Counted from the first letter of the stretch, positions 1-64,000 are shown. The stretch: DNA of 64,000 bases from Alphaproteobacteria bacterium (GCA_030428565.1 JAUIDR010000001.1:82431-146430); one strand, 5' to 3'. Notes: a model not told the origin generated them from the letters alone. Program-made: numbers and translations.

Positions 1-317
1 GCGGCATCTGGGTCGCGGTCGATAGCGGTGATCAACCCGTCGCCCTACTGCTGGGACTACTGAACCAACACGAGTTGGATCCTGGCCGACCGGCAAACCC
101 GGCAACCGGCATGATCTCTGATCTTTTCATTCGTGAAGACTTGCGGCGGCGCGGCATCGCACGCGCGTTGATACAAGAGGCCGAAGCCTTTTTTACAGCG
201 CAAGGCTGTACTGCGGTCACTGTTGCCAATCTGGTGTCCAATCCAGCGGCAGCTCAGGCCTACCAAGCCGCTGGCTATGAGCCCATCATAGAATGGCGTG
301 AGAAATCGCTCGATTAA
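1..317 (+). CDS. GNAT family N-acetyltransferase, C-terminal part; the N-terminus lies upstream of the window
   Basis: The open frame runs from position 3 to the stop at 315-317. It carries GNAT motif A (..VAVDSGDQPVA...RRRGIARALIQEAEAFF..). The ORF track lists only the internal Met at 75. Confidence 0.55.
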   Translation, partial: GIWVAVDSGDQPVALLLGLLNQHELDPGRPANPATGMISDLFIREDLRRRGIARALIQEAEAFFTAQGCTAVTVANLVSNPAAAQAYQAAGYEPIIEWREKSLD

Positions 318-394
318 GAGCGCGCCCGCCCGCGCCGAACGCAAGTGGCGAGCCAGGCGTCATAGGCGCTAACGCATTGTGCGCTCGGCCTGCG

Positions 395-724
395 CTATCC
401 GATGCCTTGCCACTGACACAACCAGTAGACCGCGAGCCCTGCCAGAACCGGGCTGACCAGATCGCGGCGCCATGCGGCGACCAGTCCTGCTGCCAGGCCC
501 GCCGATAACCAAGCATTGTACCAAGGCCAAAGCACAAGGCTGCCATTTGGCGTCAAAAGCGCGGGTGCGGTAATCGCCACCAGCACGCAAATTGGAACGA
601 ACGGCAGTGCTTGGCGGACAAAATCCGGCACATGTAGACTTGAAAACAACACCATGGCCGGTCCGCGCATCGCGAAAGTCACCAGGCAGCAAGCCAAAAT
701 CAGACCCATAATCTCTATAGTCAT
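395..724 (-). CDS. azlD: AzlD-like branched-chain amino acid transport protein (small membrane subunit)
   Basis: About 110 aa hydrophobic protein (MTIEIMGLILACCLVTF...). Its start overlaps the stop of the upstream AzlC gene by 4 nt, the typical azlCD arrangement. Start chosen at the internal Met of ORF 395..841. Confidence 0.5.
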   Translation of the reverse strand: MTIEIMGLILACCLVTFAMRGPAMVLFSSLHVPDFVRQALPFVPICVLVAITAPALLTPNGSLVLWPWYNAWLSAGLAAGLVAAWRRDLVSPVLAGLAVYWLCQWQGIG

Positions 725-1578
725 CTGCGCCGCTCCCGCGCTCGCGTTTGCAACAATCGGCTGCGCCCCAATGCCTGACAGACAAAACCGACGGCAATTC
801 CGGCCAAGATGGCCGCGACCAATCCCAGTTGGTTCGGCCAATCACGCAGCAACACCGACAAAAGCAGGCTGGTTGCGGCAGCCGCCCAGCGCGGCGCGCT
901 CACCAGCAGGGGCACAAATATCGCGATATAGGCGGAATAAATGGCAACGCTGAAGCCGTACTGCGAGATATCGGGCCCGCTCGCCCCCAGCAACAGGCCA
1001 ACCGCGGTTGCTAAATTCCAGGCGACGAACATGGCTAGGCTCGCGCCCGCAAAATAGGCCAAGGGCAGCGGCTCGCCCGGTCTTGCATCCAGTCGCCGCG
1101 CGGTCACGGCATAGGATTCGTCGGTCAAAAAATAGCCTATCACCAGCCGTCCCCATGTCGGCCAATGCGCACAGCGCGTGGCCAGATCGAGCGCATACAA
1201 CAGGTGGCGTGCGTTCAGCAAAGCGGTCACGCCAATGATGACCAAGAATCCGGCGCCTTTGCCGAACAGATCGGCAGCAGCGAACTGAGCCGAACCGGCG
1301 AAGATGAGGCTTGAAAAGGCCTGCCCGCCCAAGAGCCCCAAGCCAACCTTATAGGCCAAAAGGCCGAACAGCAGGCCAAAGGGAGCGCCCGACAGAAACA
1401 AGGGAGCGGCATCACGCACCCCCGCCCAAAACGCGCGCTGTGTGGTCTTTCCGGCGCGCCCGGCCGCCGATGCTCCTTTAGCCGACTTTGCGGGCCCCGA
1501 CTTTGCGGGCATCACCTCAGGGTGCTTTTGCGCGGCCTCCGCTGCGCCGGGAACGCTCGCTAACTGCTTGCTCACCAT
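721..1578 (-). CDS. azlC: AzlC family branched-chain amino acid permease
   Basis: AzlC-like N-terminus (AFWAGVRDAAPLFLSGAPFGLLFGLLA) and multiple TM segments. Start is uncertain: Met at 1653, 1578 or 1512. Confidence 0.6.
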   Translation of the reverse strand: MVSKQLASVPGAAEAAQKHPEVMPAKSGPAKSAKGASAAGRAGKTTQRAFWAGVRDAAPLFLSGAPFGLLFGLLAYKVGLGLLGGQAFSSLIFAGSAQFAAADLFGKGAGFLVIIGVTALLNARHLLYALDLATRCAHWPTWGRLVIGYFLTDESYAVTARRLDARPGEPLPLAYFAGASLAMFVAWNLATAVGLLLGASGPDISQYGFSVAIYSAYIAIFVPLLVSAPRWAAAATSLLLSVLLRDWPNQLGLVAAILAGIAVGFVCQALGRSRLLQTRARERRR

Positions 1579-1688
1579 TCGCCTCGTGTCGCTCGGTGTC
1601 GTGGAATTGGATGCCCAGATCGCTCCTTGGCGTCCGATCGACGCCCGCTTCACTCCTGGGGTGCTTAGCCTTCTCGCTTCCGGCTTTG

Positions 1689-2042
1689 CTAGTTGTTGAC
1701 CTTGATATCCAACGCTCGCAGCACATCGGCAAGGTTTTCCGATTTTTTAATGGGCTTTGCGCCTTCATGGACGACGAACTCGCGCCCCTTGCCACTTGGC
1801 CCCAGGCGCTTTGCGACCGTGTACATGGGTTGTTCGTGCGCGCTCTTAAAGATGGAAAACACCGCCACTCCTGGCGCGAAGTCAATCGCATAATCGCGCC
1901 ATTGACCAGCGGCGACATATCGCGAATAGACCTGCATGATCGACGATAGCTCTTCGCGTTGAAAATACAGGGGCTTGCGGGCACGGCTGCCCTTCGCACG
2001 TTTGGCGCGAAACTCTGCAATTGATATGGGGCTATCGGTCAT
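1689..2042 (-). CDS. DUF2794-like small conserved protein
   Basis: Sequence MTDSPISIAEFRAKRAKG...YFQREELSSIMQVYSRYVAAGQWRDYAID resembles the DUF2794 family common in alphaproteobacteria. Start set at the internal Met of ORF 1689..2141. Confidence 0.4.
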   Translation of the reverse strand: MTDSPISIAEFRAKRAKGSRARKPLYFQREELSSIMQVYSRYVAAGQWRDYAIDFAPGVAVFSIFKSAHEQPMYTVAKRLGPSGKGREFVVHEGAKPIKKSENLADVLRALDIKVNN

Positions 2043-2212
2043 AAGGCACCGCTGGTTCCGCTGTCTGGCCCCACTGTTTGGCTGCGGGCCCCGCCCAAGT
2101 TCGGCGATATTTTTGAACGACGGTCTGCAAACATAGGCCAACTATGCAGGTAAGACCCACAGCCCTCAAGAAGAACCGCATGATTGGTGCCGAATTTTTC
2201 TAGCCCTAAGGG

Positions 2213-2959
2213 ATGCAAAGCGGTATCACCATCACAAAATTCGACCGTCAATCCGCAAACAAACCACTGTTGGAGCCCTCAGTGAAGAAGCAAAACCAAG
2301 ATCAGGACAACCAAAGCGATCTGCTATTCGCCGAACTCAGCGAAGAGATGCGCCAAGACCAGGTGATCCAGTTCCTGAAAAAGTACCAGTATTTTATCAT
2401 CGGCGGCGTGCTGGCCTTCGCAGCGGCCTTTGGCGGTCTACTGGCCTACGATTCCTATCAAGTTTCGGTGCGCAAAGGCCTGGCAAGCGACATCGCCCAA
2501 GCACAGACTTTGATCAATGAAGGCCAGGAAGACGCGGGCCTTAGCCTGCTGCAAGAGCTGTCTGCGCGTAGTGACTTTTACGGCTATCAAGCCGGCATGA
2601 TCCTAGCCAAGCGTGACCTGGCCATGGGCGATTTCGACGCCGCCAGCACCCGCTTTCAAGCCCTGGCGAAAAGCACCAGCCTAAGCGCAGCTTATAAGGA
2701 TCTGGCCGAGATCTATGCTTTGATGGCGGCCAGCAACGATACGCTCAGCGAAGCGGACCGTCAGCGGATCGAAGCCCTGGCGTCCAGCGATAGCGCCTAT
2801 GCGGGCATGGCCAAGGAATTGCAGGTCGCCGCCCTGGTTCAACAAGGCCAGATTGAACAAGCGCTCAGCGCTATCGACCTTTTGTTGAACGCCGACGACA
2901 GCTCAAGCCAGCTCAAGTTCCGCATGGAGCAGCTAAAACAAGCCCTGGGCAAGGGATAA
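2213..2959 (+). CDS. YfgM-like TPR-type membrane-anchored protein
   Basis: N-terminal region then a single TM (KYQYFIIGGVLAFAAAFGGLLAY) followed by a helical, TPR-like soluble domain. Sits immediately upstream of bamB and der, the conserved yfgM-bamB-der arrangement. Confidence 0.5.
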   Translation: MQSGITITKFDRQSANKPLLEPSVKKQNQDQDNQSDLLFAELSEEMRQDQVIQFLKKYQYFIIGGVLAFAAAFGGLLAYDSYQVSVRKGLASDIAQAQTLINEGQEDAGLSLLQELSARSDFYGYQAGMILAKRDLAMGDFDAASTRFQALAKSTSLSAAYKDLAEIYALMAASNDTLSEADRQRIEALASSDSAYAGMAKELQVAALVQQGQIEQALSAIDLLLNADDSSSQLKFRMEQLKQALGKG

Positions 2960-3147
2960 GGCGCTTTGTGATGGGCCTGCGGGCGGGCCGTGCTAGGCTT
3001 TGGCTGCGCGGCCACCCATTCGCTGTTCGCCGCAGCCATCGCCGCGCTTTTGCTGACCATCGCCCTAAGTCCTACCAAACCTGAGCCTGACCAAACCTGA
3101 GCCTGCCCCGCTACACCATCGCCGGAAAAGCCGCCTAGACCGCTTCC

Positions 3148-4524
3148 ATGTCAAACGCCCCTCGCAAAGACCTCAAGATCGACGCTAAGGCGCCCCAGCT
3201 CGGGCGGCGCGGGGTCGTGTTCGCGCTCGCCGGTCTGACGCTCACTACGGGCTGCGCGCGCGTGCAAGAGCTGTTGGCCCCGCGCGAAAAGCCCTTGCCG
3301 GGCAAACGCCAGGATATCTTGACCCAAGGCGACGGTCCGCTGGATCGCAAGACTATCGTCAATCCACAAGTTACGCTGGAACCCGTACAAGAGAACAAAT
3401 TCTGGACCCACGTTGCGGGCTCTCCGCATCACCGTGCGGGCCATTTTGCGCTTTCGTCGACCCCCCAGCGGGCTTGGTCGGTGCGTATCGGCGACGGCAA
3501 TGCCCGCCGCCAACGGCTCACCTCTGAACCGCTCGTCATCGACCAGGTGGTATTTACCTTGGATGCCAAGGGAATCGTATCGGCGCGCAACTTAGAGACC
3601 GGCCAGGCCTATTGGTCTCGATCGGTCATGCCGCAGTTCGAGCGCAGCGGTTTCGGCGGCGCACTTGCCTACGACGAGCAGCGCTTGTTCGTTACCGCGG
3701 GTTTGGATTACACGGTTTGCCTAGACGCCAGAACCGGAAAAATTCTCTGGTATCAACGCCTTGCGGGACCAACACGCTCGGCACCCGTGGTGTCAGACGG
3801 TCGCGTCTTTATGGTGACGCTCGACAACCGCATCTACGCGCTCGATGTCAGCGACGGCAGCCTGATTTGGGAAAAGAATAACCCCGATAGCGTGACGCGC
3901 TTATTGGGCGGCTCGGGCCTTGCCTATGCCAACGGCACCGTGGTTGCGGCCTTAGGCAACGGCGAAGTTCACGCCTTGTCGCCCGCCACCGGCCGACGCA
4001 TCTGGGACGACACCTTCGCGCCGCTGGGCGTCGCCGATACAGTCTTAGGAGAAATCGCCGACATCACAGCGCCCCCCATCATCGCCGGAGATCGGGTCTT
4101 TATTACCAGCCAAGCCGGGCGCACCGCTGCGCTGGATCTGCGCACGGGTCGGGTGCAATGGGAATCGTCGGTGGGCAGCCGAAATTGGCCCGCCTTCACC
4201 GGCAAGCACATGTTCCTAGTCACCGAAAACGCCAAACTAGTTGCTGTCGATATTGACACCGGGGCTGCGGTTTGGATCAAAGATCTTCCCTCCTACGCTA
4301 ACAAGCGCACCCGTCGTGGCTTCATCGCTTGGCACGGCCCGACGCTGGCCGGGGGACGCCTATTTATGGGCGGTGAGAATCGAACCATGGCCGTTGTCGA
4401 CCCTCTGTCCGGCCGCACTGTCGCTGATTTTGAACTCAGCGACGATATCATTAGCTCGGCTGTCGTGGCGAACCGAACCATGCTGGTTCTAACCGCCGAT
4501 GGCCTGTTGCACGCCTATCGTTAA
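3148..4524 (+). CDS. bamB: Outer membrane protein assembly factor BamB (PQQ-like beta-propeller lipoprotein)
   Basis: Lipoprotein signal (LAGLTLTTGCA), repeated PQQ-type beta-propeller blades, and a position directly upstream of der. Confidence 0.7.
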   Translation: MSNAPRKDLKIDAKAPQLGRRGVVFALAGLTLTTGCARVQELLAPREKPLPGKRQDILTQGDGPLDRKTIVNPQVTLEPVQENKFWTHVAGSPHHRAGHFALSSTPQRAWSVRIGDGNARRQRLTSEPLVIDQVVFTLDAKGIVSARNLETGQAYWSRSVMPQFERSGFGGALAYDEQRLFVTAGLDYTVCLDARTGKILWYQRLAGPTRSAPVVSDGRVFMVTLDNRIYALDVSDGSLIWEKNNPDSVTRLLGGSGLAYANGTVVAALGNGEVHALSPATGRRIWDDTFAPLGVADTVLGEIADITAPPIIAGDRVFITSQAGRTAALDLRTGRVQWESSVGSRNWPAFTGKHMFLVTENAKLVAVDIDTGAAVWIKDLPSYANKRTRRGFIAWHGPTLAGGRLFMGGENRTMAVVDPLSGRTVADFELSDDIISSAVVANRTMLVLTADGLLHAYR

Positions 4525-4558
4525 GACCCGGCTTAGAGGCTGGGCGTCTGGAAATACC

Positions 4559-6010
4559 ATGAGTGAAAACATCAGCAGCTCCGCGCAGCGAACCGGGCTT
4601 AGGGTCGCGATCGTGGGTCGGCCCAACGTCGGTAAATCGACCCTCTTCAACCGCCTGGCTGGGCGCAAGTTAGCCCTGGTCCATGACCAACCGGGCGTGA
4701 CCCGCGATTGGCGCGAGGCCGATGCCCACATTGCGGGCTGGCCGTTTGTGGTGATCGATACTGCGGGTCTGGAAGAGGCCTTTGATGAGAGCCTTGAAGC
4801 GCGCATGCGCCGCAAAACACAAGAGGCCCTGGGCGGCGCCGATCTGGTGCTTTTCGTTATCGATTCGCGCGCTGGTATTGTGCCGATGGATCAGCATTTT
4901 GCCTCGTGGCTACGCCAAAACAACGACGCCCCGGTTTGGCTGATTGCCAACAAGTGCGAAGGCACCAAGGGAAGCGAAGGCTACTATGACGCCTTCTCCT
5001 TGGGCCTCGGCGAGCCCATCGCGCTGTCCGCCGAACACGGCGAAGGCATGGCAGAGCTCTATTCAGAGATGGTGCGTTATGCCCAGCAAGCGGGCGTCGA
5101 GCTCAGCGATGGCGAAGAGGAAGAAGAAGGCAGCCTGGCCAGCGACGAAGCTTTCGATGCGCGCGAAGACGAAGGCGCGATTCGTTTTGAATTCAACCCC
5201 GAGCGCCCGGTTCAAATGGCGGTGGTTGGCCGCCCGAATGCAGGCAAGTCAACGCTTGTCAACGCCATTTTGGGCCAAGATCGCTTTCTAACAGGCCCGG
5301 AAGCGGGCATTACGCGCGACTCGATTTCGGTTGATCTGCAATACAAAGGCCGCCCCATCCGCCTGTTCGACACAGCGGGGCTGCGCCGACAAGCGCGCGT
5401 GATCGAGGGCTTGGAGAAGATGAGCGTCGCCGATTCGCTCCGTTCGCTGCGCTATGCTCAGGTGGTTATCTTGCTGATGGACGCCGACAGTCCGCTCGAC
5501 AAGCAAGACCTAACCATCGCGCGCCGGGTTATTGACGAAGGGCGTGCGCTGATCCTTGCGGTCAACAAGTGGGACGTGACCGAAAACCGAAAAGAGACGC
5601 TACAAGCGGTTCGTGATCGGGTCGAACGCTCTATGCCCCAAATCAAGGGCGTGCCGATTTTGACCCTTTCCGCGCTGCATAAGAAGGGACTGGATGAACT
5701 GATGCAGGCCGCCGTGGATCTGTTCCAGGTCTGGACCGTGCGCTTCTCCACCGCCCTGCTCAATCGCTGGCTCCATGAGCGCCTGGAAAACCACCCGCCC
5801 CCCTTGGTCGGCGGTCGGCGCATCAAGATCCGCTACATCACCCAGGCCAAGACGCGTCCGCCAACCTTCATGCTGTTCGGCAACAAAGTTAACGAGTTGC
5901 CGGAAAGCTACCGTCGTTATCTCATCAATGCTTTGCGTGAAGATTTTAACGTGTGGGGCACCCCAATTCGCTTGAACGCGCGCCGGTCGGCCAACCCATA
6001 CGCCAAATAG
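4559..6010 (+). CDS. der: Ribosome biogenesis GTPase Der (EngA)
   Basis: Two tandem GTPase domains, each with a P-loop (GRPNVGKSTLFN and GRPNAGKSTLVN), plus a KH-like C-terminus. Start taken at MSENISS, 20 codons into the listed ORF. Confidence 0.85.
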   Translation: MSENISSSAQRTGLRVAIVGRPNVGKSTLFNRLAGRKLALVHDQPGVTRDWREADAHIAGWPFVVIDTAGLEEAFDESLEARMRRKTQEALGGADLVLFVIDSRAGIVPMDQHFASWLRQNNDAPVWLIANKCEGTKGSEGYYDAFSLGLGEPIALSAEHGEGMAELYSEMVRYAQQAGVELSDGEEEEEGSLASDEAFDAREDEGAIRFEFNPERPVQMAVVGRPNAGKSTLVNAILGQDRFLTGPEAGITRDSISVDLQYKGRPIRLFDTAGLRRQARVIEGLEKMSVADSLRSLRYAQVVILLMDADSPLDKQDLTIARRVIDEGRALILAVNKWDVTENRKETLQAVRDRVERSMPQIKGVPILTLSALHKKGLDELMQAAVDLFQVWTVRFSTALLNRWLHERLENHPPPLVGGRRIKIRYITQAKTRPPTFMLFGNKVNELPESYRRYLINALREDFNVWGTPIRLNARRSANPYAK

Positions 6011-6039
6011 CATGGCCGGTGCAACCGCGCGCGGTGCGC

Positions 6040-6939
6040 TTAGCGGCCTCGCTTGAGCCACGCCAAATAATGCGCATGGAAGCGATGATAGCCGCGCTCT
6101 GTCGTCATCAGGTGCGGCTTGGTCAAGCGGTGCAAGGCAGGCAAGCGAAAGAATGGCACGGCGGGAAAGCTGTGGTGTTCGGCATGGTAGGGCATATTCC
6201 AGGCCAACCAACGCACCAGGCGATTGGTAAAGGTCGTGCGTGAATTTTCCAGCATATTGGCCACCAAAGGACAGCGCCCATGCTCGGCCAGAAGATAGAG
6301 CCGCAAGAAGGGCTGGCCCAACAACAGCGGCAGCCCCCAAATCCACAACAGAAGTGCTGAGCCCAGCGCGATCGAGACACCCAGCAGGGCCGAATAGAAA
6401 AGCAGCATCGCCAGAGACTCGCGTTGGACGATCGCGCGCTTGCTATCGGGAACGAAAGCCTCGCGCCCCTGCCCGGCCGCATTGCGGAGCAGCGTTGAAA
6501 GCTGGGAGCGCCAGATCGGCAGACCGGAGATATGCCAGATATAGGCAGGCAAAGTCGCAGGCTTGGGGCTTGCAAGCTCCGGGTCGCGTTCCGGGTCTTG
6601 AGTATAGCGGTGATGGGCAAAGTGGAAATAGCGAAACCACCGCGGCGGCAAGATCAACAGCACCCCGCAAAGGCGCGCCAGTGCCTCGTTCATCCAACGC
6701 GTGCGGAAGGCGGTCAAGTGGCTGACCTCATGCAATAAGGTAAACTGGAAGACCAATAGGATACCCAGCGGCAGCATCGCAACTGGCCAGGCCCAACCCT
6801 CGCACACGATCCAAGCCACCAGCAGCGCCATGGCACCCCATTGGCTGGCCAATCGCACGAACCCCGGCGCGTCGGCCTGCTCCAATAAAGCGCTGCGTTG
6901 CTCTCGGCTTAGATTTGCAAGCAGCGCTCTATGGTCCAT
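6040..6939 (-). CDS. Fatty acid desaturase family membrane protein
   Basis: Three His boxes (HEVSHL, HHRYTQDPERDPE, HAEHHSFPAVP) and TM segments. Confidence 0.7.
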   Translation of the reverse strand: MDHRALLANLSREQRSALLEQADAPGFVRLASQWGAMALLVAWIVCEGWAWPVAMLPLGILLVFQFTLLHEVSHLTAFRTRWMNEALARLCGVLLILPPRWFRYFHFAHHRYTQDPERDPELASPKPATLPAYIWHISGLPIWRSQLSTLLRNAAGQGREAFVPDSKRAIVQRESLAMLLFYSALLGVSIALGSALLLWIWGLPLLLGQPFLRLYLLAEHGRCPLVANMLENSRTTFTNRLVRWLAWNMPYHAEHHSFPAVPFFRLPALHRLTKPHLMTTERGYHRFHAHYLAWLKRGR

Positions 6940-6983
6940 GATGCGGTTAGCCCCTCGCCATCGTCAAACTGCGCCCCCCCGAG

Positions 6984-8390
6984 TTAGGCGGCGCTGACCT
7001 TCTCGTCGCGCTGCTCATCCGCATAGAGATCTAAAGGATGCAAGAGCGCGGCTTGGTTGGCTTCCAAGCGTTCCACACTGAAGTTTTCAACCAAGCCGTG
7101 GAACAATTGATACCAATTCACCTCGGCTTTCAAGCGCGTAAAGACCGAGCCCAGACCAATCGCGGCGCGATCCATAAAGACGAAAGGCTTAGGGATGGTG
7201 ACGCCGCCGATTCGTTTCAGCTCAGCGCGCACATTTGACATAGCCGCCTGCCCGCGTTTGGTGGTCTCCCCGCCCTGCAAAAGCTGGGTCTTGTCCTCCA
7301 TCAAGGGCCCATAGAGGAAGCTGGCCCAAATGTTCAGCGTCTCAATGATCTCCTTGGTCAGAACCTCAAAGCCCCAAGCTTCATAGGCGTGTACCGCGAG
7401 TTCCTGATCGCCATCGCGGATCGCACGGTATAGATCAATGACGCCGCCGACAAAGCGCGGCTCAAAGATGCGAACACAGCCGAAATCCAGCAAATTTAGC
7501 GAGCCGTCCTGCGCAACCGCATAGTTGCCAAAGTGCGGATCACCGTGGATCATGCCGTAGTGATAAAAGGGCGTATACCAAGCGCGGAACATGTTCATGG
7601 CAATGGCGTTTCGCTGTTCTTGGCTGGTGCTGGTGTCATCCAGAAATTCGGCGAAAGGCTTGCCCTCCAGCCAGGACAGCGTGATTAGCCGCTGAGAGCT
7701 GAGCTCATCCACCACTTGCGGAACATTGACGTTCGGCACATTGGCTAGGATTTGGCCAAAGGCCTTGGCATAGCGCGCTTCTTGCGCATAATCCAATTCC
7801 TCGCGCAGGCGATAGGTGATCTCGCTGAAAATCTCGCGCGTATCAATGATGCCCTCATAGCGCTTGAACATGCTCATCAGCGTCTTGAGCTGCACCAGAT
7901 CGGCTTCCACCGCCGAGCTCATATCTGGATATTGCAGTTTGCAGGCCACCTTGCGCCCATCCGGCAGTTCGGCGCGATGGACCTGCCCCAGCGAGGCCGC
8001 CGCCGCCGCCTCTCGATCAAACTGGGCAAAGCGCGACTGCCAGTCGCTGCCTAGCTCGGCTTTCATGCGTCGCTTAACGAACAGCCAGCCCATGGCAGGC
8101 GCATTGGATTGAAGCTGGCGCAGCTCGTTGGCCACTTCTTCGGGCAAGAGGTCGGGAACAACCGCCAGCAATTGTGCGGCCTTGACCAAAGGGCCTTTCA
8201 GATTGCCCAACGCCTTAGCCAGGTCCGCTGCGTTGGCCTCGGACATGAGATCCCCGCCCGCCAGGCGGCGCACGCCGACCTGCATGGCCACACCCGAAAG
8301 CGAGGTGCCAACACGCGCATAGCGTCCCAGGCGTCCAGTGAGGGAGTTTTCTTCAGATGTCGCCATTCGCCGCGAACCCTTTGCTTCCAT
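6984..8390 (-). CDS. ABC1/UbiB (AarF) family atypical protein kinase
   Basis: ABC1-kinase motifs (AAASLGQVHRAEL, HGDPHFGNYAV, LLDFG). Length of about 460 aa fits the family. Confidence 0.7.
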   Translation of the reverse strand: MEAKGSRRMATSEENSLTGRLGRYARVGTSLSGVAMQVGVRRLAGGDLMSEANAADLAKALGNLKGPLVKAAQLLAVVPDLLPEEVANELRQLQSNAPAMGWLFVKRRMKAELGSDWQSRFAQFDREAAAAASLGQVHRAELPDGRKVACKLQYPDMSSAVEADLVQLKTLMSMFKRYEGIIDTREIFSEITYRLREELDYAQEARYAKAFGQILANVPNVNVPQVVDELSSQRLITLSWLEGKPFAEFLDDTSTSQEQRNAIAMNMFRAWYTPFYHYGMIHGDPHFGNYAVAQDGSLNLLDFGCVRIFEPRFVGGVIDLYRAIRDGDQELAVHAYEAWGFEVLTKEIIETLNIWASFLYGPLMEDKTQLLQGGETTKRGQAAMSNVRAELKRIGGVTIPKPFVFMDRAAIGLGSVFTRLKAEVNWYQLFHGLVENFSVERLEANQAALLHPLDLYADEQRDEKVSAA

Positions 8391-8437
8391 GCTGCTAATT
8401 GAGCGCCCGTATTAGTGGCCCAGGTTGGATTTCCAGA

Positions 8438-10234
8438 TTAGTCCTCTAGGGCTTCAAGCTGGTCGATCAGGCCCGAAATCATCATCAGACCCTTGTCCCA
8501 GAAATCGGGCGCTGAGGCATCCAAGCCGAAGGGGGCCAACAGCTCCTTATGGCGCTTGGAACCGCCCGCGCGCAACATGTCCAGATACTTGTCCGCAAAG
8601 CCCGCGTCCGCGTCTTGATAGACCGCATAGAGCGAATTGACCAAGCAATCGCCGAAAGCATAGGCGTAGACATAGAAGGGTACGTGGATGAAGTGCTGAA
8701 CATAGGACCAATAGTGGTCATAGGTCTCATCGTAGGTGAAGATCGGCCCCAGCGAACGGGTCTGCACATCCATCCAGATATCACGGAATTGTTCGGCGGA
8801 TAGCTCGCCTTGCTTGCGGGCCTCGTGAACAGCGGTCTCGAATTCGTGGAAAGCGATCTGGCGAACCACGGTGTTGAGCATGTCTTCAACCTTGCCGGCG
8901 AGCAGGATTTTGCGCTTTGCAGGGTCGCTTTCTTGCGCCAACAGTTTTTGGAAGGTCAACATCTCGCCAAACACCGAAGCGGTCTCGGCCAGGGTCAGCG
9001 GCGTTGAAGATTTGAACAGGCCTTGATCGCTGGCCAACACCTGGTGGACGCCGTGGCCCAGCTCGTGCGCCATGGTCATGACATCGCGGTTCTTGCCCTT
9101 ATAGTTCAGCAACACATAAGGATGGACTGAGGGCACGCAGGGCGCAGCAAACGCACCGGGGGCTTTGCCCGGACGCACCGGCGCGTCAATCCAGCTTTCG
9201 TCGAAGAAGCGGCGGGCGATGTTGGCCATACGCGGGTCGAAATCACCGTAAGCCGTCAGCACGGTATCTTTGGCTTCTTCAAAGGGAATGAGGCGGTCAT
9301 CATTGCGCGGCAGCGGCGCGTTTCGGTCCCAATAGGCCAGCTTGTCCTTGCCCATCCACTTGGCTTTGAGCGCATAATAGCGGTGTGCGAGCTTGGGGTA
9401 GGCGTTTTGGACGGAGCTGACCAGCGCATCCACAACTTCATCTTCGACCAAATTCGCTTTGTTACGAGAGGAAACCGGGCGCTCATACTTGCGCCAGCGC
9501 GTGGCGATTTCTTTCTTTTTGGCAATGGTGTTCATGACCAAGGTCGTGATGCGCAGCGTCTTTTGCAGCCCACGTCCAAAGCTCTGGGCGGCCTCTTTGC
9601 GCACTGTTTCATCGGCGTCCATGGTCTTGGTCAAGATCTCAGCTTGGCTCAGTTCTTCGCCGCGAAACTCATAGCGCGCTTCGGCCATGGTCTCGTCGTA
9701 CAGGCGCACCCAACCGCCATCGACCGGGCTGGCATCGACCAAGTACTGTTCGAGTTCATCACTCAGCTGGTGTGGGCGCCCTTCACGGTGATCGCGAATT
9801 ACGCTCTCGTAGGACTTAACGAGCGGATCGGCAAACAAAGCTTCGACCGCTTCATCGCTCATCTGGTTGAGTTCTAGGTCGTGGAACAAGGTGTGGCTGG
9901 AGATCTGCGCTGCTTTTTCGGATTGAATAGCGCGAAATCGGCTAACTTCCGGATCGGTCAGAGCAGTTTGGTAAGACAAATTGGCAAAGTTCAACACCTT
10001 GTACAGGGTCTCGCTCAGAGCCTCCATGCGTTGCATAAGCTGCCCGAATTCGCCCGCTGGAATACTACCCACCTTGCCCTTGTATGCCGTTTCCAGCGCC
10101 TGGGCTTCTTCCAGGCACCAAGCCATGTCCTTATCAATTTGCGGATCTTCAAGCCCAGCGTACAGATGGCTTAGATCCCATGACGGAAGCGAGCCCAAGG
10201 ATTCGTTGGCGGAAGCGGCGACGGTGGCTGACAT
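8438..10234 (-). CDS. pepF: M3 family oligoendopeptidase F
   Basis: HELGHGVH zinc motif and M3B-like architecture of about 600 aa. Start at internal Met 24 (MSATVAAS...) of the listed ORF. Confidence 0.7.
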   Translation of the reverse strand: MSATVAASANESLGSLPSWDLSHLYAGLEDPQIDKDMAWCLEEAQALETAYKGKVGSIPAGEFGQLMQRMEALSETLYKVLNFANLSYQTALTDPEVSRFRAIQSEKAAQISSHTLFHDLELNQMSDEAVEALFADPLVKSYESVIRDHREGRPHQLSDELEQYLVDASPVDGGWVRLYDETMAEARYEFRGEELSQAEILTKTMDADETVRKEAAQSFGRGLQKTLRITTLVMNTIAKKKEIATRWRKYERPVSSRNKANLVEDEVVDALVSSVQNAYPKLAHRYYALKAKWMGKDKLAYWDRNAPLPRNDDRLIPFEEAKDTVLTAYGDFDPRMANIARRFFDESWIDAPVRPGKAPGAFAAPCVPSVHPYVLLNYKGKNRDVMTMAHELGHGVHQVLASDQGLFKSSTPLTLAETASVFGEMLTFQKLLAQESDPAKRKILLAGKVEDMLNTVVRQIAFHEFETAVHEARKQGELSAEQFRDIWMDVQTRSLGPIFTYDETYDHYWSYVQHFIHVPFYVYAYAFGDCLVNSLYAVYQDADAGFADKYLDMLRAGGSKRHKELLAPFGLDASAPDFWDKGLMMISGLIDQLEALED

Positions 10235-10495
10235 GCGGATAAGTCTCAATTTTTTTGGTGGTTTTGAAAGGATTGGAAGGGACAAAGCCCAAGCGAGGGC
10301 CAAACTTTAGGCGTTACGCTTTACAAGGTGGCACGTTGAATTCATAACTTTGGTAACAAGATGTAAACAAGCTTGTTTCGAAAGAAACCCGCTTCGTGAA
10401 CAAACCATAATGGCAAGGCGGCAACCTAGAGCATAATCGCAGCCAAGCGGCGGCCAAGTATCCAAGCCCAGCCTTGCCAACAGAGGGAGAAGGCT

Positions 10496-12298
10496 GTGCC
10501 ATACGTAGTCGATTTCGCAGCAAAACCAAGCCTGCCGGCCATGTTTTTTGACGCCGCAAGCAACCGGGGCGATCATCCTTTCATGTGGGCTAAGCGCGAT
10601 AATGCTTGGCAAGCCATCTCCTACCGGCAAGCCACCGACAAAGTTCGCGCGCTCGCCAAAGCGCTTATTGCACGTGGGATCGAGCCTGGCGACCGCGTGG
10701 CTTTGGTATCGGAAAACCGGCCTGAATTTGCGCTGATCCACTTCGCGGTCATGAGCGCCGGCGCTGTAACCGTGCCCACCTACACCACCAATACCGTCGC
10801 GGATCACAAGCATATATTCTCGGATTCCGGGGCCAAGCTGGTGTTTGTTTCAACCAGGGCCCTTGCGTCTCGCGTTATACCGGCCGCGCAGGACTGCCCT
10901 GATATCACCGCCATAATCGGCATCGAAGAGTCCTTTGACGCCTCGCCGCTGGCAAGCAGCAACCTTGACGCTGAGATCGAGACAGGCCGCGCCCTGGAGG
11001 ACGAGTCCTTGGAAGCCCGCCTTGCACAGATCGACGTGAACGCGCTTGCGATCTTGATCTATACCTCAGGCACCGGCGGCGTACCCAAAGGCGTGATGCT
11101 CTCGCACGATGCCATCATGCTGAACTGCGAAGGGGCCTACGATGTCTTGAAGGACAGCTTTGACTTGGCCGACGAGACCTTTTTGAGCTTCTTGCCGCTC
11201 TCCCACTCCTATGAGCATATGGCGGGGCTGTGCTGGCCCATTTCGATGGGCGCGCAGATCTATTACGCCGAGGGCGCCGAAAAATTAGTCGCCAACATGG
11301 CTGAGGTGCGACCAACGGTTATGACCGCGGTTCCCCGCTTGTTCGAAGCCATGCGCGCCCGCGTCCTGAAGGGCATTGAGAGCGCCCCCAAGACCCGCCA
11401 GCGCCTGTTCTGGATGGCGGTCAACATCGGTCGCAAGCGCATTCTTGAGCCCGAAAATCTGACCTTAATGGAGCGCCTGCTGGACCCTTTGCTGGATCGC
11501 CTGGTGCGGGCCAAAGTTCGGGGCCGCTTCGGCGGGCGGCTAAAAGCGCTGGTCTCCGGCGGTGCCGCGCTGACACCTGATGTCGGCATCTTTTTCCAGG
11601 CGCTGGGCCTGACCCTGCTGCAAGGCTATGGCCAGACCGAGTCCGCGCCGCTTATCTCGGTCAACCGGCCCGAAATGCTCAAGATGGATACGGTTGGCCC
11701 GGCGTGTACCGGGGTCGAAATCAAAATCGCCCATGACGGTGAGATCTTGGCGCGCGGACGCAATATCATGATGGGCTATTGGAACATGCCCGAGGCGACA
11801 TCGCAGACCGTCGTCGACGGCTGGCTGCACACCGGTGATATCGGGAAAGTCGACGATCAAGGCCGCTTGATGATTACCGACCGCAAGAAGGATATCATCG
11901 TATTGTCGGGCGGTGATAACGTCTCACCTGCGCGCGTCGAGGGGATTTTGACCCTGGAGCCCGAGATCGCGCAAGCCATGGTTATTGGCGACAAGCGGCC
12001 CAACCTGGGCGCCCTGTTGGTACCGTCGGAAGACTTCATTGAAGACTGGGCCAAGTCCAACAGCAAACCCGCCGAGCTGCCCGCCCTTGCCGATGATCTG
12101 GACTTCATCAAGGCCATGAAGGCCGCTGTGGATCGCGCCAACAAGTCTTTGTCAAACATCGAAAAAGTCCGCCGAATCTGCATCGCTACCGAGGCTTTCA
12201 GCACAGAAAACGGCCAGATGACGGCTTCACTCAAGACGCGACGGCATATCGTCAAGGATCTCTATGCCGACAAGTTGGAGGCCCTATACACCAGCTAA
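10496..12298 (+). CDS. Long-chain fatty acid-CoA ligase (AMP-dependent synthetase)
   Basis: AMP-binding motif (YTSGTGGVPKGVMLSH), GYGQTE and DRKKDII motifs, about 600 aa. Confidence 0.75.
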   Translation: MPYVVDFAAKPSLPAMFFDAASNRGDHPFMWAKRDNAWQAISYRQATDKVRALAKALIARGIEPGDRVALVSENRPEFALIHFAVMSAGAVTVPTYTTNTVADHKHIFSDSGAKLVFVSTRALASRVIPAAQDCPDITAIIGIEESFDASPLASSNLDAEIETGRALEDESLEARLAQIDVNALAILIYTSGTGGVPKGVMLSHDAIMLNCEGAYDVLKDSFDLADETFLSFLPLSHSYEHMAGLCWPISMGAQIYYAEGAEKLVANMAEVRPTVMTAVPRLFEAMRARVLKGIESAPKTRQRLFWMAVNIGRKRILEPENLTLMERLLDPLLDRLVRAKVRGRFGGRLKALVSGGAALTPDVGIFFQALGLTLLQGYGQTESAPLISVNRPEMLKMDTVGPACTGVEIKIAHDGEILARGRNIMMGYWNMPEATSQTVVDGWLHTGDIGKVDDQGRLMITDRKKDIIVLSGGDNVSPARVEGILTLEPEIAQAMVIGDKRPNLGALLVPSEDFIEDWAKSNSKPAELPALADDLDFIKAMKAAVDRANKSLSNIEKVRRICIATEAFSTENGQMTASLKTRRHIVKDLYADKLEALYTS

Positions 12299-12493
12299 CA
12301 CCCACGTCCAGCAATTGAGGCATGGCTTAAGGGGGCTCCTCGGGCGGGGGCTTGGGGGCTGTGATAACCAGGTCGCTGGCCGCATTCGGTCGCTGGATTG
12401 CGCTTGCCAAGTCAGAAATTGGCCTACCAGGGCCACTTGCCATAAAAAGCTGCTTGCGCATCGCCGCTCTAGTGGCTATGCCAGCGCAACGGT

Positions 12494-12570
12494 CGGAGTG
12501 TAGCTCAGCCTGGTAGAGCACTGTCTTCGGGAGGCAGGGGTCGGAGGTTCGAATCCTCTCACTCCGACCA
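12494..12570 (+). tRNA. tRNA-Pro (anticodon CGG)
   Basis: A 77-nt cloverleaf folded by hand: acceptor CGGAGTG/CACTCCG, D-arm GCTC-AGCCTGGTA-GAGC, anticodon arm CTGTC-TTCGGGA-GGCAG (anticodon CGG), T-arm GGAGG-TTCGAAT-CCTCT, encoded CCA. The layout parallels E. coli proK. Confidence 0.8.
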
Positions 12571-12650
12571 GTCAAACGCGAGTTTGAGCGTAAGAGCTCC
12601 TCGCGGCCAAGAATTTCCCACATCAAGACCCCTTAAAGCGGTCGCGTTCG

Positions 12651-13205
12651 TCAGCTTAACTTGAGCGATGCAAAATCTTCAGCGGTCAAGGCAAAGCGCT
12701 CGTGATCGCGCCATGCGCCGTCGATAAACAGATATTTCGGTGAAAAACCTTCGTAGCGAAAGCCGAGCCGCTTGACCAAAGCGAGCGAACGGGCGTTGTT
12801 CGGTTGTACGTTGGCTTCGATGCGATGCAGCCCCAGGGTCTCAAAATAATAGCGCAAAGCAAGCTCTAGCCCTTCGCACATGATCCCCTGCCCGCTGGCG
12901 GGGCGGAAAGCGTAGAAACCTAGATAGCTACTCTGAAACAGCCCGCGCACGATTTGGCTGAAGTTAATGACGCCCGCCATCGCCAAGCTGTCGTTTTTGC
13001 GGATTAAAAAGCTGACTTGGTCGGGCTGACGCGCGCGTTCCAGAAATGATGCAAAAGCCTGCGTCGTACAGGGGGCCGCGACCCAGGGCGCATGGAGGTC
13101 AAGGCTCTGGCTCACGGCGGCCAGGAACTCAGTTCTGTCGTCGGTCTGAGGATACGCCAAGAAGCAGCGTGCCCCACGTGGCAGGGGTTGGCGGTCTTCG
13201 CCCAT
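12651..13205 (-). CDS. GNAT family N-acetyltransferase (RimJ/RimL-like)
   Basis: GNAT fold motifs and a C-terminal ..HRIEANVQPNNARSLALVKRLGFRYEG.. typical of ribosomal-protein acetyltransferase-like GNATs. Start is uncertain (13235 or 13205). Confidence 0.55.
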   Translation of the reverse strand: MGEDRQPLPRGARCFLAYPQTDDRTEFLAAVSQSLDLHAPWVAAPCTTQAFASFLERARQPDQVSFLIRKNDSLAMAGVINFSQIVRGLFQSSYLGFYAFRPASGQGIMCEGLELALRYYFETLGLHRIEANVQPNNARSLALVKRLGFRYEGFSPKYLFIDGAWRDHERFALTAEDFASLKLS

Positions 13206-13326
13206 GTCCTCACTCACCCAGACATTCCCATGCAAGCCGCGCTTTGCCCCGCGCCGCGCCAGTCATCAGAATTGGGATCATTATAAAAACCCATCGCCAG
13301 CAATCCGCGCACGCTCGCACTCAGCG

Positions 13327-13773
13327 CTAGAGCGCTTCGACCTCAACAACCGACGATCGCGCGGCTACAATCCGCACCTTTGTGCCTTCGTCCAGATCGG
13401 GCCCGCTGGCCGCCCACCTTGTGTCACCGACCCGCACCGCTCCGCGTCCATTGCGGATCGCTTCGCTGACCAGCGCTTGCTTACCGACGAGCGAACTAAC
13501 GCCCTGGTTCAGACTGGTTGACGGCCCTTTGTCGCGCGTTAGCAGACGACGTCCCACGAACAATCCCACCAGCGAAGCCAGGGAAAAGACCAGCGATTGC
13601 AGCAAGATCGACATATCTGGCATGACCACCATGGCCAGCGAGGTCAGCCCCGCGCCCAGCGCAAACCAAATAATGACGGTGGCGGGCAGCAAGATTTCTG
13701 CCACCCCCAACACCAACGCCAGCACCAGCCAGTGCCAGGCCGTCCACTGTGACCAATCGAGAAAATCCATCAT
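13327..13773 (-). CDS. NfeD family protein (short form, partner of the SPFH protein)
   Basis: N-terminal TM helices and a C-terminal OB-fold-like domain, immediately downstream of an SPFH gene in the same orientation. Confidence 0.6.
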   Translation of the reverse strand: MMDFLDWSQWTAWHWLVLALVLGVAEILLPATVIIWFALGAGLTSLAMVVMPDMSILLQSLVFSLASLVGLFVGRRLLTRDKGPSTSLNQGVSSLVGKQALVSEAIRNGRGAVRVGDTRWAASGPDLDEGTKVRIVAARSSVVEVEAL

Positions 13774-13895
13774 GGTAGGGGCTCCTTAAAATCGAGCTAA
13801 GGAATTGAAACGTATCATTTATACCACAGGCCTTGCCAGAGGCATGGTAGCGATGGCGGGCTTGGTTTGCATGGATTGTGCGGTCGCTTCCGGCG

Positions 13896-14864
13896 CTAGG
13901 ACTTGGCGCCCCATGGGCCATTGTCGCTCGCCCCTGCGCCGCCGCCAGGCATGTCCTTCATGGCTTCTTTGGCCAGCGAGGCGATACCGCCTACCGCGCC
14001 AATAACGCTCGACGCTTCTAGGGGCATATAGACCACCTTGGCATTGTCCGACGAGGCCATTTTCTCCAGCGCTTCGGTATAACGAGTGGCGACGAAATAG
14101 TTCACGGCTTGGACCGAACCCGACCCAATGGCATCGGAGACCATGCGCGTTGCTTCGGCTTCGGCCTGCGCCGAACGCTCGCGGGCTTCTGCATCCCGGA
14201 AAGCGGCTTCCTTGCGGCCTTCTGCCTCCAAAATCGCCGCCTGCTTCATGCCCTCAGCGCGCAGAATCTCGGCTTCACGGTCGCCTTGAGCGTCAAGGAT
14301 CTGTGCCCGCTTTTCGCGTTCGGCCTTCATCTGGCGGGCCATGGCATTGACCAAATCCTTGGGCGGTTCAATGTCCTTAATTTCGATCCGCGTGACCTTG
14401 ACACCCCAAGGATCAGTGGCGTGATCCACCACCGACAGCAAGCGCGCATTGATTTGATCGCGCTGAGATAGCAGTTCGTCCAAGTCCATTGATCCCATGA
14501 CGGTACGAATATTGGTCATGGTCAGATTAATGATTGCGGCCTGCAAGCTAGCAACCTCGTAGGAGGCCTTGGCGGCGTCCATGACCGCAAAAAACACAAC
14601 CCCATCTACCGCCACCATGGCGTTATCTTTGGTTATGATCTCCTGTCGGTCGATGTCCAAGACCTGCTCCATCATGTTGACCTTGCGGCCAACGCGATCG
14701 ATGAAGGGCACGATAATATTTAGGCCCGGCTCCAAGGTACCCCGGTAGCGACCAAAGCGCTCTAGCGTCCATTTATACCCCTGGGGAACCTGTTTGACGG
14801 TCGACCAAAGGGCGGCGACCACCAGGAAGAGAATGACAAACGGAAGGAGGAGCGCTTCTAACAT
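13896..14864 (-). CDS. SPFH/band-7 (stomatin-like) family protein
   Basis: N-terminal TM, an SPFH domain, and a coiled-coil Ala/Glu/Arg-rich region ([25 protein letters not shown]). Start at MLEALLL. Confidence 0.75.
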
Positions 14865-15075
14865 TTCAAATCCTTTAAGACAGAGCGGCGACGCGGCTAG
14901 GGTGGAGACCCTAGGCCGACTCTTGACTATTAAAATGGGCACGACGCATCGAATTTGCCACACTTAGTTACAGAATTAGCATCTTGCTACGACTGAATAT
15001 GGAACCCCCACGCTCTTCCAAAGCCTGAAACGCTCCTTGCGGCCCCGCATGGGTATGCTGGCGGGGATGGCGCGG

Positions 15076-15123
15076 GCCGTGAACCAAGCCGTGAACCAAG
15101 CTGTGAACAGGGCCGTCAACCGG
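15076..15123. repeat. Degenerate 12-bp tandem repeat (GCCGTGAACCAA, 4 copies)
   Basis: Read directly: gccgtgaaccaa / gccgtgaaccaa / gctgtgaacagg / gccgtcaaccgg. It lies between the sulfatase stop (15224) and the SPFH start (14864). Confidence 0.6.
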
Positions 15124-15223
15124 GCCGAGACCCAGGCGGTGGCTCGGGCTTGGCGCTCAACACCTGCATGGTCGGATGACCGAATTGATGGCTCAGCGAG
15201 CCTCGCCGATCACCAATTTTGCA

Positions 15224-16774
15224 CTAGGCCATCCCCACCTGTTTTTGCACCCCTTGCGCGCCATCGGGCCTGGTGTCGAGCATCGCCATCATCTCGGCGC
15301 GTCGTTCAGCATAAGCAGGATCGTCAAAACGATTTGTCAGCTCGTGCGGATCGCGCTCTAGATCATAGAGTTCACCGGCCCCAGATAGCCGATCCACGGT
15401 CATTTTCATCGTCTTGCAACGAACGGTGCGCAAGGAAAGGCCGACGCCTGCCCGGCTCGCCAACAGCTCCCATTCGTTCAGAGCAAAAGCGCGCGTCCCC
15501 TCACCTTCTATCACGGGGCGTAAGCTTTGCCCGTGCTGGGGCAACAGGCTATGCGTCCCGGCATAGTCGCAAAAAGTGGCCCCTAGGTCCAAGGTCGAGA
15601 CCGGCTCAAGCGAGCGCTTGCCTTCCGGCACACCAGGCCCGGCCCAAATCATCGGCACACGCAACAGGCCCTCATAGTGCATCGGCCCCTTGAGGACGAG
15701 GCCGTGATCACCCAGCCAGTCGCCGTGATCCGAGATGTAGACGACCAGGGTGTTTTCGCTCAAGCCTGCCTCATGTAAGGCGATCATCAAGCGACCGACC
15801 TGGTGGTCGATCAACGCAATTTGGCCATAGGTGTTGGCGATGATCTCGCGCAGTTGTTCGTCGCTCTGCTCGCTGATACGCGAGTAGTTCTTACGTATCT
15901 GCGCATGCTGCTTTTCGCCTTCGGGTTCGCGGGTCAAGACGGCCTCGTGCCACCAGGGCCGCCCTTCAAAGCTCCGTTCGCGATGGATCGGCAAATCAAC
16001 CTCGCTGGGGGCGTGCAGACGCGACCAAGGCTCGGGGCAATCAAAGGGGTGATGCGGATCGGGAAAGCTGACCCAAGCACAAAACGGAGCGTCGGCCTTG
16101 CGCTCGCCATCGCTGGCAATGCCCTGTTGTTTGATCCAATCGATCGCGCGGTCGGCGGTCCAACTGGAATTGTGCCAAGCAGTCGGCAACTTTGAATGCC
16201 AGGTCTGCGCTGCCCCCTTGGTATCGCCCGCATTTTCGCGATAGAGCGCGTTCTTATGATCGCCCCGCCCATCGGCGTAGAACCAGCGCTCGAAGTGCTG
16301 GCCGCGTGGCGGCTTTTCCGGCAAGAACCAATTGTGACCCACCAACATCATCTCGACGTGCTGAAACCCCATGTAGGGACCGTACCAATCCGGCCCATAG
16401 TCCGCCGATGATTGCAGGGATTCAGGCGTGCCGGTTGCTTCAAAGGTATGGTAGGTCGAAAAGTGCGCCTTGCCGAAGAAGGCGGTTTGATAGCCCGAGG
16501 CCGCCAAAGCGCCCGCAAAGCCGCGCTCGCCGATTTCAGGGGCAAGATCGATGCCGTTATCGTGGACCCCATGCGTTCGGCAAAGCTGGCCGGTCAGGAT
16601 CGAAGCCCGCGCGGGCTGGCACACGACGCACGGGGTGATGCAGGCCTCAAACCGTGTTCCGCGAGCGGCAAGTGCGTCCAGATGAGGCGTCTTTACCTTG
16701 CGCCCCATGTGGCCCAAGCAGTCGCCCCGCTGCTGGTCGGCTGAGATCAACAGGATATTGGGAGCGGTCGTCAT
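15224..16774 (-). CDS. Arylsulfatase-family (formylglycine-dependent) sulfatase
   Basis: N-terminal sulfatase signature with a C-x-P-x-R motif (CQPARASILTG), a metal-binding DHG, and about 516 aa. Confidence 0.75.
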   Translation of the reverse strand: MTTAPNILLISADQQRGDCLGHMGRKVKTPHLDALAARGTRFEACITPCVVCQPARASILTGQLCRTHGVHDNGIDLAPEIGERGFAGALAASGYQTAFFGKAHFSTYHTFEATGTPESLQSSADYGPDWYGPYMGFQHVEMMLVGHNWFLPEKPPRGQHFERWFYADGRGDHKNALYRENAGDTKGAAQTWHSKLPTAWHNSSWTADRAIDWIKQQGIASDGERKADAPFCAWVSFPDPHHPFDCPEPWSRLHAPSEVDLPIHRERSFEGRPWWHEAVLTREPEGEKQHAQIRKNYSRISEQSDEQLREIIANTYGQIALIDHQVGRLMIALHEAGLSENTLVVYISDHGDWLGDHGLVLKGPMHYEGLLRVPMIWAGPGVPEGKRSLEPVSTLDLGATFCDYAGTHSLLPQHGQSLRPVIEGEGTRAFALNEWELLASRAGVGLSLRTVRCKTMKMTVDRLSGAGELYDLERDPHELTNRFDDPAYAERRAEMMAMLDTRPDGAQGVQKQVGMA

Positions 16775-16819
16775 AGCGCATCCTTAACGAATTGAAAATT
16801 AGGACAATTATGGCTGGTA

Positions 16820-18454
16820 TCACTTGCCGGTTTTGGGCTCATGGTGACTTTCTGGTGGTGCGGCTGCCTCCGAACGCCAAAAGGCCATGGCCACCACCGC
16901 CACAGAAACGAGAATGAAGACCAGAGCAATCGGGCTGTGTAGCAAAAACAAGGCGTCGCCACCGGTTGCAGCAAAGGCTTGGCGGGCGGTATCTTCCAGA
17001 TTGCGCCCCAATATGAATGCGATGACAAAGGGCAGCACAGACATGTCGATGCGACGCATGAAATAGCCCAAGAACCCAAATCCGATGGCAAAGTAGACCC
17101 CAGCCATAGAGGTGAGCTGAACATAGATGGCTGTCAGCGTCAGCAGCAAAATCACCGGCAACAACAAATGCTTAGGAATGCGTGCCATCACGCCAACCGA
17201 GCGCATGAACAGCCCGCCTAGGCTCCAGTTCAGCGCGTTGGCCACCATCATTGCGGTGAAGATCCCAAACACCACCACCAGCTCAGGATTGACGCCTTCG
17301 CCCGTGACGCCGCCGCTCAACTTGAACACCGATGGACCGGGATTAAAACCGCCAATGCTATCCATCGCTAAGATCAAAAACACAGCCGCAGCATTGCCTG
17401 GGATGCCGAGCGATAGCACGGGTATGAGGTTGGCCCCCGATACAGCCGAATTGGCGGCTTCGGTCGCCGCGACGCCCTCAATGCGACCGCTGCCAAACCG
17501 GGCCTGTTCCGGATTTTTGCGGGCGTGGGAGCGTCGACCAGAGGCATAGCCAAGAGTGGCCGCCAGTGTGGAGCCAATGCCAGGTAGCGCCCCGATGGCG
17601 GTGCCAATCAAGGCTGAGGAGCGAATGTAAGGCCAACAGGCACGCACGTCCGCCCAACCAAAGCGATTGTCTGCACTGGCTTCCGCCTGCGATAGATCAC
17701 GGGCCTGTGGCCCGCTACGAAGCAGGTCTTCCAGCCCCTTGAAAACCTCGCCCAAAATGAGCACGCCCAAGACCGCCGTTACCACGGGGAAGCCATCCGC
17801 CAAGGCTTCTTGGCCCAGGGACAGGCGGGGGTAAAAATCCTCTCCCTTGCCGATGTAGGCGACTAACAGGCCCAAGCCTGCCGATATCAAGCCCTTGGCG
17901 GCTGAGCGCCCCACCACCGCCGCGATAAAGCTGAGCGATAAGATGATAAGCCCCGTCTTTTCAGGCAAGTCCAAGAAGCGCTCGACCATAATGGCCAGAA
18001 AGGGCGCTGAGGTGAACAAGACTAGATCCGAGAAAGTATCACCACTGGCAGAGGCGAAGTGTGCGGCCTTCAGCGCCTTACGGGCCTTCCCACGCTTGGC
18101 CATGGGATAGCCGTCGAAGGTGGTCAGCAGCGCATCCGGTGTCCCGGGGGTGTTGAACAAAATCGCTGGTACAGCGCCACCGATCGTGGCCCCCTTCATG
18201 ATGCCGATCAGGAAGCCCAGCACGGGCAGCAAGGCGTCTTGCTTAACCCCAAAGATCGAGATGAGGATCGGCAGCGCGATCGCCATCGCCATGGGCCCCG
18301 CGAGCCCCGGCGTCGCGCCTACGATGATGCCAATGCAAAAACCCGCCACGATCATTAACAGCGTGATACTGATCGGAATGCCGAATATTTCGAAGGCAGG
18401 GCCTACGGTAAAGACCGTTAGGACGCCCAGCCAAAGATGTTCCCAAAACCCCAC
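16820..18454 (-). CDS. tctA: Tripartite tricarboxylate transporter permease TctA
   Basis: Large polytopic TctA-family protein of about 540 aa. Forms a minus-strand operon with tctB and tctC. Confidence 0.8.
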   Translation of the reverse strand: MGFWEHLWLGVLTVFTVGPAFEIFGIPISITLLMIVAGFCIGIIVGATPGLAGPMAMAIALPILISIFGVKQDALLPVLGFLIGIMKGATIGGAVPAILFNTPGTPDALLTTFDGYPMAKRGKARKALKAAHFASASGDTFSDLVLFTSAPFLAIMVERFLDLPEKTGLIILSLSFIAAVVGRSAAKGLISAGLGLLVAYIGKGEDFYPRLSLGQEALADGFPVVTAVLGVLILGEVFKGLEDLLRSGPQARDLSQAEASADNRFGWADVRACWPYIRSSALIGTAIGALPGIGSTLAATLGYASGRRSHARKNPEQARFGSGRIEGVAATEAANSAVSGANLIPVLSLGIPGNAAAVFLILAMDSIGGFNPGPSVFKLSGGVTGEGVNPELVVVFGIFTAMMVANALNWSLGGLFMRSVGVMARIPKHLLLPVILLLTLTAIYVQLTSMAGVYFAIGFGFLGYFMRRIDMSVLPFVIAFILGRNLEDTARQAFAATGGDALFLLHSPIALVFILVSVAVVAMAFWRSEAAAPPESHHEPKTGK

Positions 18455-19020
18455 TACAAGTCCCCATTTGGCGGCAACAACAGATCGTCAAAGGGCAAAT
18501 CATAGACCAACGCGATGATCAAAGGAGCCAAAACAGCCACCAGAAATGCGCGCACGGTCAAGCGACGCTCAACGGCGACAATGCTGACAAAAATCAATAC
18601 AAAGCCGCCACTCAAAAAGCCCAGATATTTCCAGGGCAAGGTATCGCGCAAATTGCGATAGCTCTCCGCCTCCCCGGCGAGCGTCACCGCCAAGGGACCG
18701 ATCCAACGCATGAGCAGAAAGGCCACAAACAGCAGCCCAAAACTGAGCCCCGCAAAACGCAAGCTAGACCAGCCCAGGGGCATAGGCTCGCCGCGCCCCA
18801 AGAGAGCATTGATCGTGACCAAGCCGCCCCCCAGTGCGATCAACACAGCTGCCACGCTGGGCGCCAAGGCATCGCCGATCACCCAGCGCCGGCGCACTTT
18901 CTCAATCAGGCCCGTGTCGGTGTCCAGCGGCACCCAGATCAACAAAACAAACAGCGCAAAAGCCAGAAAGGCGAGCCCTAAGACAAGCTCGCCTTTGTTG
19001 TTGTGCTTCATGACAAGCAA
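18454..19020 (-). CDS. tctB: Tripartite tricarboxylate transporter small subunit TctB
   Basis: Small 4-TM protein between tctC and tctA; its stop overlaps the tctA start by 1 nt. Confidence 0.55.
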   Translation of the reverse strand: MLVMKHNNKGELVLGLAFLAFALFVLLIWVPLDTDTGLIEKVRRRWVIGDALAPSVAAVLIALGGGLVTINALLGRGEPMPLGWSSLRFAGLSFGLLFVAFLLMRWIGPLAVTLAGEAESYRNLRDTLPWKYLGFLSGGFVLIFVSIVAVERRLTVRAFLVAVLAPLIIALVYDLPFDDLLLPPNGDL

Positions 19021-19030
19021 CCGTGGCCGG

Positions 19031-19990
19031 TTATTCAGACGCTGCGCTCAACAGACCCTGCGCGCCGTTCGAAGCGCTGGAAAGCAGGGTGTCGAATTCT
19101 GCACCGCTGATGGTCTTGGCCCCCGCGAATGCCTTGGCGATAATGCCGCCGGCCTTGGTGCTAGGGTCGCTAACCACTTCGATAATGGCCTCGCTCAAGG
19201 CTGTACGTGCATCGTCCGACAGACCAGCTGGCGCGACGAAAGCAAAATAGCCATCGGCATTGAAATCAACGCCGTAGGCACTCATGGTGGCCGCGTCCGG
19301 CGACTGGGCTAGTGGTACCGACATAGCAGAGGCCAGGTTTACCAAGTCACCCGAAGCAACGCCCTTGGCTTGAATACCCGCCATAAAGCCCAGATCCATG
19401 TCACCCGCTTGTACGCCGTTCATGACCGCTTTACCGCCACGCACCTGCACTGTGTTGAACGCGACGGCGTTGGCCTCACCCAACAGGTAGGCCAAGTCAG
19501 ACAGTTTGGGCGACATGGTGCCAAAGCGAATAGCTTGCCCGCCCTTGGCCGCTTCAATCACCTCTGCAAAACTCGTCCAGCCCTTTTCGGCCTTGGCGAC
19601 GATGCCCATTTGAAAGCCCGCGACCGTTGTCAGCGCGGTAAAGTCCTCCAAGGCGACGGGGTTTCCGGCTGCAACGCGGTTATAGCCCAAGGTCTCGGTC
19701 ACGATCATCGCGATTGCAGTGCCGTCTGCGGGCTCCTTCGCCAAAGCAACCGCTGCGTTGAGGCCGCCTTTTCCTGTGACCTGTTCAGGCAAGATTGACC
19801 AGCCCTTGCGCTTTTCGATCTCTTCGGCGGTTGCCCGCGCAATGGTATCCGCGCCGCCGCCAGCGGCAAAAGCGATAATCAATTTGATCGGTCCGCTGGG
19901 TTGCCATTGCGCCTGCGCGGTTCCTAAGCCAGCGGCGCTCAGACCAACCGCCAGCAAAGCCGTGCCCGCAAACTTTGCCAATTTTTGCAT
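19031..19990 (-). CDS. tctC: Tripartite tricarboxylate transporter substrate-binding protein TctC (Bug family)
   Basis: Signal peptide followed by a Bug/TctC-like periplasmic binding fold of about 320 aa. First gene of the tctCBA operon. Confidence 0.75.
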   Translation of the reverse strand: MQKLAKFAGTALLAVGLSAAGLGTAQAQWQPSGPIKLIIAFAAGGGADTIARATAEEIEKRKGWSILPEQVTGKGGLNAAVALAKEPADGTAIAMIVTETLGYNRVAAGNPVALEDFTALTTVAGFQMGIVAKAEKGWTSFAEVIEAAKGGQAIRFGTMSPKLSDLAYLLGEANAVAFNTVQVRGGKAVMNGVQAGDMDLGFMAGIQAKGVASGDLVNLASAMSVPLAQSPDAATMSAYGVDFNADGYFAFVAPAGLSDDARTALSEAIIEVVSDPSTKAGGIIAKAFAGAKTISGAEFDTLLSSASNGAQGLLSAASE

Positions 19991-20035
19991 TTTCTTCCTC
20001 CCTTGCTTTTGTCCTTTGACCTTGACAGAAACTTA

Positions 20036-20047
20036 TTGACCGGTCAA
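20036..20047. promoter_or_regulatory. Perfect 12-bp palindrome TTGACCGGTCAA in the tctC/marR divergent promoter region; candidate MarR operator
   Basis: Read directly. TTGAC half-sites also occur at 20016-20027 (tttgaccttgaca). The palindrome sits 10-20 nt upstream of the first possible marR start codon. Confidence 0.3.
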
Positions 20048-20056
20048 ATTAATTTA

Positions 20057-20668
20057 ATGAATAAGCAATTTCTTCCCCGAGCGCCGCAAATGTCTGCTAA
20101 AGACGATGGGGTCTCACCAAGCATAGACACTCATATGAGCGAGCGTTCAGCGTCCAATAAAAACCGATCAGACACCGCCAAGGCCGCCGCTTCGGGCGGG
20201 CAATCGGCCGAGGCTGCCTCGAGCGACGATGTTTCTCAGTCATTCCGAGACATGTTGACGGTGCGCCTGCCGCACATCCAAGCCAGCCTCAACGCGCAAG
20301 CGTCGGCAATATTAGCGCGCGAAGCAGGCCTGTCGCTCATCCAATGGCGCATCTTGTTCTTGCTGGTTCGTATGGGCCCCGCCACGGCCACACAAATCAA
20401 CGAGGTCTCCGCCATGGATCCCGGCCTGCTTAGCCGCAAGATCAAGGCCATGGCAGATAGCGACATGCTGCAAGTGCAGCCCTCTGTTGAAGACCACCGC
20501 CGCAAATTGCTGTCGATAACGCCCTTGGGGCGCCGTCTGTTTGAAAAGGCTCTGCCCGCGATGCGCCAGCGCCAAGAGCGTATCCGCAGCTTTTTACCGC
20601 CGGAAGATATGCTGCGATTTCTCGACTATCTGGACCAACTCAGCACGCTCGCTGAAGAAGACATGTAG
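20057..20668 (+). CDS. MarR family transcriptional regulator
   Basis: Winged-HTH MarR core (LSLIQWRILFLLVRMGPATATQINEVSAMDPGLLSRKIKAMADSDMLQVQPSVEDHRRKLLSITPLGRRLFE). Start is ambiguous: 20057, 20093 or 20135. Lies divergent to tctC and 48 nt upstream of the second sulfatase. Confidence 0.65.
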   Translation: MNKQFLPRAPQMSAKDDGVSPSIDTHMSERSASNKNRSDTAKAAASGGQSAEAASSDDVSQSFRDMLTVRLPHIQASLNAQASAILAREAGLSLIQWRILFLLVRMGPATATQINEVSAMDPGLLSRKIKAMADSDMLQVQPSVEDHRRKLLSITPLGRRLFEKALPAMRQRQERIRSFLPPEDMLRFLDYLDQLSTLAEEDM

Positions 20669-20716
20669 TCCCCTGCGGCCCGCCGCGCCGCGCAGTGGCA
20701 AAATCGAAGATCGACA

Positions 20717-22168
20717 ATGACAAACAATCTCTTGGTCATCATGTCTGATGAACATCAGGCCCGCGCACTCGGCTGCGCTGGGCATGATTTCGTCCAGACC
20801 CCCAATCTTGACGCTCTAGCCGCCGACGGCACCCGATTTGCGCGCGCTTATACCCCCTCGCCCATCTGTGTTCCGGCGCGCGCTAGCTTTGCCTCCGGCC
20901 TTTATCCGCATCAAAATCGTCTCTGGGATAATGCGATGCCTTATACGGGTATGCAGCCCGGATGGGGTCACGCTTTGCAGGCTAAGTCGGTACCGGTGGA
21001 ATCCATCGGTAAGCTGCACTACCGCGCCAAAGAAGACCCCGTCGGTTTTGATGCAGAGCACCTGCCGATGATGGTTGTCGGCGGTGTCGGCATGGTTTGG
21101 GCTTCGATCCGAAAAGAGGACGAACGGGTCACGCGCGACAAACGCATGCTGGGCGATTACATCGGCCCCGGCACTTCGGCTTACACGCAATATGATGCCT
21201 CTGTCGTTGCGCGAACCCTGCAATGGCTTCAGGAGCGCGCGGCACAGCCATCCGACCAACCCTGGTGTCTGTACGTCGGCTTGGTCGCGCCTCACTTCCC
21301 TTTAGTCGTGCCGCAAGAATACTATGACCTCTACCCGCTTGACAGCCTGCCAGAGGTAAAGCTGCACCCGTCAAGCGGCTACCAGCGTCACCCCTGGGTC
21401 GAAAAACAGAACGCCTTTATGAACAGCGAGGCGCGCTTTCACGATCCCGAAGAGCGTCTACGGGCCATGGCCAGCTACTACGGGCTCTGCACCTGGCTGG
21501 ATCACAACGTCGGGCAGATTCTAAACGCCCTCGATGCGAGCCCCTTCGCTGAGACCACCAATATCGTTTATACCAGCGACCACGGCGACAACCTTGGCGC
21601 GCGCGGCCTTTGGGGCAAATCCAATATGTATGAGGAGAGCGTCGCGGTGCCCATGATCGCGCGCGGACCGGGGTTTGCGCCAGGAAAGGTCTGCCATACG
21701 CCGGTCAGCTTGCTGGATCTGTCCACGACGATTGCCGAGCATTTTGAAGCCAAGCTGGCCGATGATCGTCCCGGCGAGAGCCTTTATGAGCTAGCCCAGG
21801 CCCCCGACGACCAAGAGCGTGCAGTCTTCAGCGAATACCACGCTGCCGGAGCGGTCTCTGGCGCCTTCATGCTCCGCAAGGGCCGTTGGAAACTGATCTA
21901 CTATGTCGGCTTTGAGCCCGAGCTCTTCGACTTAGAGAACGACCCTGAAGAACTGGAAGACCTTGTTCGCCTTGATGGGGCCGGCCAAGATGCGCACAGA
22001 AAGATCTTGGCCAAGATGATCGCCGAACTTCGCACAATCTGCGATCCAGAAGCCACCGACGCGCAAGCGCACGCCGACCAAGCGGCGCTGATAGAAAGCT
22101 TCGGCGGGCGCGACGCCGCCCTCAAGCTGGGTGCTTCTGGCGCGACCCCACCCCCCAGCCTTGGCTAG
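20717..22168 (+). CDS. Arylsulfatase-family sulfatase (choline-sulfatase-like architecture)
   Basis: N-terminus MTNNLLVIMSDEHQ...CVPARASFASG (C-x-P-x-R), SDHGDNLGARGLW, and a C-terminal W-K-x-I-Y...LFDLENDPEEL motif resembling BetC-type choline sulfatases. Confidence 0.75.
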   Translation: MTNNLLVIMSDEHQARALGCAGHDFVQTPNLDALAADGTRFARAYTPSPICVPARASFASGLYPHQNRLWDNAMPYTGMQPGWGHALQAKSVPVESIGKLHYRAKEDPVGFDAEHLPMMVVGGVGMVWASIRKEDERVTRDKRMLGDYIGPGTSAYTQYDASVVARTLQWLQERAAQPSDQPWCLYVGLVAPHFPLVVPQEYYDLYPLDSLPEVKLHPSSGYQRHPWVEKQNAFMNSEARFHDPEERLRAMASYYGLCTWLDHNVGQILNALDASPFAETTNIVYTSDHGDNLGARGLWGKSNMYEESVAVPMIARGPGFAPGKVCHTPVSLLDLSTTIAEHFEAKLADDRPGESLYELAQAPDDQERAVFSEYHAAGAVSGAFMLRKGRWKLIYYVGFEPELFDLENDPEELEDLVRLDGAGQDAHRKILAKMIAELRTICDPEATDAQAHADQAALIESFGGRDAALKLGASGATPPPSLG

Positions 22169-22237
22169 AGCGTGCGGCCTTGGCACAGAGCCAGCCTCGC
22201 GCTCTAACGTCTTAATTTTTGAGCGAAAACTCCAGCT

Positions 22238-25200
22238 TTAGGCCGCCAAAGCCTCCAATCGTTCCTTGACCTTGTCATAGGCACGTTGCTTAACGGGGCC
22301 AAAACCTTTGATCTCTAGGATAAGGCCAAAGCCCACCAGCAGGTCCGATAATTGCTGTTGGTCTTCGCAGGCCGCCGCGCGCGCGATCAGGGCCTCGGTG
22401 AGCTGGATTAAACGGCGCTCAATTTGGCGCTCAACGCTTCGGCCAAATGGATCGAATGCGGTGCCGCGCAGTCCTTTACCCCGCTTGAGCAGGGCCAACA
22501 AGGGTAAGATCCAGGGGCCAAATTGCTGCTTGCGCGGTTCGCCGGTCTGCGGGTCGATTGACGATATCAGCGGCGGCGCCAGGTTCACGCTGATCTTGGC
22601 ACCTTGCTTGAATTGGTCCTCGATTTCCGCCTTGGTATCCGGATGGCTCAAGAGGCGGGCCACTTCATATTCGTCCTTATAGGCCATGACTTTGTACAAC
22701 GCGCGCGCCGCCTGCATGACCTGGCCCTCGCTCAGCGCCGGATTGGCTTGCAGGCCGTCAATTTGGCGCATGAAGCGCTGCGCGTAAGCCGCGGACTGGT
22801 AGGCCGTCAACTCCTGGCTAAAGTGCTGCTTGAGCGCGTCCAAGCTCAGTTCTTCGGGGCGATGGGCTTCTTCATGCAAGCCCGCGGCCTCCAGCGCTTT
22901 GTCGCGATCGGCATAGAGCCAACGCCCCCAACGGAAGGCCGCGACGTTCATCGCAACCGAGACGCCGTTAAGCTCAAGGGCTCGTTCGATGGCCGCCGCG
23001 CTCATCGTTAAGCGTCCAGCTTGGTAGGCCATACCCACCACCATGAAATTGACCCCCATGCCGTCAGCCAACAGCGCATGCGCCAGCGCGACGACATCTT
23101 CGCAACGGATGTTTTGCTTGGGTACAATTCGGCTCAGGCGATCCAGCAATGCTTGGGTCTGCGGGCGCGCATTGGGATTGACCGCGAAGGCTGCCAGCGG
23201 CTCGACGTGCGCGTTGGCCATGACCTGTGCATCGGTTCTAAGCGCGGTCAAGCTGGCGTCACTGACACCGGTTACCAGGTCGCAAGCGATTAGCGTATCC
23301 GCGCTTCCGTCGGGCAAACGCGCAGGGCGATTTTCGAGCGTCTGGCCTGAGAGTTGGATTTGACTGGCCACCGCGCCGTTCTTTTGCGCCAACCCGGCTT
23401 GATCCAGGGTCAAAGCGTTTTGCCCCTGCAGCCGCGCGGCCATGGTCAACACCGCCCCGACGGTGACAACCCCGGTTCCGCCCACGCCGGTGACAAGCAG
23501 GCGCGCCTTGATGGGCAGCTCGGGCTCGTCTAACAGCTTCATATCGGGCGGGGCAATCAGATTGCTACGCGAGCCCAACAAGGGCTCCTTGTCATGCTCA
23601 ATGGTCAAAAAACTGGGACAAAACCCTTTTAGGCAAGAAAAGTCTTTGTTGCAGGCGGTTTGATCAATCTCTCGTTTGGTGCCAAAGATGCTGTCTTTGG
23701 GCTTGATTGCAACGCAATTCGATTTAAGCCCGCAATCGCCACAACCCTCGCAGACGCGGCTCGCAATCATGACTCGCTTGTGGGGATTGGGAAATTTGCC
23801 CCGCTTGCGACGACGGCGTTTTTCCGCAGCGCAAGTCTGGACATAGATGATAGCCGTTGTGCCCTCGACTTCGCGCAGTTCGCGCTGCACCTCGTCCAGG
23901 TCTTTGCGTTCGTACAGCGGCACTTCGCTTGGAAGGCGCCCCGCAATCCCGTCGATTTCGGCGGGATCAGCGACCACCACCACTTTGGCCGCCCCCTCGG
24001 CTAAGATTTGTGCCGCCATGGACCAAGGCTTGGAGTGGCTCTCCAAGGGCTGGCCGCCGGTCATGGCCACCGCATCGTTGTAGAGGATTTTAAAGGTGAT
24101 ATTGACGCCCGCCATAATGCAGGCGCGAATAGCCAGGAAACCCGAGTGCTGATAGGTGCCATCGCCCATGTTTTGAAACATGTGCTTTTTGTCCGAAAAT
24201 GGCGCACGCCCAAGCCAGGAGCCGCCTTCGCCCCCCATTTGCGCGCACCATTGGTGCGTCTCAGGGCTGACAATGGCCGAAATTGTATGACAACCGATGC
24301 CGGAAATTGCCGTCGAACCATCCGGTAGCTTGGTTGAAGTATTGTGCGGGCAGCCCGAGCAATACCAAGGCACGCGCTGAGCTGGCTGGCTTTCGTTGAG
24401 CGCCAGCACCGGGTGCGCGTGCACCGCAGCAGCGGTCTTTCCTGCAGGGGCCATATTCAGAGCCTCAAGGCGATCCAACAAGGCATCAACGATCAAGTGC
24501 GGGCTCAATTCGCCGAACGAGGGTAAAATGCGCCGCCCTTGGGGATTGAATTTGCCGACCAAACGCGGCCGCTCATCCTCGGCCAGATCGAACAAGACCC
24601 GCGCTGTTTGGGTTTCGACAAATTCCTTCTTGTCTTCAAGAATCAGCAATTCTTCATAGCCGCGCGCAAAGGCTGCCAGACCGCTGGGTTCAAGCGGCCA
24701 GGTCATATTGACCTTGAAGATACCAATACCCGCGTCCTGGTCCAGCGCCAGCTCTTCCAACGCTTCCATCAAATCGGGATAGGCGCGCCCCACCACGACG
24801 ATGCCCAGACGCTTGGTCTTGGGGGTCCAGGTGGGACGGTTGAGGCGATTGGCTTTGGCGTAGGCCAGCACCGCAGGCAAACGCTCTTCGTTGAGGCAGC
24901 GCTCAACCTCCAAGAAGGGCTGAAAGCCTGGCTTGGCGTGCAGGCCATTTTTGCTGGCAGCTGGCTCTAGCGGTGCGAATTCGGGGCGCAAATGATCCAG
25001 GTCCAGCGTTCCAGCGCTATCGGCCACATCCGCGACCAGCTTGATGGCCGCCGGCACCCCCGCATAGCGTGACAGCGCGATTGCGTGCAGCCCCAAAGGC
25101 ACAAGCTCATGGATCGAGGCGGGAAATAAGACCGGCACCATGGCCGCCATCAGCGTTTGATCGGATTGATGCGCCAAGGTCGAAGATTTTCCGCTGGCAT

Positions 25201-25657
25201 CATCGCCTGCAATCATCACGATCCCGCCGTAGGGCGAGGTGCCCTGGTGGCTGACGTGGCGAATGGCATCGACAGAACGATCAACGCCCGGCCCCTTGCC
25301 GTACCACATACCAACGACACCATCTAAGCCGCTATCATCTTGCAGCGGCACCAGTTGCGTGCCGCCCATCGCGGTCATAGCCAGGTCTTCGTTGAGGCCC
25401 TCTTGAAAAATTATACCCGCATCTTCAACAGCTTGGGCCACGTGCCAGAAGGCCTGGTCAAGCCCGCCCACCGGCGAACCACGGTAGCCCGAGACCAAGG
25501 CCCGCGTCTGCAAGCCTTGCTCACGATCCAGCGCCATTTGCTCCATCATGAGGCGTACCAGCGCCTGCATGCCGTTCATCACAGCGCTACCGCGCTTGAG
25601 CTGGTATTTGTCGTCAAGCGATAGTTCGGTATCAAGCGGGCCTTCGTACGGAGCCAT
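22238..25657 (-). CDS. Indolepyruvate:ferredoxin oxidoreductase family protein (fused alpha/beta, about 1139 aa)
   Basis: TPP-binding and 4Fe-4S cysteine clusters (CEGCGDCGLKSNC, CNKDFSC). Size and N-terminus match fused IorA/IorB proteins common in alphaproteobacteria. Confidence 0.8.
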   Translation of the reverse strand: MAPYEGPLDTELSLDDKYQLKRGSAVMNGMQALVRLMMEQMALDREQGLQTRALVSGYRGSPVGGLDQAFWHVAQAVEDAGIIFQEGLNEDLAMTAMGGTQLVPLQDDSGLDGVVGMWYGKGPGVDRSVDAIRHVSHQGTSPYGGIVMIAGDDASGKSSTLAHQSDQTLMAAMVPVLFPASIHELVPLGLHAIALSRYAGVPAAIKLVADVADSAGTLDLDHLRPEFAPLEPAASKNGLHAKPGFQPFLEVERCLNEERLPAVLAYAKANRLNRPTWTPKTKRLGIVVVGRAYPDLMEALEELALDQDAGIGIFKVNMTWPLEPSGLAAFARGYEELLILEDKKEFVETQTARVLFDLAEDERPRLVGKFNPQGRRILPSFGELSPHLIVDALLDRLEALNMAPAGKTAAAVHAHPVLALNESQPAQRVPWYCSGCPHNTSTKLPDGSTAISGIGCHTISAIVSPETHQWCAQMGGEGGSWLGRAPFSDKKHMFQNMGDGTYQHSGFLAIRACIMAGVNITFKILYNDAVAMTGGQPLESHSKPWSMAAQILAEGAAKVVVVADPAEIDGIAGRLPSEVPLYERKDLDEVQRELREVEGTTAIIYVQTCAAEKRRRRKRGKFPNPHKRVMIASRVCEGCGDCGLKSNCVAIKPKDSIFGTKREIDQTACNKDFSCLKGFCPSFLTIEHDKEPLLGSRSNLIAPPDMKLLDEPELPIKARLLVTGVGGTGVVTVGAVLTMAARLQGQNALTLDQAGLAQKNGAVASQIQLSGQTLENRPARLPDGSADTLIACDLVTGVSDASLTALRTDAQVMANAHVEPLAAFAVNPNARPQTQALLDRLSRIVPKQNIRCEDVVALAHALLADGMGVNFMVVGMAYQAGRLTMSAAAIERALELNGVSVAMNVAAFRWGRWLYADRDKALEAAGLHEEAHRPEELSLDALKQHFSQELTAYQSAAYAQRFMRQIDGLQANPALSEGQVMQAARALYKVMAYKDEYEVARLLSHPDTKAEIEDQFKQGAKISVNLAPPLISSIDPQTGEPRKQQFGPWILPLLALLKRGKGLRGTAFDPFGRSVERQIERRLIQLTEALIARAAACEDQQQLSDLLVGFGLILEIKGFGPVKQRAYDKVKERLEALAA

Positions 25658-26065
25658 GGCGCCTCTCCCTTAAACTTGTGATTTCTTGTTTCTATAAAGG
25701 TAAAGCCACGCTCCAGCTGCGACAAGTCAGCAGCTCAGGCTCGTGAACGGCCTTGGATGGCAACGCACCTGCTCTAAGGACTTCAACCTTCACGCAAGTA
25801 ACGAAATAGGCCGCAAGATTAGGGGGCTAGCCTTTCCAGCTTGCTTTAACAAAATTACTCAATTGAGCAATTTTGTTACTTTCATTGAGGGCTGACCGAC
25901 GCTGAAAATCACCGTGCCCCCGCTAACCTTACAGCAAAAAAAGAATTGTTTCTTTTGCTTGCAGCGCCTCGACAACTCAAAAAGGTCAGCATTGCAGCCC
26001 TAAATTAGTCTAGGTCAATGTGGAAACGACTCTGATTCTCGCATCAGCACGCGGCAATGATCGCT

Positions 26066-26767
26066 CTAGACCATCGTGAGGTCAAAGCGCGCCAAGCCAT
26101 CAATCCAGCCGGTAAGGCGATCACCAGGTGCCACAGCACCGACCGCGGCGGGTGTTCCGGTAAAGATCAAGTCGCCCGGCTGCAGGCAGTAGTAGGTCGA
26201 GAGATCAGCGATTATTTCAGCGGGCCGCCAGACTTGCTCCGACAAATCGGCTTTCTGTGCCAGACGTCCGTTTTGCTCCAAACCAATCTCCCCCTGGTTA
26301 GGATCAAAGCCAGCGCTTGCCGGCTGCAGGACGCTCACGAGGCCCGAGCTTTCCACGTTCTTTGCCGTGTCCCACGGTCGGCCTTTTTCTTTTGCATTGG
26401 CCTGCAAATCGCGACGGGTCATATCCAAACCCACCGCGTAAGCGTAGACGTGATCTAGAGCCTCGGCTTCTGCAATATCGCGGCCTCCGCGCCCCACCGC
26501 CATCACCAATTCCACCTCGTAGTGGTAATTGTCAGTGCGCGCAGCTATCGGCTGCTCACCGGCAGCCAGAGCAATGTGGTGCGCGGATTTCATGAAATAA
26601 AACGGCGCTGAACGGTCTACTTCGTTGCCCATTTCCTTGGCGTGGGCCTCGTAGTTACGGCCAACACAAAACGCACGATGCACCGGAAACCGCGCCTCTT
26701 GACCCGCGATTGGCAGGCTGGCCGGCGCCAGGGGTTGAAAGACAAATTCTGTGCTGGACGCATTCAT
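26066..26767 (-). CDS. Fumarylacetoacetate hydrolase (FAH) family protein
   Basis: FAH-fold motifs (FCVGRNYEAHAKEMG, ELVMAVGRGG, GTPAAVGAVAPGD). Start at MNASS. Confidence 0.7.
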   Translation of the reverse strand: MNASSTEFVFQPLAPASLPIAGQEARFPVHRAFCVGRNYEAHAKEMGNEVDRSAPFYFMKSAHHIALAAGEQPIAARTDNYHYEVELVMAVGRGGRDIAEAEALDHVYAYAVGLDMTRRDLQANAKEKGRPWDTAKNVESSGLVSVLQPASAGFDPNQGEIGLEQNGRLAQKADLSEQVWRPAEIIADLSTYYCLQPGDLIFTGTPAAVGAVAPGDRLTGWIDGLARFDLTMV

Positions 26768-26925
26768 TCGAAACTCCCTCCAAAGCAAAGGTATTGGGCT
26801 GCAAGTGGTCCAACTTGCATCGCGCCATAGACTTGCTCATAGCACCTTAGCCGCCAGCGCCCTACCCTGCTATCCGGCAAATCCACCAAGCGGAACCGCT
26901 ACAACCTGTCCCAAATGGATAGACA

Positions 26926-26958
26926 CAAAAAAAAGCGGCTCCCGAATTGAGAGCCGCT
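26926..26958 (-). terminator. Rho-independent terminator downstream of rpsD
   Basis: 8-bp stem AGCGGCTC/GAGCCGCT with an 8-nt loop, followed on the minus strand by a T-run (A-run 26926-26934 on the + strand). Confidence 0.55.
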
Positions 26959-26983
26959 CTTGTCTGCATTCGAGCCGTCACTA

Positions 26984-27601
26984 TTAACGGCTGTAGAATT
27001 CGATCACCAGGTTGGGTTCCATTTGAACCGGGTAAGGCACGTCTTCCAACTTGGGTCCACGAACGAAGGTCGCCTTCAGCTTCTTGGGGTCCAATTCGAT
27101 GTAGTCCGGAACGTCACGCTCGGGCGAGACCAGCGCTTCCAGCACCATGCCCATTTCGCGGCTGCGCTGGCGCACTTCGATCACGTCGCCATCTTTGACC
27201 ATGTATGAAGGAATGTTCACACGGCGGCCGTTGACCAACACGTGGCCGTGGCTGACGAACTGGCGCGCTGCGAAGACAGTGGGGACCAGCTTAGAACGGT
27301 AGACCACCGCGTCCAGGCGGCGCTCTAGAATTTCAATCAGGTTCTGCGAGGTATCGCCTTTGCGACGAACGGCTTCTTTGAAGTAACGCAGGAACTGCTT
27401 TTCGGTGATGTTGCCGTAGTAGCCCTTAAGCTTCTGCTTGGCCATCAGCTGAATGCCGAAATCGGTCGGCTTCTTGCGGCGGTTCTGGCCGTGCTGACCA
27501 GGGCCGTAGCTGCGGCGGTTGAAGGGGGACTTGGGGCGGCCCCAAAGGTTTACGCCCAAACGGCGGTCGATTTTGTACTTCGACGCAATACGCTTTGACA
27601 T
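26984..27601 (-). CDS. rpsD: 30S ribosomal protein S4
   Basis: [39 protein letters not shown]... is a classic S4 N-terminus. Start at internal Met 44 of the listed ORF. Confidence 0.9.
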
Positions 27602-27774
27602 CGTGTTCTCTCGATTTAGCTGTTGTTGTCCCGGCTGGACATCTGCGCAGTGGCACGCCACGGCAGAGCCAAGGCGCAAAAGCGCCTTACGACCGGAAAT
27701 GGAGCGCTTGTTTAACCAAGCTTGCAGCACTTGTAAAGGCCTTTGCCGCCCGCGCCTGGCCTTTGGTGGCCGCG

Positions 27775-28512
27775 CTAACGTTCTTGCAGCGCTCGAAAAA
27801 TGCCGTGCAGCATGCCGACTTCACCCTTTGTCAACTGGGCTTTACCAAACAGGGCATAAAGGTTGGCTTCAACCGTTGGTCGCTTTTCTTCAACGCCAAA
27901 GAAACCCCGCTGTTCTAGCGCCTCAATCAGTCGTGCCATGAGGTTATCCACCGCGGCGCGTTCGGCCAGCGTCGGTTGCGCCGCACGCGTTTCAACCGCC
28001 CCCGCTGCTTGAAACCATTCATAGGCAATCAGCAACACGGCTTGGGCTAGATTAAGCGAACTAAAATCGGGGTTCAGTGGCACCGAGATCAAGCCATTGG
28101 CGACCGCCAAATCCTCATTGCTGAGGCCGGACGCTTCTGGCCCGAACAGCACCGCTGTGCGTTGCGAGCTACGGGCTGCAGCCTCGCGAGGCAGGCGCGC
28201 TGGGCTTAATACCGGAAGGCTCAAGCCGCGTTCGCGCGCCGTTGTCGCCGCGACCAACCCACAATCAGCGACCGCCTCGGCCACGCTGTCAAAGACCCGC
28301 GCCTTTTCAAGTATCCAGTCAGCGCCCGAAGCTGGCGCTAGCGCGTCTGCATTGGGCCAACCGTCGCGCGGCGCTACAAGGCGCAGATCGTCCAGCGCGA
28401 AATTGCCCATGGCCCGTGCACAAAATCCGATGTTTTGAGCCAATTGCGGGCGCACCAAGACAACCGCCAGCGAACCGGCAGCCGAGGCCGTCACGTCTTT
28501 GCGATCAGACAA
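27775..28512 (-). CDS. trmJ: SpoU/TrmH-family tRNA 2'-O-methyltransferase (TrmJ-like)
   Basis: [25 protein letters not shown]...[14 protein letters not shown]...[11 protein letters not shown] parallels E. coli TrmJ motifs. Confidence 0.6.
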
Positions 28513-30103
28513 TGGCCCGCGCGCCTTCCTGGATGAGCTTCCAGGTTACGGCGTCGTGCAAGGCCATGTAGGAAGCATCAATGATATTCGAAGAAATGCC
28601 CACAGTGTGCCAACTGCGTCCTTGCTTATCATGGCTCTCGATCATCACCCGGGTCACGGCCTGCGTGCCCGCTTTGGAGTCCAAAATCCGCACCTTGTAG
28701 TCGGACAGGGTCATATCTTCCAAACAAGGGTAGTGATTGAGCAATGCCTTGCGCATGGCGCGATCCAGAGCGTTGACCGGGCCATTGCCAGACGCCGCTT
28801 CCATGTGCGAACGCGCCCCTACCCACAGCGTGACCAATGCGACCGCCTCAACGACAATATCGCCGCGCGCATTGTGGCGGCGCTCGTCGATGACGCGAAA
28901 TCGGTCAAGGTCATAAAAAGGCTTGAACGGCACCGCGACCTCTCGCGCCAGCAGCTCGAACGAGGCTTCCGCGCCGTCGTAGGTCAAGCCCTCGGATTCC
29001 TTGTCCTTGACCCGACGCAGCAACTCGCCCACTTGGTCATCGCTGAAATCCATGCCCAGCTTGGTCTTAGACAGCATCATTTTGATATTGGCACGGCCAG
29101 ACTGGTCCGACACCACCACCTGGCGGTCATTGCCGACCGTTTGCGGGTCAACATGCTCATAGCTAGCCGGATTGCGAGCAATGCCCGAAACGTGCAGCCC
29201 CGCCTTGTGCGCAAAAGCACTAGCCCCGACGTAAGGCGCGTTGGCACGCGGCGCGCGCCCAACGATTTCATCCAAAAGGCGCGAAGTCAGGGTTAGTCCT
29301 TTCAGCGCCTCGTCCGAGACGCCGACTTCATATTCGGTCTTCAGTTTCAAGGTCGGGATCAACGAGACCAAATCGGCGTTGCCGCAACGCTCGCCGATAC
29401 CATTGAGGGTGCCCTGAATTTGGCGCGCGCCCGCTTCGACCGCCGCCAGCGAGTTGGCGACCGCGTTGCCGGTGTCATCGTGGCAGTGGATGCCCAGTTG
29501 ATTGCCGGGAACCAGTTGTTTGACCTCGCGCACGATACGATGGACCTCGTGCGGCAGCGTTCCGCCGTTCGTGTCGCAGAGCACGATCCAGCGCGCACCC
29601 GCCTTGCTCGCCGCTTCCAGGCAAGCCAGCGCATAATCACGATTGTTCTTGTAGCCGTCGAAGAAATGCTCTGCATCGTACAGAACTTCGTCGGCGTGCT
29701 GACCCAGGTGGCGCAAGCTGTCTTCAATCATGGACAGGTTTTCGTCCAACGTGGTGTTGAGGGCTTCGGTGACGTGGAAATCCCAAGCCTTCCCGACCAC
29801 GCAATAAGCATCGCAGCGCGCTTGACGCAGGCCGGATAAGACCGGATCGTTGGCCGCGCTATAACCCGGTCGGCGGGTCATGCCGAAAGCGACAAACTTC
29901 GCGGCCTGCAACTCGGGGGGCTCGTTGAAGAATTCTTCATCGGTGGCATTGGCACCCGGCCAACCGCCTTCAATATAGTCCAGCCCCAGCCCATCCAGCG
30001 CGTCGGCAATGGCGCGCTTATCATTTACGGTGAAATCAATGCCGCGGGTCTGCTGACCGTCGCGAAGTGTGGTGTCGAACAGATGGATATAGCCGGAAGA
30101 CAT
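28505..30103 (-). CDS. cimA: Citramalate synthase / LeuA-family 2-alkylmalate synthase
   Basis: MSSGYIHLFDTTLRDGQQT...HCHDDTGNAVANSLAAVEAGA plus a C-terminal regulatory domain, about 530 aa. CimA cannot be separated from LeuA by eye, but the N-terminus matches alphaproteobacterial CimA. Confidence 0.65.
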   Translation of the reverse strand: MSSGYIHLFDTTLRDGQQTRGIDFTVNDKRAIADALDGLGLDYIEGGWPGANATDEEFFNEPPELQAAKFVAFGMTRRPGYSAANDPVLSGLRQARCDAYCVVGKAWDFHVTEALNTTLDENLSMIEDSLRHLGQHADEVLYDAEHFFDGYKNNRDYALACLEAASKAGARWIVLCDTNGGTLPHEVHRIVREVKQLVPGNQLGIHCHDDTGNAVANSLAAVEAGARQIQGTLNGIGERCGNADLVSLIPTLKLKTEYEVGVSDEALKGLTLTSRLLDEIVGRAPRANAPYVGASAFAHKAGLHVSGIARNPASYEHVDPQTVGNDRQVVVSDQSGRANIKMMLSKTKLGMDFSDDQVGELLRRVKDKESEGLTYDGAEASFELLAREVAVPFKPFYDLDRFRVIDERRHNARGDIVVEAVALVTLWVGARSHMEAASGNGPVNALDRAMRKALLNHYPCLEDMTLSDYKVRILDSKAGTQAVTRVMIESHDKQGRSWHTVGISSNIIDASYMALHDAVTWKLIQEGARAIV

Positions 30104-30172
30104 GGGGCCTTTGCTCTGGGCGTGGGGTTGCATATTGCGCCCGCCGCCAAGGGCAGCCGCGACCAGCCGTTC

Positions 30173-30631
30173 TTATAAAGGAGACAGCTCTTTAATCAAA
30201 TGTTGCAGAGCTGCTCTGGCGGTCTTTAGTCGAAATTGCGCGGCTTTGGTGGCAGATAGGCCGCTCTCGGGCTCTGGCAGCGCCAGTTCGGGCAAATCTG
30301 GGCCGGTCAACGTTTTCTCATCCAAAGCCGAACGCCCCGATGCATCGCTCAAGACTCGCGCTTGCAGGGCCTGCGGACTCGTGACGCCCTCACTGAGCAG
30401 CTTTTGCACACCACGTATCGTATAGCCCTCGACATAGAGCAGATCGCGAATGCCGATCAAAAGCGCCTTGTCTTCGGGACGATAATAGCGCCGACGGCCA
30501 TTGCGTTTGAGCGGTTGGATTTGGGGAAATTTGGACTCCCAAAACCGCAGTACGTGCTGGGGGACGTCCAGTTCTTCAGAAATCTCTGAGATGGTGCGAT
30601 AAGCTTGGGGGTCTTTAGCGCGTCTGGCCAC
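30173..30631 (-). CDS. MerR family transcriptional regulator
   Basis: N-terminal MerR HTH ([25 protein letters not shown]...[33 protein letters not shown]). Conserved neighbour of ihfA in alphaproteobacteria. Confidence 0.65.
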
Positions 30632-30805
30632 TCGGCGCTCCTAGTCTAATCAACTACCGGTTCGCCGGTTGGTTAACCCAAAGCGGCCAGCGCAATGCTG
30701 TTCACGCGGTTCCGAGTTTTTAGCTCGTGTTTTGATGCTGCGTTTGGGCGCATTGTATATGAACACGCTGGCGGACAGCAAAAGCACAGGTAGCAAGGAC
30801 GCTAC

Positions 30806-31108
30806 TTAACCAGCATCGGCACCGTTGATCTTATCCTTGAGCAACTGACTAGCTTTGAAACTCAAGACTTTACGAGGCGATATCGCCGCTTCAACGCCGG
30901 TCTTTGGATTGCGACCGACCCGCTCGGCCTTGGCCCGAACCGTCAGGCTGCCAAACGAAGAGATCTTAACGCTCTCTTCTTCAATCAGCGCTTCGCAAAT
31001 TTCTTCCAATACCTGTTCAATCAAGTCTGCTGACTCTTGCCTCGACAGACCGATCTTATTGCAAACGGCTTCTGCGAGATCAGCGCGCGTCAGCGTCTGT
31101 TCTGTCAT
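30806..31108 (-). CDS. ihfA: Integration host factor subunit alpha
   Basis: LTRADLAEAVCNKIGLSRQESADLIEQVLEEI...GRNPKTGVEAAISPRKVLSFKASQLLKDKI is a clear IHF-alpha. Start at MTEQ. Confidence 0.8.
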   Translation of the reverse strand: MTEQTLTRADLAEAVCNKIGLSRQESADLIEQVLEEICEALIEEESVKISSFGSLTVRAKAERVGRNPKTGVEAAISPRKVLSFKASQLLKDKINGADAG

Positions 31109-32183
31109 CTCCCATCCCCTCCGCGACCTCTGAGACCTGCTCTTGGGTCTTAATGATTTGAGCATTTGCTACTTCTAGTCTCTGGCTTATCGTATCAATG
31201 AAGTGATGTCGATACAAATTCGCCGCAACGCCGATAGCGTTAGCAAAGCCCAAAGCGTCCGTACCGCCATGACTCTTAACGGAAATCGCGTTCAATCCCA
31301 CCAGCACCGCGCCATTGTAGAGACGCGGATCGAGTTGCTTACGAAGCATGCGCAAACGGTTAAATCCGATGGCATAGGCCGCCATACCGAAAATGGAGCC
31401 CCGAAAAGCGCGGCGGATGTATTCTTGAATGAGCCGCGCCAGACCTTCGGTTGTCTTCAGGGCGACATTGCCGGTAAACCCATCGGTTACGATAACATCG
31501 CACGAACCCTTTTGAATGTCGTCGCCCTCAACAAAGCCGATATATTCGCCGCTGCCCAGCGGCAAGTCCTTCATGATCTTGTGGGCTTCCTGAACGATGT
31601 CGTTCCCCTTCAGATCTTCCGAGCCGACATTCAGCAGGCCGACGGTTGGCTCCTCAATATCCAGTGCTGTTGAGGCGTAGGCCGCGCCCATGACCGCGAA
31701 TTGGCTCAGGTTCTCTGCAGTGCAAGTAACATTGGCTCCCAAATCCAACAGCACCGAGCGTCCCCGGTTCAGTGTCGGCATGGCCGAGACGATGGCGGGG
31801 CGATCAATGCCGGGCACCATACCCAAGATAAACTTAGACAAGCCCATCAAAGCACCGGTATTGCCGGCCGAAACGCTGGCGTGTGCGCGCCCGTCGGCTA
31901 CCGCTTCCAGCGCCAAGCGCATAGAAGAGCGCTTGTTGCGAGCACGAAAGGCATCGCGTGCGCGTGCGCCGCTGTCGATCTTTACATCTGTATGTTCGAA
32001 CTGCCAGCGATCGGCCAAACCCGGAAAGCGATCCATCAGCGGCTTGACCGCAGACTCATCACCGAAAATCAGGAACTGAACGTCTCGATTTCGCCGTGCA
32101 AAGCGCGCGGCGCCTTCGATGACCAAATCCGGCGCTTTGTCGCCACCCATGGCGTCCAAGGCAATCGTAAGGCTTTGCGTCAT
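31080..32183 (-). CDS. plsX: Phosphate acyltransferase PlsX
   Basis: MTQSLTIALDAMGGDKAPDLVIEGAARFARRN...NAISVKSHGGTDALGFANAIGVA are PlsX hallmarks. The 3' end overlaps the ihfA start by about 29 nt. Confidence 0.8.
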   Translation of the reverse strand: MTQSLTIALDAMGGDKAPDLVIEGAARFARRNRDVQFLIFGDESAVKPLMDRFPGLADRWQFEHTDVKIDSGARARDAFRARNKRSSMRLALEAVADGRAHASVSAGNTGALMGLSKFILGMVPGIDRPAIVSAMPTLNRGRSVLLDLGANVTCTAENLSQFAVMGAAYASTALDIEEPTVGLLNVGSEDLKGNDIVQEAHKIMKDLPLGSGEYIGFVEGDDIQKGSCDVIVTDGFTGNVALKTTEGLARLIQEYIRRAFRGSIFGMAAYAIGFNRLRMLRKQLDPRLYNGAVLVGLNAISVKSHGGTDALGFANAIGVAANLYRHHFIDTISQRLEVANAQIIKTQEQVSEVAEGMGDDRTDADAR

Positions 32184-32509
32184 ATATCCTGGTCTCGGTC
32201 CTAGTCTTGATTTCTGTCTGGCCTGCCCCAGCTCGAAGCCGAAGCTATGGTCACGTCACGCCACTCTATCTCATAATTTTGCAGGCCGCGCGATCTTAGT
32301 GACGACTTCAAGTCCGCGCTTGCGTTTCAACTATATCCTGGCACGGCCAAGGCCCCGCCATTCGCAGCAGAATACGCGAGCTTGCCGCTGGGCGCCATGG
32401 GAATTGTAATAAAGTTGCGATGAGAGCGATCAACATGGCACAGCGGGACGCGGATGGCGAGCGGCCCATCGCCGCGTGTCTAGACCACCAGTTTGCTTTT
32501 GAACCGCGC

Positions 32510-33049
32510 TTAGGATCCTTTCGGCTCGTCGGGCTTATCGACCAGCCCCGCCAATGCTGCAAAGGGATTAGGTTTTTCTTCGGGCTCCCAATCGGGGCCA
32601 AAGGACTGCGAAAGCGGCTCCAATCCTGGTTTGCGCGGAATATCGGGCAACAGCAAACTGAATGCCTGCATTATGAATTCGCCAACATCCGCCATGCCGT
32701 CGTCTGCAAGGGGCTCGTTTAGACTCTCGTCATCTTGCAACTGAGGCAGATCGCTTTCTGGCACGAAGTATGTCTCAAGCGCTTCATCAAAACGCTGCAA
32801 GAAGGCGTCCAAGCTCACTGAGCAGATCATTTCCACTTCGGCCGACAGGCGCGCCTTGGCGTAGGGCAGACCGTGCCGCCGCTCAATGACACCCGTCACA
32901 CAGAGCGCCGGTAGGGCATTGAGGCCAAAGCGGTCGACCAGCTCTTGGCGCACGGCAGGCTCGCTGATCTCAAGAATAAAGCTCTTGGCCTCGTCCAGGC
33001 TCTCAGGATCAACCCGCAAGTCGGCCGGATTTTGGAAGTTTTCGCTCAT
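32510..33049 (-). CDS. yceD: YceD family (DUF177) protein
   Basis: Acidic 179-aa protein in the conserved position upstream of plsX. Confidence 0.6.
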   Translation of the reverse strand: MSENFQNPADLRVDPESLDEAKSFILEISEPAVRQELVDRFGLNALPALCVTGVIERRHGLPYAKARLSAEVEMICSVSLDAFLQRFDEALETYFVPESDLPQLQDDESLNEPLADDGMADVGEFIMQAFSLLLPDIPRKPGLEPLSQSFGPDWEPEEKPNPFAALAGLVDKPDEPKGS

Positions 33050-33657
33050 GCCCGATTTACCTTATTGTCGTGCGCCTCTGCCGCGCCATTTTGGGCTAAA
33101 TCTGCCGGCTTTCCAAGCTCCAGTCGCCCTGATCGCAGCGCCTCACTGTCATGATGCTGCAAATTAGCCTGCAATCCTGCAACGTAAGATACCAACTGCC
33201 TCAATTGAGCGTCTTGCATTTGGCCAAGGTTCAAATTGCGTTTTAGCGCTTCGCTCACCGCTGCGTAGCGCGCTTCTTCGCCCTCAACCGCCAGGGCCTG
33301 AGCATAGGCTCGGGCGCGCCCAAAGAAGCCTTGCGTCACGCGCTTGATGTGCTTGGCCATCGACATATCTCCGACCCCGCTTTCCCGCAGGGCGAAGTCC
33401 CAATTCCCCAAAAAGCACTCGAACAGCTTTTGCGCGAAGCGCGCGGGAATATTTGCGTCGTTTCGCAACCGTTCTAACAAAATGTGAGCGTGTAACGAGG
33501 ATACATCAAAGCGCCCCGTAAACCCGCTATCGATACCGATTTCATCGTAAAACCAGGGATCTAGCGATTGAACTGTAACGATCTCATATAAGACTTTTAC
33601 CGCCTCGCGATCACGCCGCCCTTGAGTTAACGCCTTTGCAATGCCAAACATGCCCAC
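33046..33657 (-). CDS. Ubiquinol-cytochrome c chaperone (Cbp3-like) family protein
   Basis: Conserved alphaproteobacterial neighbour, divergent from bamE and upstream of yceD. Overlaps the yceD start by 4 nt. Confidence 0.55.
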   Translation of the reverse strand: MGMFGIAKALTQGRRDREAVKVLYEIVTVQSLDPWFYDEIGIDSGFTGRFDVSSLHAHILLERLRNDANIPARFAQKLFECFLGNWDFALRESGVGDMSMAKHIKRVTQGFFGRARAYAQALAVEGEEARYAAVSEALKRNLNLGQMQDAQLRQLVSYVAGLQANLQHHDSEALRSGRLELGKPADLAQNGAAEAHDNKVNRA

Positions 33658-33703
33658 TAACCTTTGTTGCTCCTTGCCCTCGATCTAAGTAGGCCCAAGC
33701 CAC

Positions 33704-34195
33704 ATGTCACTAGCTTTGCCCGTCCTGCGCCAACTTGCCGTTCTTCTGATAGCGGTCGGTCTGTTGTCGGCCTGCCAAAAAAACATGAATGTCTACGGCC
33801 AATTTCCGACGGCTGAAGAGGTCGCGCAATTGCGCCCACAAGAGCATAATCGCGGCGATGTGGTTCGCATTCTGGGAACGCCGTCCCACCTGAACAACTT
33901 TAACGATAGTCATTGGTACTACATCAGCCAAACTCGCGACGAAACAATCAAATTTCGATCAAAAAAGTCCCAACAAGTGGTTCTAGAGCTGGCCTTCGAC
34001 GACCAAGGCATTTTGCAGTCCATGCAGGCCTACACTTTGGTCGACGGAGTTCCCGTGGTGCCCTCAGCGGACCGCACGGCCACTTATGGCCGCAACGCAA
34101 CTCTGTTGGAAGAAGTGTTGGGCTCGATTGGGCGCTTTGGTTCCAGCAAGGGCAAGGCTGGCAGCGTTCCCGGTAACCCGACCGGCGGACGCTAA
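33704..34195 (+). CDS. bamE: Outer membrane protein assembly factor BamE (SmpA/OmlA lipoprotein)
   Basis: Lipobox LLSAC, a BamE domain (GDVVRILGTPSHLNNFNDSHWYYISQTRDE), and a Gly/Ser-rich tail. Confidence 0.65.
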   Translation: MSLALPVLRQLAVLLIAVGLLSACQKNMNVYGQFPTAEEVAQLRPQEHNRGDVVRILGTPSHLNNFNDSHWYYISQTRDETIKFRSKKSQQVVLELAFDDQGILQSMQAYTLVDGVPVVPSADRTATYGRNATLLEEVLGSIGRFGSSKGKAGSVPGNPTGGR

Positions 34196-34327
34196 GCCCC
34201 AACAAACTGGTTCCAAGCAGTCAATTTTCGGCTGCGCAATCTGTCGGACGCGTCATCAAATTTTAGACGATCCTGATAGAACAAGGCGACGATTTCAAAG
34301 AGCGCCGATACCAATTTTTTAGGTATT

Positions 34328-35182
34328 TTGATGAAGACCCGCTTCTTGCGCAGAATTTTGGCTGCGCTGAGCATAGCCGCGGCATGTTGCGTGCCAAGCT
34401 ATGCCATTGATGCCCAATTGCTGATTGCCAGCTACAAAGCCGACCAAAGCGGCCTCTGGTTGGCGTCTAAGGGTAGGGCCGCCGCCTACGTGCCGAGCGT
34501 TTCCAACGACGCTCAGGTCCATGCCTACGTTTGGCAGCGCTTCAAACAGCTCTTCCCCGCGCCCTACAGCAACTTGGTCAAAGAATTTGAGGTTGCCTCT
34601 GACGGTCTGGGCAATATCACCGCTTATTCGGGCCTCTCAAACAAGCAGTTCGGCGCCTGGGTCTTGGGAATTGATCCTGCCGATGTCTTTCCAGGTGGCC
34701 AATTGGACAAAGCCGAGCTTGATGCCTCCTTGATCCACGAATTTGGGCACATCCTGTTTCAGCGCGTTGGTCAAATGCAGCACTCACGCCGGGCCTTTGC
34801 AGCGCTGAAGACGCCGGGCTACCAGCGCGAGGTTCAGATCGCCCGCCAATCGTGCCAGACTTTCTTCACGTTCGACGCCTGCGCGGAGCCCGACTCCTAC
34901 CTGTATCACTACATGTACGCCTATTGGCAGCCCATGCTAACGGCTTGGGTTCAGTCCGGTCAGACGCAAATGGCGCGCAAGACTTTCCTGAATAACCACC
35001 GCCAAGGTTTTGTATCCGGCTACGCGGCCACCCATCCCGTCGAGGACATGGTGGAGACCTTTACAGCCTTCGTCCTGCGCCCAATGCCGCAAGACGTCAG
35101 CCTGTCCGCCCGGAAAATCCAGTTCTTCTATCAGTATCCCGAGATGGTTCAATTGCGGGCGCACATTCGCGCTAACCTTTGA
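34328..35182 (+). CDS. Secreted hypothetical protein with an HEXXH zinc-metallopeptidase motif
   Basis: Signal peptide (MMKTRFLRRILAALSIAAACCVPSYA), HEFGH at about residue 140, and a downstream acidic cluster (HPVEDMVETF) that could supply a third zinc ligand. No family recognised by eye. Confidence 0.5.
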   Translation: MMKTRFLRRILAALSIAAACCVPSYAIDAQLLIASYKADQSGLWLASKGRAAAYVPSVSNDAQVHAYVWQRFKQLFPAPYSNLVKEFEVASDGLGNITAYSGLSNKQFGAWVLGIDPADVFPGGQLDKAELDASLIHEFGHILFQRVGQMQHSRRAFAALKTPGYQREVQIARQSCQTFFTFDACAEPDSYLYHYMYAYWQPMLTAWVQSGQTQMARKTFLNNHRQGFVSGYAATHPVEDMVETFTAFVLRPMPQDVSLSARKIQFFYQYPEMVQLRAHIRANL

Positions 35183-35216
35183 GACCTAACAGATACTGAA
35201 TGAGGGTGTCCGACTG

Positions 35217-35250
35217 GGGAGACGCAAGGCGTCTCCCCTCTTTTTTTGTC
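35217..35250. terminator. Rho-independent terminator between the convergent HEXXH gene and ppa
   Basis: GGGGAGACGC-AAGG-GCGTCTCCCC hairpin followed by TCTTTTTTTG. Confidence 0.65.
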
Positions 35251-35297
35251 GGACCAGCGAGCGGCGCCCTTGCGGCAGCCCCATCGCTGACGCCATT

Positions 35298-35825
35298 TCA
35301 CTTAGCGGCGCGATCGATAGCTTCTTGAATCAGGCGCTCGGCATCGTCGCGGCCCTTCCAGCCTTCAACGCGAACCCACTTACCTGGCTCCAAGTCCTTG
35401 TAGTGCTCGAAGAAGTGCTTGATCTGTTCGATCAGGTTTTCCGGCAACTGTTCGTAGGAGGTAATGCCCTTATAGAAGGGATCGATCTTGCTGTGGGGAA
35501 CTGCCAAGATTTTCTCGTCCTTGCCGCCGTCGTCTTCCATCACCAATACGCCGACCGGAATTGAACGGATGACCGAGCCCGGCATCAATTGGTGGCGGCC
35601 AACGACCAACACGTCTACCGGATCGCCATCTTCTGACAGCGTGTGCGGCATGAAACCGTAGTTGCAGGGGTAGAACATGGGGGTGTGGATGATGCGATCA
35701 ACGATGATCGCGCCCGCGTCCTTATCAAATTCGTACTTCACCGGGTCGGCATTGGCCGGAACCTCGATGATGACGTTGATGTCACGCGGGGGCTCTTTGC
35801 CCATTGAGATCTTTGAAATATCCAC
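35298..35825 (-). CDS. ppa: Inorganic pyrophosphatase
   Basis: Family I PPase signature (DGDPVDVLV, 175 aa). Confidence 0.9.
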   Translation of the reverse strand: MDISKISMGKEPPRDINVIIEVPANADPVKYEFDKDAGAIIVDRIIHTPMFYPCNYGFMPHTLSEDGDPVDVLVVGRHQLMPGSVIRSIPVGVLVMEDDGGKDEKILAVPHSKIDPFYKGITSYEQLPENLIEQIKHFFEHYKDLEPGKWVRVEGWKGRDDAERLIQEAIDRAAK

Positions 35826-35886
35826 GCCTGGGATCCTTTCGAGTTCAGAGGAAGTCGCCGCGTTATGGCAAAGCTATTCCCTAGGC

Positions 35887-37134
35887 TCAAGAGCTTGCGA
35901 CGCTGTTGTCCGATTTCTTGAAAAAACGGTCAACGGCCAGCGCAAGAACGATCAACGCGGTTACAGGCAGCACGGTCAAAGCAATCGCGACCCAACCCCC
36001 GGCTTCCAAGACGGCGCCCGCAGACATGGACGATATCGAGACCAAGCTAAATACCACAAGATCGTTGACTGATTGGGCTTTAGCGCGCTCTTGGGGCCGG
36101 TATTCCTGGGCCAACATGGCGGTGCCACCGATGAAGGTAAAGTTCCAACCAATGCCAAGCGCGATGAGCGCAATCGAAAAATGCGCAAAGGTAATGCCCG
36201 ACAGGGCCACCAGCGATGCGATAAGCAGCAGACCTGCACCGACCAAAATAATCCGCTCGACGCCGAAACGTTGGATTAAGCGACCGGTAAAGAAGCTGGG
36301 GGCGAACATGCCCAGGACATGCAGCGACACGACTGAGTTCGAGTCGGCCGATTCAAAGCCGCAGCCCGCCATGGCTAGCGGGGTCGGCACCATCATGAAG
36401 TTCATCACCGCGTAGCCGACCATGGCCGAGATCATGGCGATCAAGAAACGGGGGCGCAAAACCAGTTCTGGCAAGCTACGCACATCCCCGACTTCGCCTT
36501 CCGGCTTTGGCTTAGGAATGTTGGTAAACTGAATGATGATAAGCGCCACAATCATCAACAGCATGACCGCCAGATAAACGCCTGCAAAGCTGACCGGTGA
36601 CAGCCAATCCTTAGAGGCCGTGGCCAGCATGGGCCCCATGACCGCCGCGATAACCCCGCCGATCATAACGAATGATATTGCGTTGGCTTGATAGCCAGGG
36701 CTGGCAGCCTCAACAGCCGCAAACCGCATCTGATTGATGACTATCGAATGCGCCCCGAACATCAAACCGCCCAAGCACATCATCCAGAAAGTGCCGGTTA
36801 TCACCGCCACACAAGACAGCCCCGCCGCAATGATACCGATGATCGCCCCGATGCTCATACCCCAACGACGGCCCAGCGCCTTCATCAGGTAGGCGGCTGG
36901 AATCGTGGTCAAAAACATGCCCAAGAACTGCAGCGCGGTCGGCCAAAACGCCAACGCTTTGCTATCGACGATATAGCTGGCGGCCAATGTTGAGGTAGCA
37001 ATCAGCATGACCAGCGTCGATTGACCAAAGGCCAAAGCGACAATCAGCAACGCAATGTTACGGTTCATGCCGGGGAAAAGGCGCTGAACCAAGTCGGTTG
37101 CCGGGTTAGTCGTTTCCATGGACGTATCCTTCAT
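35887..37134 (-). CDS. MFS transporter
   Basis: 12-TM MFS topology of about 415 aa. Confidence 0.6.
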   Translation of the reverse strand: MKDTSMETTNPATDLVQRLFPGMNRNIALLIVALAFGQSTLVMLIATSTLAASYIVDSKALAFWPTALQFLGMFLTTIPAAYLMKALGRRWGMSIGAIIGIIAAGLSCVAVITGTFWMMCLGGLMFGAHSIVINQMRFAAVEAASPGYQANAISFVMIGGVIAAVMGPMLATASKDWLSPVSFAGVYLAVMLLMIVALIIIQFTNIPKPKPEGEVGDVRSLPELVLRPRFLIAMISAMVGYAVMNFMMVPTPLAMAGCGFESADSNSVVSLHVLGMFAPSFFTGRLIQRFGVERIILVGAGLLLIASLVALSGITFAHFSIALIALGIGWNFTFIGGTAMLAQEYRPQERAKAQSVNDLVVFSLVSISSMSAGAVLEAGGWVAIALTVLPVTALIVLALAVDRFFKKSDNSVASS

Positions 37135-38089
37135 GAGGCGCGCGAAGGAGCTCGCGATTGGGCCCTAGCAACGCCAGTCCCTGCCCCTTCGTCAAGCGAC
37201 CGATGATCGCGCCCCTGCCCAGCCGCTCAATAAGCCGCTCTGCCTGGCTCTCATCGCAAGAAAAAAGCAGCTCGTAGTCGTCGCCACCGCTGATTTGCGC
37301 GAGCGGCCCCAGCGACTCGCTCGCCAATAATGGCGACGCCAACGGCACTTTGGCCAAGTCAATCTCAACGCGCAGCCCCGATGCATCCGCCATATGACGC
37401 GAGTCAGCCAGCAGGCCGTCAGATATATCCATACAGGCACCAACCGCCCCGCTCTCACGCAACAAGACGCCTTCTGCCAGGCGCGGTTCAGGCAGGCGAT
37501 ATCGGGCAACAGCGCGCTCAAAAAGCGGTGAAGGCAGTTCTAAATCTTCGCTAAGAACCTTCAGACCCAAAAAGCCAAGACCGATTGGCCCGGTGACACA
37601 AAGTGCCTGACCATCGCGCCCGTTCGAGCGCAGCATAGCGGGCCCCAGCGCCTGTCGGCTGGGCAGCAAACCCAGCACGGTGACAGACAAGCTCAATGGC
37701 CCTGGGCCGCTGGTGGTGTCGCCGCCTAAAAGCTGGAGTTTGTACTGCTTGAGATCTTGGCCGAGTCCGTCTGCAAAGGCCTGAAGCCAGGCCTCATCCT
37801 TGGGCTGAGGTTTTGGCAAACTGAGAGCCAGCAGGCAGCCCAGCGGTTTGGCCCCCTTTGAAGCCAAGTCCGACAAATTGACCCTCAGCGCCTTGCGCGC
37901 CAGTGTCTCAGGCGGATCGTCGGGCAAGAAGTGCACGCCCTCGATCAGCGTATCGACGGTCAGCACCATGTCGCCGCTCAGGGCCTGGTTGGGAATCTGC
38001 GCGCAATCGTCTTGCAGGCCAAGGCCGAAACCTTCGGCATCTACCAAAGTCTTAAAATAGCGGCGAATGAGGTCAAATTCGGCGACCAT
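37106..38089 (-). CDS. thiL: Thiamine-monophosphate kinase
   Basis: AIR-synthase-related fold, N-terminus MVAEFDLIRRYF, about 327 aa. The 3' end overlaps the MFS gene start by 29 nt. Confidence 0.75.
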   Translation of the reverse strand: MVAEFDLIRRYFKTLVDAEGFGLGLQDDCAQIPNQALSGDMVLTVDTLIEGVHFLPDDPPETLARKALRVNLSDLASKGAKPLGCLLALSLPKPQPKDEAWLQAFADGLGQDLKQYKLQLLGGDTTSGPGPLSLSVTVLGLLPSRQALGPAMLRSNGRDGQALCVTGPIGLGFLGLKVLSEDLELPSPLFERAVARYRLPEPRLAEGVLLRESGAVGACMDISDGLLADSRHMADASGLRVEIDLAKVPLASPLLASESLGPLAQISGGDDYELLFSCDESQAERLIERLGRGAIIGRLTKGQGLALLGPNRELLRAPHEGYVHGND

Positions 38090-38149
38090 GGCTCCGGCCC
38101 ATTGCCTTTCAGGTATTGTAACCGCCCAGCGTGTCGGCTCGCGCCGCTT

Positions 38150-38674
38150 CTAGAGGGGAAAGGCCTCACCGTCGCGCAGGGTGGCAGCGATTGTCTCCAG
38201 CCCAGCATTGATGATTTTGGGCTCGCTGCCTTCAAAAAAGTGGTGCGCGATCGCAACGTATTCGGCCACAATCACCGCTTTTGGCAGCTCGGGCTTGGTC
38301 TCCAGCTCACTGACACCACAGCGAAAGATCGCCTTCATCACAGGATCAATGCGCTCAACGCTCCAATCTTGCGGCAAGATTGCCGAGATCATGTCGTCCA
38401 GCGCGGCCTGCTCTTCCCAAACCTGGGCGACCAGCTCTTGAAACAGGTTTTTATCAAACTTGCCAAGCCGCAAGCCTTCCAAGTCCTCGCGCGCACGAAA
38501 CAGTACAAAGTCTCGCAGCACGCGCAGCACATTGGGCTTTTCCGATTGATCCAGTTCGAACAAGGCCTGGACGGCCGCAAAGCGGGCGGCGTGACGGCGA
38601 TCCTCGAATGAGGACTTGCTAGCGGGCTGTCTCTTGGCGGGTCGTTTGTCGGCAGGCCGATTGTCGGCGGACAT
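38150..38674 (-). CDS. nusB: Transcription antitermination factor NusB
   Basis: RHAARFAAVQALFELDQ motif. Conserved nusB-ribH order. Confidence 0.8.
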   Translation of the reverse strand: MSADNRPADKRPAKRQPASKSSFEDRRHAARFAAVQALFELDQSEKPNVLRVLRDFVLFRAREDLEGLRLGKFDKNLFQELVAQVWEEQAALDDMISAILPQDWSVERIDPVMKAIFRCGVSELETKPELPKAVIVAEYVAIAHHFFEGSEPKIINAGLETIAATLRDGEAFPL

Positions 38675-38678
38675 GGGG

Positions 38679-39167
38679 CTATTCCTCCGCGCCGCCGAAG
38701 GACAGGTTGCCGCTCAGCATGCTCTCGTCAATTGCGGGCGAAAAACGCTGCTTGATTTCCAACATGCGCAGCGCCGCTTGAGCCGCATCGCGGCCTTTGT
38801 TTTTTTCGCTGCGACGTGCGCGTGCCCAAGCCTGGTCGCCATTTTCGACGGTCAAAATACCGTTGCCGATACAGCAATCATACTCAATTGCCAGGTTTTG
38901 CAGACCACGCGCAGACTCGCCTGCCACGATGTCATAATGAGAAGTCTCGCCACGGATCACCACGCCCAGCGCTACATAGGCGTCGAAGCTGGCCGCGCCT
39001 TCTGCTAGCGCGATTGCGGCGGGAATTTCCAGCGCTCCAGGAACCGGCAGCCGCTCGACCTCAACGCCCGCTTCCTGCAGAGCTTCGATTGCGCCAGCGG
39101 CCAATTCATCGGCCAAGTCATTGTAAAACCGCGCTTCAACGATCAGTACGCGTGCCACGTCTTCCAT
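38679..39167 (-). CDS. ribH: 6,7-dimethyl-8-ribityllumazine synthase
   Basis: RILIVEARFYNDLADELAAGA...GVVIRGETSHYD motifs. Confidence 0.85.
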   Translation of the reverse strand: MEDVARVLIVEARFYNDLADELAAGAIEALQEAGVEVERLPVPGALEIPAAIALAEGAASFDAYVALGVVIRGETSHYDIVAGESARGLQNLAIEYDCCIGNGILTVENGDQAWARARRSEKNKGRDAAQAALRMLEIKQRFSPAIDESMLSGNLSFGGAEE

Positions 39168-39301
39168 AATTCTCTAACTTCTCTTTTGCCTTCGGCTTCG
39201 GCCAGCTGTTTACCGGGTCGTTTCACCCGTCGTTTCCCGATCAACCTGACCAAGCCGCCATTCTGACGCTGGAGGTGGCAGGTTTTGCCCCGTTCTGCAA
39301 G

Positions 39302-39925
39302 CTAGTTCTGCAAGAAGGAAAGCTGCCGCTGCACATAGCGCGCCAGCATGTCTGCCTCGAAATTCAGAAAATCCCCTACTTGGCGATACTTCAGCGTAGT
39401 CACGTCGTAGGTATGTGGGATCACCGCGACGCCAAAACTGGAGCCGTCCACGTCTGTTACCGTCAGTGAGATACCGTCCAGCGCCACCGAGCCCTTGCCC
39501 GCCACCAGCCCCGCCAGAGCTTGCGGCAATGAAAAACGGAAGCGCCAGCCTTCGCCGTCGCGTACCAGTGACTGCAACTGCGCCAGGCCATCGACATGGC
39601 TGAAGACCAAATGCCCCCCCAGTTCGTCCCCCAATCGTAAAGAGGACTCCAGGTTGACCGCCGTCCCCACTTTCCAGGTCGCCAGCGTTGTCAAACTCAA
39701 GGTCTCATTGGTCGCGAACACCACATGCTCACGGCGGTCGCCGCCAATCTCACGCGCCGATTCGATGGTCAGGCAACAGCCAGAATGAGAGACCGAGGCC
39801 CCCAAACTAAGCGCCTGCATCGCAAGATCAGATTCCAGCGTGAACCGACGGCCGCCGTCTTCTTCGATGGCGGTCACTTTGCCGATGGTTTCTACAATTC
39901 CAGTAAACAAACGCTTGTTTCCCAT
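39302..39925 (-). CDS. ribE: Riboflavin synthase
   Basis: FTGIVETIGKV N-terminus with duplicated lumazine-binding halves. Confidence 0.8.
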   Translation of the reverse strand: MGNKRLFTGIVETIGKVTAIEEDGGRRFTLESDLAMQALSLGASVSHSGCCLTIESAREIGGDRREHVVFATNETLSLTTLATWKVGTAVNLESSLRLGDELGGHLVFSHVDGLAQLQSLVRDGEGWRFRFSLPQALAGLVAGKGSVALDGISLTVTDVDGSSFGVAVIPHTYDVTTLKYRQVGDFLNFEADMLARYVQRQLSFLQN

Positions 39926-39981
39926 TCAAAAATCGGCGCGCGGCCATGCAATCGAACCAAAGCACGAGGCCCGGCAAAAGG

Positions 39982-41073
39982 TTATGACGAACCGGGGCGC
40001 TCCAACAAGAAAAACCGGTCCTCGCCCAATGTTCTTTCTTCCAAACAGCGCCAGGCTTCGACCTCTTGCATGCTCACCAGGCCCAAAGTGCCCAATGCCG
40101 AGCGCGCATCGCCGCCCATGATCTTGGGCGCAAGGAACCAGGCCAATCGGTCTACCAGGCCTCGCTGCAAGAAGGCCGTGGCCAACGCAGGGCCTGACTC
40201 GATCAGAACCGCGTTGATGCCGTCTTGGCCCCAGGATTTCAGCAGGGCATCGAAATCTTCAGCCTCTGGCCCGGTGATGCGCTGGGTCGGCGTTATATCT
40301 TGCTCTGCGAAGATGCGCGCGCTCTTTGCAACCTTGGCAGAACGATCCAGCACCACACGGCGCGGAGAGCGGGCTTCTAAGCCATCATAGCGGCAAGTCA
40401 ATTGCGGATCGTCGGCCAAAACTGTTCCTGCCCCCGTTACAATCATATCGGCTTCAGACCTCAGGCGATGGGCATAGCGGCGTGCCTGAGGCCCCGTAAT
40501 CCACTGGCTCTGGCCATTGGCAAGCGCAATTTTCCCATCCAGCGTTGAAGCCATTTTCAATGTAACGAGCGGGCGCCCATGGATCTGACGCTGAAAGAAG
40601 CCCTGCAGACCGACCCGCGCCTGGTCCGCTAGACAGCCTGGCACCACCTCAATCCCGGCAGCGGCCAGCTGTTCCAAGCCTTGTCCCGAGACCCGCGGAT
40701 CGGGGTCTCGGCAGGCGGTCACAACCTTGGCTATTCCCGCCGCGATCAGCGCCTGACTGCAAGGCGGCGTGCGGCCATGGTGGCTGCAGGGCTCCAAAGT
40801 CACATAGGCCGTCGCCCCCTGAGCAGCCGCGCCCGCCTGCGCCAAGGCGCCAGCTTCAGCGTGCGGGCGACCGCCATCAGCAGTTCGTGCCTGACCGACA
40901 ATGGTGCCATCCTTTACGATCACACACCCCACTGAGGGATTTTCGCCCGTCGCGCCCAAGCCTTCCCGCGCCAGCTCTATCGCACGGCGCATATGCGCTT
41001 CGTCTTGAAGGCTATGTGCGGGCTGATCGTGCGAATGGGGCGACGGCATTGGGCTAATCTCCGTCAGCGCCAT
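39982..41073 (-). CDS. ribD: Bifunctional riboflavin biosynthesis deaminase/reductase RibD
   Basis: CMP/dCMP deaminase zinc motif (HAEAGAL...PCSHHGRTPPC) plus a C-terminal reductase domain. Confidence 0.85.
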   Translation of the reverse strand: MALTEISPMPSPHSHDQPAHSLQDEAHMRRAIELAREGLGATGENPSVGCVIVKDGTIVGQARTADGGRPHAEAGALAQAGAAAQGATAYVTLEPCSHHGRTPPCSQALIAAGIAKVVTACRDPDPRVSGQGLEQLAAAGIEVVPGCLADQARVGLQGFFQRQIHGRPLVTLKMASTLDGKIALANGQSQWITGPQARRYAHRLRSEADMIVTGAGTVLADDPQLTCRYDGLEARSPRRVVLDRSAKVAKSARIFAEQDITPTQRITGPEAEDFDALLKSWGQDGINAVLIESGPALATAFLQRGLVDRLAWFLAPKIMGGDARSALGTLGLVSMQEVEAWRCLEERTLGEDRFFLLERPGSS

Positions 41074-41530
41074 CTAGGGCCCGCCCCGATAACCCTTTCA
41101 AAATACGTGTAAAATCACTCGGATGCTGGAAATCATTATAGACCGATGCGTAGCGCACAAACCCCACGGGGTCCATGTGCGACAGCATTTCCATGACACG
41201 CTTGCCGATGTCTTTTGAGGTGACTTCGCTATCGCCGCTCATTTCCAATTGGCGCACCAGCAAGGACAACTGATCATCCAGCTTCTTTTCGTCCACTGGC
41301 CGCTTGCGCAGTGCGATCATGATCGAATGGCGCAGCTTGCCACGGTTAAAGGATTGGCGGCTGCCGTCGGATTTTATGACGGTGACCTCCTGCAACTGCA
41401 CGCGCTCAAAGGTCGTGAACCGCTGCTCACAGACCGGGCATGTCCGGCGTCGGCGAATGGCGGTATTGTCCTCTACCGGACGCGAATCTTTGACCTGCGT
41501 GTTATCGCTGGAACAATAGGGGCAACGCAT
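41054..41530 (-). CDS. nrdR: Transcriptional repressor NrdR
   Basis: MRCPYCSSDNTQVKDSRP...CPVCEQRFTTFE zinc ribbon plus an ATP-cone. Start at internal Met 52 of the listed ORF; the 3' end overlaps the ribD start by 20 nt. Confidence 0.85.
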   Translation of the reverse strand: MRCPYCSSDNTQVKDSRPVEDNTAIRRRRTCPVCEQRFTTFERVQLQEVTVIKSDGSRQSFNRGKLRHSIMIALRKRPVDEKKLDDQLSLLVRQLEMSGDSEVTSKDIGKRVMEMLSHMDPVGFVRYASVYNDFQHPSDFTRILKGLSGRALDGADGD

Positions 41531-41722
41531 AGGGGTTGGCCTTTTGATTGGGGAGCGCCTAGACTGGCAAGGAAAGCTGCCAGGTGCAAGCGAGCTGGTG
41601 CCTAGTCGGCGTAAAATCCGACTAAGGGCGCTCACGACGCAGAGCCTCGGCTCCCATCGGCGCCGCGCCCCGGGCGTGCCCAACTTCGACGGTCTACCAT
41701 TGAGTTAAAAATCAAGGCTTCC

Positions 41723-42301
41723 ATGCAATCCGTTCTGATCTTGTTTGCGCACCCCATCTATGAGCGCTCTCGGTCGCATCGCCGCTTAATACAGGCCCTG
41801 TCTGGCTTGGAACACGTGCATTTGCACGACCTCTATGAGGCCTACCCGGACTTCTTTATCGATGTCGCGCGCGAGCACGAGCTGTTGGCCGAACACGATC
41901 ATATTGTGCTGCAATTTCCGCTGTATTGGTTTTCGACGCCGTCGCTGTTGAAGGAGTGGCAAGATTTGGTGCTGCAACGCTGGGCCGAGGCTCAGGGCGG
42001 GGCAAACCATGAGGCAATTCGCCCTGGCCGCCTGGTGCAGGGCAAAACGCTAAGCCTTGCCACCACGACGGGTGATCCTGCCAGCAGCTATGAACCGAAA
42101 GGCGAGATAGCCACACCCTTGCAAGACATCTTCTTACCCTTGCGCCTGACAGCCCAACACGCCGGTTTTGCTTGGCAGCCCCCCTTCGTATTGACCGGCG
42201 TCGATCAATTGGACGAGACCGGACTGGAGCTGGCCGGCGAAGCCTATCGCGATTACCTGTTGGCCAAACTCTACCCCCAAGGCCGAACGGCGCCGCAATA
42301 G
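41723..42301 (+). CDS. kefG: Flavodoxin-like NAD(P)H:quinone oxidoreductase, KefG/KefF-type ancillary protein
   Basis: MQSVLILFAHPIYERSRSHRRL...IVLQFPLYWFSTPSLLKEWQDLVL, located directly upstream of kefC. Confidence 0.6.
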   Translation: MQSVLILFAHPIYERSRSHRRLIQALSGLEHVHLHDLYEAYPDFFIDVAREHELLAEHDHIVLQFPLYWFSTPSLLKEWQDLVLQRWAEAQGGANHEAIRPGRLVQGKTLSLATTTGDPASSYEPKGEIATPLQDIFLPLRLTAQHAGFAWQPPFVLTGVDQLDETGLELAGEAYRDYLLAKLYPQGRTAPQ

Positions 42302-42349
42302 CCGTCACTAAATGAGCTAAGATCGCCAACCAACCCAGTCGGAAACGAG

Positions 42350-44362
42350 ATGGAACAAGACCTCCTTCTAACCGCCTTCTTATACTTGAGCATCGCCGTG
42401 ATAGCCGTGCCGTTGGCCAACCGCTTTGGCTTGGGCTCGGTGTTGGGCTACCTCATCGCAGGGATCATCATCGGCCCATTTGTTCTGAACCTCACCGGGG
42501 GCGGCCACAGCGACGTGCTGCATTTTGCCGAATTTGGCGTGGTGTTGATGCTGTTCCTGATCGGCCTAGAATTGCAGCCGCAAGTCTTGTGGCGGCTGCG
42601 AAAAAAGATTGTGGGGCTGGGCGGTCTGCAGGTTCTGTTTACCACTTTGCTCATCGCGGGACTTGCAATACTGGCAGGCCTAACTTGGCGCCCTGCCCTG
42701 GCGATTGGCTTGATCTTGGCCTTGTCATCAACCGCCATTGTTATGCAGTCTTTGCAAGAAAAAGGCTGGTCGCGCAGCCCTGGCGGGCGCTCGGCTTTTA
42801 CCGTGCTGCTGTTTCAAGATATCGCGGTGATCCCGATCCTGGCCATACTGCCACTGCTGGCCCTGCCTTCGACGACGCCGCAGGTCATTAGCCATGGCGC
42901 GGGCGACGATGGACATGGCGCGCAGGTCGCGACCAGCTTGGTGGCCCACCTACCGATCTGGGCTCAAGGATTGGCGGCCCTGGTTGCGGTCGTTGCGGTC
43001 GTCCTGGGCAGCCGATATCTGCTGCGTCCCGTCTTCCGCCTTATTGCTTCGGTGCAGAGTCGCGAATTATTCACGGCCTTTGCACTGTTCTTGGTCGTCG
43101 CTATATCCCTTTTGATGCGCGAAATTGGCCTGTCGATGGCCTTGGGCACCTTCTTGGCGGGCGTGGTTCTGGCGGACAGTGAATACCGCCACGAGCTTGA
43201 AAACAATATTCAGCCGTTCAAAGGTCTGTTGTTGGGGCTGTTTTTCATCGCGGTCGGTTCATCCATCGATTTCGACCTGATTTGGGGAGCCCTGCAGACC
43301 GTCTTGGCGCTAACTGCCGCGCTGCTGTTGCTCAAACTGCTGGTGCTACTGGCGGTAGGCTACGCCTTTGATCTTCGCGGCAGCCAATTGGCTCTCTTCA
43401 GTTTGGCCCTGGCCCAGGGCGGTGAATTTGCCTTCGTTCTGTTTTCTTTTGCCACGCAAAACCAAGTCTTAAGCTTTGAAATATCGGGCATTTTAACCGC
43501 GGTCGTTGCGCTTACCATGCTGATTACGCCGCTGCTTTTGATCGTCTATGAACTGGCATTGGTGCCACTGCTGGACCGCATGCAAAGCGAACGCGAAGAG
43601 GACACGATCGACGACAGTGAGACGCGGGTCATTCTCGCTGGCTACGGCGCCTTTGGCACGCTTATCGGGCGCTTGCTGGCGGCCAATCGCATCCCAACGA
43701 CCATTTTGGACTTCAACCCTGACCAGATCGACCGCATGCGCCGTTTTGGCTTCAAGGTCTATTATGGCGATGCGACCCTCCTGGAGTTGTTGGAACTGGC
43801 TGGCATCGCTAAAGCCGAGCTGCTGGTCGTCGCAATCGGCGATTCCGATGCCGCGACCCGCTTGATTGAAGAAGTTGTACAGCGCTACCCACACGTCACG
43901 GTCATCGCCCGCGCCGCTGATCGCATCCACTATCGGCAGCTCAGCAAAGCCGGCGCCCACGTCATCGTGCGTCAATACCTGCAATCCGCCATGTTCATGG
44001 GGCAATCGGTTCTGCGCGAGCTCGGTTTTCGCGCTTTTACCGCACGCCGCCGGGTGCAGGCCTTTGAGCGCCATGATGTCAAAATGCTGGACCACATGGT
44101 GCGCGAGGACATGGACGATAGCTCCATGATGCACTTGGCGCGCAAGGCCTCTGAGCAGATCGAGCGTGCCTTGCACCAAGATCGCGCCTACCACAATCCG
44201 GCCCATGCCTTTGAACTCGACGAGCCTGAAAACGCCGACGGCGGCGGTGAGCACGATCAGGAGGCGCGCCCAGAGTCGCGCCCGGCCCATCAGCAGGCAT
44301 CACATCATGGCCAGCAACGCGATTCCAAGGCCACACGCCCGCCCGCATCTGGCAGGAATTGA
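42350..44362 (+). CDS. kefC: Glutathione-regulated K+-efflux system protein (KefB/KefC family)
   Basis: CPA2 antiporter membrane domain plus a C-terminal TrkA-N/KTN domain (ILAGYGAFGTLIGRLL). Carries an additional low-complexity His/Gln/Glu-rich C-terminal tail. Confidence 0.75.
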   Translation: MEQDLLLTAFLYLSIAVIAVPLANRFGLGSVLGYLIAGIIIGPFVLNLTGGGHSDVLHFAEFGVVLMLFLIGLELQPQVLWRLRKKIVGLGGLQVLFTTLLIAGLAILAGLTWRPALAIGLILALSSTAIVMQSLQEKGWSRSPGGRSAFTVLLFQDIAVIPILAILPLLALPSTTPQVISHGAGDDGHGAQVATSLVAHLPIWAQGLAALVAVVAVVLGSRYLLRPVFRLIASVQSRELFTAFALFLVVAISLLMREIGLSMALGTFLAGVVLADSEYRHELENNIQPFKGLLLGLFFIAVGSSIDFDLIWGALQTVLALTAALLLLKLLVLLAVGYAFDLRGSQLALFSLALAQGGEFAFVLFSFATQNQVLSFEISGILTAVVALTMLITPLLLIVYELALVPLLDRMQSEREEDTIDDSETRVILAGYGAFGTLIGRLLAANRIPTTILDFNPDQIDRMRRFGFKVYYGDATLLELLELAGIAKAELLVVAIGDSDAATRLIEEVVQRYPHVTVIARAADRIHYRQLSKAGAHVIVRQYLQSAMFMGQSVLRELGFRAFTARRRVQAFERHDVKMLDHMVREDMDDSSMMHLARKASEQIERALHQDRAYHNPAHAFELDEPENADGGGEHDQEARPESRPAHQQASHHGQQRDSKATRPPASGRN

Positions 44363-44410
44363 GCAGACAATCCTTCGCAGCTCTCCTTCAATTCGAACCC
44401 TTGGCCCTGC

Positions 44411-44839
44411 ATGACCGATAGCCCCAAATCCCAGCCGTCTGGCATCACCGATCTAGCGCGCTTGTTGAGCGAGCTGGAGCCCAGCTTCACCCCCGAACTC
44501 TATTGCTTTACGAGCATCGCCAAGGGCGACCCTCAGCCCGACGGAGCCCTGATGGTCTTTGAGGAGGCCGAAGGAACGACCTTGATTTTACCCCTAGAAC
44601 GAGCGACCGCCGCGCATATTGAAACTGGCTTCTTGTGCCAAAAGATCACGCTGACGGTGCCCTCCAGCCTTGAGGCCATCGGCATGATGGCGGCAATCGC
44701 GGAGGCGCTAACGCAAGCTGAGGTGCCTTGCAACGTGGTGGCCGGCTACCACCACGACCATTTATTTGTCGCTCCCGATCACGCTGAAAGAGCTGTTACA
44801 GCCCTTCACGCGCTACAGAACCGGTCTGCAACAAACTAA
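44411..44839 (+). CDS. ACT-domain-like small cytoplasmic protein
   Basis: 142-aa protein with tandem ACT-like beta-alpha-beta elements; similarity judged by eye only. Confidence 0.4.
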   Translation: MTDSPKSQPSGITDLARLLSELEPSFTPELYCFTSIAKGDPQPDGALMVFEEAEGTTLILPLERATAAHIETGFLCQKITLTVPSSLEAIGMMAAIAEALTQAEVPCNVVAGYHHDHLFVAPDHAERAVTALHALQNRSATN

Positions 44840-44846
44840 GCCGGCA

Positions 44847-46199
44847 TCATAGCGACTTCAGTCGCGCTGCGATCAAGGCATAGATCGGCACGCTGGCGAG
44901 CAATAGGAGAGCTGGCAAAAGGGTCATGCCCGCTCGCAAAGCCTCAAGAGCAGCCGCTGGTTGGTCGACATAGCCTTGCTCACTAGAAACGAAGCCGAAG
45001 GCCGACAGCAGCTCACCGAACAGCAGCGGCGCCAGCGCTCCCGCCAGCTTTTGCCCGAACAGCCAGACCGAATTGGCCAGGCCTTCCACGGACTGACCCG
45101 ATTGGCGGTTGGTCTCTGCGATCAGGTCGGGGGCCAGGGCCCAGGGTAATTGCTGATAGCAACCATTGGTGATGCCGATGCCCAAGGACAGCGCACCGAG
45201 CAAAACCGCGCTGGCCAGTGGCAATTGGGTATAAAACAGCACCAGCATACCAGCATAGACCAGCATGCCCGCCAAATAGACGCGCGGCTTGCCAATCCGC
45301 TTGCTGAGCATAAGCCACAAGGGCTGCGAAGCCATAGCACCGACCACAAAGGCGCCAAAAAGCAAGGTCTGCGCACCCGGCATGGGACCGTTTCCCTCTG
45401 ATGCCAGCGTGAGATAGCGCGCGGCATGGGGGATACCGACGGTGATAAAAAAGATAGCCAGGGTCTGGAAGCCATAGATCACTACCAGTAAAACAAAGCG
45501 CGGATTGCTCGCCACCGTACGCAATTGGGCTAGCAAAGGTTGCGGTGCGGGCGGGCGCGCGGGCGACGGGCGTGCACTGACAAAGGCAGCGGCCCAGATC
45601 GTCCCCACGGCAATCGGGGCAAAGACCAACATGGCCAAGGCAAAGGCCGCACGATTGCCGCCAAATTGTGCCACCAACGCAGGAAATAGCGCGCCAGCCA
45701 ACAAGATACCCAGCGCCGCCGAGGCCATGCGGTAGGCAGTGAGGCTCGAGCGCTGTTGGGGGTCGTCGGTCAGCTCCACCGTCAGACTGCTGTAGGGGAT
45801 AACCACCATGGTCCAGCCCACCGACGCGGCCGCGAAAAAGCCCGTCACCCAGAGCCCCGCGGCTAAGCCTGAAAATGCGGCGGGCACATAGAACATCAAT
45901 ACCAGCAAAACCGCCATGGCCAGCGCGCCGACCGCCATATAGGGCGCGCGTCGCCCCCATCGTGTGTGGCTGCGGTCAGACAGCCAGCCAATGAGAGGAT
46001 CGGTCAGTATGTCGAAGATCAAGACCAGCGCGGTCAGACGCCCTGCCGTTGCGGGGGCAACGTCCAGGTAGGCGGTCATGAAGTCAAAAACCAACAGGCT
46101 CTTGACGATGACGAAAATATTGATGCCGAGATCGCCAAGGCCATAGCCCGTTTTGGTCAACAGCGGCAGCGAATGCCCGGGAGCGTCTTGTACTCGCAT
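44847..46199 (-). CDS. MFS transporter, glycoside-pentoside-hexuronide (GPH):cation symporter family
   Basis: GPH signature (GWLSDRSHTRWGRRAPYMAVGA) and 12 TM helices. The true start is Met 120 (MRVQD) of the 569-aa listed ORF; the upstream extension runs through a repeat array and is not credible. Confidence 0.65.
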   Translation of the reverse strand: MRVQDAPGHSLPLLTKTGYGLGDLGINIFVIVKSLLVFDFMTAYLDVAPATAGRLTALVLIFDILTDPLIGWLSDRSHTRWGRRAPYMAVGALAMAVLLVLMFYVPAAFSGLAAGLWVTGFFAAASVGWTMVVIPYSSLTVELTDDPQQRSSLTAYRMASAALGILLAGALFPALVAQFGGNRAAFALAMLVFAPIAVGTIWAAAFVSARPSPARPPAPQPLLAQLRTVASNPRFVLLVVIYGFQTLAIFFITVGIPHAARYLTLASEGNGPMPGAQTLLFGAFVVGAMASQPLWLMLSKRIGKPRVYLAGMLVYAGMLVLFYTQLPLASAVLLGALSLGIGITNGCYQQLPWALAPDLIAETNRQSGQSVEGLANSVWLFGQKLAGALAPLLFGELLSAFGFVSSEQGYVDQPAAALEALRAGMTLLPALLLLASVPIYALIAARLKSL

Positions 46200-46236
46200 T
46201 TCTGTACCTCGCAGGTGACCGCAGAGCTCTATTAGC

Positions 46237-46334
46237 CTGGGCGCTGGCAGACTGGGCGCTAGCAGACTCGGCGCCAACCAGACTGGGCGCTGACAAGCTG
46301 GGCACTGACAGGCTGGGCGCTTGTAGGAGACTGG
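46237..46334. repeat. Degenerate 15-16 bp tandem repeat (CTGGGCGCTGRCAGA, 6 copies) just upstream of the GPH transporter gene
   Basis: Read directly: ctgggcgctggcaga / ctgggcgctagcaga / ctcggcgccaaccaga / ctgggcgctgacaag / ctgggcactgacagg / ctgggcgcttgtagg. Confidence 0.65.
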
Positions 46335-46559
46335 TCGCAGGATCGCTAGCGCCAGGCTGCCACCGGCAGCACAGGCCCTATGACCTCCCCAACGTCTAAC
46401 TTGACCAGGTCCAACCACGAGCCATGAAGCAGACCACAGGCATTGAAGCGAACCGCGCGCGGACCCGTAACCACACCGCCTGAATTTGCCCCTTTCCGCA
46501 GACGAATCGCCTAGACCGCGGATCGACGAAACGTCGCCCTGTCGAGCGGCGACCAAGCT

Positions 46560-47327
46560 TTAGTCGCGCAGGATCTGGCTCAAGAACTCTTTGGTACGCT
46601 CATTCTGCGGATTGTGGAAGAAGTCTTCCGGGTTGTTCTGCTCGACGATTTCGCCCGCATCCATGAAGATCACGCGATCAGCGACCTGCCGCGCGAAGCC
46701 CATTTCGTGCGTCACAACCAGCATGGTCATGCCCTCGTTGGCCAGATCGATCATGGTGTCCAGCACCTCTTTGATCATCTCTGGATCCAGCGCTGACGTG
46801 GGTTCGTCAAACAGCATGACGCGTGGGCGCATGCACAAGGAGCGCGCAATCGCCACCCGCTGTTGCTGGCCACCCGAAAGCTGGCCGGGGTATTTACTCG
46901 CCTGCTCGGGAATGCGCACCTTGCTCAAAAAGTGCATGGCGATTTCTTCGGCTTCCTTCTTGGGCATCTTACGCACCCAAATCGGCGCCAGCGTACAGTT
47001 CTCCAACACGGTCAGGTGCGGGAACAAGTTGAACTGCTGGAACACCATGCCGACTTCTTTGCGGATAGCTTCGATGTTCTTGAGGTTGTCGGTCAATTGC
47101 ACGCCGTCCACGACAATCGAGCCTTCTTGGTGCTCCTCAAGGGCGTTGATACAGCGAATGAGCGTGGACTTGCCAGACCCGGACGGGCCCGCGATCACGA
47201 TCTTTTCTTGGCGCGCGACCGACAGATTGATGTCTTTAAGAACGTGGAAGTTTCCGTACCACTTGTTCATGCCCGAAATGGTGATGATGGGCTCTTGGTC
47301 GTTCAGGGCGGGAGCTTCAGATGACAT
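46560..47327 (-). CDS. aapP: General L-amino acid ABC transporter ATP-binding protein
   Basis: Walker A (GPSGSGKST), ABC signature ([13 protein letters not shown]) and Walker B. Polar-amino-acid-type ATPase at the end of the aapJQMP operon. Confidence 0.8.
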
Positions 47328-47382
47328 GCGATAAATCCTTTAGCGTACTTGGGGGCATTGGTTGGCGATGACGGTCACGATT

Positions 47383-49347
47383 TTAGTGTTCGTGACCGGT
47401 GGCCAAGCGCCGTTCCAGATGCTGCGAGTAGCGGGACATGAAGAAACATGAGACGAAGAAGAACAGGGCGATAAAGGCGTAGACTTCCGCCTCCAAACGC
47501 GCCCATTCCAGCGATGGCAGCACCGACCTAGAGCCCACGCCCAACAGATCGAATATGCCGATGATCGACAGCAGGGTCGTATCTTTATACAAGCCGATGA
47601 AGGTGTTCACGATGCCGGGGATCGAGATCTTGAGGGCCTGCGGCAATATGATGAAACGCTGGGTCTGCCAGTAGCTCAGGCCCAAGGAGTCCGCCCCCTC
47701 GGTCTGGCCCTTGCTGAGGCCCTGGAGCCCGCCGCGAATGACCTCGGCCATATAGGCTGAGGCAAACAGGGAGACCCCCACCAGAGCGCGGAACAGTTTG
47801 TTGATTGTCACGCCCTCGGGCAAGAACAAGGGCAACAGCACCGAGGCCATGAACAAAATGGTGATCAGCGGCACACCACGCACGAATTCGATGAAGCCCG
47901 TCGAGAAGGTAGAGACGATCGGCAGGTCCGACCGCCGCCCCAGCGCCAAAATGACACCCAAGGGCAGCGACACCGCAATACCTGTCAGGCCCGTAACGGC
48001 GGTCGCGAGCAGGCCGCCCCAAACGTTATCGACCTCAACATCAGACAGGCGTAAGCGGCCCAGCAATTCTTGGAAGCTTGAGAGCTGTTGGCCGTCGACA
48101 TCAACGCGAACAGTCAAGAAGACATAAAAGGTCAGCACACCGACAGCCAGATAGACCAAATTGGTAATCGGCTTGAAGGAATGGGACTGTGTTTGCCGCT
48201 GCCAGCTTTGCCAGAAGAACAGCGCCCAAATGGCCATCATGATGAGACCGAAGACCCATTGCCCCCAGGTGCTGGGCAGAGTGATGGCCTGCGGCAAGGA
48301 AAAGCGAATCAGAAGCCAAATAGCGACCAGCGGGAAGCCCAAGAAGAAGATGAGGCCTCTCTTGCCGACATCAAGCTGTTCGTAGAGGAGCGCCAAACCT
48401 ACGCTCAACGCCAGGGCAAGCAACAAACCTCCGCTCGCCAGCCCAACGCCCGAAGACACGGTGTAGCCGATCAGACCGCCGACGACCGCTGCTGACAGGC
48501 TACGGCTGGCGCTGCTTCGACCGGGCCACAGCAGGGATAGCCCGCCCAACAACAACAGCAGTGCCGTGGTCGCGACGCGCCAGACCTGCTCTTTGGGATA
48601 AAAGCCGTACATAAACTGCTGCCAGCGCCGCTTAACCACGGTCCAGCACGCACCGTTATGCGCTTCGCCCCAATGGACCATGTCGTCGAACTCGGACCGC
48701 GCGGCCTCGAAAGCAACAGGATCTTGCGCAGTGACCGCAGCCTTTAAGGCTTCGCGTCCGGCCAACAAGTCCTTACCGGCCACCACGTTCGCCAGGCCAG
48801 GATGCAAGGTTGCGTCGGGGTCGGGGTTGCGTTCAATGAACTCAATGTCTTTGTTGATTGTCGCCAGAATTTCAGCCCGTTGGCTCAGCGCGCGTGAGAC
48901 TTCGCGGTTGCCCATGATCTCGGCGGTCAACAGCTCACCATAGCTGGGTCCAAAGCCCAGGGTTCCCAGGGCAAAACGGCCCCAGGTGCTTTGGCTATCG
49001 ACCCAAAATTGGCGTTGGTCCTGGCTCTGATAGCTCTTGGACAGCAACAGCTTGTCGGCCATCAAGATGGTGATCTCATGCTGTGACAGCAAGCTGGTCC
49101 GCTCAGCCAGGTGACAGGTGCGGTTGGACGCCCCGTGGTTGGTCGCACGCAGCAGCCCCCAGGAAAAGACGTGCCAGAGCACTGAAACAATTATGAACAG
49201 TAGCACCGGTGTTGCGACCCATGAGACCGGACCCGCGAACAAGTTCTTTTTGATCATCGCCCCCATGCCAACGGTGTTAACCGGTGCATCGCGAGGCGGA
49301 GTTGGCACGAAGTTTGCGCCGGTTTTGTCTTGATCGGCCATAATCAA
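47383..49347 (-). CDS. aapM: General L-amino acid ABC transporter permease AapM homolog with a large inserted loop domain
   Basis: C-terminal ~385 aa form a typical polar-amino-acid permease core with an EAA-like loop. An N-terminal TM1 is followed by a ~200-residue hydrophilic insertion. Total length is 654 aa, against roughly 370-385 aa for typical AapM. Confidence 0.7.
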   Translation of the reverse strand: MIMADQDKTGANFVPTPPRDAPVNTVGMGAMIKKNLFAGPVSWVATPVLLFIIVSVLWHVFSWGLLRATNHGASNRTCHLAERTSLLSQHEITILMADKLLLSKSYQSQDQRQFWVDSQSTWGRFALGTLGFGPSYGELLTAEIMGNREVSRALSQRAEILATINKDIEFIERNPDPDATLHPGLANVVAGKDLLAGREALKAAVTAQDPVAFEAARSEFDDMVHWGEAHNGACWTVVKRRWQQFMYGFYPKEQVWRVATTALLLLLGGLSLLWPGRSSASRSLSAAVVGGLIGYTVSSGVGLASGGLLLALALSVGLALLYEQLDVGKRGLIFFLGFPLVAIWLLIRFSLPQAITLPSTWGQWVFGLIMMAIWALFFWQSWQRQTQSHSFKPITNLVYLAVGVLTFYVFLTVRVDVDGQQLSSFQELLGRLRLSDVEVDNVWGGLLATAVTGLTGIAVSLPLGVILALGRRSDLPIVSTFSTGFIEFVRGVPLITILFMASVLLPLFLPEGVTINKLFRALVGVSLFASAYMAEVIRGGLQGLSKGQTEGADSLGLSYWQTQRFIILPQALKISIPGIVNTFIGLYKDTTLLSIIGIFDLLGVGSRSVLPSLEWARLEAEVYAFIALFFFVSCFFMSRYSQHLERRLATGHEH

Positions 49348-50552
49348 CGCTCCTTCAAGGCTACAGAGCGGTTATAGAGATTCATGATGAAGGAAATCAA
49401 AAGGCTGATGGACAGATAGAACGCCATGGTCATACCGATGATCTCAACGGCTCGGCCTGACTGGTTCAAGATAGTGCCCATGAAGACGGCCACGATCTCC
49501 TGATAGCCAACGACAATCGCCAGCGACGAGTTCTTGGTCAGGTTTAGATACTGGCTGGTCAGCGGCGGAATGATAACGCGTAGGGCTTGCGGGATAATGA
49601 CCAGGTTCATCACCAAGTTGGGACGTAATCCCAGCGCAGATGCGGCCTCCCGCTGGCCTTTGTTGACCGACAAGATGCCCGCACGTACGATCTCGGCAAT
49701 GAAGGAGGCGGTATAGAGCGACAGCGCGGTTAGCAGCGCTAGGAACTGCGGCAGCAACTTAACGCCACCGCGATAGTTGAAGCCCTTGAGCTCAGGCGTC
49801 TCCCATTCCAGCGGACCACCCAAAGCGAAAAAGACCGCCAGAGGCAGGCCAACAATCAGGCCTAGATTGACCCAAAAGACCGGCAATTGGTTGCCTGATT
49901 TGGCCTGTACGCGCCGGGCGATAAAACTCCAAACGATGGCTGCAATGATCCCCAACAAGAAGACGTAACTGACGATGCTAAAGCCATCCAGCGGCATGCC
50001 GCGCGGCGCATAAAGGCCACGGTTAGAGGCTACAAAGGCATCGAAAATCGGCAGGGCTTCTTTTGGCGACGGCCAGGGAAGAAACACGATGGCGTTGATC
50101 AGCAAGATCCACAGCAAGAGCGGGACATTTCGGAAGGTCTCCACGTAGACCAAGGCAAACCGGTTGACCAACCAGTTGGGCGACAGGCGCATAACGCCGA
50201 TGATGAAGCCCAAAACGGTGGCAAAAAATATGCCCAAGATAGAGATGTAGATGGTGTTGATCGCCGAACCGACCAGAAACTGCCAGATCGGATCGCGCGC
50301 ACTGACCGTCATAAGGTCAAGGGCGACCCAGCTCAGATTGTCCACGCTGCCAGGCTCAGAAAGGAAGTTGCCCTTTGGCAAGATATTGAGCGCCCGCATA
50401 TTCGTTATGGCATTGTTGGTTATGTAGGTGAGAGCTCCTAAAAAACCTACCAAAACAATGACTTGAAAGGCGATCGCCCGGAAGCGTCGATTACTGAGAA
50501 GATCCATGGCCAATCCCCGTGTTAGGCGTCCGATGGGGCGCTGCGAGATCAA
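49344..50552 (-). CDS. aapQ: General L-amino acid ABC transporter permease AapQ
   Basis: About 400 aa permease; its stop overlaps the aapM start by 4 nt. Confidence 0.75.
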   Translation of the reverse strand: MISQRPIGRLTRGLAMDLLSNRRFRAIAFQVIVLVGFLGALTYITNNAITNMRALNILPKGNFLSEPGSVDNLSWVALDLMTVSARDPIWQFLVGSAINTIYISILGIFFATVLGFIIGVMRLSPNWLVNRFALVYVETFRNVPLLLWILLINAIVFLPWPSPKEALPIFDAFVASNRGLYAPRGMPLDGFSIVSYVFLLGIIAAIVWSFIARRVQAKSGNQLPVFWVNLGLIVGLPLAVFFALGGPLEWETPELKGFNYRGGVKLLPQFLALLTALSLYTASFIAEIVRAGILSVNKGQREAASALGLRPNLVMNLVIIPQALRVIIPPLTSQYLNLTKNSSLAIVVGYQEIVAVFMGTILNQSGRAVEIIGMTMAFYLSISLLISFIMNLYNRSVALKER

Positions 50553-50747
50553 GCCGTCGTATAGGTGACCGTCACTTCTGCCGCTGCGCCTTGGCGCCGA
50601 GTTTCAAGCTCGGCTTGTTTATACCCATTCGACTAGCGCACAGTGGCATGTCGTTGGGCCTGTTAATTTTACAACGTTTAGAACAATGAAGCCTTCAGCT
50701 GGGCGCGAGCAAACGCTTGTATCGCGGCACCAACCTGGCCGTCAGTC

Positions 50748-50774
50748 AAAAAAGGGGCAGACGATGCCTGCCCC
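50748..50774 (-). terminator. Rho-independent terminator or attenuator after aapJ
   Basis: GGGGCAG-ACGATGC-CTGCCCC hairpin, followed on the minus strand by TTTTTT. Sits between aapJ and aapQ, as expected for a highly expressed binding-protein gene. Confidence 0.55.
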
Positions 50775-50789
50775 TTCTTGACGTTTAGC

Positions 50790-51803
50790 TTAACGGAACG
50801 GAGGAGCGTACAGGATGCCGCCCTTTGTCCACAGCTGGTTCAAGCCACGCTCAAGGCCAACCGGAGTGTTGGGGCCTACGTTACGCTCGAAGATTTCGCC
50901 GTAGTTACCAACAGCAGCAATCGCACGGCCAAATGCGTCTGAATCCAGACCCAGTGAAGCAGCTTTGTCGCCTTCAGCGCCGACCAGACGACGGACTTCT
51001 GGGTCGCCTGAGTTCGCAGCATCAGCAACGCCAGCAGCAGTCAGGCCTTTTTCTTCAGCAATAACCAAAGAGTTCAGAGTCCAGCGAACGATGTCACCCC
51101 AAACGTTGTCGCCGTGGCGAACAACCGGGCCCAGAGGCTCTTTTGAGATGATTTCGGGCAGGATCACGTGCGCGGCAGGCTCTGCCATTTGCGAACGGTT
51201 GGCAGCCAGACCAGAAGCATCTGTTGTGAATACGTCACAACGGCCTGCTTCATAGTTCTGGTTGGTCTCGGCATTGGTCTCAACCACAACACCTTCATAG
51301 GACATGCCGTTAGAAGCGAAGTAGTCAGCCAGGTTCAGTTCTGTGGTGGTACCGGTGATCACACAGACAGACGCACCGTCCAGCTCCGACGCAGAGGTCA
51401 CGCCCAGATCTTTACGAACCATGAAGCCCTGACCGTCGTAGTAAGAAACGCCGGTGAACTCCAGGCCCAGGTCTACGTCGCGGGTGTAGGTCCAGGTGGT
51501 GTTGCGTGACAGAACGTCAATTTCACCAGATTGCAGCGCAGTGAAGCGCTCTTTAGATGTCAGCGGAACGAACTTGACGGCCTGGGGATCGTTGAGCGTC
51601 GCAGCTGCAACCGCGCGGCAGACATCAACGTCCAAACCTGTATAGTTACCGCTGTCATCAGCGATTGAGAAGCCAGCCACACCTGTTGACACGCCGCAGA
51701 TCAACTCTCCGCGCGCCTTAACGACATCCAGCGTCGAATCCTGCGCGAAAACAGAACCCGAAACCGCAACTGCCGCTGCTGTCATCAACATGATCTTTTT
51801 CAT
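50790..51803 (-). CDS. aapJ: General L-amino acid ABC transporter substrate-binding protein
   Basis: Signal peptide (MKKIMLMTAAAVAVSGSVFA) plus a type-2 periplasmic binding fold. Start at internal Met 49 of the listed ORF. Confidence 0.8.
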   Translation of the reverse strand: MKKIMLMTAAAVAVSGSVFAQDSTLDVVKARGELICGVSTGVAGFSIADDSGNYTGLDVDVCRAVAAATLNDPQAVKFVPLTSKERFTALQSGEIDVLSRNTTWTYTRDVDLGLEFTGVSYYDGQGFMVRKDLGVTSASELDGASVCVITGTTTELNLADYFASNGMSYEGVVVETNAETNQNYEAGRCDVFTTDASGLAANRSQMAEPAAHVILPEIISKEPLGPVVRHGDNVWGDIVRWTLNSLVIAEEKGLTAAGVADAANSGDPEVRRLVGAEGDKAASLGLDSDAFGRAIAAVGNYGEIFERNVGPNTPVGLERGLNQLWTKGGILYAPPFR

Positions 51804-52028
51804 GTCTCTACCTTTTTTTGTCTTATACAAAGTCGCAAAGCGACCATTGCAGGTCGCTTCAACGGAGCTACAAAAATGCATGTCAGGAGCCAAACGTAAA
51901 GATATTTCGTTATCCGCTGAAAATTTTCTGTTTAATTTTTCAGCCAAGCCCTTAGAACATGGCCGCCATGACAGTCATGCATAGCTGTCAACCCCATTTC
52001 CCGAACAAAGCCGAACTGCCTGCTACCT

Positions 52029-53306
52029 ATGCCAAAGCCAACAAATCAAACGGATTCGGCTACTGCTGCCACCCGCACAACTGACGCACGCCAAAGCAAA
52101 GCGAACCAAAGCGACGCCACCCTGCTCGCCCACCGCGCGCGGGGAAAACGCATGCCCGACACCCCGTTGGGCACCATAAACCCGCCCGTCTACCGCGCCT
52201 CCACCCTCACCTTCGACAGCTTTCAATCGCTGAGTACCATCAGCGGTGAGTTGCGCGCACAAGGAAAGAGCGGCTATGGGCGCGCGGGCAACGATAGCAT
52301 TTGGGCCTTTGAGGACATGCTGGCCGAATTGGATCATGCCGAAGGGGCGGTTGCGCTTGAATCGGGTTTGGCTGCCGTCACAATTACGTTAAGCGCGTTC
52401 GTTGCTGCGGGCGACCATTTGCTTGTCTCTGACAGCGTCTATGACCCCACGCGTCAGTTCTGCGATGGGGTTCTGGCGCGTTTCGGCGTCGAGACCAGTT
52501 ATTTCGATCCGCTCATTGACCCGGAGCAACTGCGCACGCTCATCCGGCCAAACACCAAGCTTCTTTATATGGAGAGCCCCGGCTCTTTGACCTTCGATGT
52601 GCAAGATTCCCCGGCGCTCGCCGCGGTCGCGCGCGAGGCAGGCGTGATTAGCGCCATCGACAACACCTGGGCCTCGCCGCTGAATTTCAAACCGCTCGAC
52701 CATGGCATCGACATCGCGGTTCAGGCGGGCACCAAGTATATTGTCGGGCACTCCGATGCCATGATGGGTGTCATCGCCGCCAGCGGCGAGACCTTGCTCA
52801 AACTGCGCAAACAGATGTATTTGACCGGCCATCGCTATGCGCCCGACGAGGCAGCTTTGGCCCTGCGCGGTCTGCGCACCATGGCGGTTCGCCTCCGCCA
52901 CCACCACCAGGCTGGCCTTGACATGGCGCGCTGGTTTGAGGCGCGGCCAGACGTTGCGGCGGTGCTGCACCCAGGCCTGGAAAGTCATCCCCAACACGCC
53001 ACCTACAAAGCCTTGTTTAAGGGCAGTTCGGGCCTGTTTAGCATCTTGCTGCAACCGGGCACGACGCCCGAGCAGGTGGCCGCCTTCGTTGATTGCCTGG
53101 AATACTTTTCCATGGGCTATTCTTGGGGAGGCTACGAATCGCTGGTCGTTCCGCAATATCCAGCGCGCTGTCGCACGGCGACAAGCTGGCCGCCCAGCGA
53201 GGCATGGTCTGGGCCGATGCTACGTTTTCATATTGGACTTGAAGACACGCAAGACCTAAAAGCAGATCTGGAAGGCGGCTTCGCGGCGTTAGCGGCGGCT
53301 GGTTAG
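52029..53306 (+). CDS. metC: Cystathionine beta-lyase (PLP-dependent Cys/Met metabolism family)
   Basis: N-terminal TLLAHRARG and the PLP-lysine region (AGTKYIVGHSDAMMG). Divergent neighbour of the aap operon, as in Rhizobiales. Start is uncertain. Confidence 0.7.
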   Translation: MPKPTNQTDSATAATRTTDARQSKANQSDATLLAHRARGKRMPDTPLGTINPPVYRASTLTFDSFQSLSTISGELRAQGKSGYGRAGNDSIWAFEDMLAELDHAEGAVALESGLAAVTITLSAFVAAGDHLLVSDSVYDPTRQFCDGVLARFGVETSYFDPLIDPEQLRTLIRPNTKLLYMESPGSLTFDVQDSPALAAVAREAGVISAIDNTWASPLNFKPLDHGIDIAVQAGTKYIVGHSDAMMGVIAASGETLLKLRKQMYLTGHRYAPDEAALALRGLRTMAVRLRHHHQAGLDMARWFEARPDVAAVLHPGLESHPQHATYKALFKGSSGLFSILLQPGTTPEQVAAFVDCLEYFSMGYSWGGYESLVVPQYPARCRTATSWPPSEAWSGPMLRFHIGLEDTQDLKADLEGGFAALAAAG

Positions 53307-53441
53307 TCCAACGGTTGGACGCCCCTGTGGACAAGTTATCACATTAGTTCATAAATCCAGCAGCTAAGGGTCGTTGCAAAATTTCGCCAAAAAGGGCAGC
53401 TATTTGGCGGCCTTTCTCACCCTCATCGCTCAAGAGATCAT

Positions 53442-53924
53442 ATGCGACACATTATTATTGCTCTAGCAGCTCTGCTGCTGGCTGGAACAGCCCAGGCAGG
53501 CACCAGCTTCAAGACCAAGTATTCCAGCATCGAACGCGTGCCTGGTGAATACAGCAACACCATCCAAAGCGGCGAGATGAAAGCCGTAATCGACCTTTCC
53601 GATCAAGAAATGTGCATTACACGCACAGATAAGCGCCAATTCTGCTGGAGCATTTCATCGGGGAAAAAGGGATATGAAACACCGACTGGCAGCTATCGCC
53701 CCACCCGCATTTATGAGCGCTATTTTTCAAAGACCTATGATGATGCGCCCATGCACTATGCCGTGTTCTTCCACGGTGGCTACGCCATTCACCAGTCTGT
53801 CGGCGGCCCTTCTGGCCCCGCCTCACACGGTTGCATTCGCCTGACGCCTTTGCAGGCGTACCGCTTCTACAACATGGTCCGCGCATATGGACCCAAGCGC
53901 ACCAAGATAGTCGTAAAAGACTAA
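53442..53924 (+). CDS. L,D-transpeptidase (YkuD domain) family protein
   Basis: Signal peptide plus the catalytic HGCIRLT motif. Confidence 0.7.
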   Translation: MRHIIIALAALLLAGTAQAGTSFKTKYSSIERVPGEYSNTIQSGEMKAVIDLSDQEMCITRTDKRQFCWSISSGKKGYETPTGSYRPTRIYERYFSKTYDDAPMHYAVFFHGGYAIHQSVGGPSGPASHGCIRLTPLQAYRFYNMVRAYGPKRTKIVVKD

Positions 53925-54048
53925 TATCAAGGGCGCATCGCTGCCCGCGGGACTGACCAAAGGATTTCTTGTGCTTTGAGCGCCTAGCAAATCTTGAGCG
54001 GTCATCGCGGTGCAGCGCTTGTCACGGTCTGCTACACGAATACGGACA

Positions 54049-54085
54049 CAAAAAAGGGGAGCCAGACGGCTCCCCTTTATTTTTG
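54049..54085. terminator. Bidirectional rho-independent terminator between the L,D-transpeptidase gene and rplT
   Basis: AAAAAAGGGGAGCC-AGAC-GGCTCCCCTTTATTTTTG: a hairpin with A-runs and T-runs on both sides. Confidence 0.6.
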
Positions 54086-54118
54086 CACCCCTGCCCTCAA
54101 ATCGGCAAGGAGATGGCC

Positions 54119-54568
54119 TTAGCCTTCGGCTTGAGCCGCCAGCTCAGCGCGGCTCAGGTTGCCAGATTCTTTACGCAGCTCTTCTGCGCGGGCGCGTGCA
54201 TCAGCGTTGTGCTTGTCCATGAAGTCTTTTGCCTTTTGAGCAATGGCAGCAAAGGCTTCGGCTTCGTGAACGGCCATGTCCGCCAGAACCTTGCGATCCA
54301 GCTCGATGCCCATGTGGTGCAAACCACCCATGAATTGGCTGTAGTTTAGACCGAAAGGACGCACACCAGCGTTGATACGCTGGATCCACAGACCACGCAT
54401 ATCGCGCTTGCGAGCGCGGCGGTCGCGGTAAGCATACTGCTGGTTCTTTTCAACGCGCTGGCGAGCAACACGAATGGTATTGGCCTGACGACCGCGCGCA
54501 CCGCGGGCGAGCTTCAGGACGGCTTTGTGGCGAGCGTGTGAGGTGACGCCGCGTTTAACTCTTGCCAT
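54119..54568 (-). CDS. rplT: 50S ribosomal protein L20, with a ~30-aa C-terminal extension
   Basis: [21 protein letters not shown]...[23 protein letters not shown] is canonical L20. At 149 aa it is longer than the usual ~118 aa. Confidence 0.85.
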
Positions 54569-54586
54569 GTCGTACTTCCTCTTCGC

Positions 54587-54787
54587 TTAACGGTGATAAG
54601 GCATGTAAACGCGCAGCAAGATAGAATCGCAGGCTTTGACGATTTCAGATCCGCGAGTTTGGCGTTTCATTTTTTGAGAACGACGACGCAGCATGTGGCG
54701 TTTGTTCGCCGGACGCATGCGGAATTTGCCGCTGGCGGTGGTGGTGAAGCGCTTCTTCGCCGCCGCCTTGGTCTTCATCTTAGGCAT
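54587..54787 (-). CDS. rpmI: 50S ribosomal protein L35
   Basis: MPKMKTKAAAKKRFTTTASGKFRMRPANKRHMLRRRSQKMKRQTRG. Start at the internal Met of the listed 118-aa ORF. Confidence 0.85.
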   Translation of the reverse strand: MPKMKTKAAAKKRFTTTASGKFRMRPANKRHMLRRRSQKMKRQTRGSEIVKACDSILLRVYMPYHR

Positions 54788-54924
54788 TTTGATCTCCATT
54801 TTTCGAAGGAAAACTGCGTTGACGGGCATGCCTTTTTGGCCCGCCGAACGGCAAGGAAAACTGGGTATAGACAAGGCCCCATTAATTTGCAAGCACTGAC
54901 GCGAACACAAGGGGGGATGACCGC

Positions 54925-55476
54925 ATGGAAATTTCTGGCTCATACTTTATCGCCGCCGACAAACAGACGGTTTGGCAAGCGCTCAACGACGCTGACGTTC
55001 TGCGTGCCTGCGTGCCAGGCTGCGAAAGCTTGGAGCAAACCAGCGACACCGAGTTCGAAGCCGTGGCTGCGGTAAAAGTTGGCCCGGTGAAAGCCAAATT
55101 CAAGGGCAGCGTGACACTAGAAGACCTGAACCCTCCGCATTCTTATACCATCACCGGCAGCGGCAAAGGCGGCATTGCGGGCTTCGCAAGCGGCCAGGCC
55201 GAGGTCAAGCTGGCAGAAGCGCAAGATGAAGACGCGCGCGATGGCACCCAGCTCAGCTATGTCGTTGATGCCAAGGTGGGTGGCAAGCTGGCGCAAATCG
55301 GCGGGCGCCTCATTCAAGGCACGGCCAAGAAGCTGGCGGACGAGTTTTTCGAAGCCTTTCGCACCGAAGTGACTGGTGAAGCGGTGATTGGCGAGGAAGT
55401 GACTGGCGAGGAGGTGACTGGCGAGGAGGTGACTGGCGAGGAAGCGAGCGACGAGACCGAGACACAAGCGCAATAG
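54925..55476 (+). CDS. SRPBCC / CoxG-family (carbon monoxide dehydrogenase subunit G-like) protein with a C-terminal GEEVT repeat tail
   Basis: CoxG-like N-terminus (MEISGSYFIAADKQTVWQALNDADVLRACVPGCESLEQ). The C-terminus carries (GEEVT)n encoded by a 15-bp tandem repeat. Confidence 0.6.
   Translation: MEISGSYFIAADKQTVWQALNDADVLRACVPGCESLEQTSDTEFEAVAAVKVGPVKAKFKGSVTLEDLNPPHSYTITGSGKGGIAGFASGQAEVKLAEAQDEDARDGTQLSYVVDAKVGGKLAQIGGRLIQGTAKKLADEFFEAFRTEVTGEAVIGEEVTGEEVTGEEVTGEEASDETETQAQ
55366..55455 (+). repeat. In-frame 15-bp tandem repeat (GARGTGACTGGCGAG, about 6 copies) inside the CoxG-like gene
   Basis: Read directly; encodes EVTGE pentapeptide repeats. Confidence 0.6.
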
Positions 55477-55519
55477 CCTGCGCCCTGCCCTCACTCAGTC
55501 CTTGCTTTGAGCTATTTTC

Positions 55520-56254
55520 GTGTTTGCAAACCTGCCGCTTCCCTTCTCTATGATCGCCTTGCAGGGCCTGGATGGCGCTTTGACGGCGTACCAGGTTCGC
55601 CGCGCCGCTTGGGGGGCCGACAGCCCCTATGAGGCATTGGCGCACGAGACCTTGGCCGATGCCCTGCCGGCGCGTTTTGACACCCTGTCGTATATGCAAA
55701 AAGGGGATGAGGCGCTCATCGTCTGCGAGGCACTGAGCCTTGGCTTGGTCTCCTGGCGAGAAAAGGGCACCAAGGACGCTGAGGGCACCAATGGAGCCCG
55801 GGCTGCACTGGGTAATGATCTGGGCAATAATCTGGGCGATGATCCATTCGAGGCGCTGGACGAACTCCTGCCCGCTCAACACTTAAGGGTCGCTCACTTC
55901 GATCCCGTGCAGGGCGACATTGGCCTGTTGTTCGCCGAGGACGGTGTTCTAAAGCGCCGCCTCTACGTGAACACAGACGAACCCGCGCATTCGATCTCAA
56001 CCGGAATCTTGGATGCCCACGAGCAACATTTGTGGGAAGCGAGCGATCTTGACGGCCTTGAGAGCGCAGAGGCGCTTCGCGAACATTTATCGGCCTTGCA
56101 AGCGGACGGGCAGGATCATTTACAAATCGTGCTCACATCTCTGCTCGCAAATCGCCTACGGTTTAGCTTTTGTCTAGACCTTCTGAACCCGTCGGGTGCC
56201 ATTTGGGCCGAGTCTGTGGCTAGTTTTTGTCTAGACGAAGACGATTCTCAGTAG
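55520..56254 (+). CDS. Hypothetical acidic cytoplasmic protein (244 aa), no recognisable family
   Basis: High GC3 codon bias consistent with coding. No TM segment or signal peptide, and the start codon is uncertain. Confidence 0.35.
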   Translation: MFANLPLPFSMIALQGLDGALTAYQVRRAAWGADSPYEALAHETLADALPARFDTLSYMQKGDEALIVCEALSLGLVSWREKGTKDAEGTNGARAALGNDLGNNLGDDPFEALDELLPAQHLRVAHFDPVQGDIGLLFAEDGVLKRRLYVNTDEPAHSISTGILDAHEQHLWEASDLDGLESAEALREHLSALQADGQDHLQIVLTSLLANRLRFSFCLDLLNPSGAIWAESVASFCLDEDDSQ

Positions 56255-56328
56255 GGCCTGCCACATTTTCGAACAACCCTGCGACGATTAGGCTTGCCAA
56301 GCCCCAACTTGCCCCGCAGAGTTTGGGC

Positions 56329-57000
56329 ATGAGAGCATCATTGACTTCCTGGGAACATTCTTCGTTCGGCAATTTTGATGGCGGGGACGAAGAATTCGCG
56401 AACATGGTGACACACGCAGTCGGCGTGGTTTTGTCGATCATCGCGCTCATATCCTTAACCATTGTCGGCGCAATTTATGGCACGCCTGAAGGCCTGATCG
56501 GCGGCGTGGTCTTTGGCATCAGTTTGATCTTGGCCTATACGGCGTCGACCTTGCTGCACCTGCCCTGGATACAGCCGGTAAAGATGATGTTCTTGGCGGT
56601 CGATCAGTCCATGATTTTCGCGCTGATCGCTGGCACCTATACGCCCGTTTTGTTGCTGTCGCTCGAGCCCGTCGCGGCCATGACCCTGTTGGCCGTTATC
56701 TGGTCGCTGGCGATCATTGGAATCATTTTGCGCCTGACCTTTTTCGACCCCAATAGCCTGGTGTTGACGGGCCTCTATTTGGCCATCGGCTGGTTAGGTA
56801 TCTTCTGGGTCTATTCGGTCATCGCCGCGCTGGGATGGTGGACCGTGGCACTGCTGTTTGCTGGTGGCGTTATGTACAGCGGTGGCGTGGTGTTCTACCT
56901 CTGGCGCTCGCTGCGCTACAACCATGCCATCTGGCATCTTTTCGTGCTGGCGGGCAGCGCCCTGCACTTCTGGGCCATCTTCAGCATCATTGGTCGCTAA
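56329..57000 (+). CDS. Hemolysin III / PAQR family 7-TM membrane protein
   Basis: 7 predicted TMs and a conserved C-terminal HAIWHLFVL (HxxxH) motif. Start at MRASL. Confidence 0.7.
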   Translation: MRASLTSWEHSSFGNFDGGDEEFANMVTHAVGVVLSIIALISLTIVGAIYGTPEGLIGGVVFGISLILAYTASTLLHLPWIQPVKMMFLAVDQSMIFALIAGTYTPVLLLSLEPVAAMTLLAVIWSLAIIGIILRLTFFDPNSLVLTGLYLAIGWLGIFWVYSVIAALGWWTVALLFAGGVMYSGGVVFYLWRSLRYNHAIWHLFVLAGSALHFWAIFSIIGR

Positions 57001-57204
57001 AAACAGGCCACAAGAAGACCGCAGCCAGATTGCAATGCTAGCGCGCTTGGATCGAAGAAGGGCTAGAGCGTCGGGCGCCGGTGCTGCAACAGCCCATCCG
57101 CTCTAGCTGACTGAATTCTAACGCAAATCCATGCTCACTCACGTTGTCGTTCGTTCGTGGCTTGCGCTAACCTGGCCGCGCTAACACCCAGGCCGTCAAA
57201 GTGC

Positions 57205-57789
57205 CTAGCGATCTATCAAGGCGCGATCTTCGATGAATTTGAATGCCTTGCTAAATCCGATCAAAGAAAACCGAATTGTCTCCTCGCGCCCATCGACGAA
57301 GCGATAGGACACCCTAAGGCCATTGTGCGCCTTCATGTCCTTGACGGCCTCGCCGACCGCCACAGGGTCGGTCAGCCACCATTCGTTGAGCGTGTTCTTG
57401 GTCACTAGGTCCGCGACGCTCAGCGTCACAGGCGGCGCGCCGTCAAATCGCAGCTCCAGCTGGCTGCCAGGTGCCAAATCTTCCCAATAGACCGCAAACC
57501 TCAGGCTCACTGCTCCGGTGTCACGATGGCGATAGACCGCCAACTGGTGGCGGCGCGCAAATTCATAGGTCGCCCCAGCAAAAGTTGTGGCCCAACAGCT
57601 GGTCGAGTAGTCGCTCTCGCTCGGTTTGGGCTTGATGGGACAGACCGACAGCCAGTGCTTATTGTATTCGCGCCATTCATTAAAACGATGCCGGAAGGGC
57701 TTGGCCTCTGCCGAACTGGTTGTCAAAAGAGCGACCACAACGGCCAACGGCAGGACTTTGACAAGCGATGCACGCATAAGGGCCTCCAC
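57205..57789 (-). CDS. Invasion-associated locus B (IalB) family periplasmic protein
   Basis: Signal peptide plus about 170 aa IalB-like domain (YEFARRHQLAVYRHRDTGAVSLRFAVYWEDLAPGSQLELRFDGAPP). Confidence 0.6.
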   Translation of the reverse strand: MEALMRASLVKVLPLAVVVALLTTSSAEAKPFRHRFNEWREYNKHWLSVCPIKPKPSESDYSTSCWATTFAGATYEFARRHQLAVYRHRDTGAVSLRFAVYWEDLAPGSQLELRFDGAPPVTLSVADLVTKNTLNEWWLTDPVAVGEAVKDMKAHNGLRVSYRFVDGREETIRFSLIGFSKAFKFIEDRALIDR

Positions 57790-57821
57790 ATCAAGCCCAG
57801 GGCAAGGGCCGCCAAGCTCGA

Positions 57822-57863
57822 GACAAAAAGAAAAGGGGAGAGGCCGAACGCCCCTCCCCTTCT
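57822..57863 (-). terminator. Rho-independent terminator downstream of pheT
   Basis: GGGGAGAGGC-CGAAC-GCCCCTCCCC hairpin, followed on the minus strand by a T-rich run. Confidence 0.5.
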
Positions 57864-57913
57864 AAATGGAGACGACAAGCCAGCAATTGCGTGCTGTCTG
57901 CCAATCACACGCT

Positions 57914-60331
57914 CTAAGAGCGTAGTTCTGCGCCTGTTGCCTTCATCACCAGCGCAATAATCTTCTGGCACACGGCTTCAATCTGCTCGTCGGTCATAGA
58001 CGCTTTGACGGGCTGAAGCGTCACTGTGATCGCCAGTGACTTTTTGCCTTCAGCCATGCCTTGGCCTTGGTAGACATCGAATAACTGCACATCGGTAATC
58101 AGCGCCTTATCCGCACCCTTGGCCGCTCGGATCAAGGTTTGCGCTTCCACCGCTTCATCCATCACAAACGCAAAGTCACGCGTGATGGGGTTGAATGGCG
58201 ATGGTGAGTAGGCCGGGCGCGAGGCACCAGATTTACGCTTGGGCTTGGGCAGAGCGTCGATAAAGACCTCAAAGCCGACGGCGCGCGACTTCACGTCCAG
58301 CGCCTTTAGAACCTTGGGGTGCAGTTCACCGAAGTGCGCAAGTACCGTCTTGGGGCCAAGCGTAATGACGCCTGAACGGCCCGGGTGATACCAGCCCGGC
58401 GCAGGGCTTGCGACTTGCAAATTGGCCGTCGGCATGCCCAAGGCTTCCAAGGCCGCCATAGCATCGGCTTTGGCGTCGAAAACATCCCAAGCAGCGCCTT
58501 CGCCACTCCAGTGCTTGCCATGCTCTTGGCCACTGCGAACGCCCGCAATGGCTTGGTGTTCTTGTTCGGGTGCAACGCCGGTGAAAATGGCGCCTTGCTC
58601 GAATAAATTGACGGATGTGAAGGAGCGGTTGGCATTGCGCGCAGCAGCCATCAGAAGATTGATCAGCAGCGACGGGCGCATCTCGTCCAGTTCAGAGATG
58701 ATGGGGTTGGCAATCCGCAGTTCCTGAACGCCACCGCCGAACATGGGCGCAAACTGAGACGAAGTGAAGGACCAGGTCACACACTCATGCATGCCGCGCG
58801 CCGCCATCGCGCGCTTGGCCGCCGAACGCTTGAGCTGTTGATCGTTGAGCGCACGCGCCGGGAACACGCTGGGACGTGGCAGGCTGACCGCTGGGATTTT
58901 GTCATAGCCGTGGATCCGCAAGATTTCCTCAACGAAGTCCCACTGGCGGTCAATGTCCGGTCGAGACAAGGGCACGGTGACCTTAAGCGCATCACCGTCG
59001 CCAGCGACCTCAAAGCCCAGGCGCTGCAGAATCGCAACACCATCTTCGCGAGTCAGATCAACGCCGCCGTTGCTCTTAACCAAGCCATAGTCAAAGTCCA
59101 GCGCCTTACGCTCGCTCGGGATTTCGCCCGCCAAAATCAGGTCGGACGCCTGACCGCCGCACATATCCAAGATGTACTGGGTGGCAATCTCCATCCCCTC
59201 CAGCGTTGTCGAAGGATCGACACCGCGCTCAAAGCGGTAGCGGGCATCGCTGTTGACCTGCAACTTGCGTCCAGTACGGGCGATGTTGACCGGGTTCCAC
59301 AGCGCCGCTTCAACGACGACATCGACGGTATCATCCGAACAGCCCGATTCTTCGCCGCCCATAATGCCCGCGATCGACTCAACGCCGCGATCATCAGCAA
59401 TCACGGTCATGAGTTCATCGAATTGGTAGGTCTTTTCGTCCAGCGCCAACAGCTCTTCGCCGGGCTTAGCCTGACGAACAACCAGGTTGCCTTGCACCTT
59501 GCCCGCATCAAACACGTGCATGGGCCGAGCCTGATCGAAAGTTATCCAGTTGGTGACATCCACCAGCGCCGAAATCGGACGTAGACCGATAGCCTCTAGT
59601 TTCTTTTGCATCCAGACCGGTGACGGGCCGTTCTTGACGCCCTTGATAATGCGGTAGGCAAAAGCCGGGCAGTTTTCGGGCGTCTCAATGCTCACGCTAA
59701 GGCCGGGCGCACCTGTCGTCGCGCCGGCAAAAGCTGTCCGGTTCTCCTTCAAGCGCCCCAACCCGGCGGCGGCCAGGTCACGGGCGACACCGCGCACGCC
59801 CAAAGCATCGGGGCGGTTCGGGGTGACGTTGATCTCAATCACCGGATCATCCAAATCGCTACGATAAGCAATAAAGTCCTGGCCGACCGGGGCATCTTCT
59901 GCCAACTCGATGATACCGTCATGATCATCGCCTAGACCCATTTCGGCGTTGGAGCACATCATGCCTTGGCTCTCAGTGCCGCGAATCTTACCAATCTTGA
60001 TCGTAATGGGCTCGCCCTTGTCGTCGGGCAACGGCATGACCGTGCCGGGCGTCGCCAGCACCACCTTGATACCCGCGCGGGCGTTGGGGGCACCACAAAT
60101 GACCTGACGTAGATCAGCGCTGCCGTCGCTGACCTGGCAAATCCGCAGCTTGTCCGCGTCCGGGTGCTGCTCTGCGGCCACCACTTCGGCCACTTTAAAG
60201 CCCTGATACTTGTCCGCCGGACGCTCCAGGTCTTCCAATTCCAGACCGATAGCGGTCAACTTGGCGACGATCTCGTCCAAGCTTGCATCGGTATCCAAAT
60301 GCTCTTTGAGCCAACTTAACGTGAATTTCAT
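57914..60331 (-). CDS. pheT: Phenylalanine-tRNA ligase beta subunit
   Basis: [15 protein letters not shown]-terminus and B3/4, B5 and FDX-ACB domain order, about 805 aa. Start at the internal Met of the listed ORF. Confidence 0.9.
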
Positions 60332-61407
60332 GCGTGCAGCCCCCGAACCATAGAGGGAATCAAAAGCGGATCGAAGGCGTAGTGGCGCAGCCAACGAACG
60401 TCAGAATCAAAGTAGGGGCGCAGGTCGGGCATGCCGTACTTCAACATAGACAAGCGCTCGACGCCCATGCCGAAGGCAAAGCCTTGGTATTTGCTGCTGT
60501 CGATGCCGCAGTTTTCCAAAACCCGGCTGTTGACCATGCCACAGCCCAGGATTTCCATCCACTTATCGCCCTGGCCGATCTTCAGCTCGCCATTCACCAC
60601 CTCATAGCCAATATCGACCTCAGCGCTGGGCTCCGTGAAGGGGAAATAAGACGGGCGCAGTTGGATTTTGACCTCATCGACCTCAAAATAGGCCGCCAGG
60701 AAGTCCATCAGCACGCCTTTCAGGTGGCCCATGTGCGCGGTCTCGTCGATGACGAGCCCCTCAATCTGGTGGAACATGGGCGTGTGCGTGGCGTCATAGT
60801 CCGAACGGAAAGTGCGCCCCGGGCAAATGATGCGGATCGGCGGCGCTTGGCTCAACATGGTGCGCACCTGGACCGGCGATGTGTGGGTGCGCAGGACAAG
60901 CGAGCCCGCGTCTCCGCTGTGGCCGTGCATATAGAAAGTATCTTGCATCTGGCGCGCGGGGTGATCGGTCGGGATATTGAGGTCGTCGAAGCAGTATTTG
61001 TCGGTCTCGATTTCCGGGCCTTCTGCGACGGCAAATCCCATTTCACCGAAAATGGCGATGGCCTCGTCCATGACCTGGCTGATGGGGTGGATCGAGCCCT
61101 TGGCAGTCGGGCGCACGGGCTGGGTCACATCCACCACTTCGCGCGCTAGCTGCTCGTTGAGCGCCGCCTCTTCCAATGCGGCCTTACGTTGGTCCAGAGC
61201 CGAGGCGATCTCGTCCTTGACCAAATTGGCCTCTTGACCAAAAGCTTTGCGCGCTTCGGGCTCCATCTTGCCCATGGTTTTCATGAGGGCGGTGATAGCG
61301 CCCTTTTTGCCGAGGGCGGAGACCCGCACTTCGTCAAGGGTCGCCAGGGTGCTTGCGGCCTGGATGGCGGCAAGCGTATCGGTTCTGAGTGTCTGTAAGT
61401 CGCTCAT
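60328..61407 (-). CDS. pheS: Phenylalanine-tRNA ligase alpha subunit
   Basis: Class II aaRS motifs ([30 protein letters not shown]). The stop overlaps the pheT start by 4 nt. Confidence 0.9.
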
Positions 61408-61653
61408 TGGCCTACGATCTGCAGCGTTTCATTCTGTGGCTTGGGGATTAGGGCGGCCACCTTAGTGCAGAGTCGCGCAAGACGGAAGTTCTAGATTGCC
61501 CCAAGGGCGCAAAAGCGCGCTTGATATAGCTTAATTAGACAAAGCTTGCGCCAGGCTAAACTGGGCGGGCTGACGCAGCCTCTCTCGATCGGCGCCCACT
61601 ACGAAGCTGAGCGCCAAACGCAGCCCGTGCCTAGCAAACCGAAAGGGACCAGT

Positions 61654-62067
61654 ATGACGAGCCCCACTTCATCACCTGCCACCCAACTCAGCCAATGGCG
61701 CAACTGGAGAATTTGGGTCTATGGCCTGCTATCCTGGCTGATCCCCTATCTGACCGCCTTTGCCTTTTTTGATCCAAAAGACGGCCTGATGATCGCGCTG
61801 CCCTTATTCAAATCAATTATGATCGTTGTCGGTGGTGCGGCTGGCTGTGGTCTGCTGGTCTTGGCCTTTCGCCACATCAGACCCAGCTGGCAAGCTGGCC
61901 TGACTTTGGGGCTGTTTTGGCTGCTTCTCAATTGGTTGCTTGATATAGCGTTGCTGCTACCCATGTCCGGCCAGAGCCTGCCCGACTATGCCAGCGATAT
62001 CGGCTTGCGCTACTTGCTGCTACCCATGATTGCAACCGCCATGGGCGCGGTGGCCGCCAAGCGCTGA
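61654..62067 (+). CDS. Hypothetical small membrane protein (4 predicted TM helices)
   Basis: Hydrophobic segments (WIWVYGLLSWLIPYLTAFAFF, LMIALPLFKSIMIVVGGAAGCGLLVLAF, LTLGLFWLLLNWLLDIALLL, LLLPMIATAMGAVAA). Start at MTSPT is uncertain. Confidence 0.35.
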   Translation: MTSPTSSPATQLSQWRNWRIWVYGLLSWLIPYLTAFAFFDPKDGLMIALPLFKSIMIVVGGAAGCGLLVLAFRHIRPSWQAGLTLGLFWLLLNWLLDIALLLPMSGQSLPDYASDIGLRYLLLPMIATAMGAVAAKR

Positions 62068-62169
62068 GCCTTGGGGGCCTCATGGGCTCGTTTCTGGCGC
62101 GGCTTTCGATCAGAAGCCATCTGTAGGGCTGAGGGCCGCCGCCGCCCCAATTCAAGAAATTCAGGCATT

Positions 62170-62205
62170 AAAAAAGGGCCGCAGGGAGGAGGAGCGGCCC
62201 TTTTT
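62170..62205. terminator. Bidirectional rho-independent terminator
   Basis: AAAAAAGGGCCGC-AGGGAGGAGGA-GCGGCCCTTTTT. Serves the + strand membrane-protein gene and the - strand DUF1127 gene. Confidence 0.6.
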
Positions 62206-62254
62206 CATCCAAAGTTGAGCGCGGGAGGAAGCGCTTTTTCTAAGGAATTCGGTA

Positions 62255-62401
62255 TTAGAAGCTGTCGTTGACGATGCGGTCAAAGTCTGCGCGGTTGATG
62301 CCCAAGTCCTGCAATTGGCGCTCGTCCATTGCTTCCAGTTCTTCGCGCAGAACGCGGCGGCGAGAGACATTTTCAAAGAAACGTACAACGGGATTAGTCA
62401 T
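62255..62401 (-). CDS. DUF1127 domain small protein (48 aa)
   Basis: Translated by hand from the minus strand: MTNPVVRFFENVSRRRVLREELEAMDERQLQDLGINRADFDRIVNDSF. This is the DUF1127 consensus (..L..L.D.GI.R.DI). It is shorter than 60 aa, so it is not in the ORF track. Confidence 0.5.
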   Translation of the reverse strand: MTNPVVRFFENVSRRRVLREELEAMDERQLQDLGINRADFDRIVNDSF

Positions 62402-62989
62402 GGTATTTCACTTTCTACGTACAATATTCAGGGTTGGTAACGCCTTATGCGGAACTAACCTCAAACAAAAATCCGATTAGTGAGAGATTTGAACCAGGCC
62501 GCGAACGTCTGTTTTGCGGTAAGAACCAGTCTCTGCATCGTTATCCAACAGCAATTGTAGGTGCTGAATTGAAGGAAAGCATGTTGCTACTGTCATAGGA
62601 TCAACCCTTTATTTGGCGTTGGTTTTATCTGCTCGGCAGATTGGAATTTTTGTTTGAGGCCACCGCCTCGCTACAAAGCAAAGATGGACCAGCCAGCCGC
62701 CGATCTCAAGCGACGCATTTGCAGCTCAGTCATGCGGTTTTTGCAGCCTTGCTTTCGCCGCTTTTTAACACCGTAGCACGAAGATGCCGCGATGAGCGGC
62801 TGGGTGCCTAGACCATTCGATTTGGGCGATTGCCTTGCTAGGCTATCCAAAGGCGGCCAGGTGGGCGGGTCAACGGCGGGCGGGGTCTTTGGATAGCGAC
62901 GCCTCACGGCTCATATTGGCGTCAGCGCCGCACGATTGTCTGTATGACCGGCGCAAGCGAGCCGCAGTGCCCAGAGCTATAAACCATCA

Positions 62990-63053
62990 GAGCCAAGCAC
63001 AAACAAGAGCCAAGCACAAACAAGAGCCAAGCACAAACAGAGCCAAGCACGCC
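62990..63053. repeat. 17-bp tandem repeat (GAGCCAAGCACAAACAA, about 3.8 copies) about 60 bp from the 3' end of tRNA-Pro(GGG)
   Basis: Read directly: gagccaagcacaaacaa ×2, gagccaagcacaaaca, gagccaagcacgcc. Confidence 0.65.
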
Positions 63054-63112
63054 TATGGCCAGGCCGGCACGGGTCAGTGCAAATTGTATTGGATATAGAA
63101 GGGGGAAATATT

Positions 63113-63189
63113 TGGTCGGCGTAGCAGGATTCGAACCTACGACCTCTCGTCCCCCAGACGAACGCGCTACCAGACTGCGCTATACGCCG
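63113..63189 (-). tRNA. tRNA-Pro (anticodon GGG)
   Basis: A 77-nt cloverleaf folded on the reverse complement: acceptor CGGCGTA/TACGCCG, D-arm GCGC-AGTCTGGTA-GCGC, anticodon arm TTCGT-CTGGGGG-ACGAG (anticodon GGG, G37), T-arm GTAGG-TTCGAAT-CCTGC, encoded CCA. Confidence 0.8.
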
Positions 63190-63427
63190 ACACGCTGCCC
63201 TTAGGCAGGGGCCCTTACTTAATCCCTGCTGGTTAAAATGTAAAGCCCAAGCCGCGCCCAAAAATACGATTTTTGTGCCGTCATTTGCCAGCCTGTCCAG
63301 CCGGAATGTGGGTGGCCATACGGCGCTGCCGATACCGACCTTGTCCCGAGAGAATCGAGCTCAAATACCGGACTCTAACACGGACTCTAACAGGTGCCAC
63401 GCCTACGCACATTATGCATCAGACGCG

Positions 63428-64000
63428 CTAGTCGCTTTGTTCGATCGCGCGCCACTTTTTGACGTTGGCATTGTGCTGCTTTAGGGTCTCGGCGAAGGCA
63501 TGGCCGCCACTGCCGTCAGCAACAAAATAGAAATACTTGGTATCCGCCGGACTCAGCACCGCTTGCAGGGCCTCTTTGCCAACGTTGGCAATGGGCCCCG
63601 GCGGCAGACCCCGCCGCTTGTAGGTGTTGTAAGCATGGTCGCGATCCAACTCTGAGCGTTTGAGGCCGCGCCCCAGCTTACCCAATCCATCGCTCTCGAA
63701 GTAGACCAGAGTTGGATCGGCCTGCAAGCGCCAACCTTCTTTCAGGCGGTTGATAAAGACCGAAGCCACGACCGGGCGTTCGCGCCCGATACCGGTCTCG
63801 CGCTCGACAATCGAAGCCAGGGTTATGGCTTGTTCCGGCGTTTCAAAGGGCAAGCCCTCCTGCCGGGCTTCCCACAGCGGCCAAAAAGCCTCCTGCAGCG
63901 CGGCCTGCATGCGCTCAACCACCGACTGGCGGCTGTCGCCACGGTGGATAAAATAGGTGTCCGGCAGCATTGAGCCTTCGGCGGGCAGCGTGTCGATGCT
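63428..64000 (-). CDS. mltG: Endolytic murein transglycosylase MltG (YceG-like), C-terminal part; the N-terminus lies beyond the window end
   Basis: YceG-like catalytic region (LQADPTLVYF, ERETG, NTYKRRGLPPGPIANVG). The ORF is open to the window edge. Confidence 0.7.
   Translation of the reverse strand, partial: SIDTLPAEGSMLPDTYFIHRGDSRQSVVERMQAALQEAFWPLWEARQEGLPFETPEQAITLASIVERETGIGRERPVVASVFINRLKEGWRLQADPTLVYFESDGLGKLGRGLKRSELDRDHAYNTYKRRGLPPGPIANVGKEALQAVLSPADTKYFYFVADGSGGHAFAETLKQHNANVKKWRAIEQSD

Follow-up and report, generated by a model that had tools for sequence, protein, structure and literature searches.

The question raised by this locus was which compound is handled by a six-gene unit in which two sulfatase genes stand beside a tripartite (TTT) transporter and a MarR-family regulator. 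The unit occupies positions 15224-22168 of the window, a 64-kb stretch of alphaproteobacterial DNA that was analysed as a whole, with the genes for TctC, a TctB-like protein, TctA and the sulfatase Sulf1 on the minus strand and those for MarR and the second sulfatase, Sulf2, on the plus strand (Table 1). The gene content and coordinates proposed by an earlier sequence-only reading were borne out by the ORFs and the Pfam matches, and the motifs CQPAR in Sulf1 and CVPAR in Sulf2 were confirmed in the translated ORFs. The spacings of 45 nt between the tctA stop and the Sulf1 start, and of 48 nt between the marR stop and the Sulf2 start, were also as described. Promoter and terminator scans by consensus gave no signal above chance. 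As judged from the sequences, the unit most likely imports a sulfated organic acid and strips its sulfate groups inside the cell.

Table 1. Features of the six-gene unit, with positions counted from the first letter of the window.
Feature	Position	Strand	Basis
Sulf1, S1 sulfatase, last gene of the tctCBA operon	15224-16774	-	516 aa; Pfam Sulfatase (PF00884) 126.3 bits against a cut-off of 25, residues 5-406; C52-Q-P-A-R56
TctA, large membrane subunit of the TTT system	16820-18454	-	Pfam TctA (PF01970) 328.9 bits, full length (profile positions 1-423 of 423)
TctB-like small membrane subunit, divergent	18454-19020	-	188-aa hydrophobic ORF; position
TctC, periplasmic solute-binding protein of the TTT system	19031-19990	-	Pfam TctC (PF03401) 40.4 bits (cut-off 27)
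TTGACCGGTCAA palindrome, probable MarR operator	20036-20047		Conserved in the tctC-marR divergent promoter region
MarR-family regulator, divergent from tctC	20090-20668 (mechanical ORF from 19985)	+	Pfam MarR_2 37.8 bits
Sulf2, S1 sulfatase	20717-22168	+	483 aa; Pfam Sulfatase 135.2 bits; C51-V-P-A-R55

The transporter was considered with regard to each of its three components. TctC is the specificity determinant of the TTT system, and TTT binding proteins bind carboxylates. The N-terminus of TctC, MQKLAKFAGTALLAVGLSAAGLGTAQA, was a hydrophobic leader ending in AQA and resembled a Sec signal peptide. The PDB matches of the protein were structures of the Bug family (Bug/TTT binding proteins) only, and these were distant, with a best E-value of 2.6e-9. 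The start codon of tctA shared 1 nt with the stop codon of the gene preceding it, and the same overlap was found in the orthologous loci. Of the tctCBA set named previously, tctC and tctA were supported by Pfam, whereas the family membership of the supposed tctB was not: Pfam TctB gave no match in the 188-aa ORF, and hhalign of the protein against canonical TctB returned a probability of 0.4%. The protein contained four to five hydrophobic segments, and both its size and its position fitted tctB. Its gene was located between tctC and tctA in every cassette (41-72% identity), its C-terminal motif DLPFDDLLLPPNGD was invariant, and a faint precomputed match to PF07331 (TctB) was present in one ortholog.

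Both sulfatases were found to carry an SGSH_C domain (Pfam). Sulf1 contained the maturation motif C52-Q-P-A-R56-A-S-I-L-T-G, and residues D13, K102, H104, D349, H350 and K362 were invariant in an alignment with 20 orthologs. Because the catalytic D13 sits at the very N-terminus, Sulf1 has no signal peptide. Its closest solved relatives were the exo-2S-iota-carrageenan sulfatase 6pt4 (E 1e-43) and the Agrobacterium and Silicibacter arylsulfatases 4uph and 4upi (E ~1e-40), and no close characterised relative was present among the solved structures. The orthologs were 63-89% identical, those of 70-89% being abundant in marine Alphaproteobacteria. Sulf1 and Sulf2 were predicted to be cytoplasmic formylglycine-type S1 sulfatases; 'arylsulfatase', the name given to both in the sequence-only reading, is a provisional label. 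Phosphoethanolamine transferase-like enzymes lacking the formylglycine cysteine, which the sequence-only reading had named as a possible contrary outcome, were rejected: the MCR/EptA models scored ~20 bits against cut-offs above 500, and both proteins possessed the CxPxR motif together with the catalytic Lys, His and Asp residues. Since the two sulfatases lack a signal peptide and TctC has one, import would come first and desulfation would follow in the cytoplasm.

Sulf2 was compared with choline sulfatase (BetC). The whole protein was indeed nearest to the choline sulfatase 6fny in the PDB (215 bits, residues 4-421), and C51-V-P-A-R55, N72, K99 and H101 aligned to C54, N75, K102 and H104 of BetC. 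The BetC-like C-terminal architecture suggested earlier was not supported, however, as profile positions 455-500 of TIGR03417 (the BetC C-tail) were unaligned in Sulf2 and no C-terminal choline-sulfatase domain was reported for it in the Pfam search. The score against TIGR03417 was 263.6 bits, with a curated cut-off of 433.45. In BetC, choline is clamped between Trp129 and His145, with a gate formed by Asn146 and Asp500 and an aromatic tunnel of Tyr123, Trp142 and Trp143 (PMC9063841). Sulf2 retained the clamp tryptophan as W128, but His145 was replaced by R143 and Asn146 by M144 in 65 of 65 aligned sequences (that of the window and 64 orthologs); Tyr123 was replaced by Val, and the positions of Trp142 and Trp143 were variable. 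By its solved relatives Sulf2 was nearest to SulfAtlas S1_12, yet it failed the S1_12 signature. The bet operon context (betI, betB, betA) was not found, the neighbours of Sulf2 being marR, tctCBA and a gene of the indolepyruvate:ferredoxin oxidoreductase family, and no bet-type dehydrogenase or other non-cassette gene recurred at related loci. The identity of Sulf2 as a choline sulfatase was rejected on the score below the curated cut-off, the invariant Arg in the clamp, the unmatched C-tail and the missing bet genes. The invariant Arg143 in place of the cation-binding His145 fits an anionic leaving group, such as would be presented by a sulfated carboxylate.

It is highly improbable that choline-O-sulfate or a different osmolyte sulfate ester is the substrate of the locus, or that the locus scavenges sulfur in the manner of the Pseudomonas ats arylsulfatase system, even with choline sulfatase as the best curated and structural match of Sulf2 and with the same likeness seen in the sequence-only reading. 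Besides the differences in Sulf2 itself, betA, betB and betI were not found beside the cassette in related loci, and choline sulfate has no carboxylate for a TTT binding protein to take. Seawater contains ~28 mM sulfate, so that sulfur scavenging is unnecessary there, and the regulator is of the MarR type, not of the CysB/Cbl type.

The adjacency of the genes was followed across genomes by using a set of Sulf1 orthologs of at least 60% identity. The set comprised 128 distinct loci from Rhodobacterales, Rhizobiales, SAR116, Geminicoccaceae, the gammaproteobacterial Granulosicoccaceae and marine metagenomes. TctA was encoded directly upstream of Sulf1 at 101 of the 115 distinct loci having at least 1.7 kb of upstream sequence. 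Where at least 5.4 kb was available (93 loci), TctA, TctB, TctC and Sulf2 were all present at 81, and 75 had a detectable MarR in addition. The synteny check proposed earlier thus showed that the tctCBA-sulfatase and marR-sulfatase arrangement was kept across orders and in two classes of Proteobacteria, while the genes flanking the cassette were unrelated and differed between loci. Confinement of the adjacency to this genome, the other contrary outcome named in the sequence-only reading, was thereby rejected. The arrangement is far beyond chance, and the cassette is small, mobile and highly conserved. The carriers included the Roseobacter group, and many of them were host-associated judging by isolate names; by the same names alone, many of the carrier MAGs seemed to originate from sponges, corals and seaweed-rich habitats.

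Such habitats would suit a substrate released from the sulfated polysaccharides of algae or animals, either a small oligosaccharide fragment or a sulfated sugar acid (e.g. of the uronate or aldonate type), which the TTT system would bring in and which would lose its sulfate in the cytoplasm before being degraded as a sugar acid. Uronates are carboxylates, the closest solved relative of Sulf1 is a carrageenan sulfatase, and GAG sulfatases were also among the matches. We considered this substrate unlikely. The similarity to 6pt4 was at the family level only (roughly 30% identity, estimated from the alignment), no glycoside hydrolase, polysaccharide lyase, sugar kinase or KDG-pathway gene recurred beside the cassette in ~110 contexts, and the enzymes attached to it at some loci, which are described below, are either homogentisate-pathway enzymes or have 2-hydroxy or 2-oxo acids as substrates.

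The regulator matched the Pfam MarR domain with 34.5 bits besides MarR_2. Its best NCBIfam match was HpaR, with 42 bits and thus below the 121-bit cut-off, and the HpaR structure 7el2 was among its PDB matches. The in-frame ATG codons at 20090 and 20135 were more plausible starts than that of the mechanical ORF; the orthologs were 152-165 aa long. A 12-bp palindrome TTGAC-NN-GTCAA was located between marR and tctC and occurred only once in the window. Of 61 orthologous marR-tctC intergenic regions, 48 had an exact copy of its core TGAC-NN-GTCA and the others a copy with 1-2 mismatches, the consensus over these regions being gTTGACagGTCAAC. The palindrome is likely the MarR operator, and its conservation in the divergent promoter region supports the co-regulation of both transcription units by the MarR protein that had been suggested before.

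Further hints, on the substrate and on sulfatase maturation, were obtained from genes that accompany the cassette at related loci. An S4-like MBL hydrolase was added at about three quarters of them; this protein was RNase-Z/phosphodiesterase-like, and its best solved relative was annotated as an arylsulfatase. FGE genes were found inside or beside the cassette at six related loci (L125, L015, L110, L131, L056 and L105), those of L125 scoring 243 and 235 bits against PF03781; they lend indirect support to a putative conversion of the motif Cys to formylglycine. No FGE, MBL or homogentisate gene was present in the 64-kb window. An FMN-dependent L-2-hydroxyacid dehydrogenase, which passed the NCBIfam cut-off of the L-lactate dehydrogenase subfamily, was encoded immediately 3' of Sulf1 in L125 and L144, and a GlcD-like FAD-dependent D-2-hydroxyacid dehydrogenase gene overlapped the 3' end of Sulf2 in L131. 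An Iso_dh-family dehydrogenase was co-operonic after Sulf1 in L038 and L046, and a gene for a TPP-dependent 2-oxoacid enzyme overlapped the 3' end of the MBL gene in L098. The indolepyruvate:ferredoxin oxidoreductase-family gene adjoined the cassette in the window and in L005, and independently in L099. Bona fide genes for 4-hydroxyphenylpyruvate dioxygenase (HPPD) or the homogentisate pathway directly adjoined it in L079 and L068/L070/L096 and, as a complete pathway, in L049; L164 had fragments of them.

The enzymes attached to cassette variants thus either take 2-hydroxy or 2-oxo acids as substrates or are part of the homogentisate pathway, and they point weakly to a sulfated 2-hydroxy acid, possibly derived from tyrosine. 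These hints come from about 12 of ~110 contexts, as most loci, the window included, have the core genes alone. The HPPD and Iso_dh associations were noticed post hoc, and their support was modest after correction for multiple testing; in an independent set of metagenomes they reappeared once only, in L096, which was arranged as L068/L070. The 'sulfated carboxylate' of the sequence-only reading would agree with the TTT binding protein, with the invariant Arg of Sulf2 and with these 2-hydroxy/2-oxo-acid enzymes. The FMN- and FAD-dependent lactate-type dehydrogenases, Iso_dh and the TPP enzymes are as compatible with sulfated hydroxy acids of the aliphatic kind (lactate, glycolate, malate, glycerate) as with aromatic ones.

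Accessory genes were also considered in relation to phosphorus. Both proteins could be formylglycine-dependent phosphonate-monoester/phosphodiester hydrolases (SulfAtlas S1_0-like), in which case an anionic organophosphorus ester would serve the cassette as a source of phosphorus or carbon. Sulf1 and Sulf2 matched the PehA phosphoric/sulfuric ester hydrolase model (E 1e-46 and 1e-39) as well as the PMH structures 2vqr, 2w8s and 4upk, the MBL protein is phosphodiesterase-like, and a calcineurin-like phosphoesterase was an accessory gene in L007, L085 and L017. However, the PehA scores (NF045661; 159.1 and 136 bits) were below those of the arylsulfatase and choline-sulfatase models and far from the cut-off of 900, an SdsA1-type alkylsulfatase joined the cassette in L143, and the best solved relative of the MBL protein again spoke for sulfate esters. 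Control would be exerted by MarR, the cassette being without a Pho-type regulator. Hence, a role in organophosphorus use was regarded as very unlikely.

Similarly, one or both enzymes might cleave an N-sulfo (sulfamate) or another unusual S-linked group on a carboxylate. A 502-aa alphaproteobacterial formylglycine sulfatase from Shinella, 30% identical to BetC, hydrolyses acesulfame, and its substrate was not predictable from sequence (PMC11500405); the clade is therefore functionally plastic. Compared by description, this enzyme resembles those of the cassette in being alphaproteobacterial, cytoplasmic and BetC-like and in having its FGE encoded separately, but it is plasmid-borne, lies beside an amidase, a LysR regulator and TauE with neither TTT nor MarR, and acts on a xenobiotic sulfamate (PMC11500405). 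The SGSH_C domain shared by both window sulfatases could be taken in favour of such a substrate, yet it is a general C-terminal sulfatase domain, and no amidase or other sulfamate-pathway gene was present in the cassettes. A sulfamate substrate is hardly to be expected.

For the sulfate ester route, the following mechanism was proposed. Its steps were drawn from family knowledge. The analysis itself showed the gene identities, the signals for a cytoplasmic or periplasmic location, the conserved synteny and operator, the linkage to FGE genes at related loci and the difference of Sulf2 from choline sulfatase; the direction of regulation, the class of the substrate and the transport of the ester in its intact form were inferred, as was all function, from sequence and genome comparison. 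When no substrate is present, a MarR dimer on TTGAC-NN-GTCAA would repress both tctC-tctB'-tctA-sulf1 and marR-sulf2, and either the substrate or its desulfated product would release it. A carboxylate-bearing sulfate ester would be captured by periplasmic TctC and imported intact by TctA and the small subunit. An FGE encoded elsewhere in the genome would mature the two cytoplasmic formylglycine sulfatases, which would remove sulfate from two chemically different positions or from two related esters. The desulfated acid would then enter metabolism via enzymes that are also encoded elsewhere; a sulfate exporter was absent from the cassette gene set.

The general mechanism of MarR control, TTT import and cytoplasmic desulfation was considered highly probable. 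The whole explanation, by which the cassette is a self-contained catabolic unit under MarR control that serves a small anionic sulfate ester, is probable to a lesser degree. The assignment of the substrate class as an O-sulfated 2-hydroxy-carboxylic acid, possibly aromatic and tyrosine-derived, is tentative; sulfates of 4-hydroxyphenyl-lactate, -pyruvate and -acetate, or tyrosine O-sulfate, are possibly examples. A further reading is more doubtful still. By this, the cassette would be a dedicated catabolic route for an unrecognised, widely available marine dissolved metabolite, for instance a doubly O-sulfated aromatic 2-hydroxy acid or a compound of the tyrosine-O-sulfate type, from which Sulf1, Sulf2 and the S4-like MBL enzyme would each take off a chemically distinct sulfate (phenolic or alkyl). 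If that were true, TctC would be the first TTT binding protein specific for a sulfate ester.

No publication on a TTT-sulfatase cassette was found in the literature, and no described TTT system was found coupled to sulfatases. The known TTT systems adjoin, typically, catabolic genes for their carboxylate ligand, as with citrate (TctCBA), terephthalate (TphC/TpiBA), adipate (AdpC), Asp/Glu (BugD/BugE) and sulfolactate (SlcHFG). The cassette shares their three components and the gene order tctC, small subunit, tctA, but its TctC is distant from every solved binding protein and its small subunit is without detectable TctB similarity. The betICBA/BetC system of Ensifer meliloti (S1_12) likewise joins a cytoplasmic Cys-type formylglycine sulfatase to an imported small sulfate ester and a substrate-responsive repressor, and its sulfatase is the nearest relative of Sulf2 among solved structures, the formylglycine Cys, Asn75, Lys102, His104 and Trp129 being kept. 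It differs in having bet genes, an ABC or BCCT transporter and one sulfatase, whereas the cassette has a TTT system and two S1 sulfatases, often three sulfatase-like hydrolases. The Pseudomonas atsRBCA/AtsA locus, too, combines an S1 sulfatase with a transporter of its own and deals with small sulfate esters of the aromatic kind; that system uses an ABC transporter under sulfate-starvation control and supplies sulfur, in contrast to the TTT transporter and MarR of the cassette. As the cassette hosts live in sulfate-replete seawater, use of the ester as a carbon source is implied.

The 'Dct-3' island of SAR11 bacteria showed a parallel in gene content, since a secondary transporter dependent on a periplasmic binding protein there adjoins two sulfatases, which were left unexplained by the authors, and the 4-hydroxyphenylpyruvate/homogentisate pathway (PMC11796062). 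This corresponds to the HPPD adjacency in L049, L079, L068/L070 and L164, but the SAR11 transporter is of the TRAP type, not TTT (PMC11796062).

In genomes of the Roseobacter group, Rhizobiales, SAR116 and Granulosicoccaceae, the cassette brings together high-affinity secondary transport and predicted desulfation in the cytoplasm. Sulfate esters make up a large, poorly mapped share of marine dissolved organic sulfur and carbon, and bacteria are known to use them by way of polysaccharide-utilisation loci that have secreted sulfatases or by the choline-sulfate bet pathway. The MarR protein with its conserved putative operator would constitute a ready-made biosensor for the ligand. Were that ligand identified, a new metabolite serving as currency between heterotrophs and eukaryotic hosts or phytoplankton would have a name, the first sulfate-ester-binding TTT receptor would be at hand, and two large uncharacterised groups of S1 sulfatases would gain a function.

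The genes of the cassette were identified from the ORF table and translations together with Pfam and NCBIfam scans, which bore out the gene list of the sequence-only reading. On the minus strand, the periplasmic binding protein (TctC), a TctB-like small membrane subunit (TctB') and the large membrane subunit (TctA) of a tripartite tricarboxylate transporter (TTT) were followed by an S1 formylglycine-type sulfatase (Sulf1). A MarR regulator and a second S1 sulfatase (Sulf2) diverged from them. The tctA start overlapped the preceding stop codon by 1 base, and gaps of 45 and 48 nt separated tctA from Sulf1 and marR from Sulf2, respectively. The N-terminus of TctC, MQKLAKFAGTALLAVGLSAAGLGTAQA, resembled a Sec leader. 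In both sulfatases the catalytic Asp was located at residue 11-13, leaving no space for a signal peptide, so the two enzymes are predicted from sequence to be cytoplasmic.

Features of the cassette, its surroundings and related loci (window coordinates unless a locus is named)
Feature	Position or locus	Strand	Remarks
NfeD-like and SPFH/band-7 genes	13327-14963	-	usual membrane-scaffold pair, directly downstream of cassette
12-bp tandem repeat, consensus CGGGCCGTGAAC	15073-15127		4.6 copies, 79% matches; intergenic, between Sulf1 3' end and SPFH gene
Sulf1, 516 aa	15224-16774	-	PF00884 126 bits; motif C52-QPAR
TctA	16820-18454	-	PF01970 329 bits
TctB-like ORF (TctB'), 188 aa, hydrophobic	18454-19020	-	
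TctC	19031-19990	-	PF03401 40.4 bits, cut-off 27
MarR regulator	within ORF 19985-20668	+	
Perfect 12-bp palindrome TTGACCGGTCAA	20036-20047		tctC-marR intergenic region
Sulf2, 483 aa	20717-22168	+	PF00884 135 bits; motif C51-VPAR
Indolepyruvate:ferredoxin oxidoreductase (IOR)-family gene, fused, 1139 aa	22238-25657	-	NF009589 1311 bits; convergent to Sulf2
Small FAH-family hydrolase	26066-26788	-	comes after IOR-family gene
Operon of tctCBA, Sulf1, FMN L-2-hydroxyacid dehydrogenase, FGE, Sulf2	L125 (TARA scaffold), 11466-16078		second FGE convergent; no MarR
Sulf1 homolog between LysR regulator and a different TctC gene	L141, 8764-12566		
Second, canonical tctCBA, family III CoA-transferase, short citrate-synthase-like gene, TauE exporter	L163 (metagenomic contig), 9777-15526		directly downstream of cassette
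FMN L-2-hydroxyacid dehydrogenase	L125, L144		over NCBIfam L-lactate-DH subfamily cut-off
GlcD-like FAD dehydrogenase	L131		
Iso_dh-family dehydrogenase	L038, L046		
TPP enzyme	L098		
IOR-family oxidoreductase	window and L005; independently L099		
True 4-hydroxyphenylpyruvate dioxygenase (HPPD)	L079; L068/L070/L096		
Whole homogentisate operon	L049		
HgmA and GST fragments	L164		

Both sulfatases carried the CxPxR motif; the catalytic Asp, Lys and His were invariant among Sulf1 orthologs, and the catalytic residues of Sulf2 aligned to those of the choline sulfatase BetC. An identity as phosphoethanolamine-transferase-like enzymes lacking the formylglycine cysteine, which the sequence-only reading had named as a refuting outcome, was rejected, as the MCR/EptA-type models scored about 20 bits with cut-offs that exceed 500. 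An assignment as phosphonate monoester hydrolases was likewise rejected (PehA model, 159 and 136 bits; cut-off, 900). Since the window held no gene for a formylglycine-generating enzyme (FGE), we infer that maturation of Sulf1 and Sulf2 relies on an FGE encoded elsewhere in the genome. At related loci, an FGE gene (PF03781, 243 bits) was located between Sulf1 and Sulf2 in L125, and FGE homologs adjoined the cassette in L015, L110, L131, L056 and L105.

Overall, Sulf2 was nearest to choline sulfatase (6fny, 215 bits; TIGR03417, 263.6 bits), but the curated TIGR03417 cut-off is 433 bits and choline sulfatase was rejected as its identity. The BetC-like C-terminal architecture proposed earlier was not supported, as the BetC-specific C-tail was left unaligned. 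In ligand-bound BetC structures, the quaternary ammonium of choline is clamped by Trp129 and His145, and Asn146 and Asp500 form a gate whose lining is the aromatic tunnel of Tyr123, Trp142 and Trp143 (PMC9063841). These residues were mapped to Sulf2 via an HMMER alignment and checked in the window protein and 64 orthologs. The clamp Trp was retained as W128, while His145 was replaced by Arg143 and Asn146 by Met144 in 65 of 65 sequences; Val stood in place of Tyr123, and the Trp142/Trp143 pair aligned with variable positions. An invariant Arg in place of the cation-pi partner points to an anionic leaving group, which would fit a carboxylate-bearing substrate brought by a TTT binding protein.

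The name tctB given to the small membrane gene calls for correction. Its position, size and hydrophobic segments fitted TctB, and a single ortholog gave a faint PF07331 match. The window ORF itself had no Pfam match, and a profile of ten orthologs showed no similarity to canonical TctB by hhalign. In the alignment of these proteins (A2), soluble motifs were invariant, namely RLLRDTxPWKY and, at the C-terminus, DLPFDDLLLPPNGD, and the small subunit of the cassette may represent a separate family.

Homologs of Sulf1 numbered roughly 4,000, and the best 120 (71-100% identity) came from marine Alphaproteobacteria wherever a source was named. Genomic contexts were collected by exact-protein look-ups, a scan of species-representative genomes and a metagenome scan, and were analysed by tblastn with the six window proteins. 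This yielded 128 distinct loci in which the Sulf1 ortholog was full-length, with an identity of 60% or more. TctA was encoded immediately upstream of Sulf1 in 101 of the 115 loci with at least 1.7 kb of upstream sequence. Among the 93 loci with at least 5.4 kb upstream, TctA, TctB', TctC and Sulf2 were all present in 81, confirming that the adjacency of transporter and sulfatase is kept in related genomes; MarR, detected with the window sequence, completed the set in 75. The carriers included Rhodobacterales (Thalassococcus lentus, Shimia ponticola, Cognatishimia coralii, Marimonas lutisalis), Rhizobiales (Hoeflea, Ahrensia, Stappiaceae), SAR116/Puniceispirillaceae, Geminicoccaceae, the gammaproteobacterial Granulosicoccaceae and one Chromatiales MAG.

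The flanks of the cassette varied between genomes, and any of the flanking genes of the window were found only in L005, an alphaproteobacterial MAG with a Sulf1 82% identical to that of the window, and L006. As synteny was conserved while the flanks varied, we conclude that the cassette is mobile and selectively maintained. Homologs of Sulf1 at 51-54% identity (L133, L136, L140, L141, L146) were situated outside any cassette and mark the edge of the orthologous group; the arrangement in L141 may represent a sister system built on a different TTT receptor.

A pattern search confirmed the palindrome TTGACCGGTCAA of the tctC-marR intergenic region, missed by the inverted-repeat finder, and its occurrence in the 64-kb window was single. 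TGAC-NN-GTCA was exact in 48 of 61 orthologous intergenic regions, with all taxa represented, and the remaining 13 contained TTGAC-NN-GTCAA with one or two mismatches (consensus gTTGACagGTCAAC). By our own estimate, about 0.004 occurrences per region would be expected by chance (eight fixed bases, ~280 bp). MarR operators classically take this form, with a conserved dyad lying between the regulator gene and an operon transcribed away from it. The conserved palindrome thus supports the earlier proposal of two units co-regulated by MarR and is its probable operator; as the TTGAC half-sites look like -35 elements, occupancy would block both promoters. Scans of 14900-22400 for consensus sigma-70 promoters and intrinsic terminators gave nothing over shuffled expectation. 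The Rfam scan of 14000-23000 returned no RNA family, which leaves no riboswitch explanation.

The top curated match of the MarR protein was HpaR, a homoprotocatechuate regulator, with a score under the cut-off. In-frame ATGs were present at 20057, 20090 and 20135; the true start is uncertain, 20090 or 20135 being more plausible than the mechanical ORF start at 19985. Compared with orthologs of 152-165 aa, the window protein had a Ser/Ala-rich N-terminal extension of ~25-40 residues (20090-20240).

The neighbouring window genes were mostly housekeeping or unrelated (rpsD, plsX, LeuA-like, NfeD/SPFH pair, GNAT, acyl-CoA ligase-like, M3 peptidase). The NfeD/SPFH pair was common to the window, L005 and L006 and had no connection to the cassette finding. 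L099, an unrelated locus, likewise had an IOR-family gene (38% identity), there convergent to Sulf1; arylpyruvates may connect these neighbours functionally with the cassette, or the arrangement may be coincidental.

In 62 of 84 loci, a gene for a 282-aa metallo-beta-lactamase-fold (MBL) hydrolase was translationally coupled downstream of Sulf2. The protein was RNase-Z-like, its closest solved relative was 8gyg, annotated as an arylsulfatase (E 3.5e-19), and its traits matched SulfAtlas family S4, a relative of tRNase Z. Rarer inserts were an alpha/beta hydrolase (L009, L149), a calcineurin-like phosphoesterase (L007, L085, L017) and an SdsA1-type (S3) alkylsulfatase (L143). In the window, searches found no accessory MBL gene, which was also missing from its nearest relative L005, and no FGE, homogentisate-pathway, Iso_dh, alpha/beta hydrolase, FMN_dh, GlcD, TPP enzyme or Metallophos gene.

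Apart from the MBL hydrolase and the rarer inserts, all enzymes that were operon-linked or lay immediately next to the cassette (Table) are predicted to act on 2-hydroxy or 2-oxo acids. Among the natural variants, L125 is the most informative guide to candidate substrates. A similar grouping occurs in a SAR11 island, where a transporter, there of the TRAP type, lies with the 4-hydroxyphenylpyruvate pathway and two sulfatases that its authors left unexplained (PMC11796062).

These hints came from about 12 of roughly 110 contexts and were spotted post hoc. The metagenome scan served as a pre-specified replication set for the HPPD and Iso_dh associations: HPPD was replicated only in L096, in an arrangement identical to L068/L070, and Iso_dh was not replicated. 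Both hints were therefore downgraded to suggestive. Homogentisate gene fragments were found in one of four further loci looked up. By a rough estimate of our own, chance is unlikely to place a single-locus pathway immediately adjacent in four independent contexts; allowing for the many families able to recur, the HPPD/homogentisate adjacency is only modestly significant. A broad enrichment of aromatic catabolism was rejected, since the neighbour count was near expectation, calculated on the rough assumption that such pathways occupy ~1% of genes in such genomes; only the immediate HPPD/homogentisate adjacency stood out. The dehydrogenases suit aliphatic sulfated hydroxy acids equally well.

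We proposed that MarR bound to the palindrome represses both divergent units until a ligand lifts the repression. A periplasmic ester would then be captured by TctC and imported through TctA and the small subunit. Distinct sulfates would be removed in the cytoplasm by Sulf1 and Sulf2, joined in most genomes by the S4-like enzyme. The resulting acid would be oxidised to a 2-oxo acid, followed by decarboxylation or ring cleavage, by enzymes encoded elsewhere. Because seawater is replete with sulfate, the benefit would be carbon and not sulfur. The core cassette contained no sulfate exporter; the TauE protein encoded near it in L163 could export sulfate or sulfite freed in the cytoplasm. The general mechanism, MarR-controlled TTT import followed by cytoplasmic desulfation, is considered quite probable. 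As the substrate hints were few and post hoc, and the dehydrogenases fit aliphatic acids too, the leading substrate class, an O-sulfated 2-hydroxy or 2-oxo carboxylic acid, possibly tyrosine-derived, is put forward tentatively.

All parts of the cassette belong to known families. As in the BetC/bet and Pseudomonas ats systems, a regulator responding to the substrate would govern the import of a small ester and its subsequent cytoplasmic desulfation. Unlike in those systems, the transporter is a TTT system with a divergent small membrane subunit, two divergent S1 sulfatases are usually accompanied by an S4-like hydrolase, and the operator is conserved. No description of a TTT-sulfatase system was found in the searched literature, and the cassette would gain in interest if its ligand turned out to be an abundant marine metabolite that has gone unrecognised.
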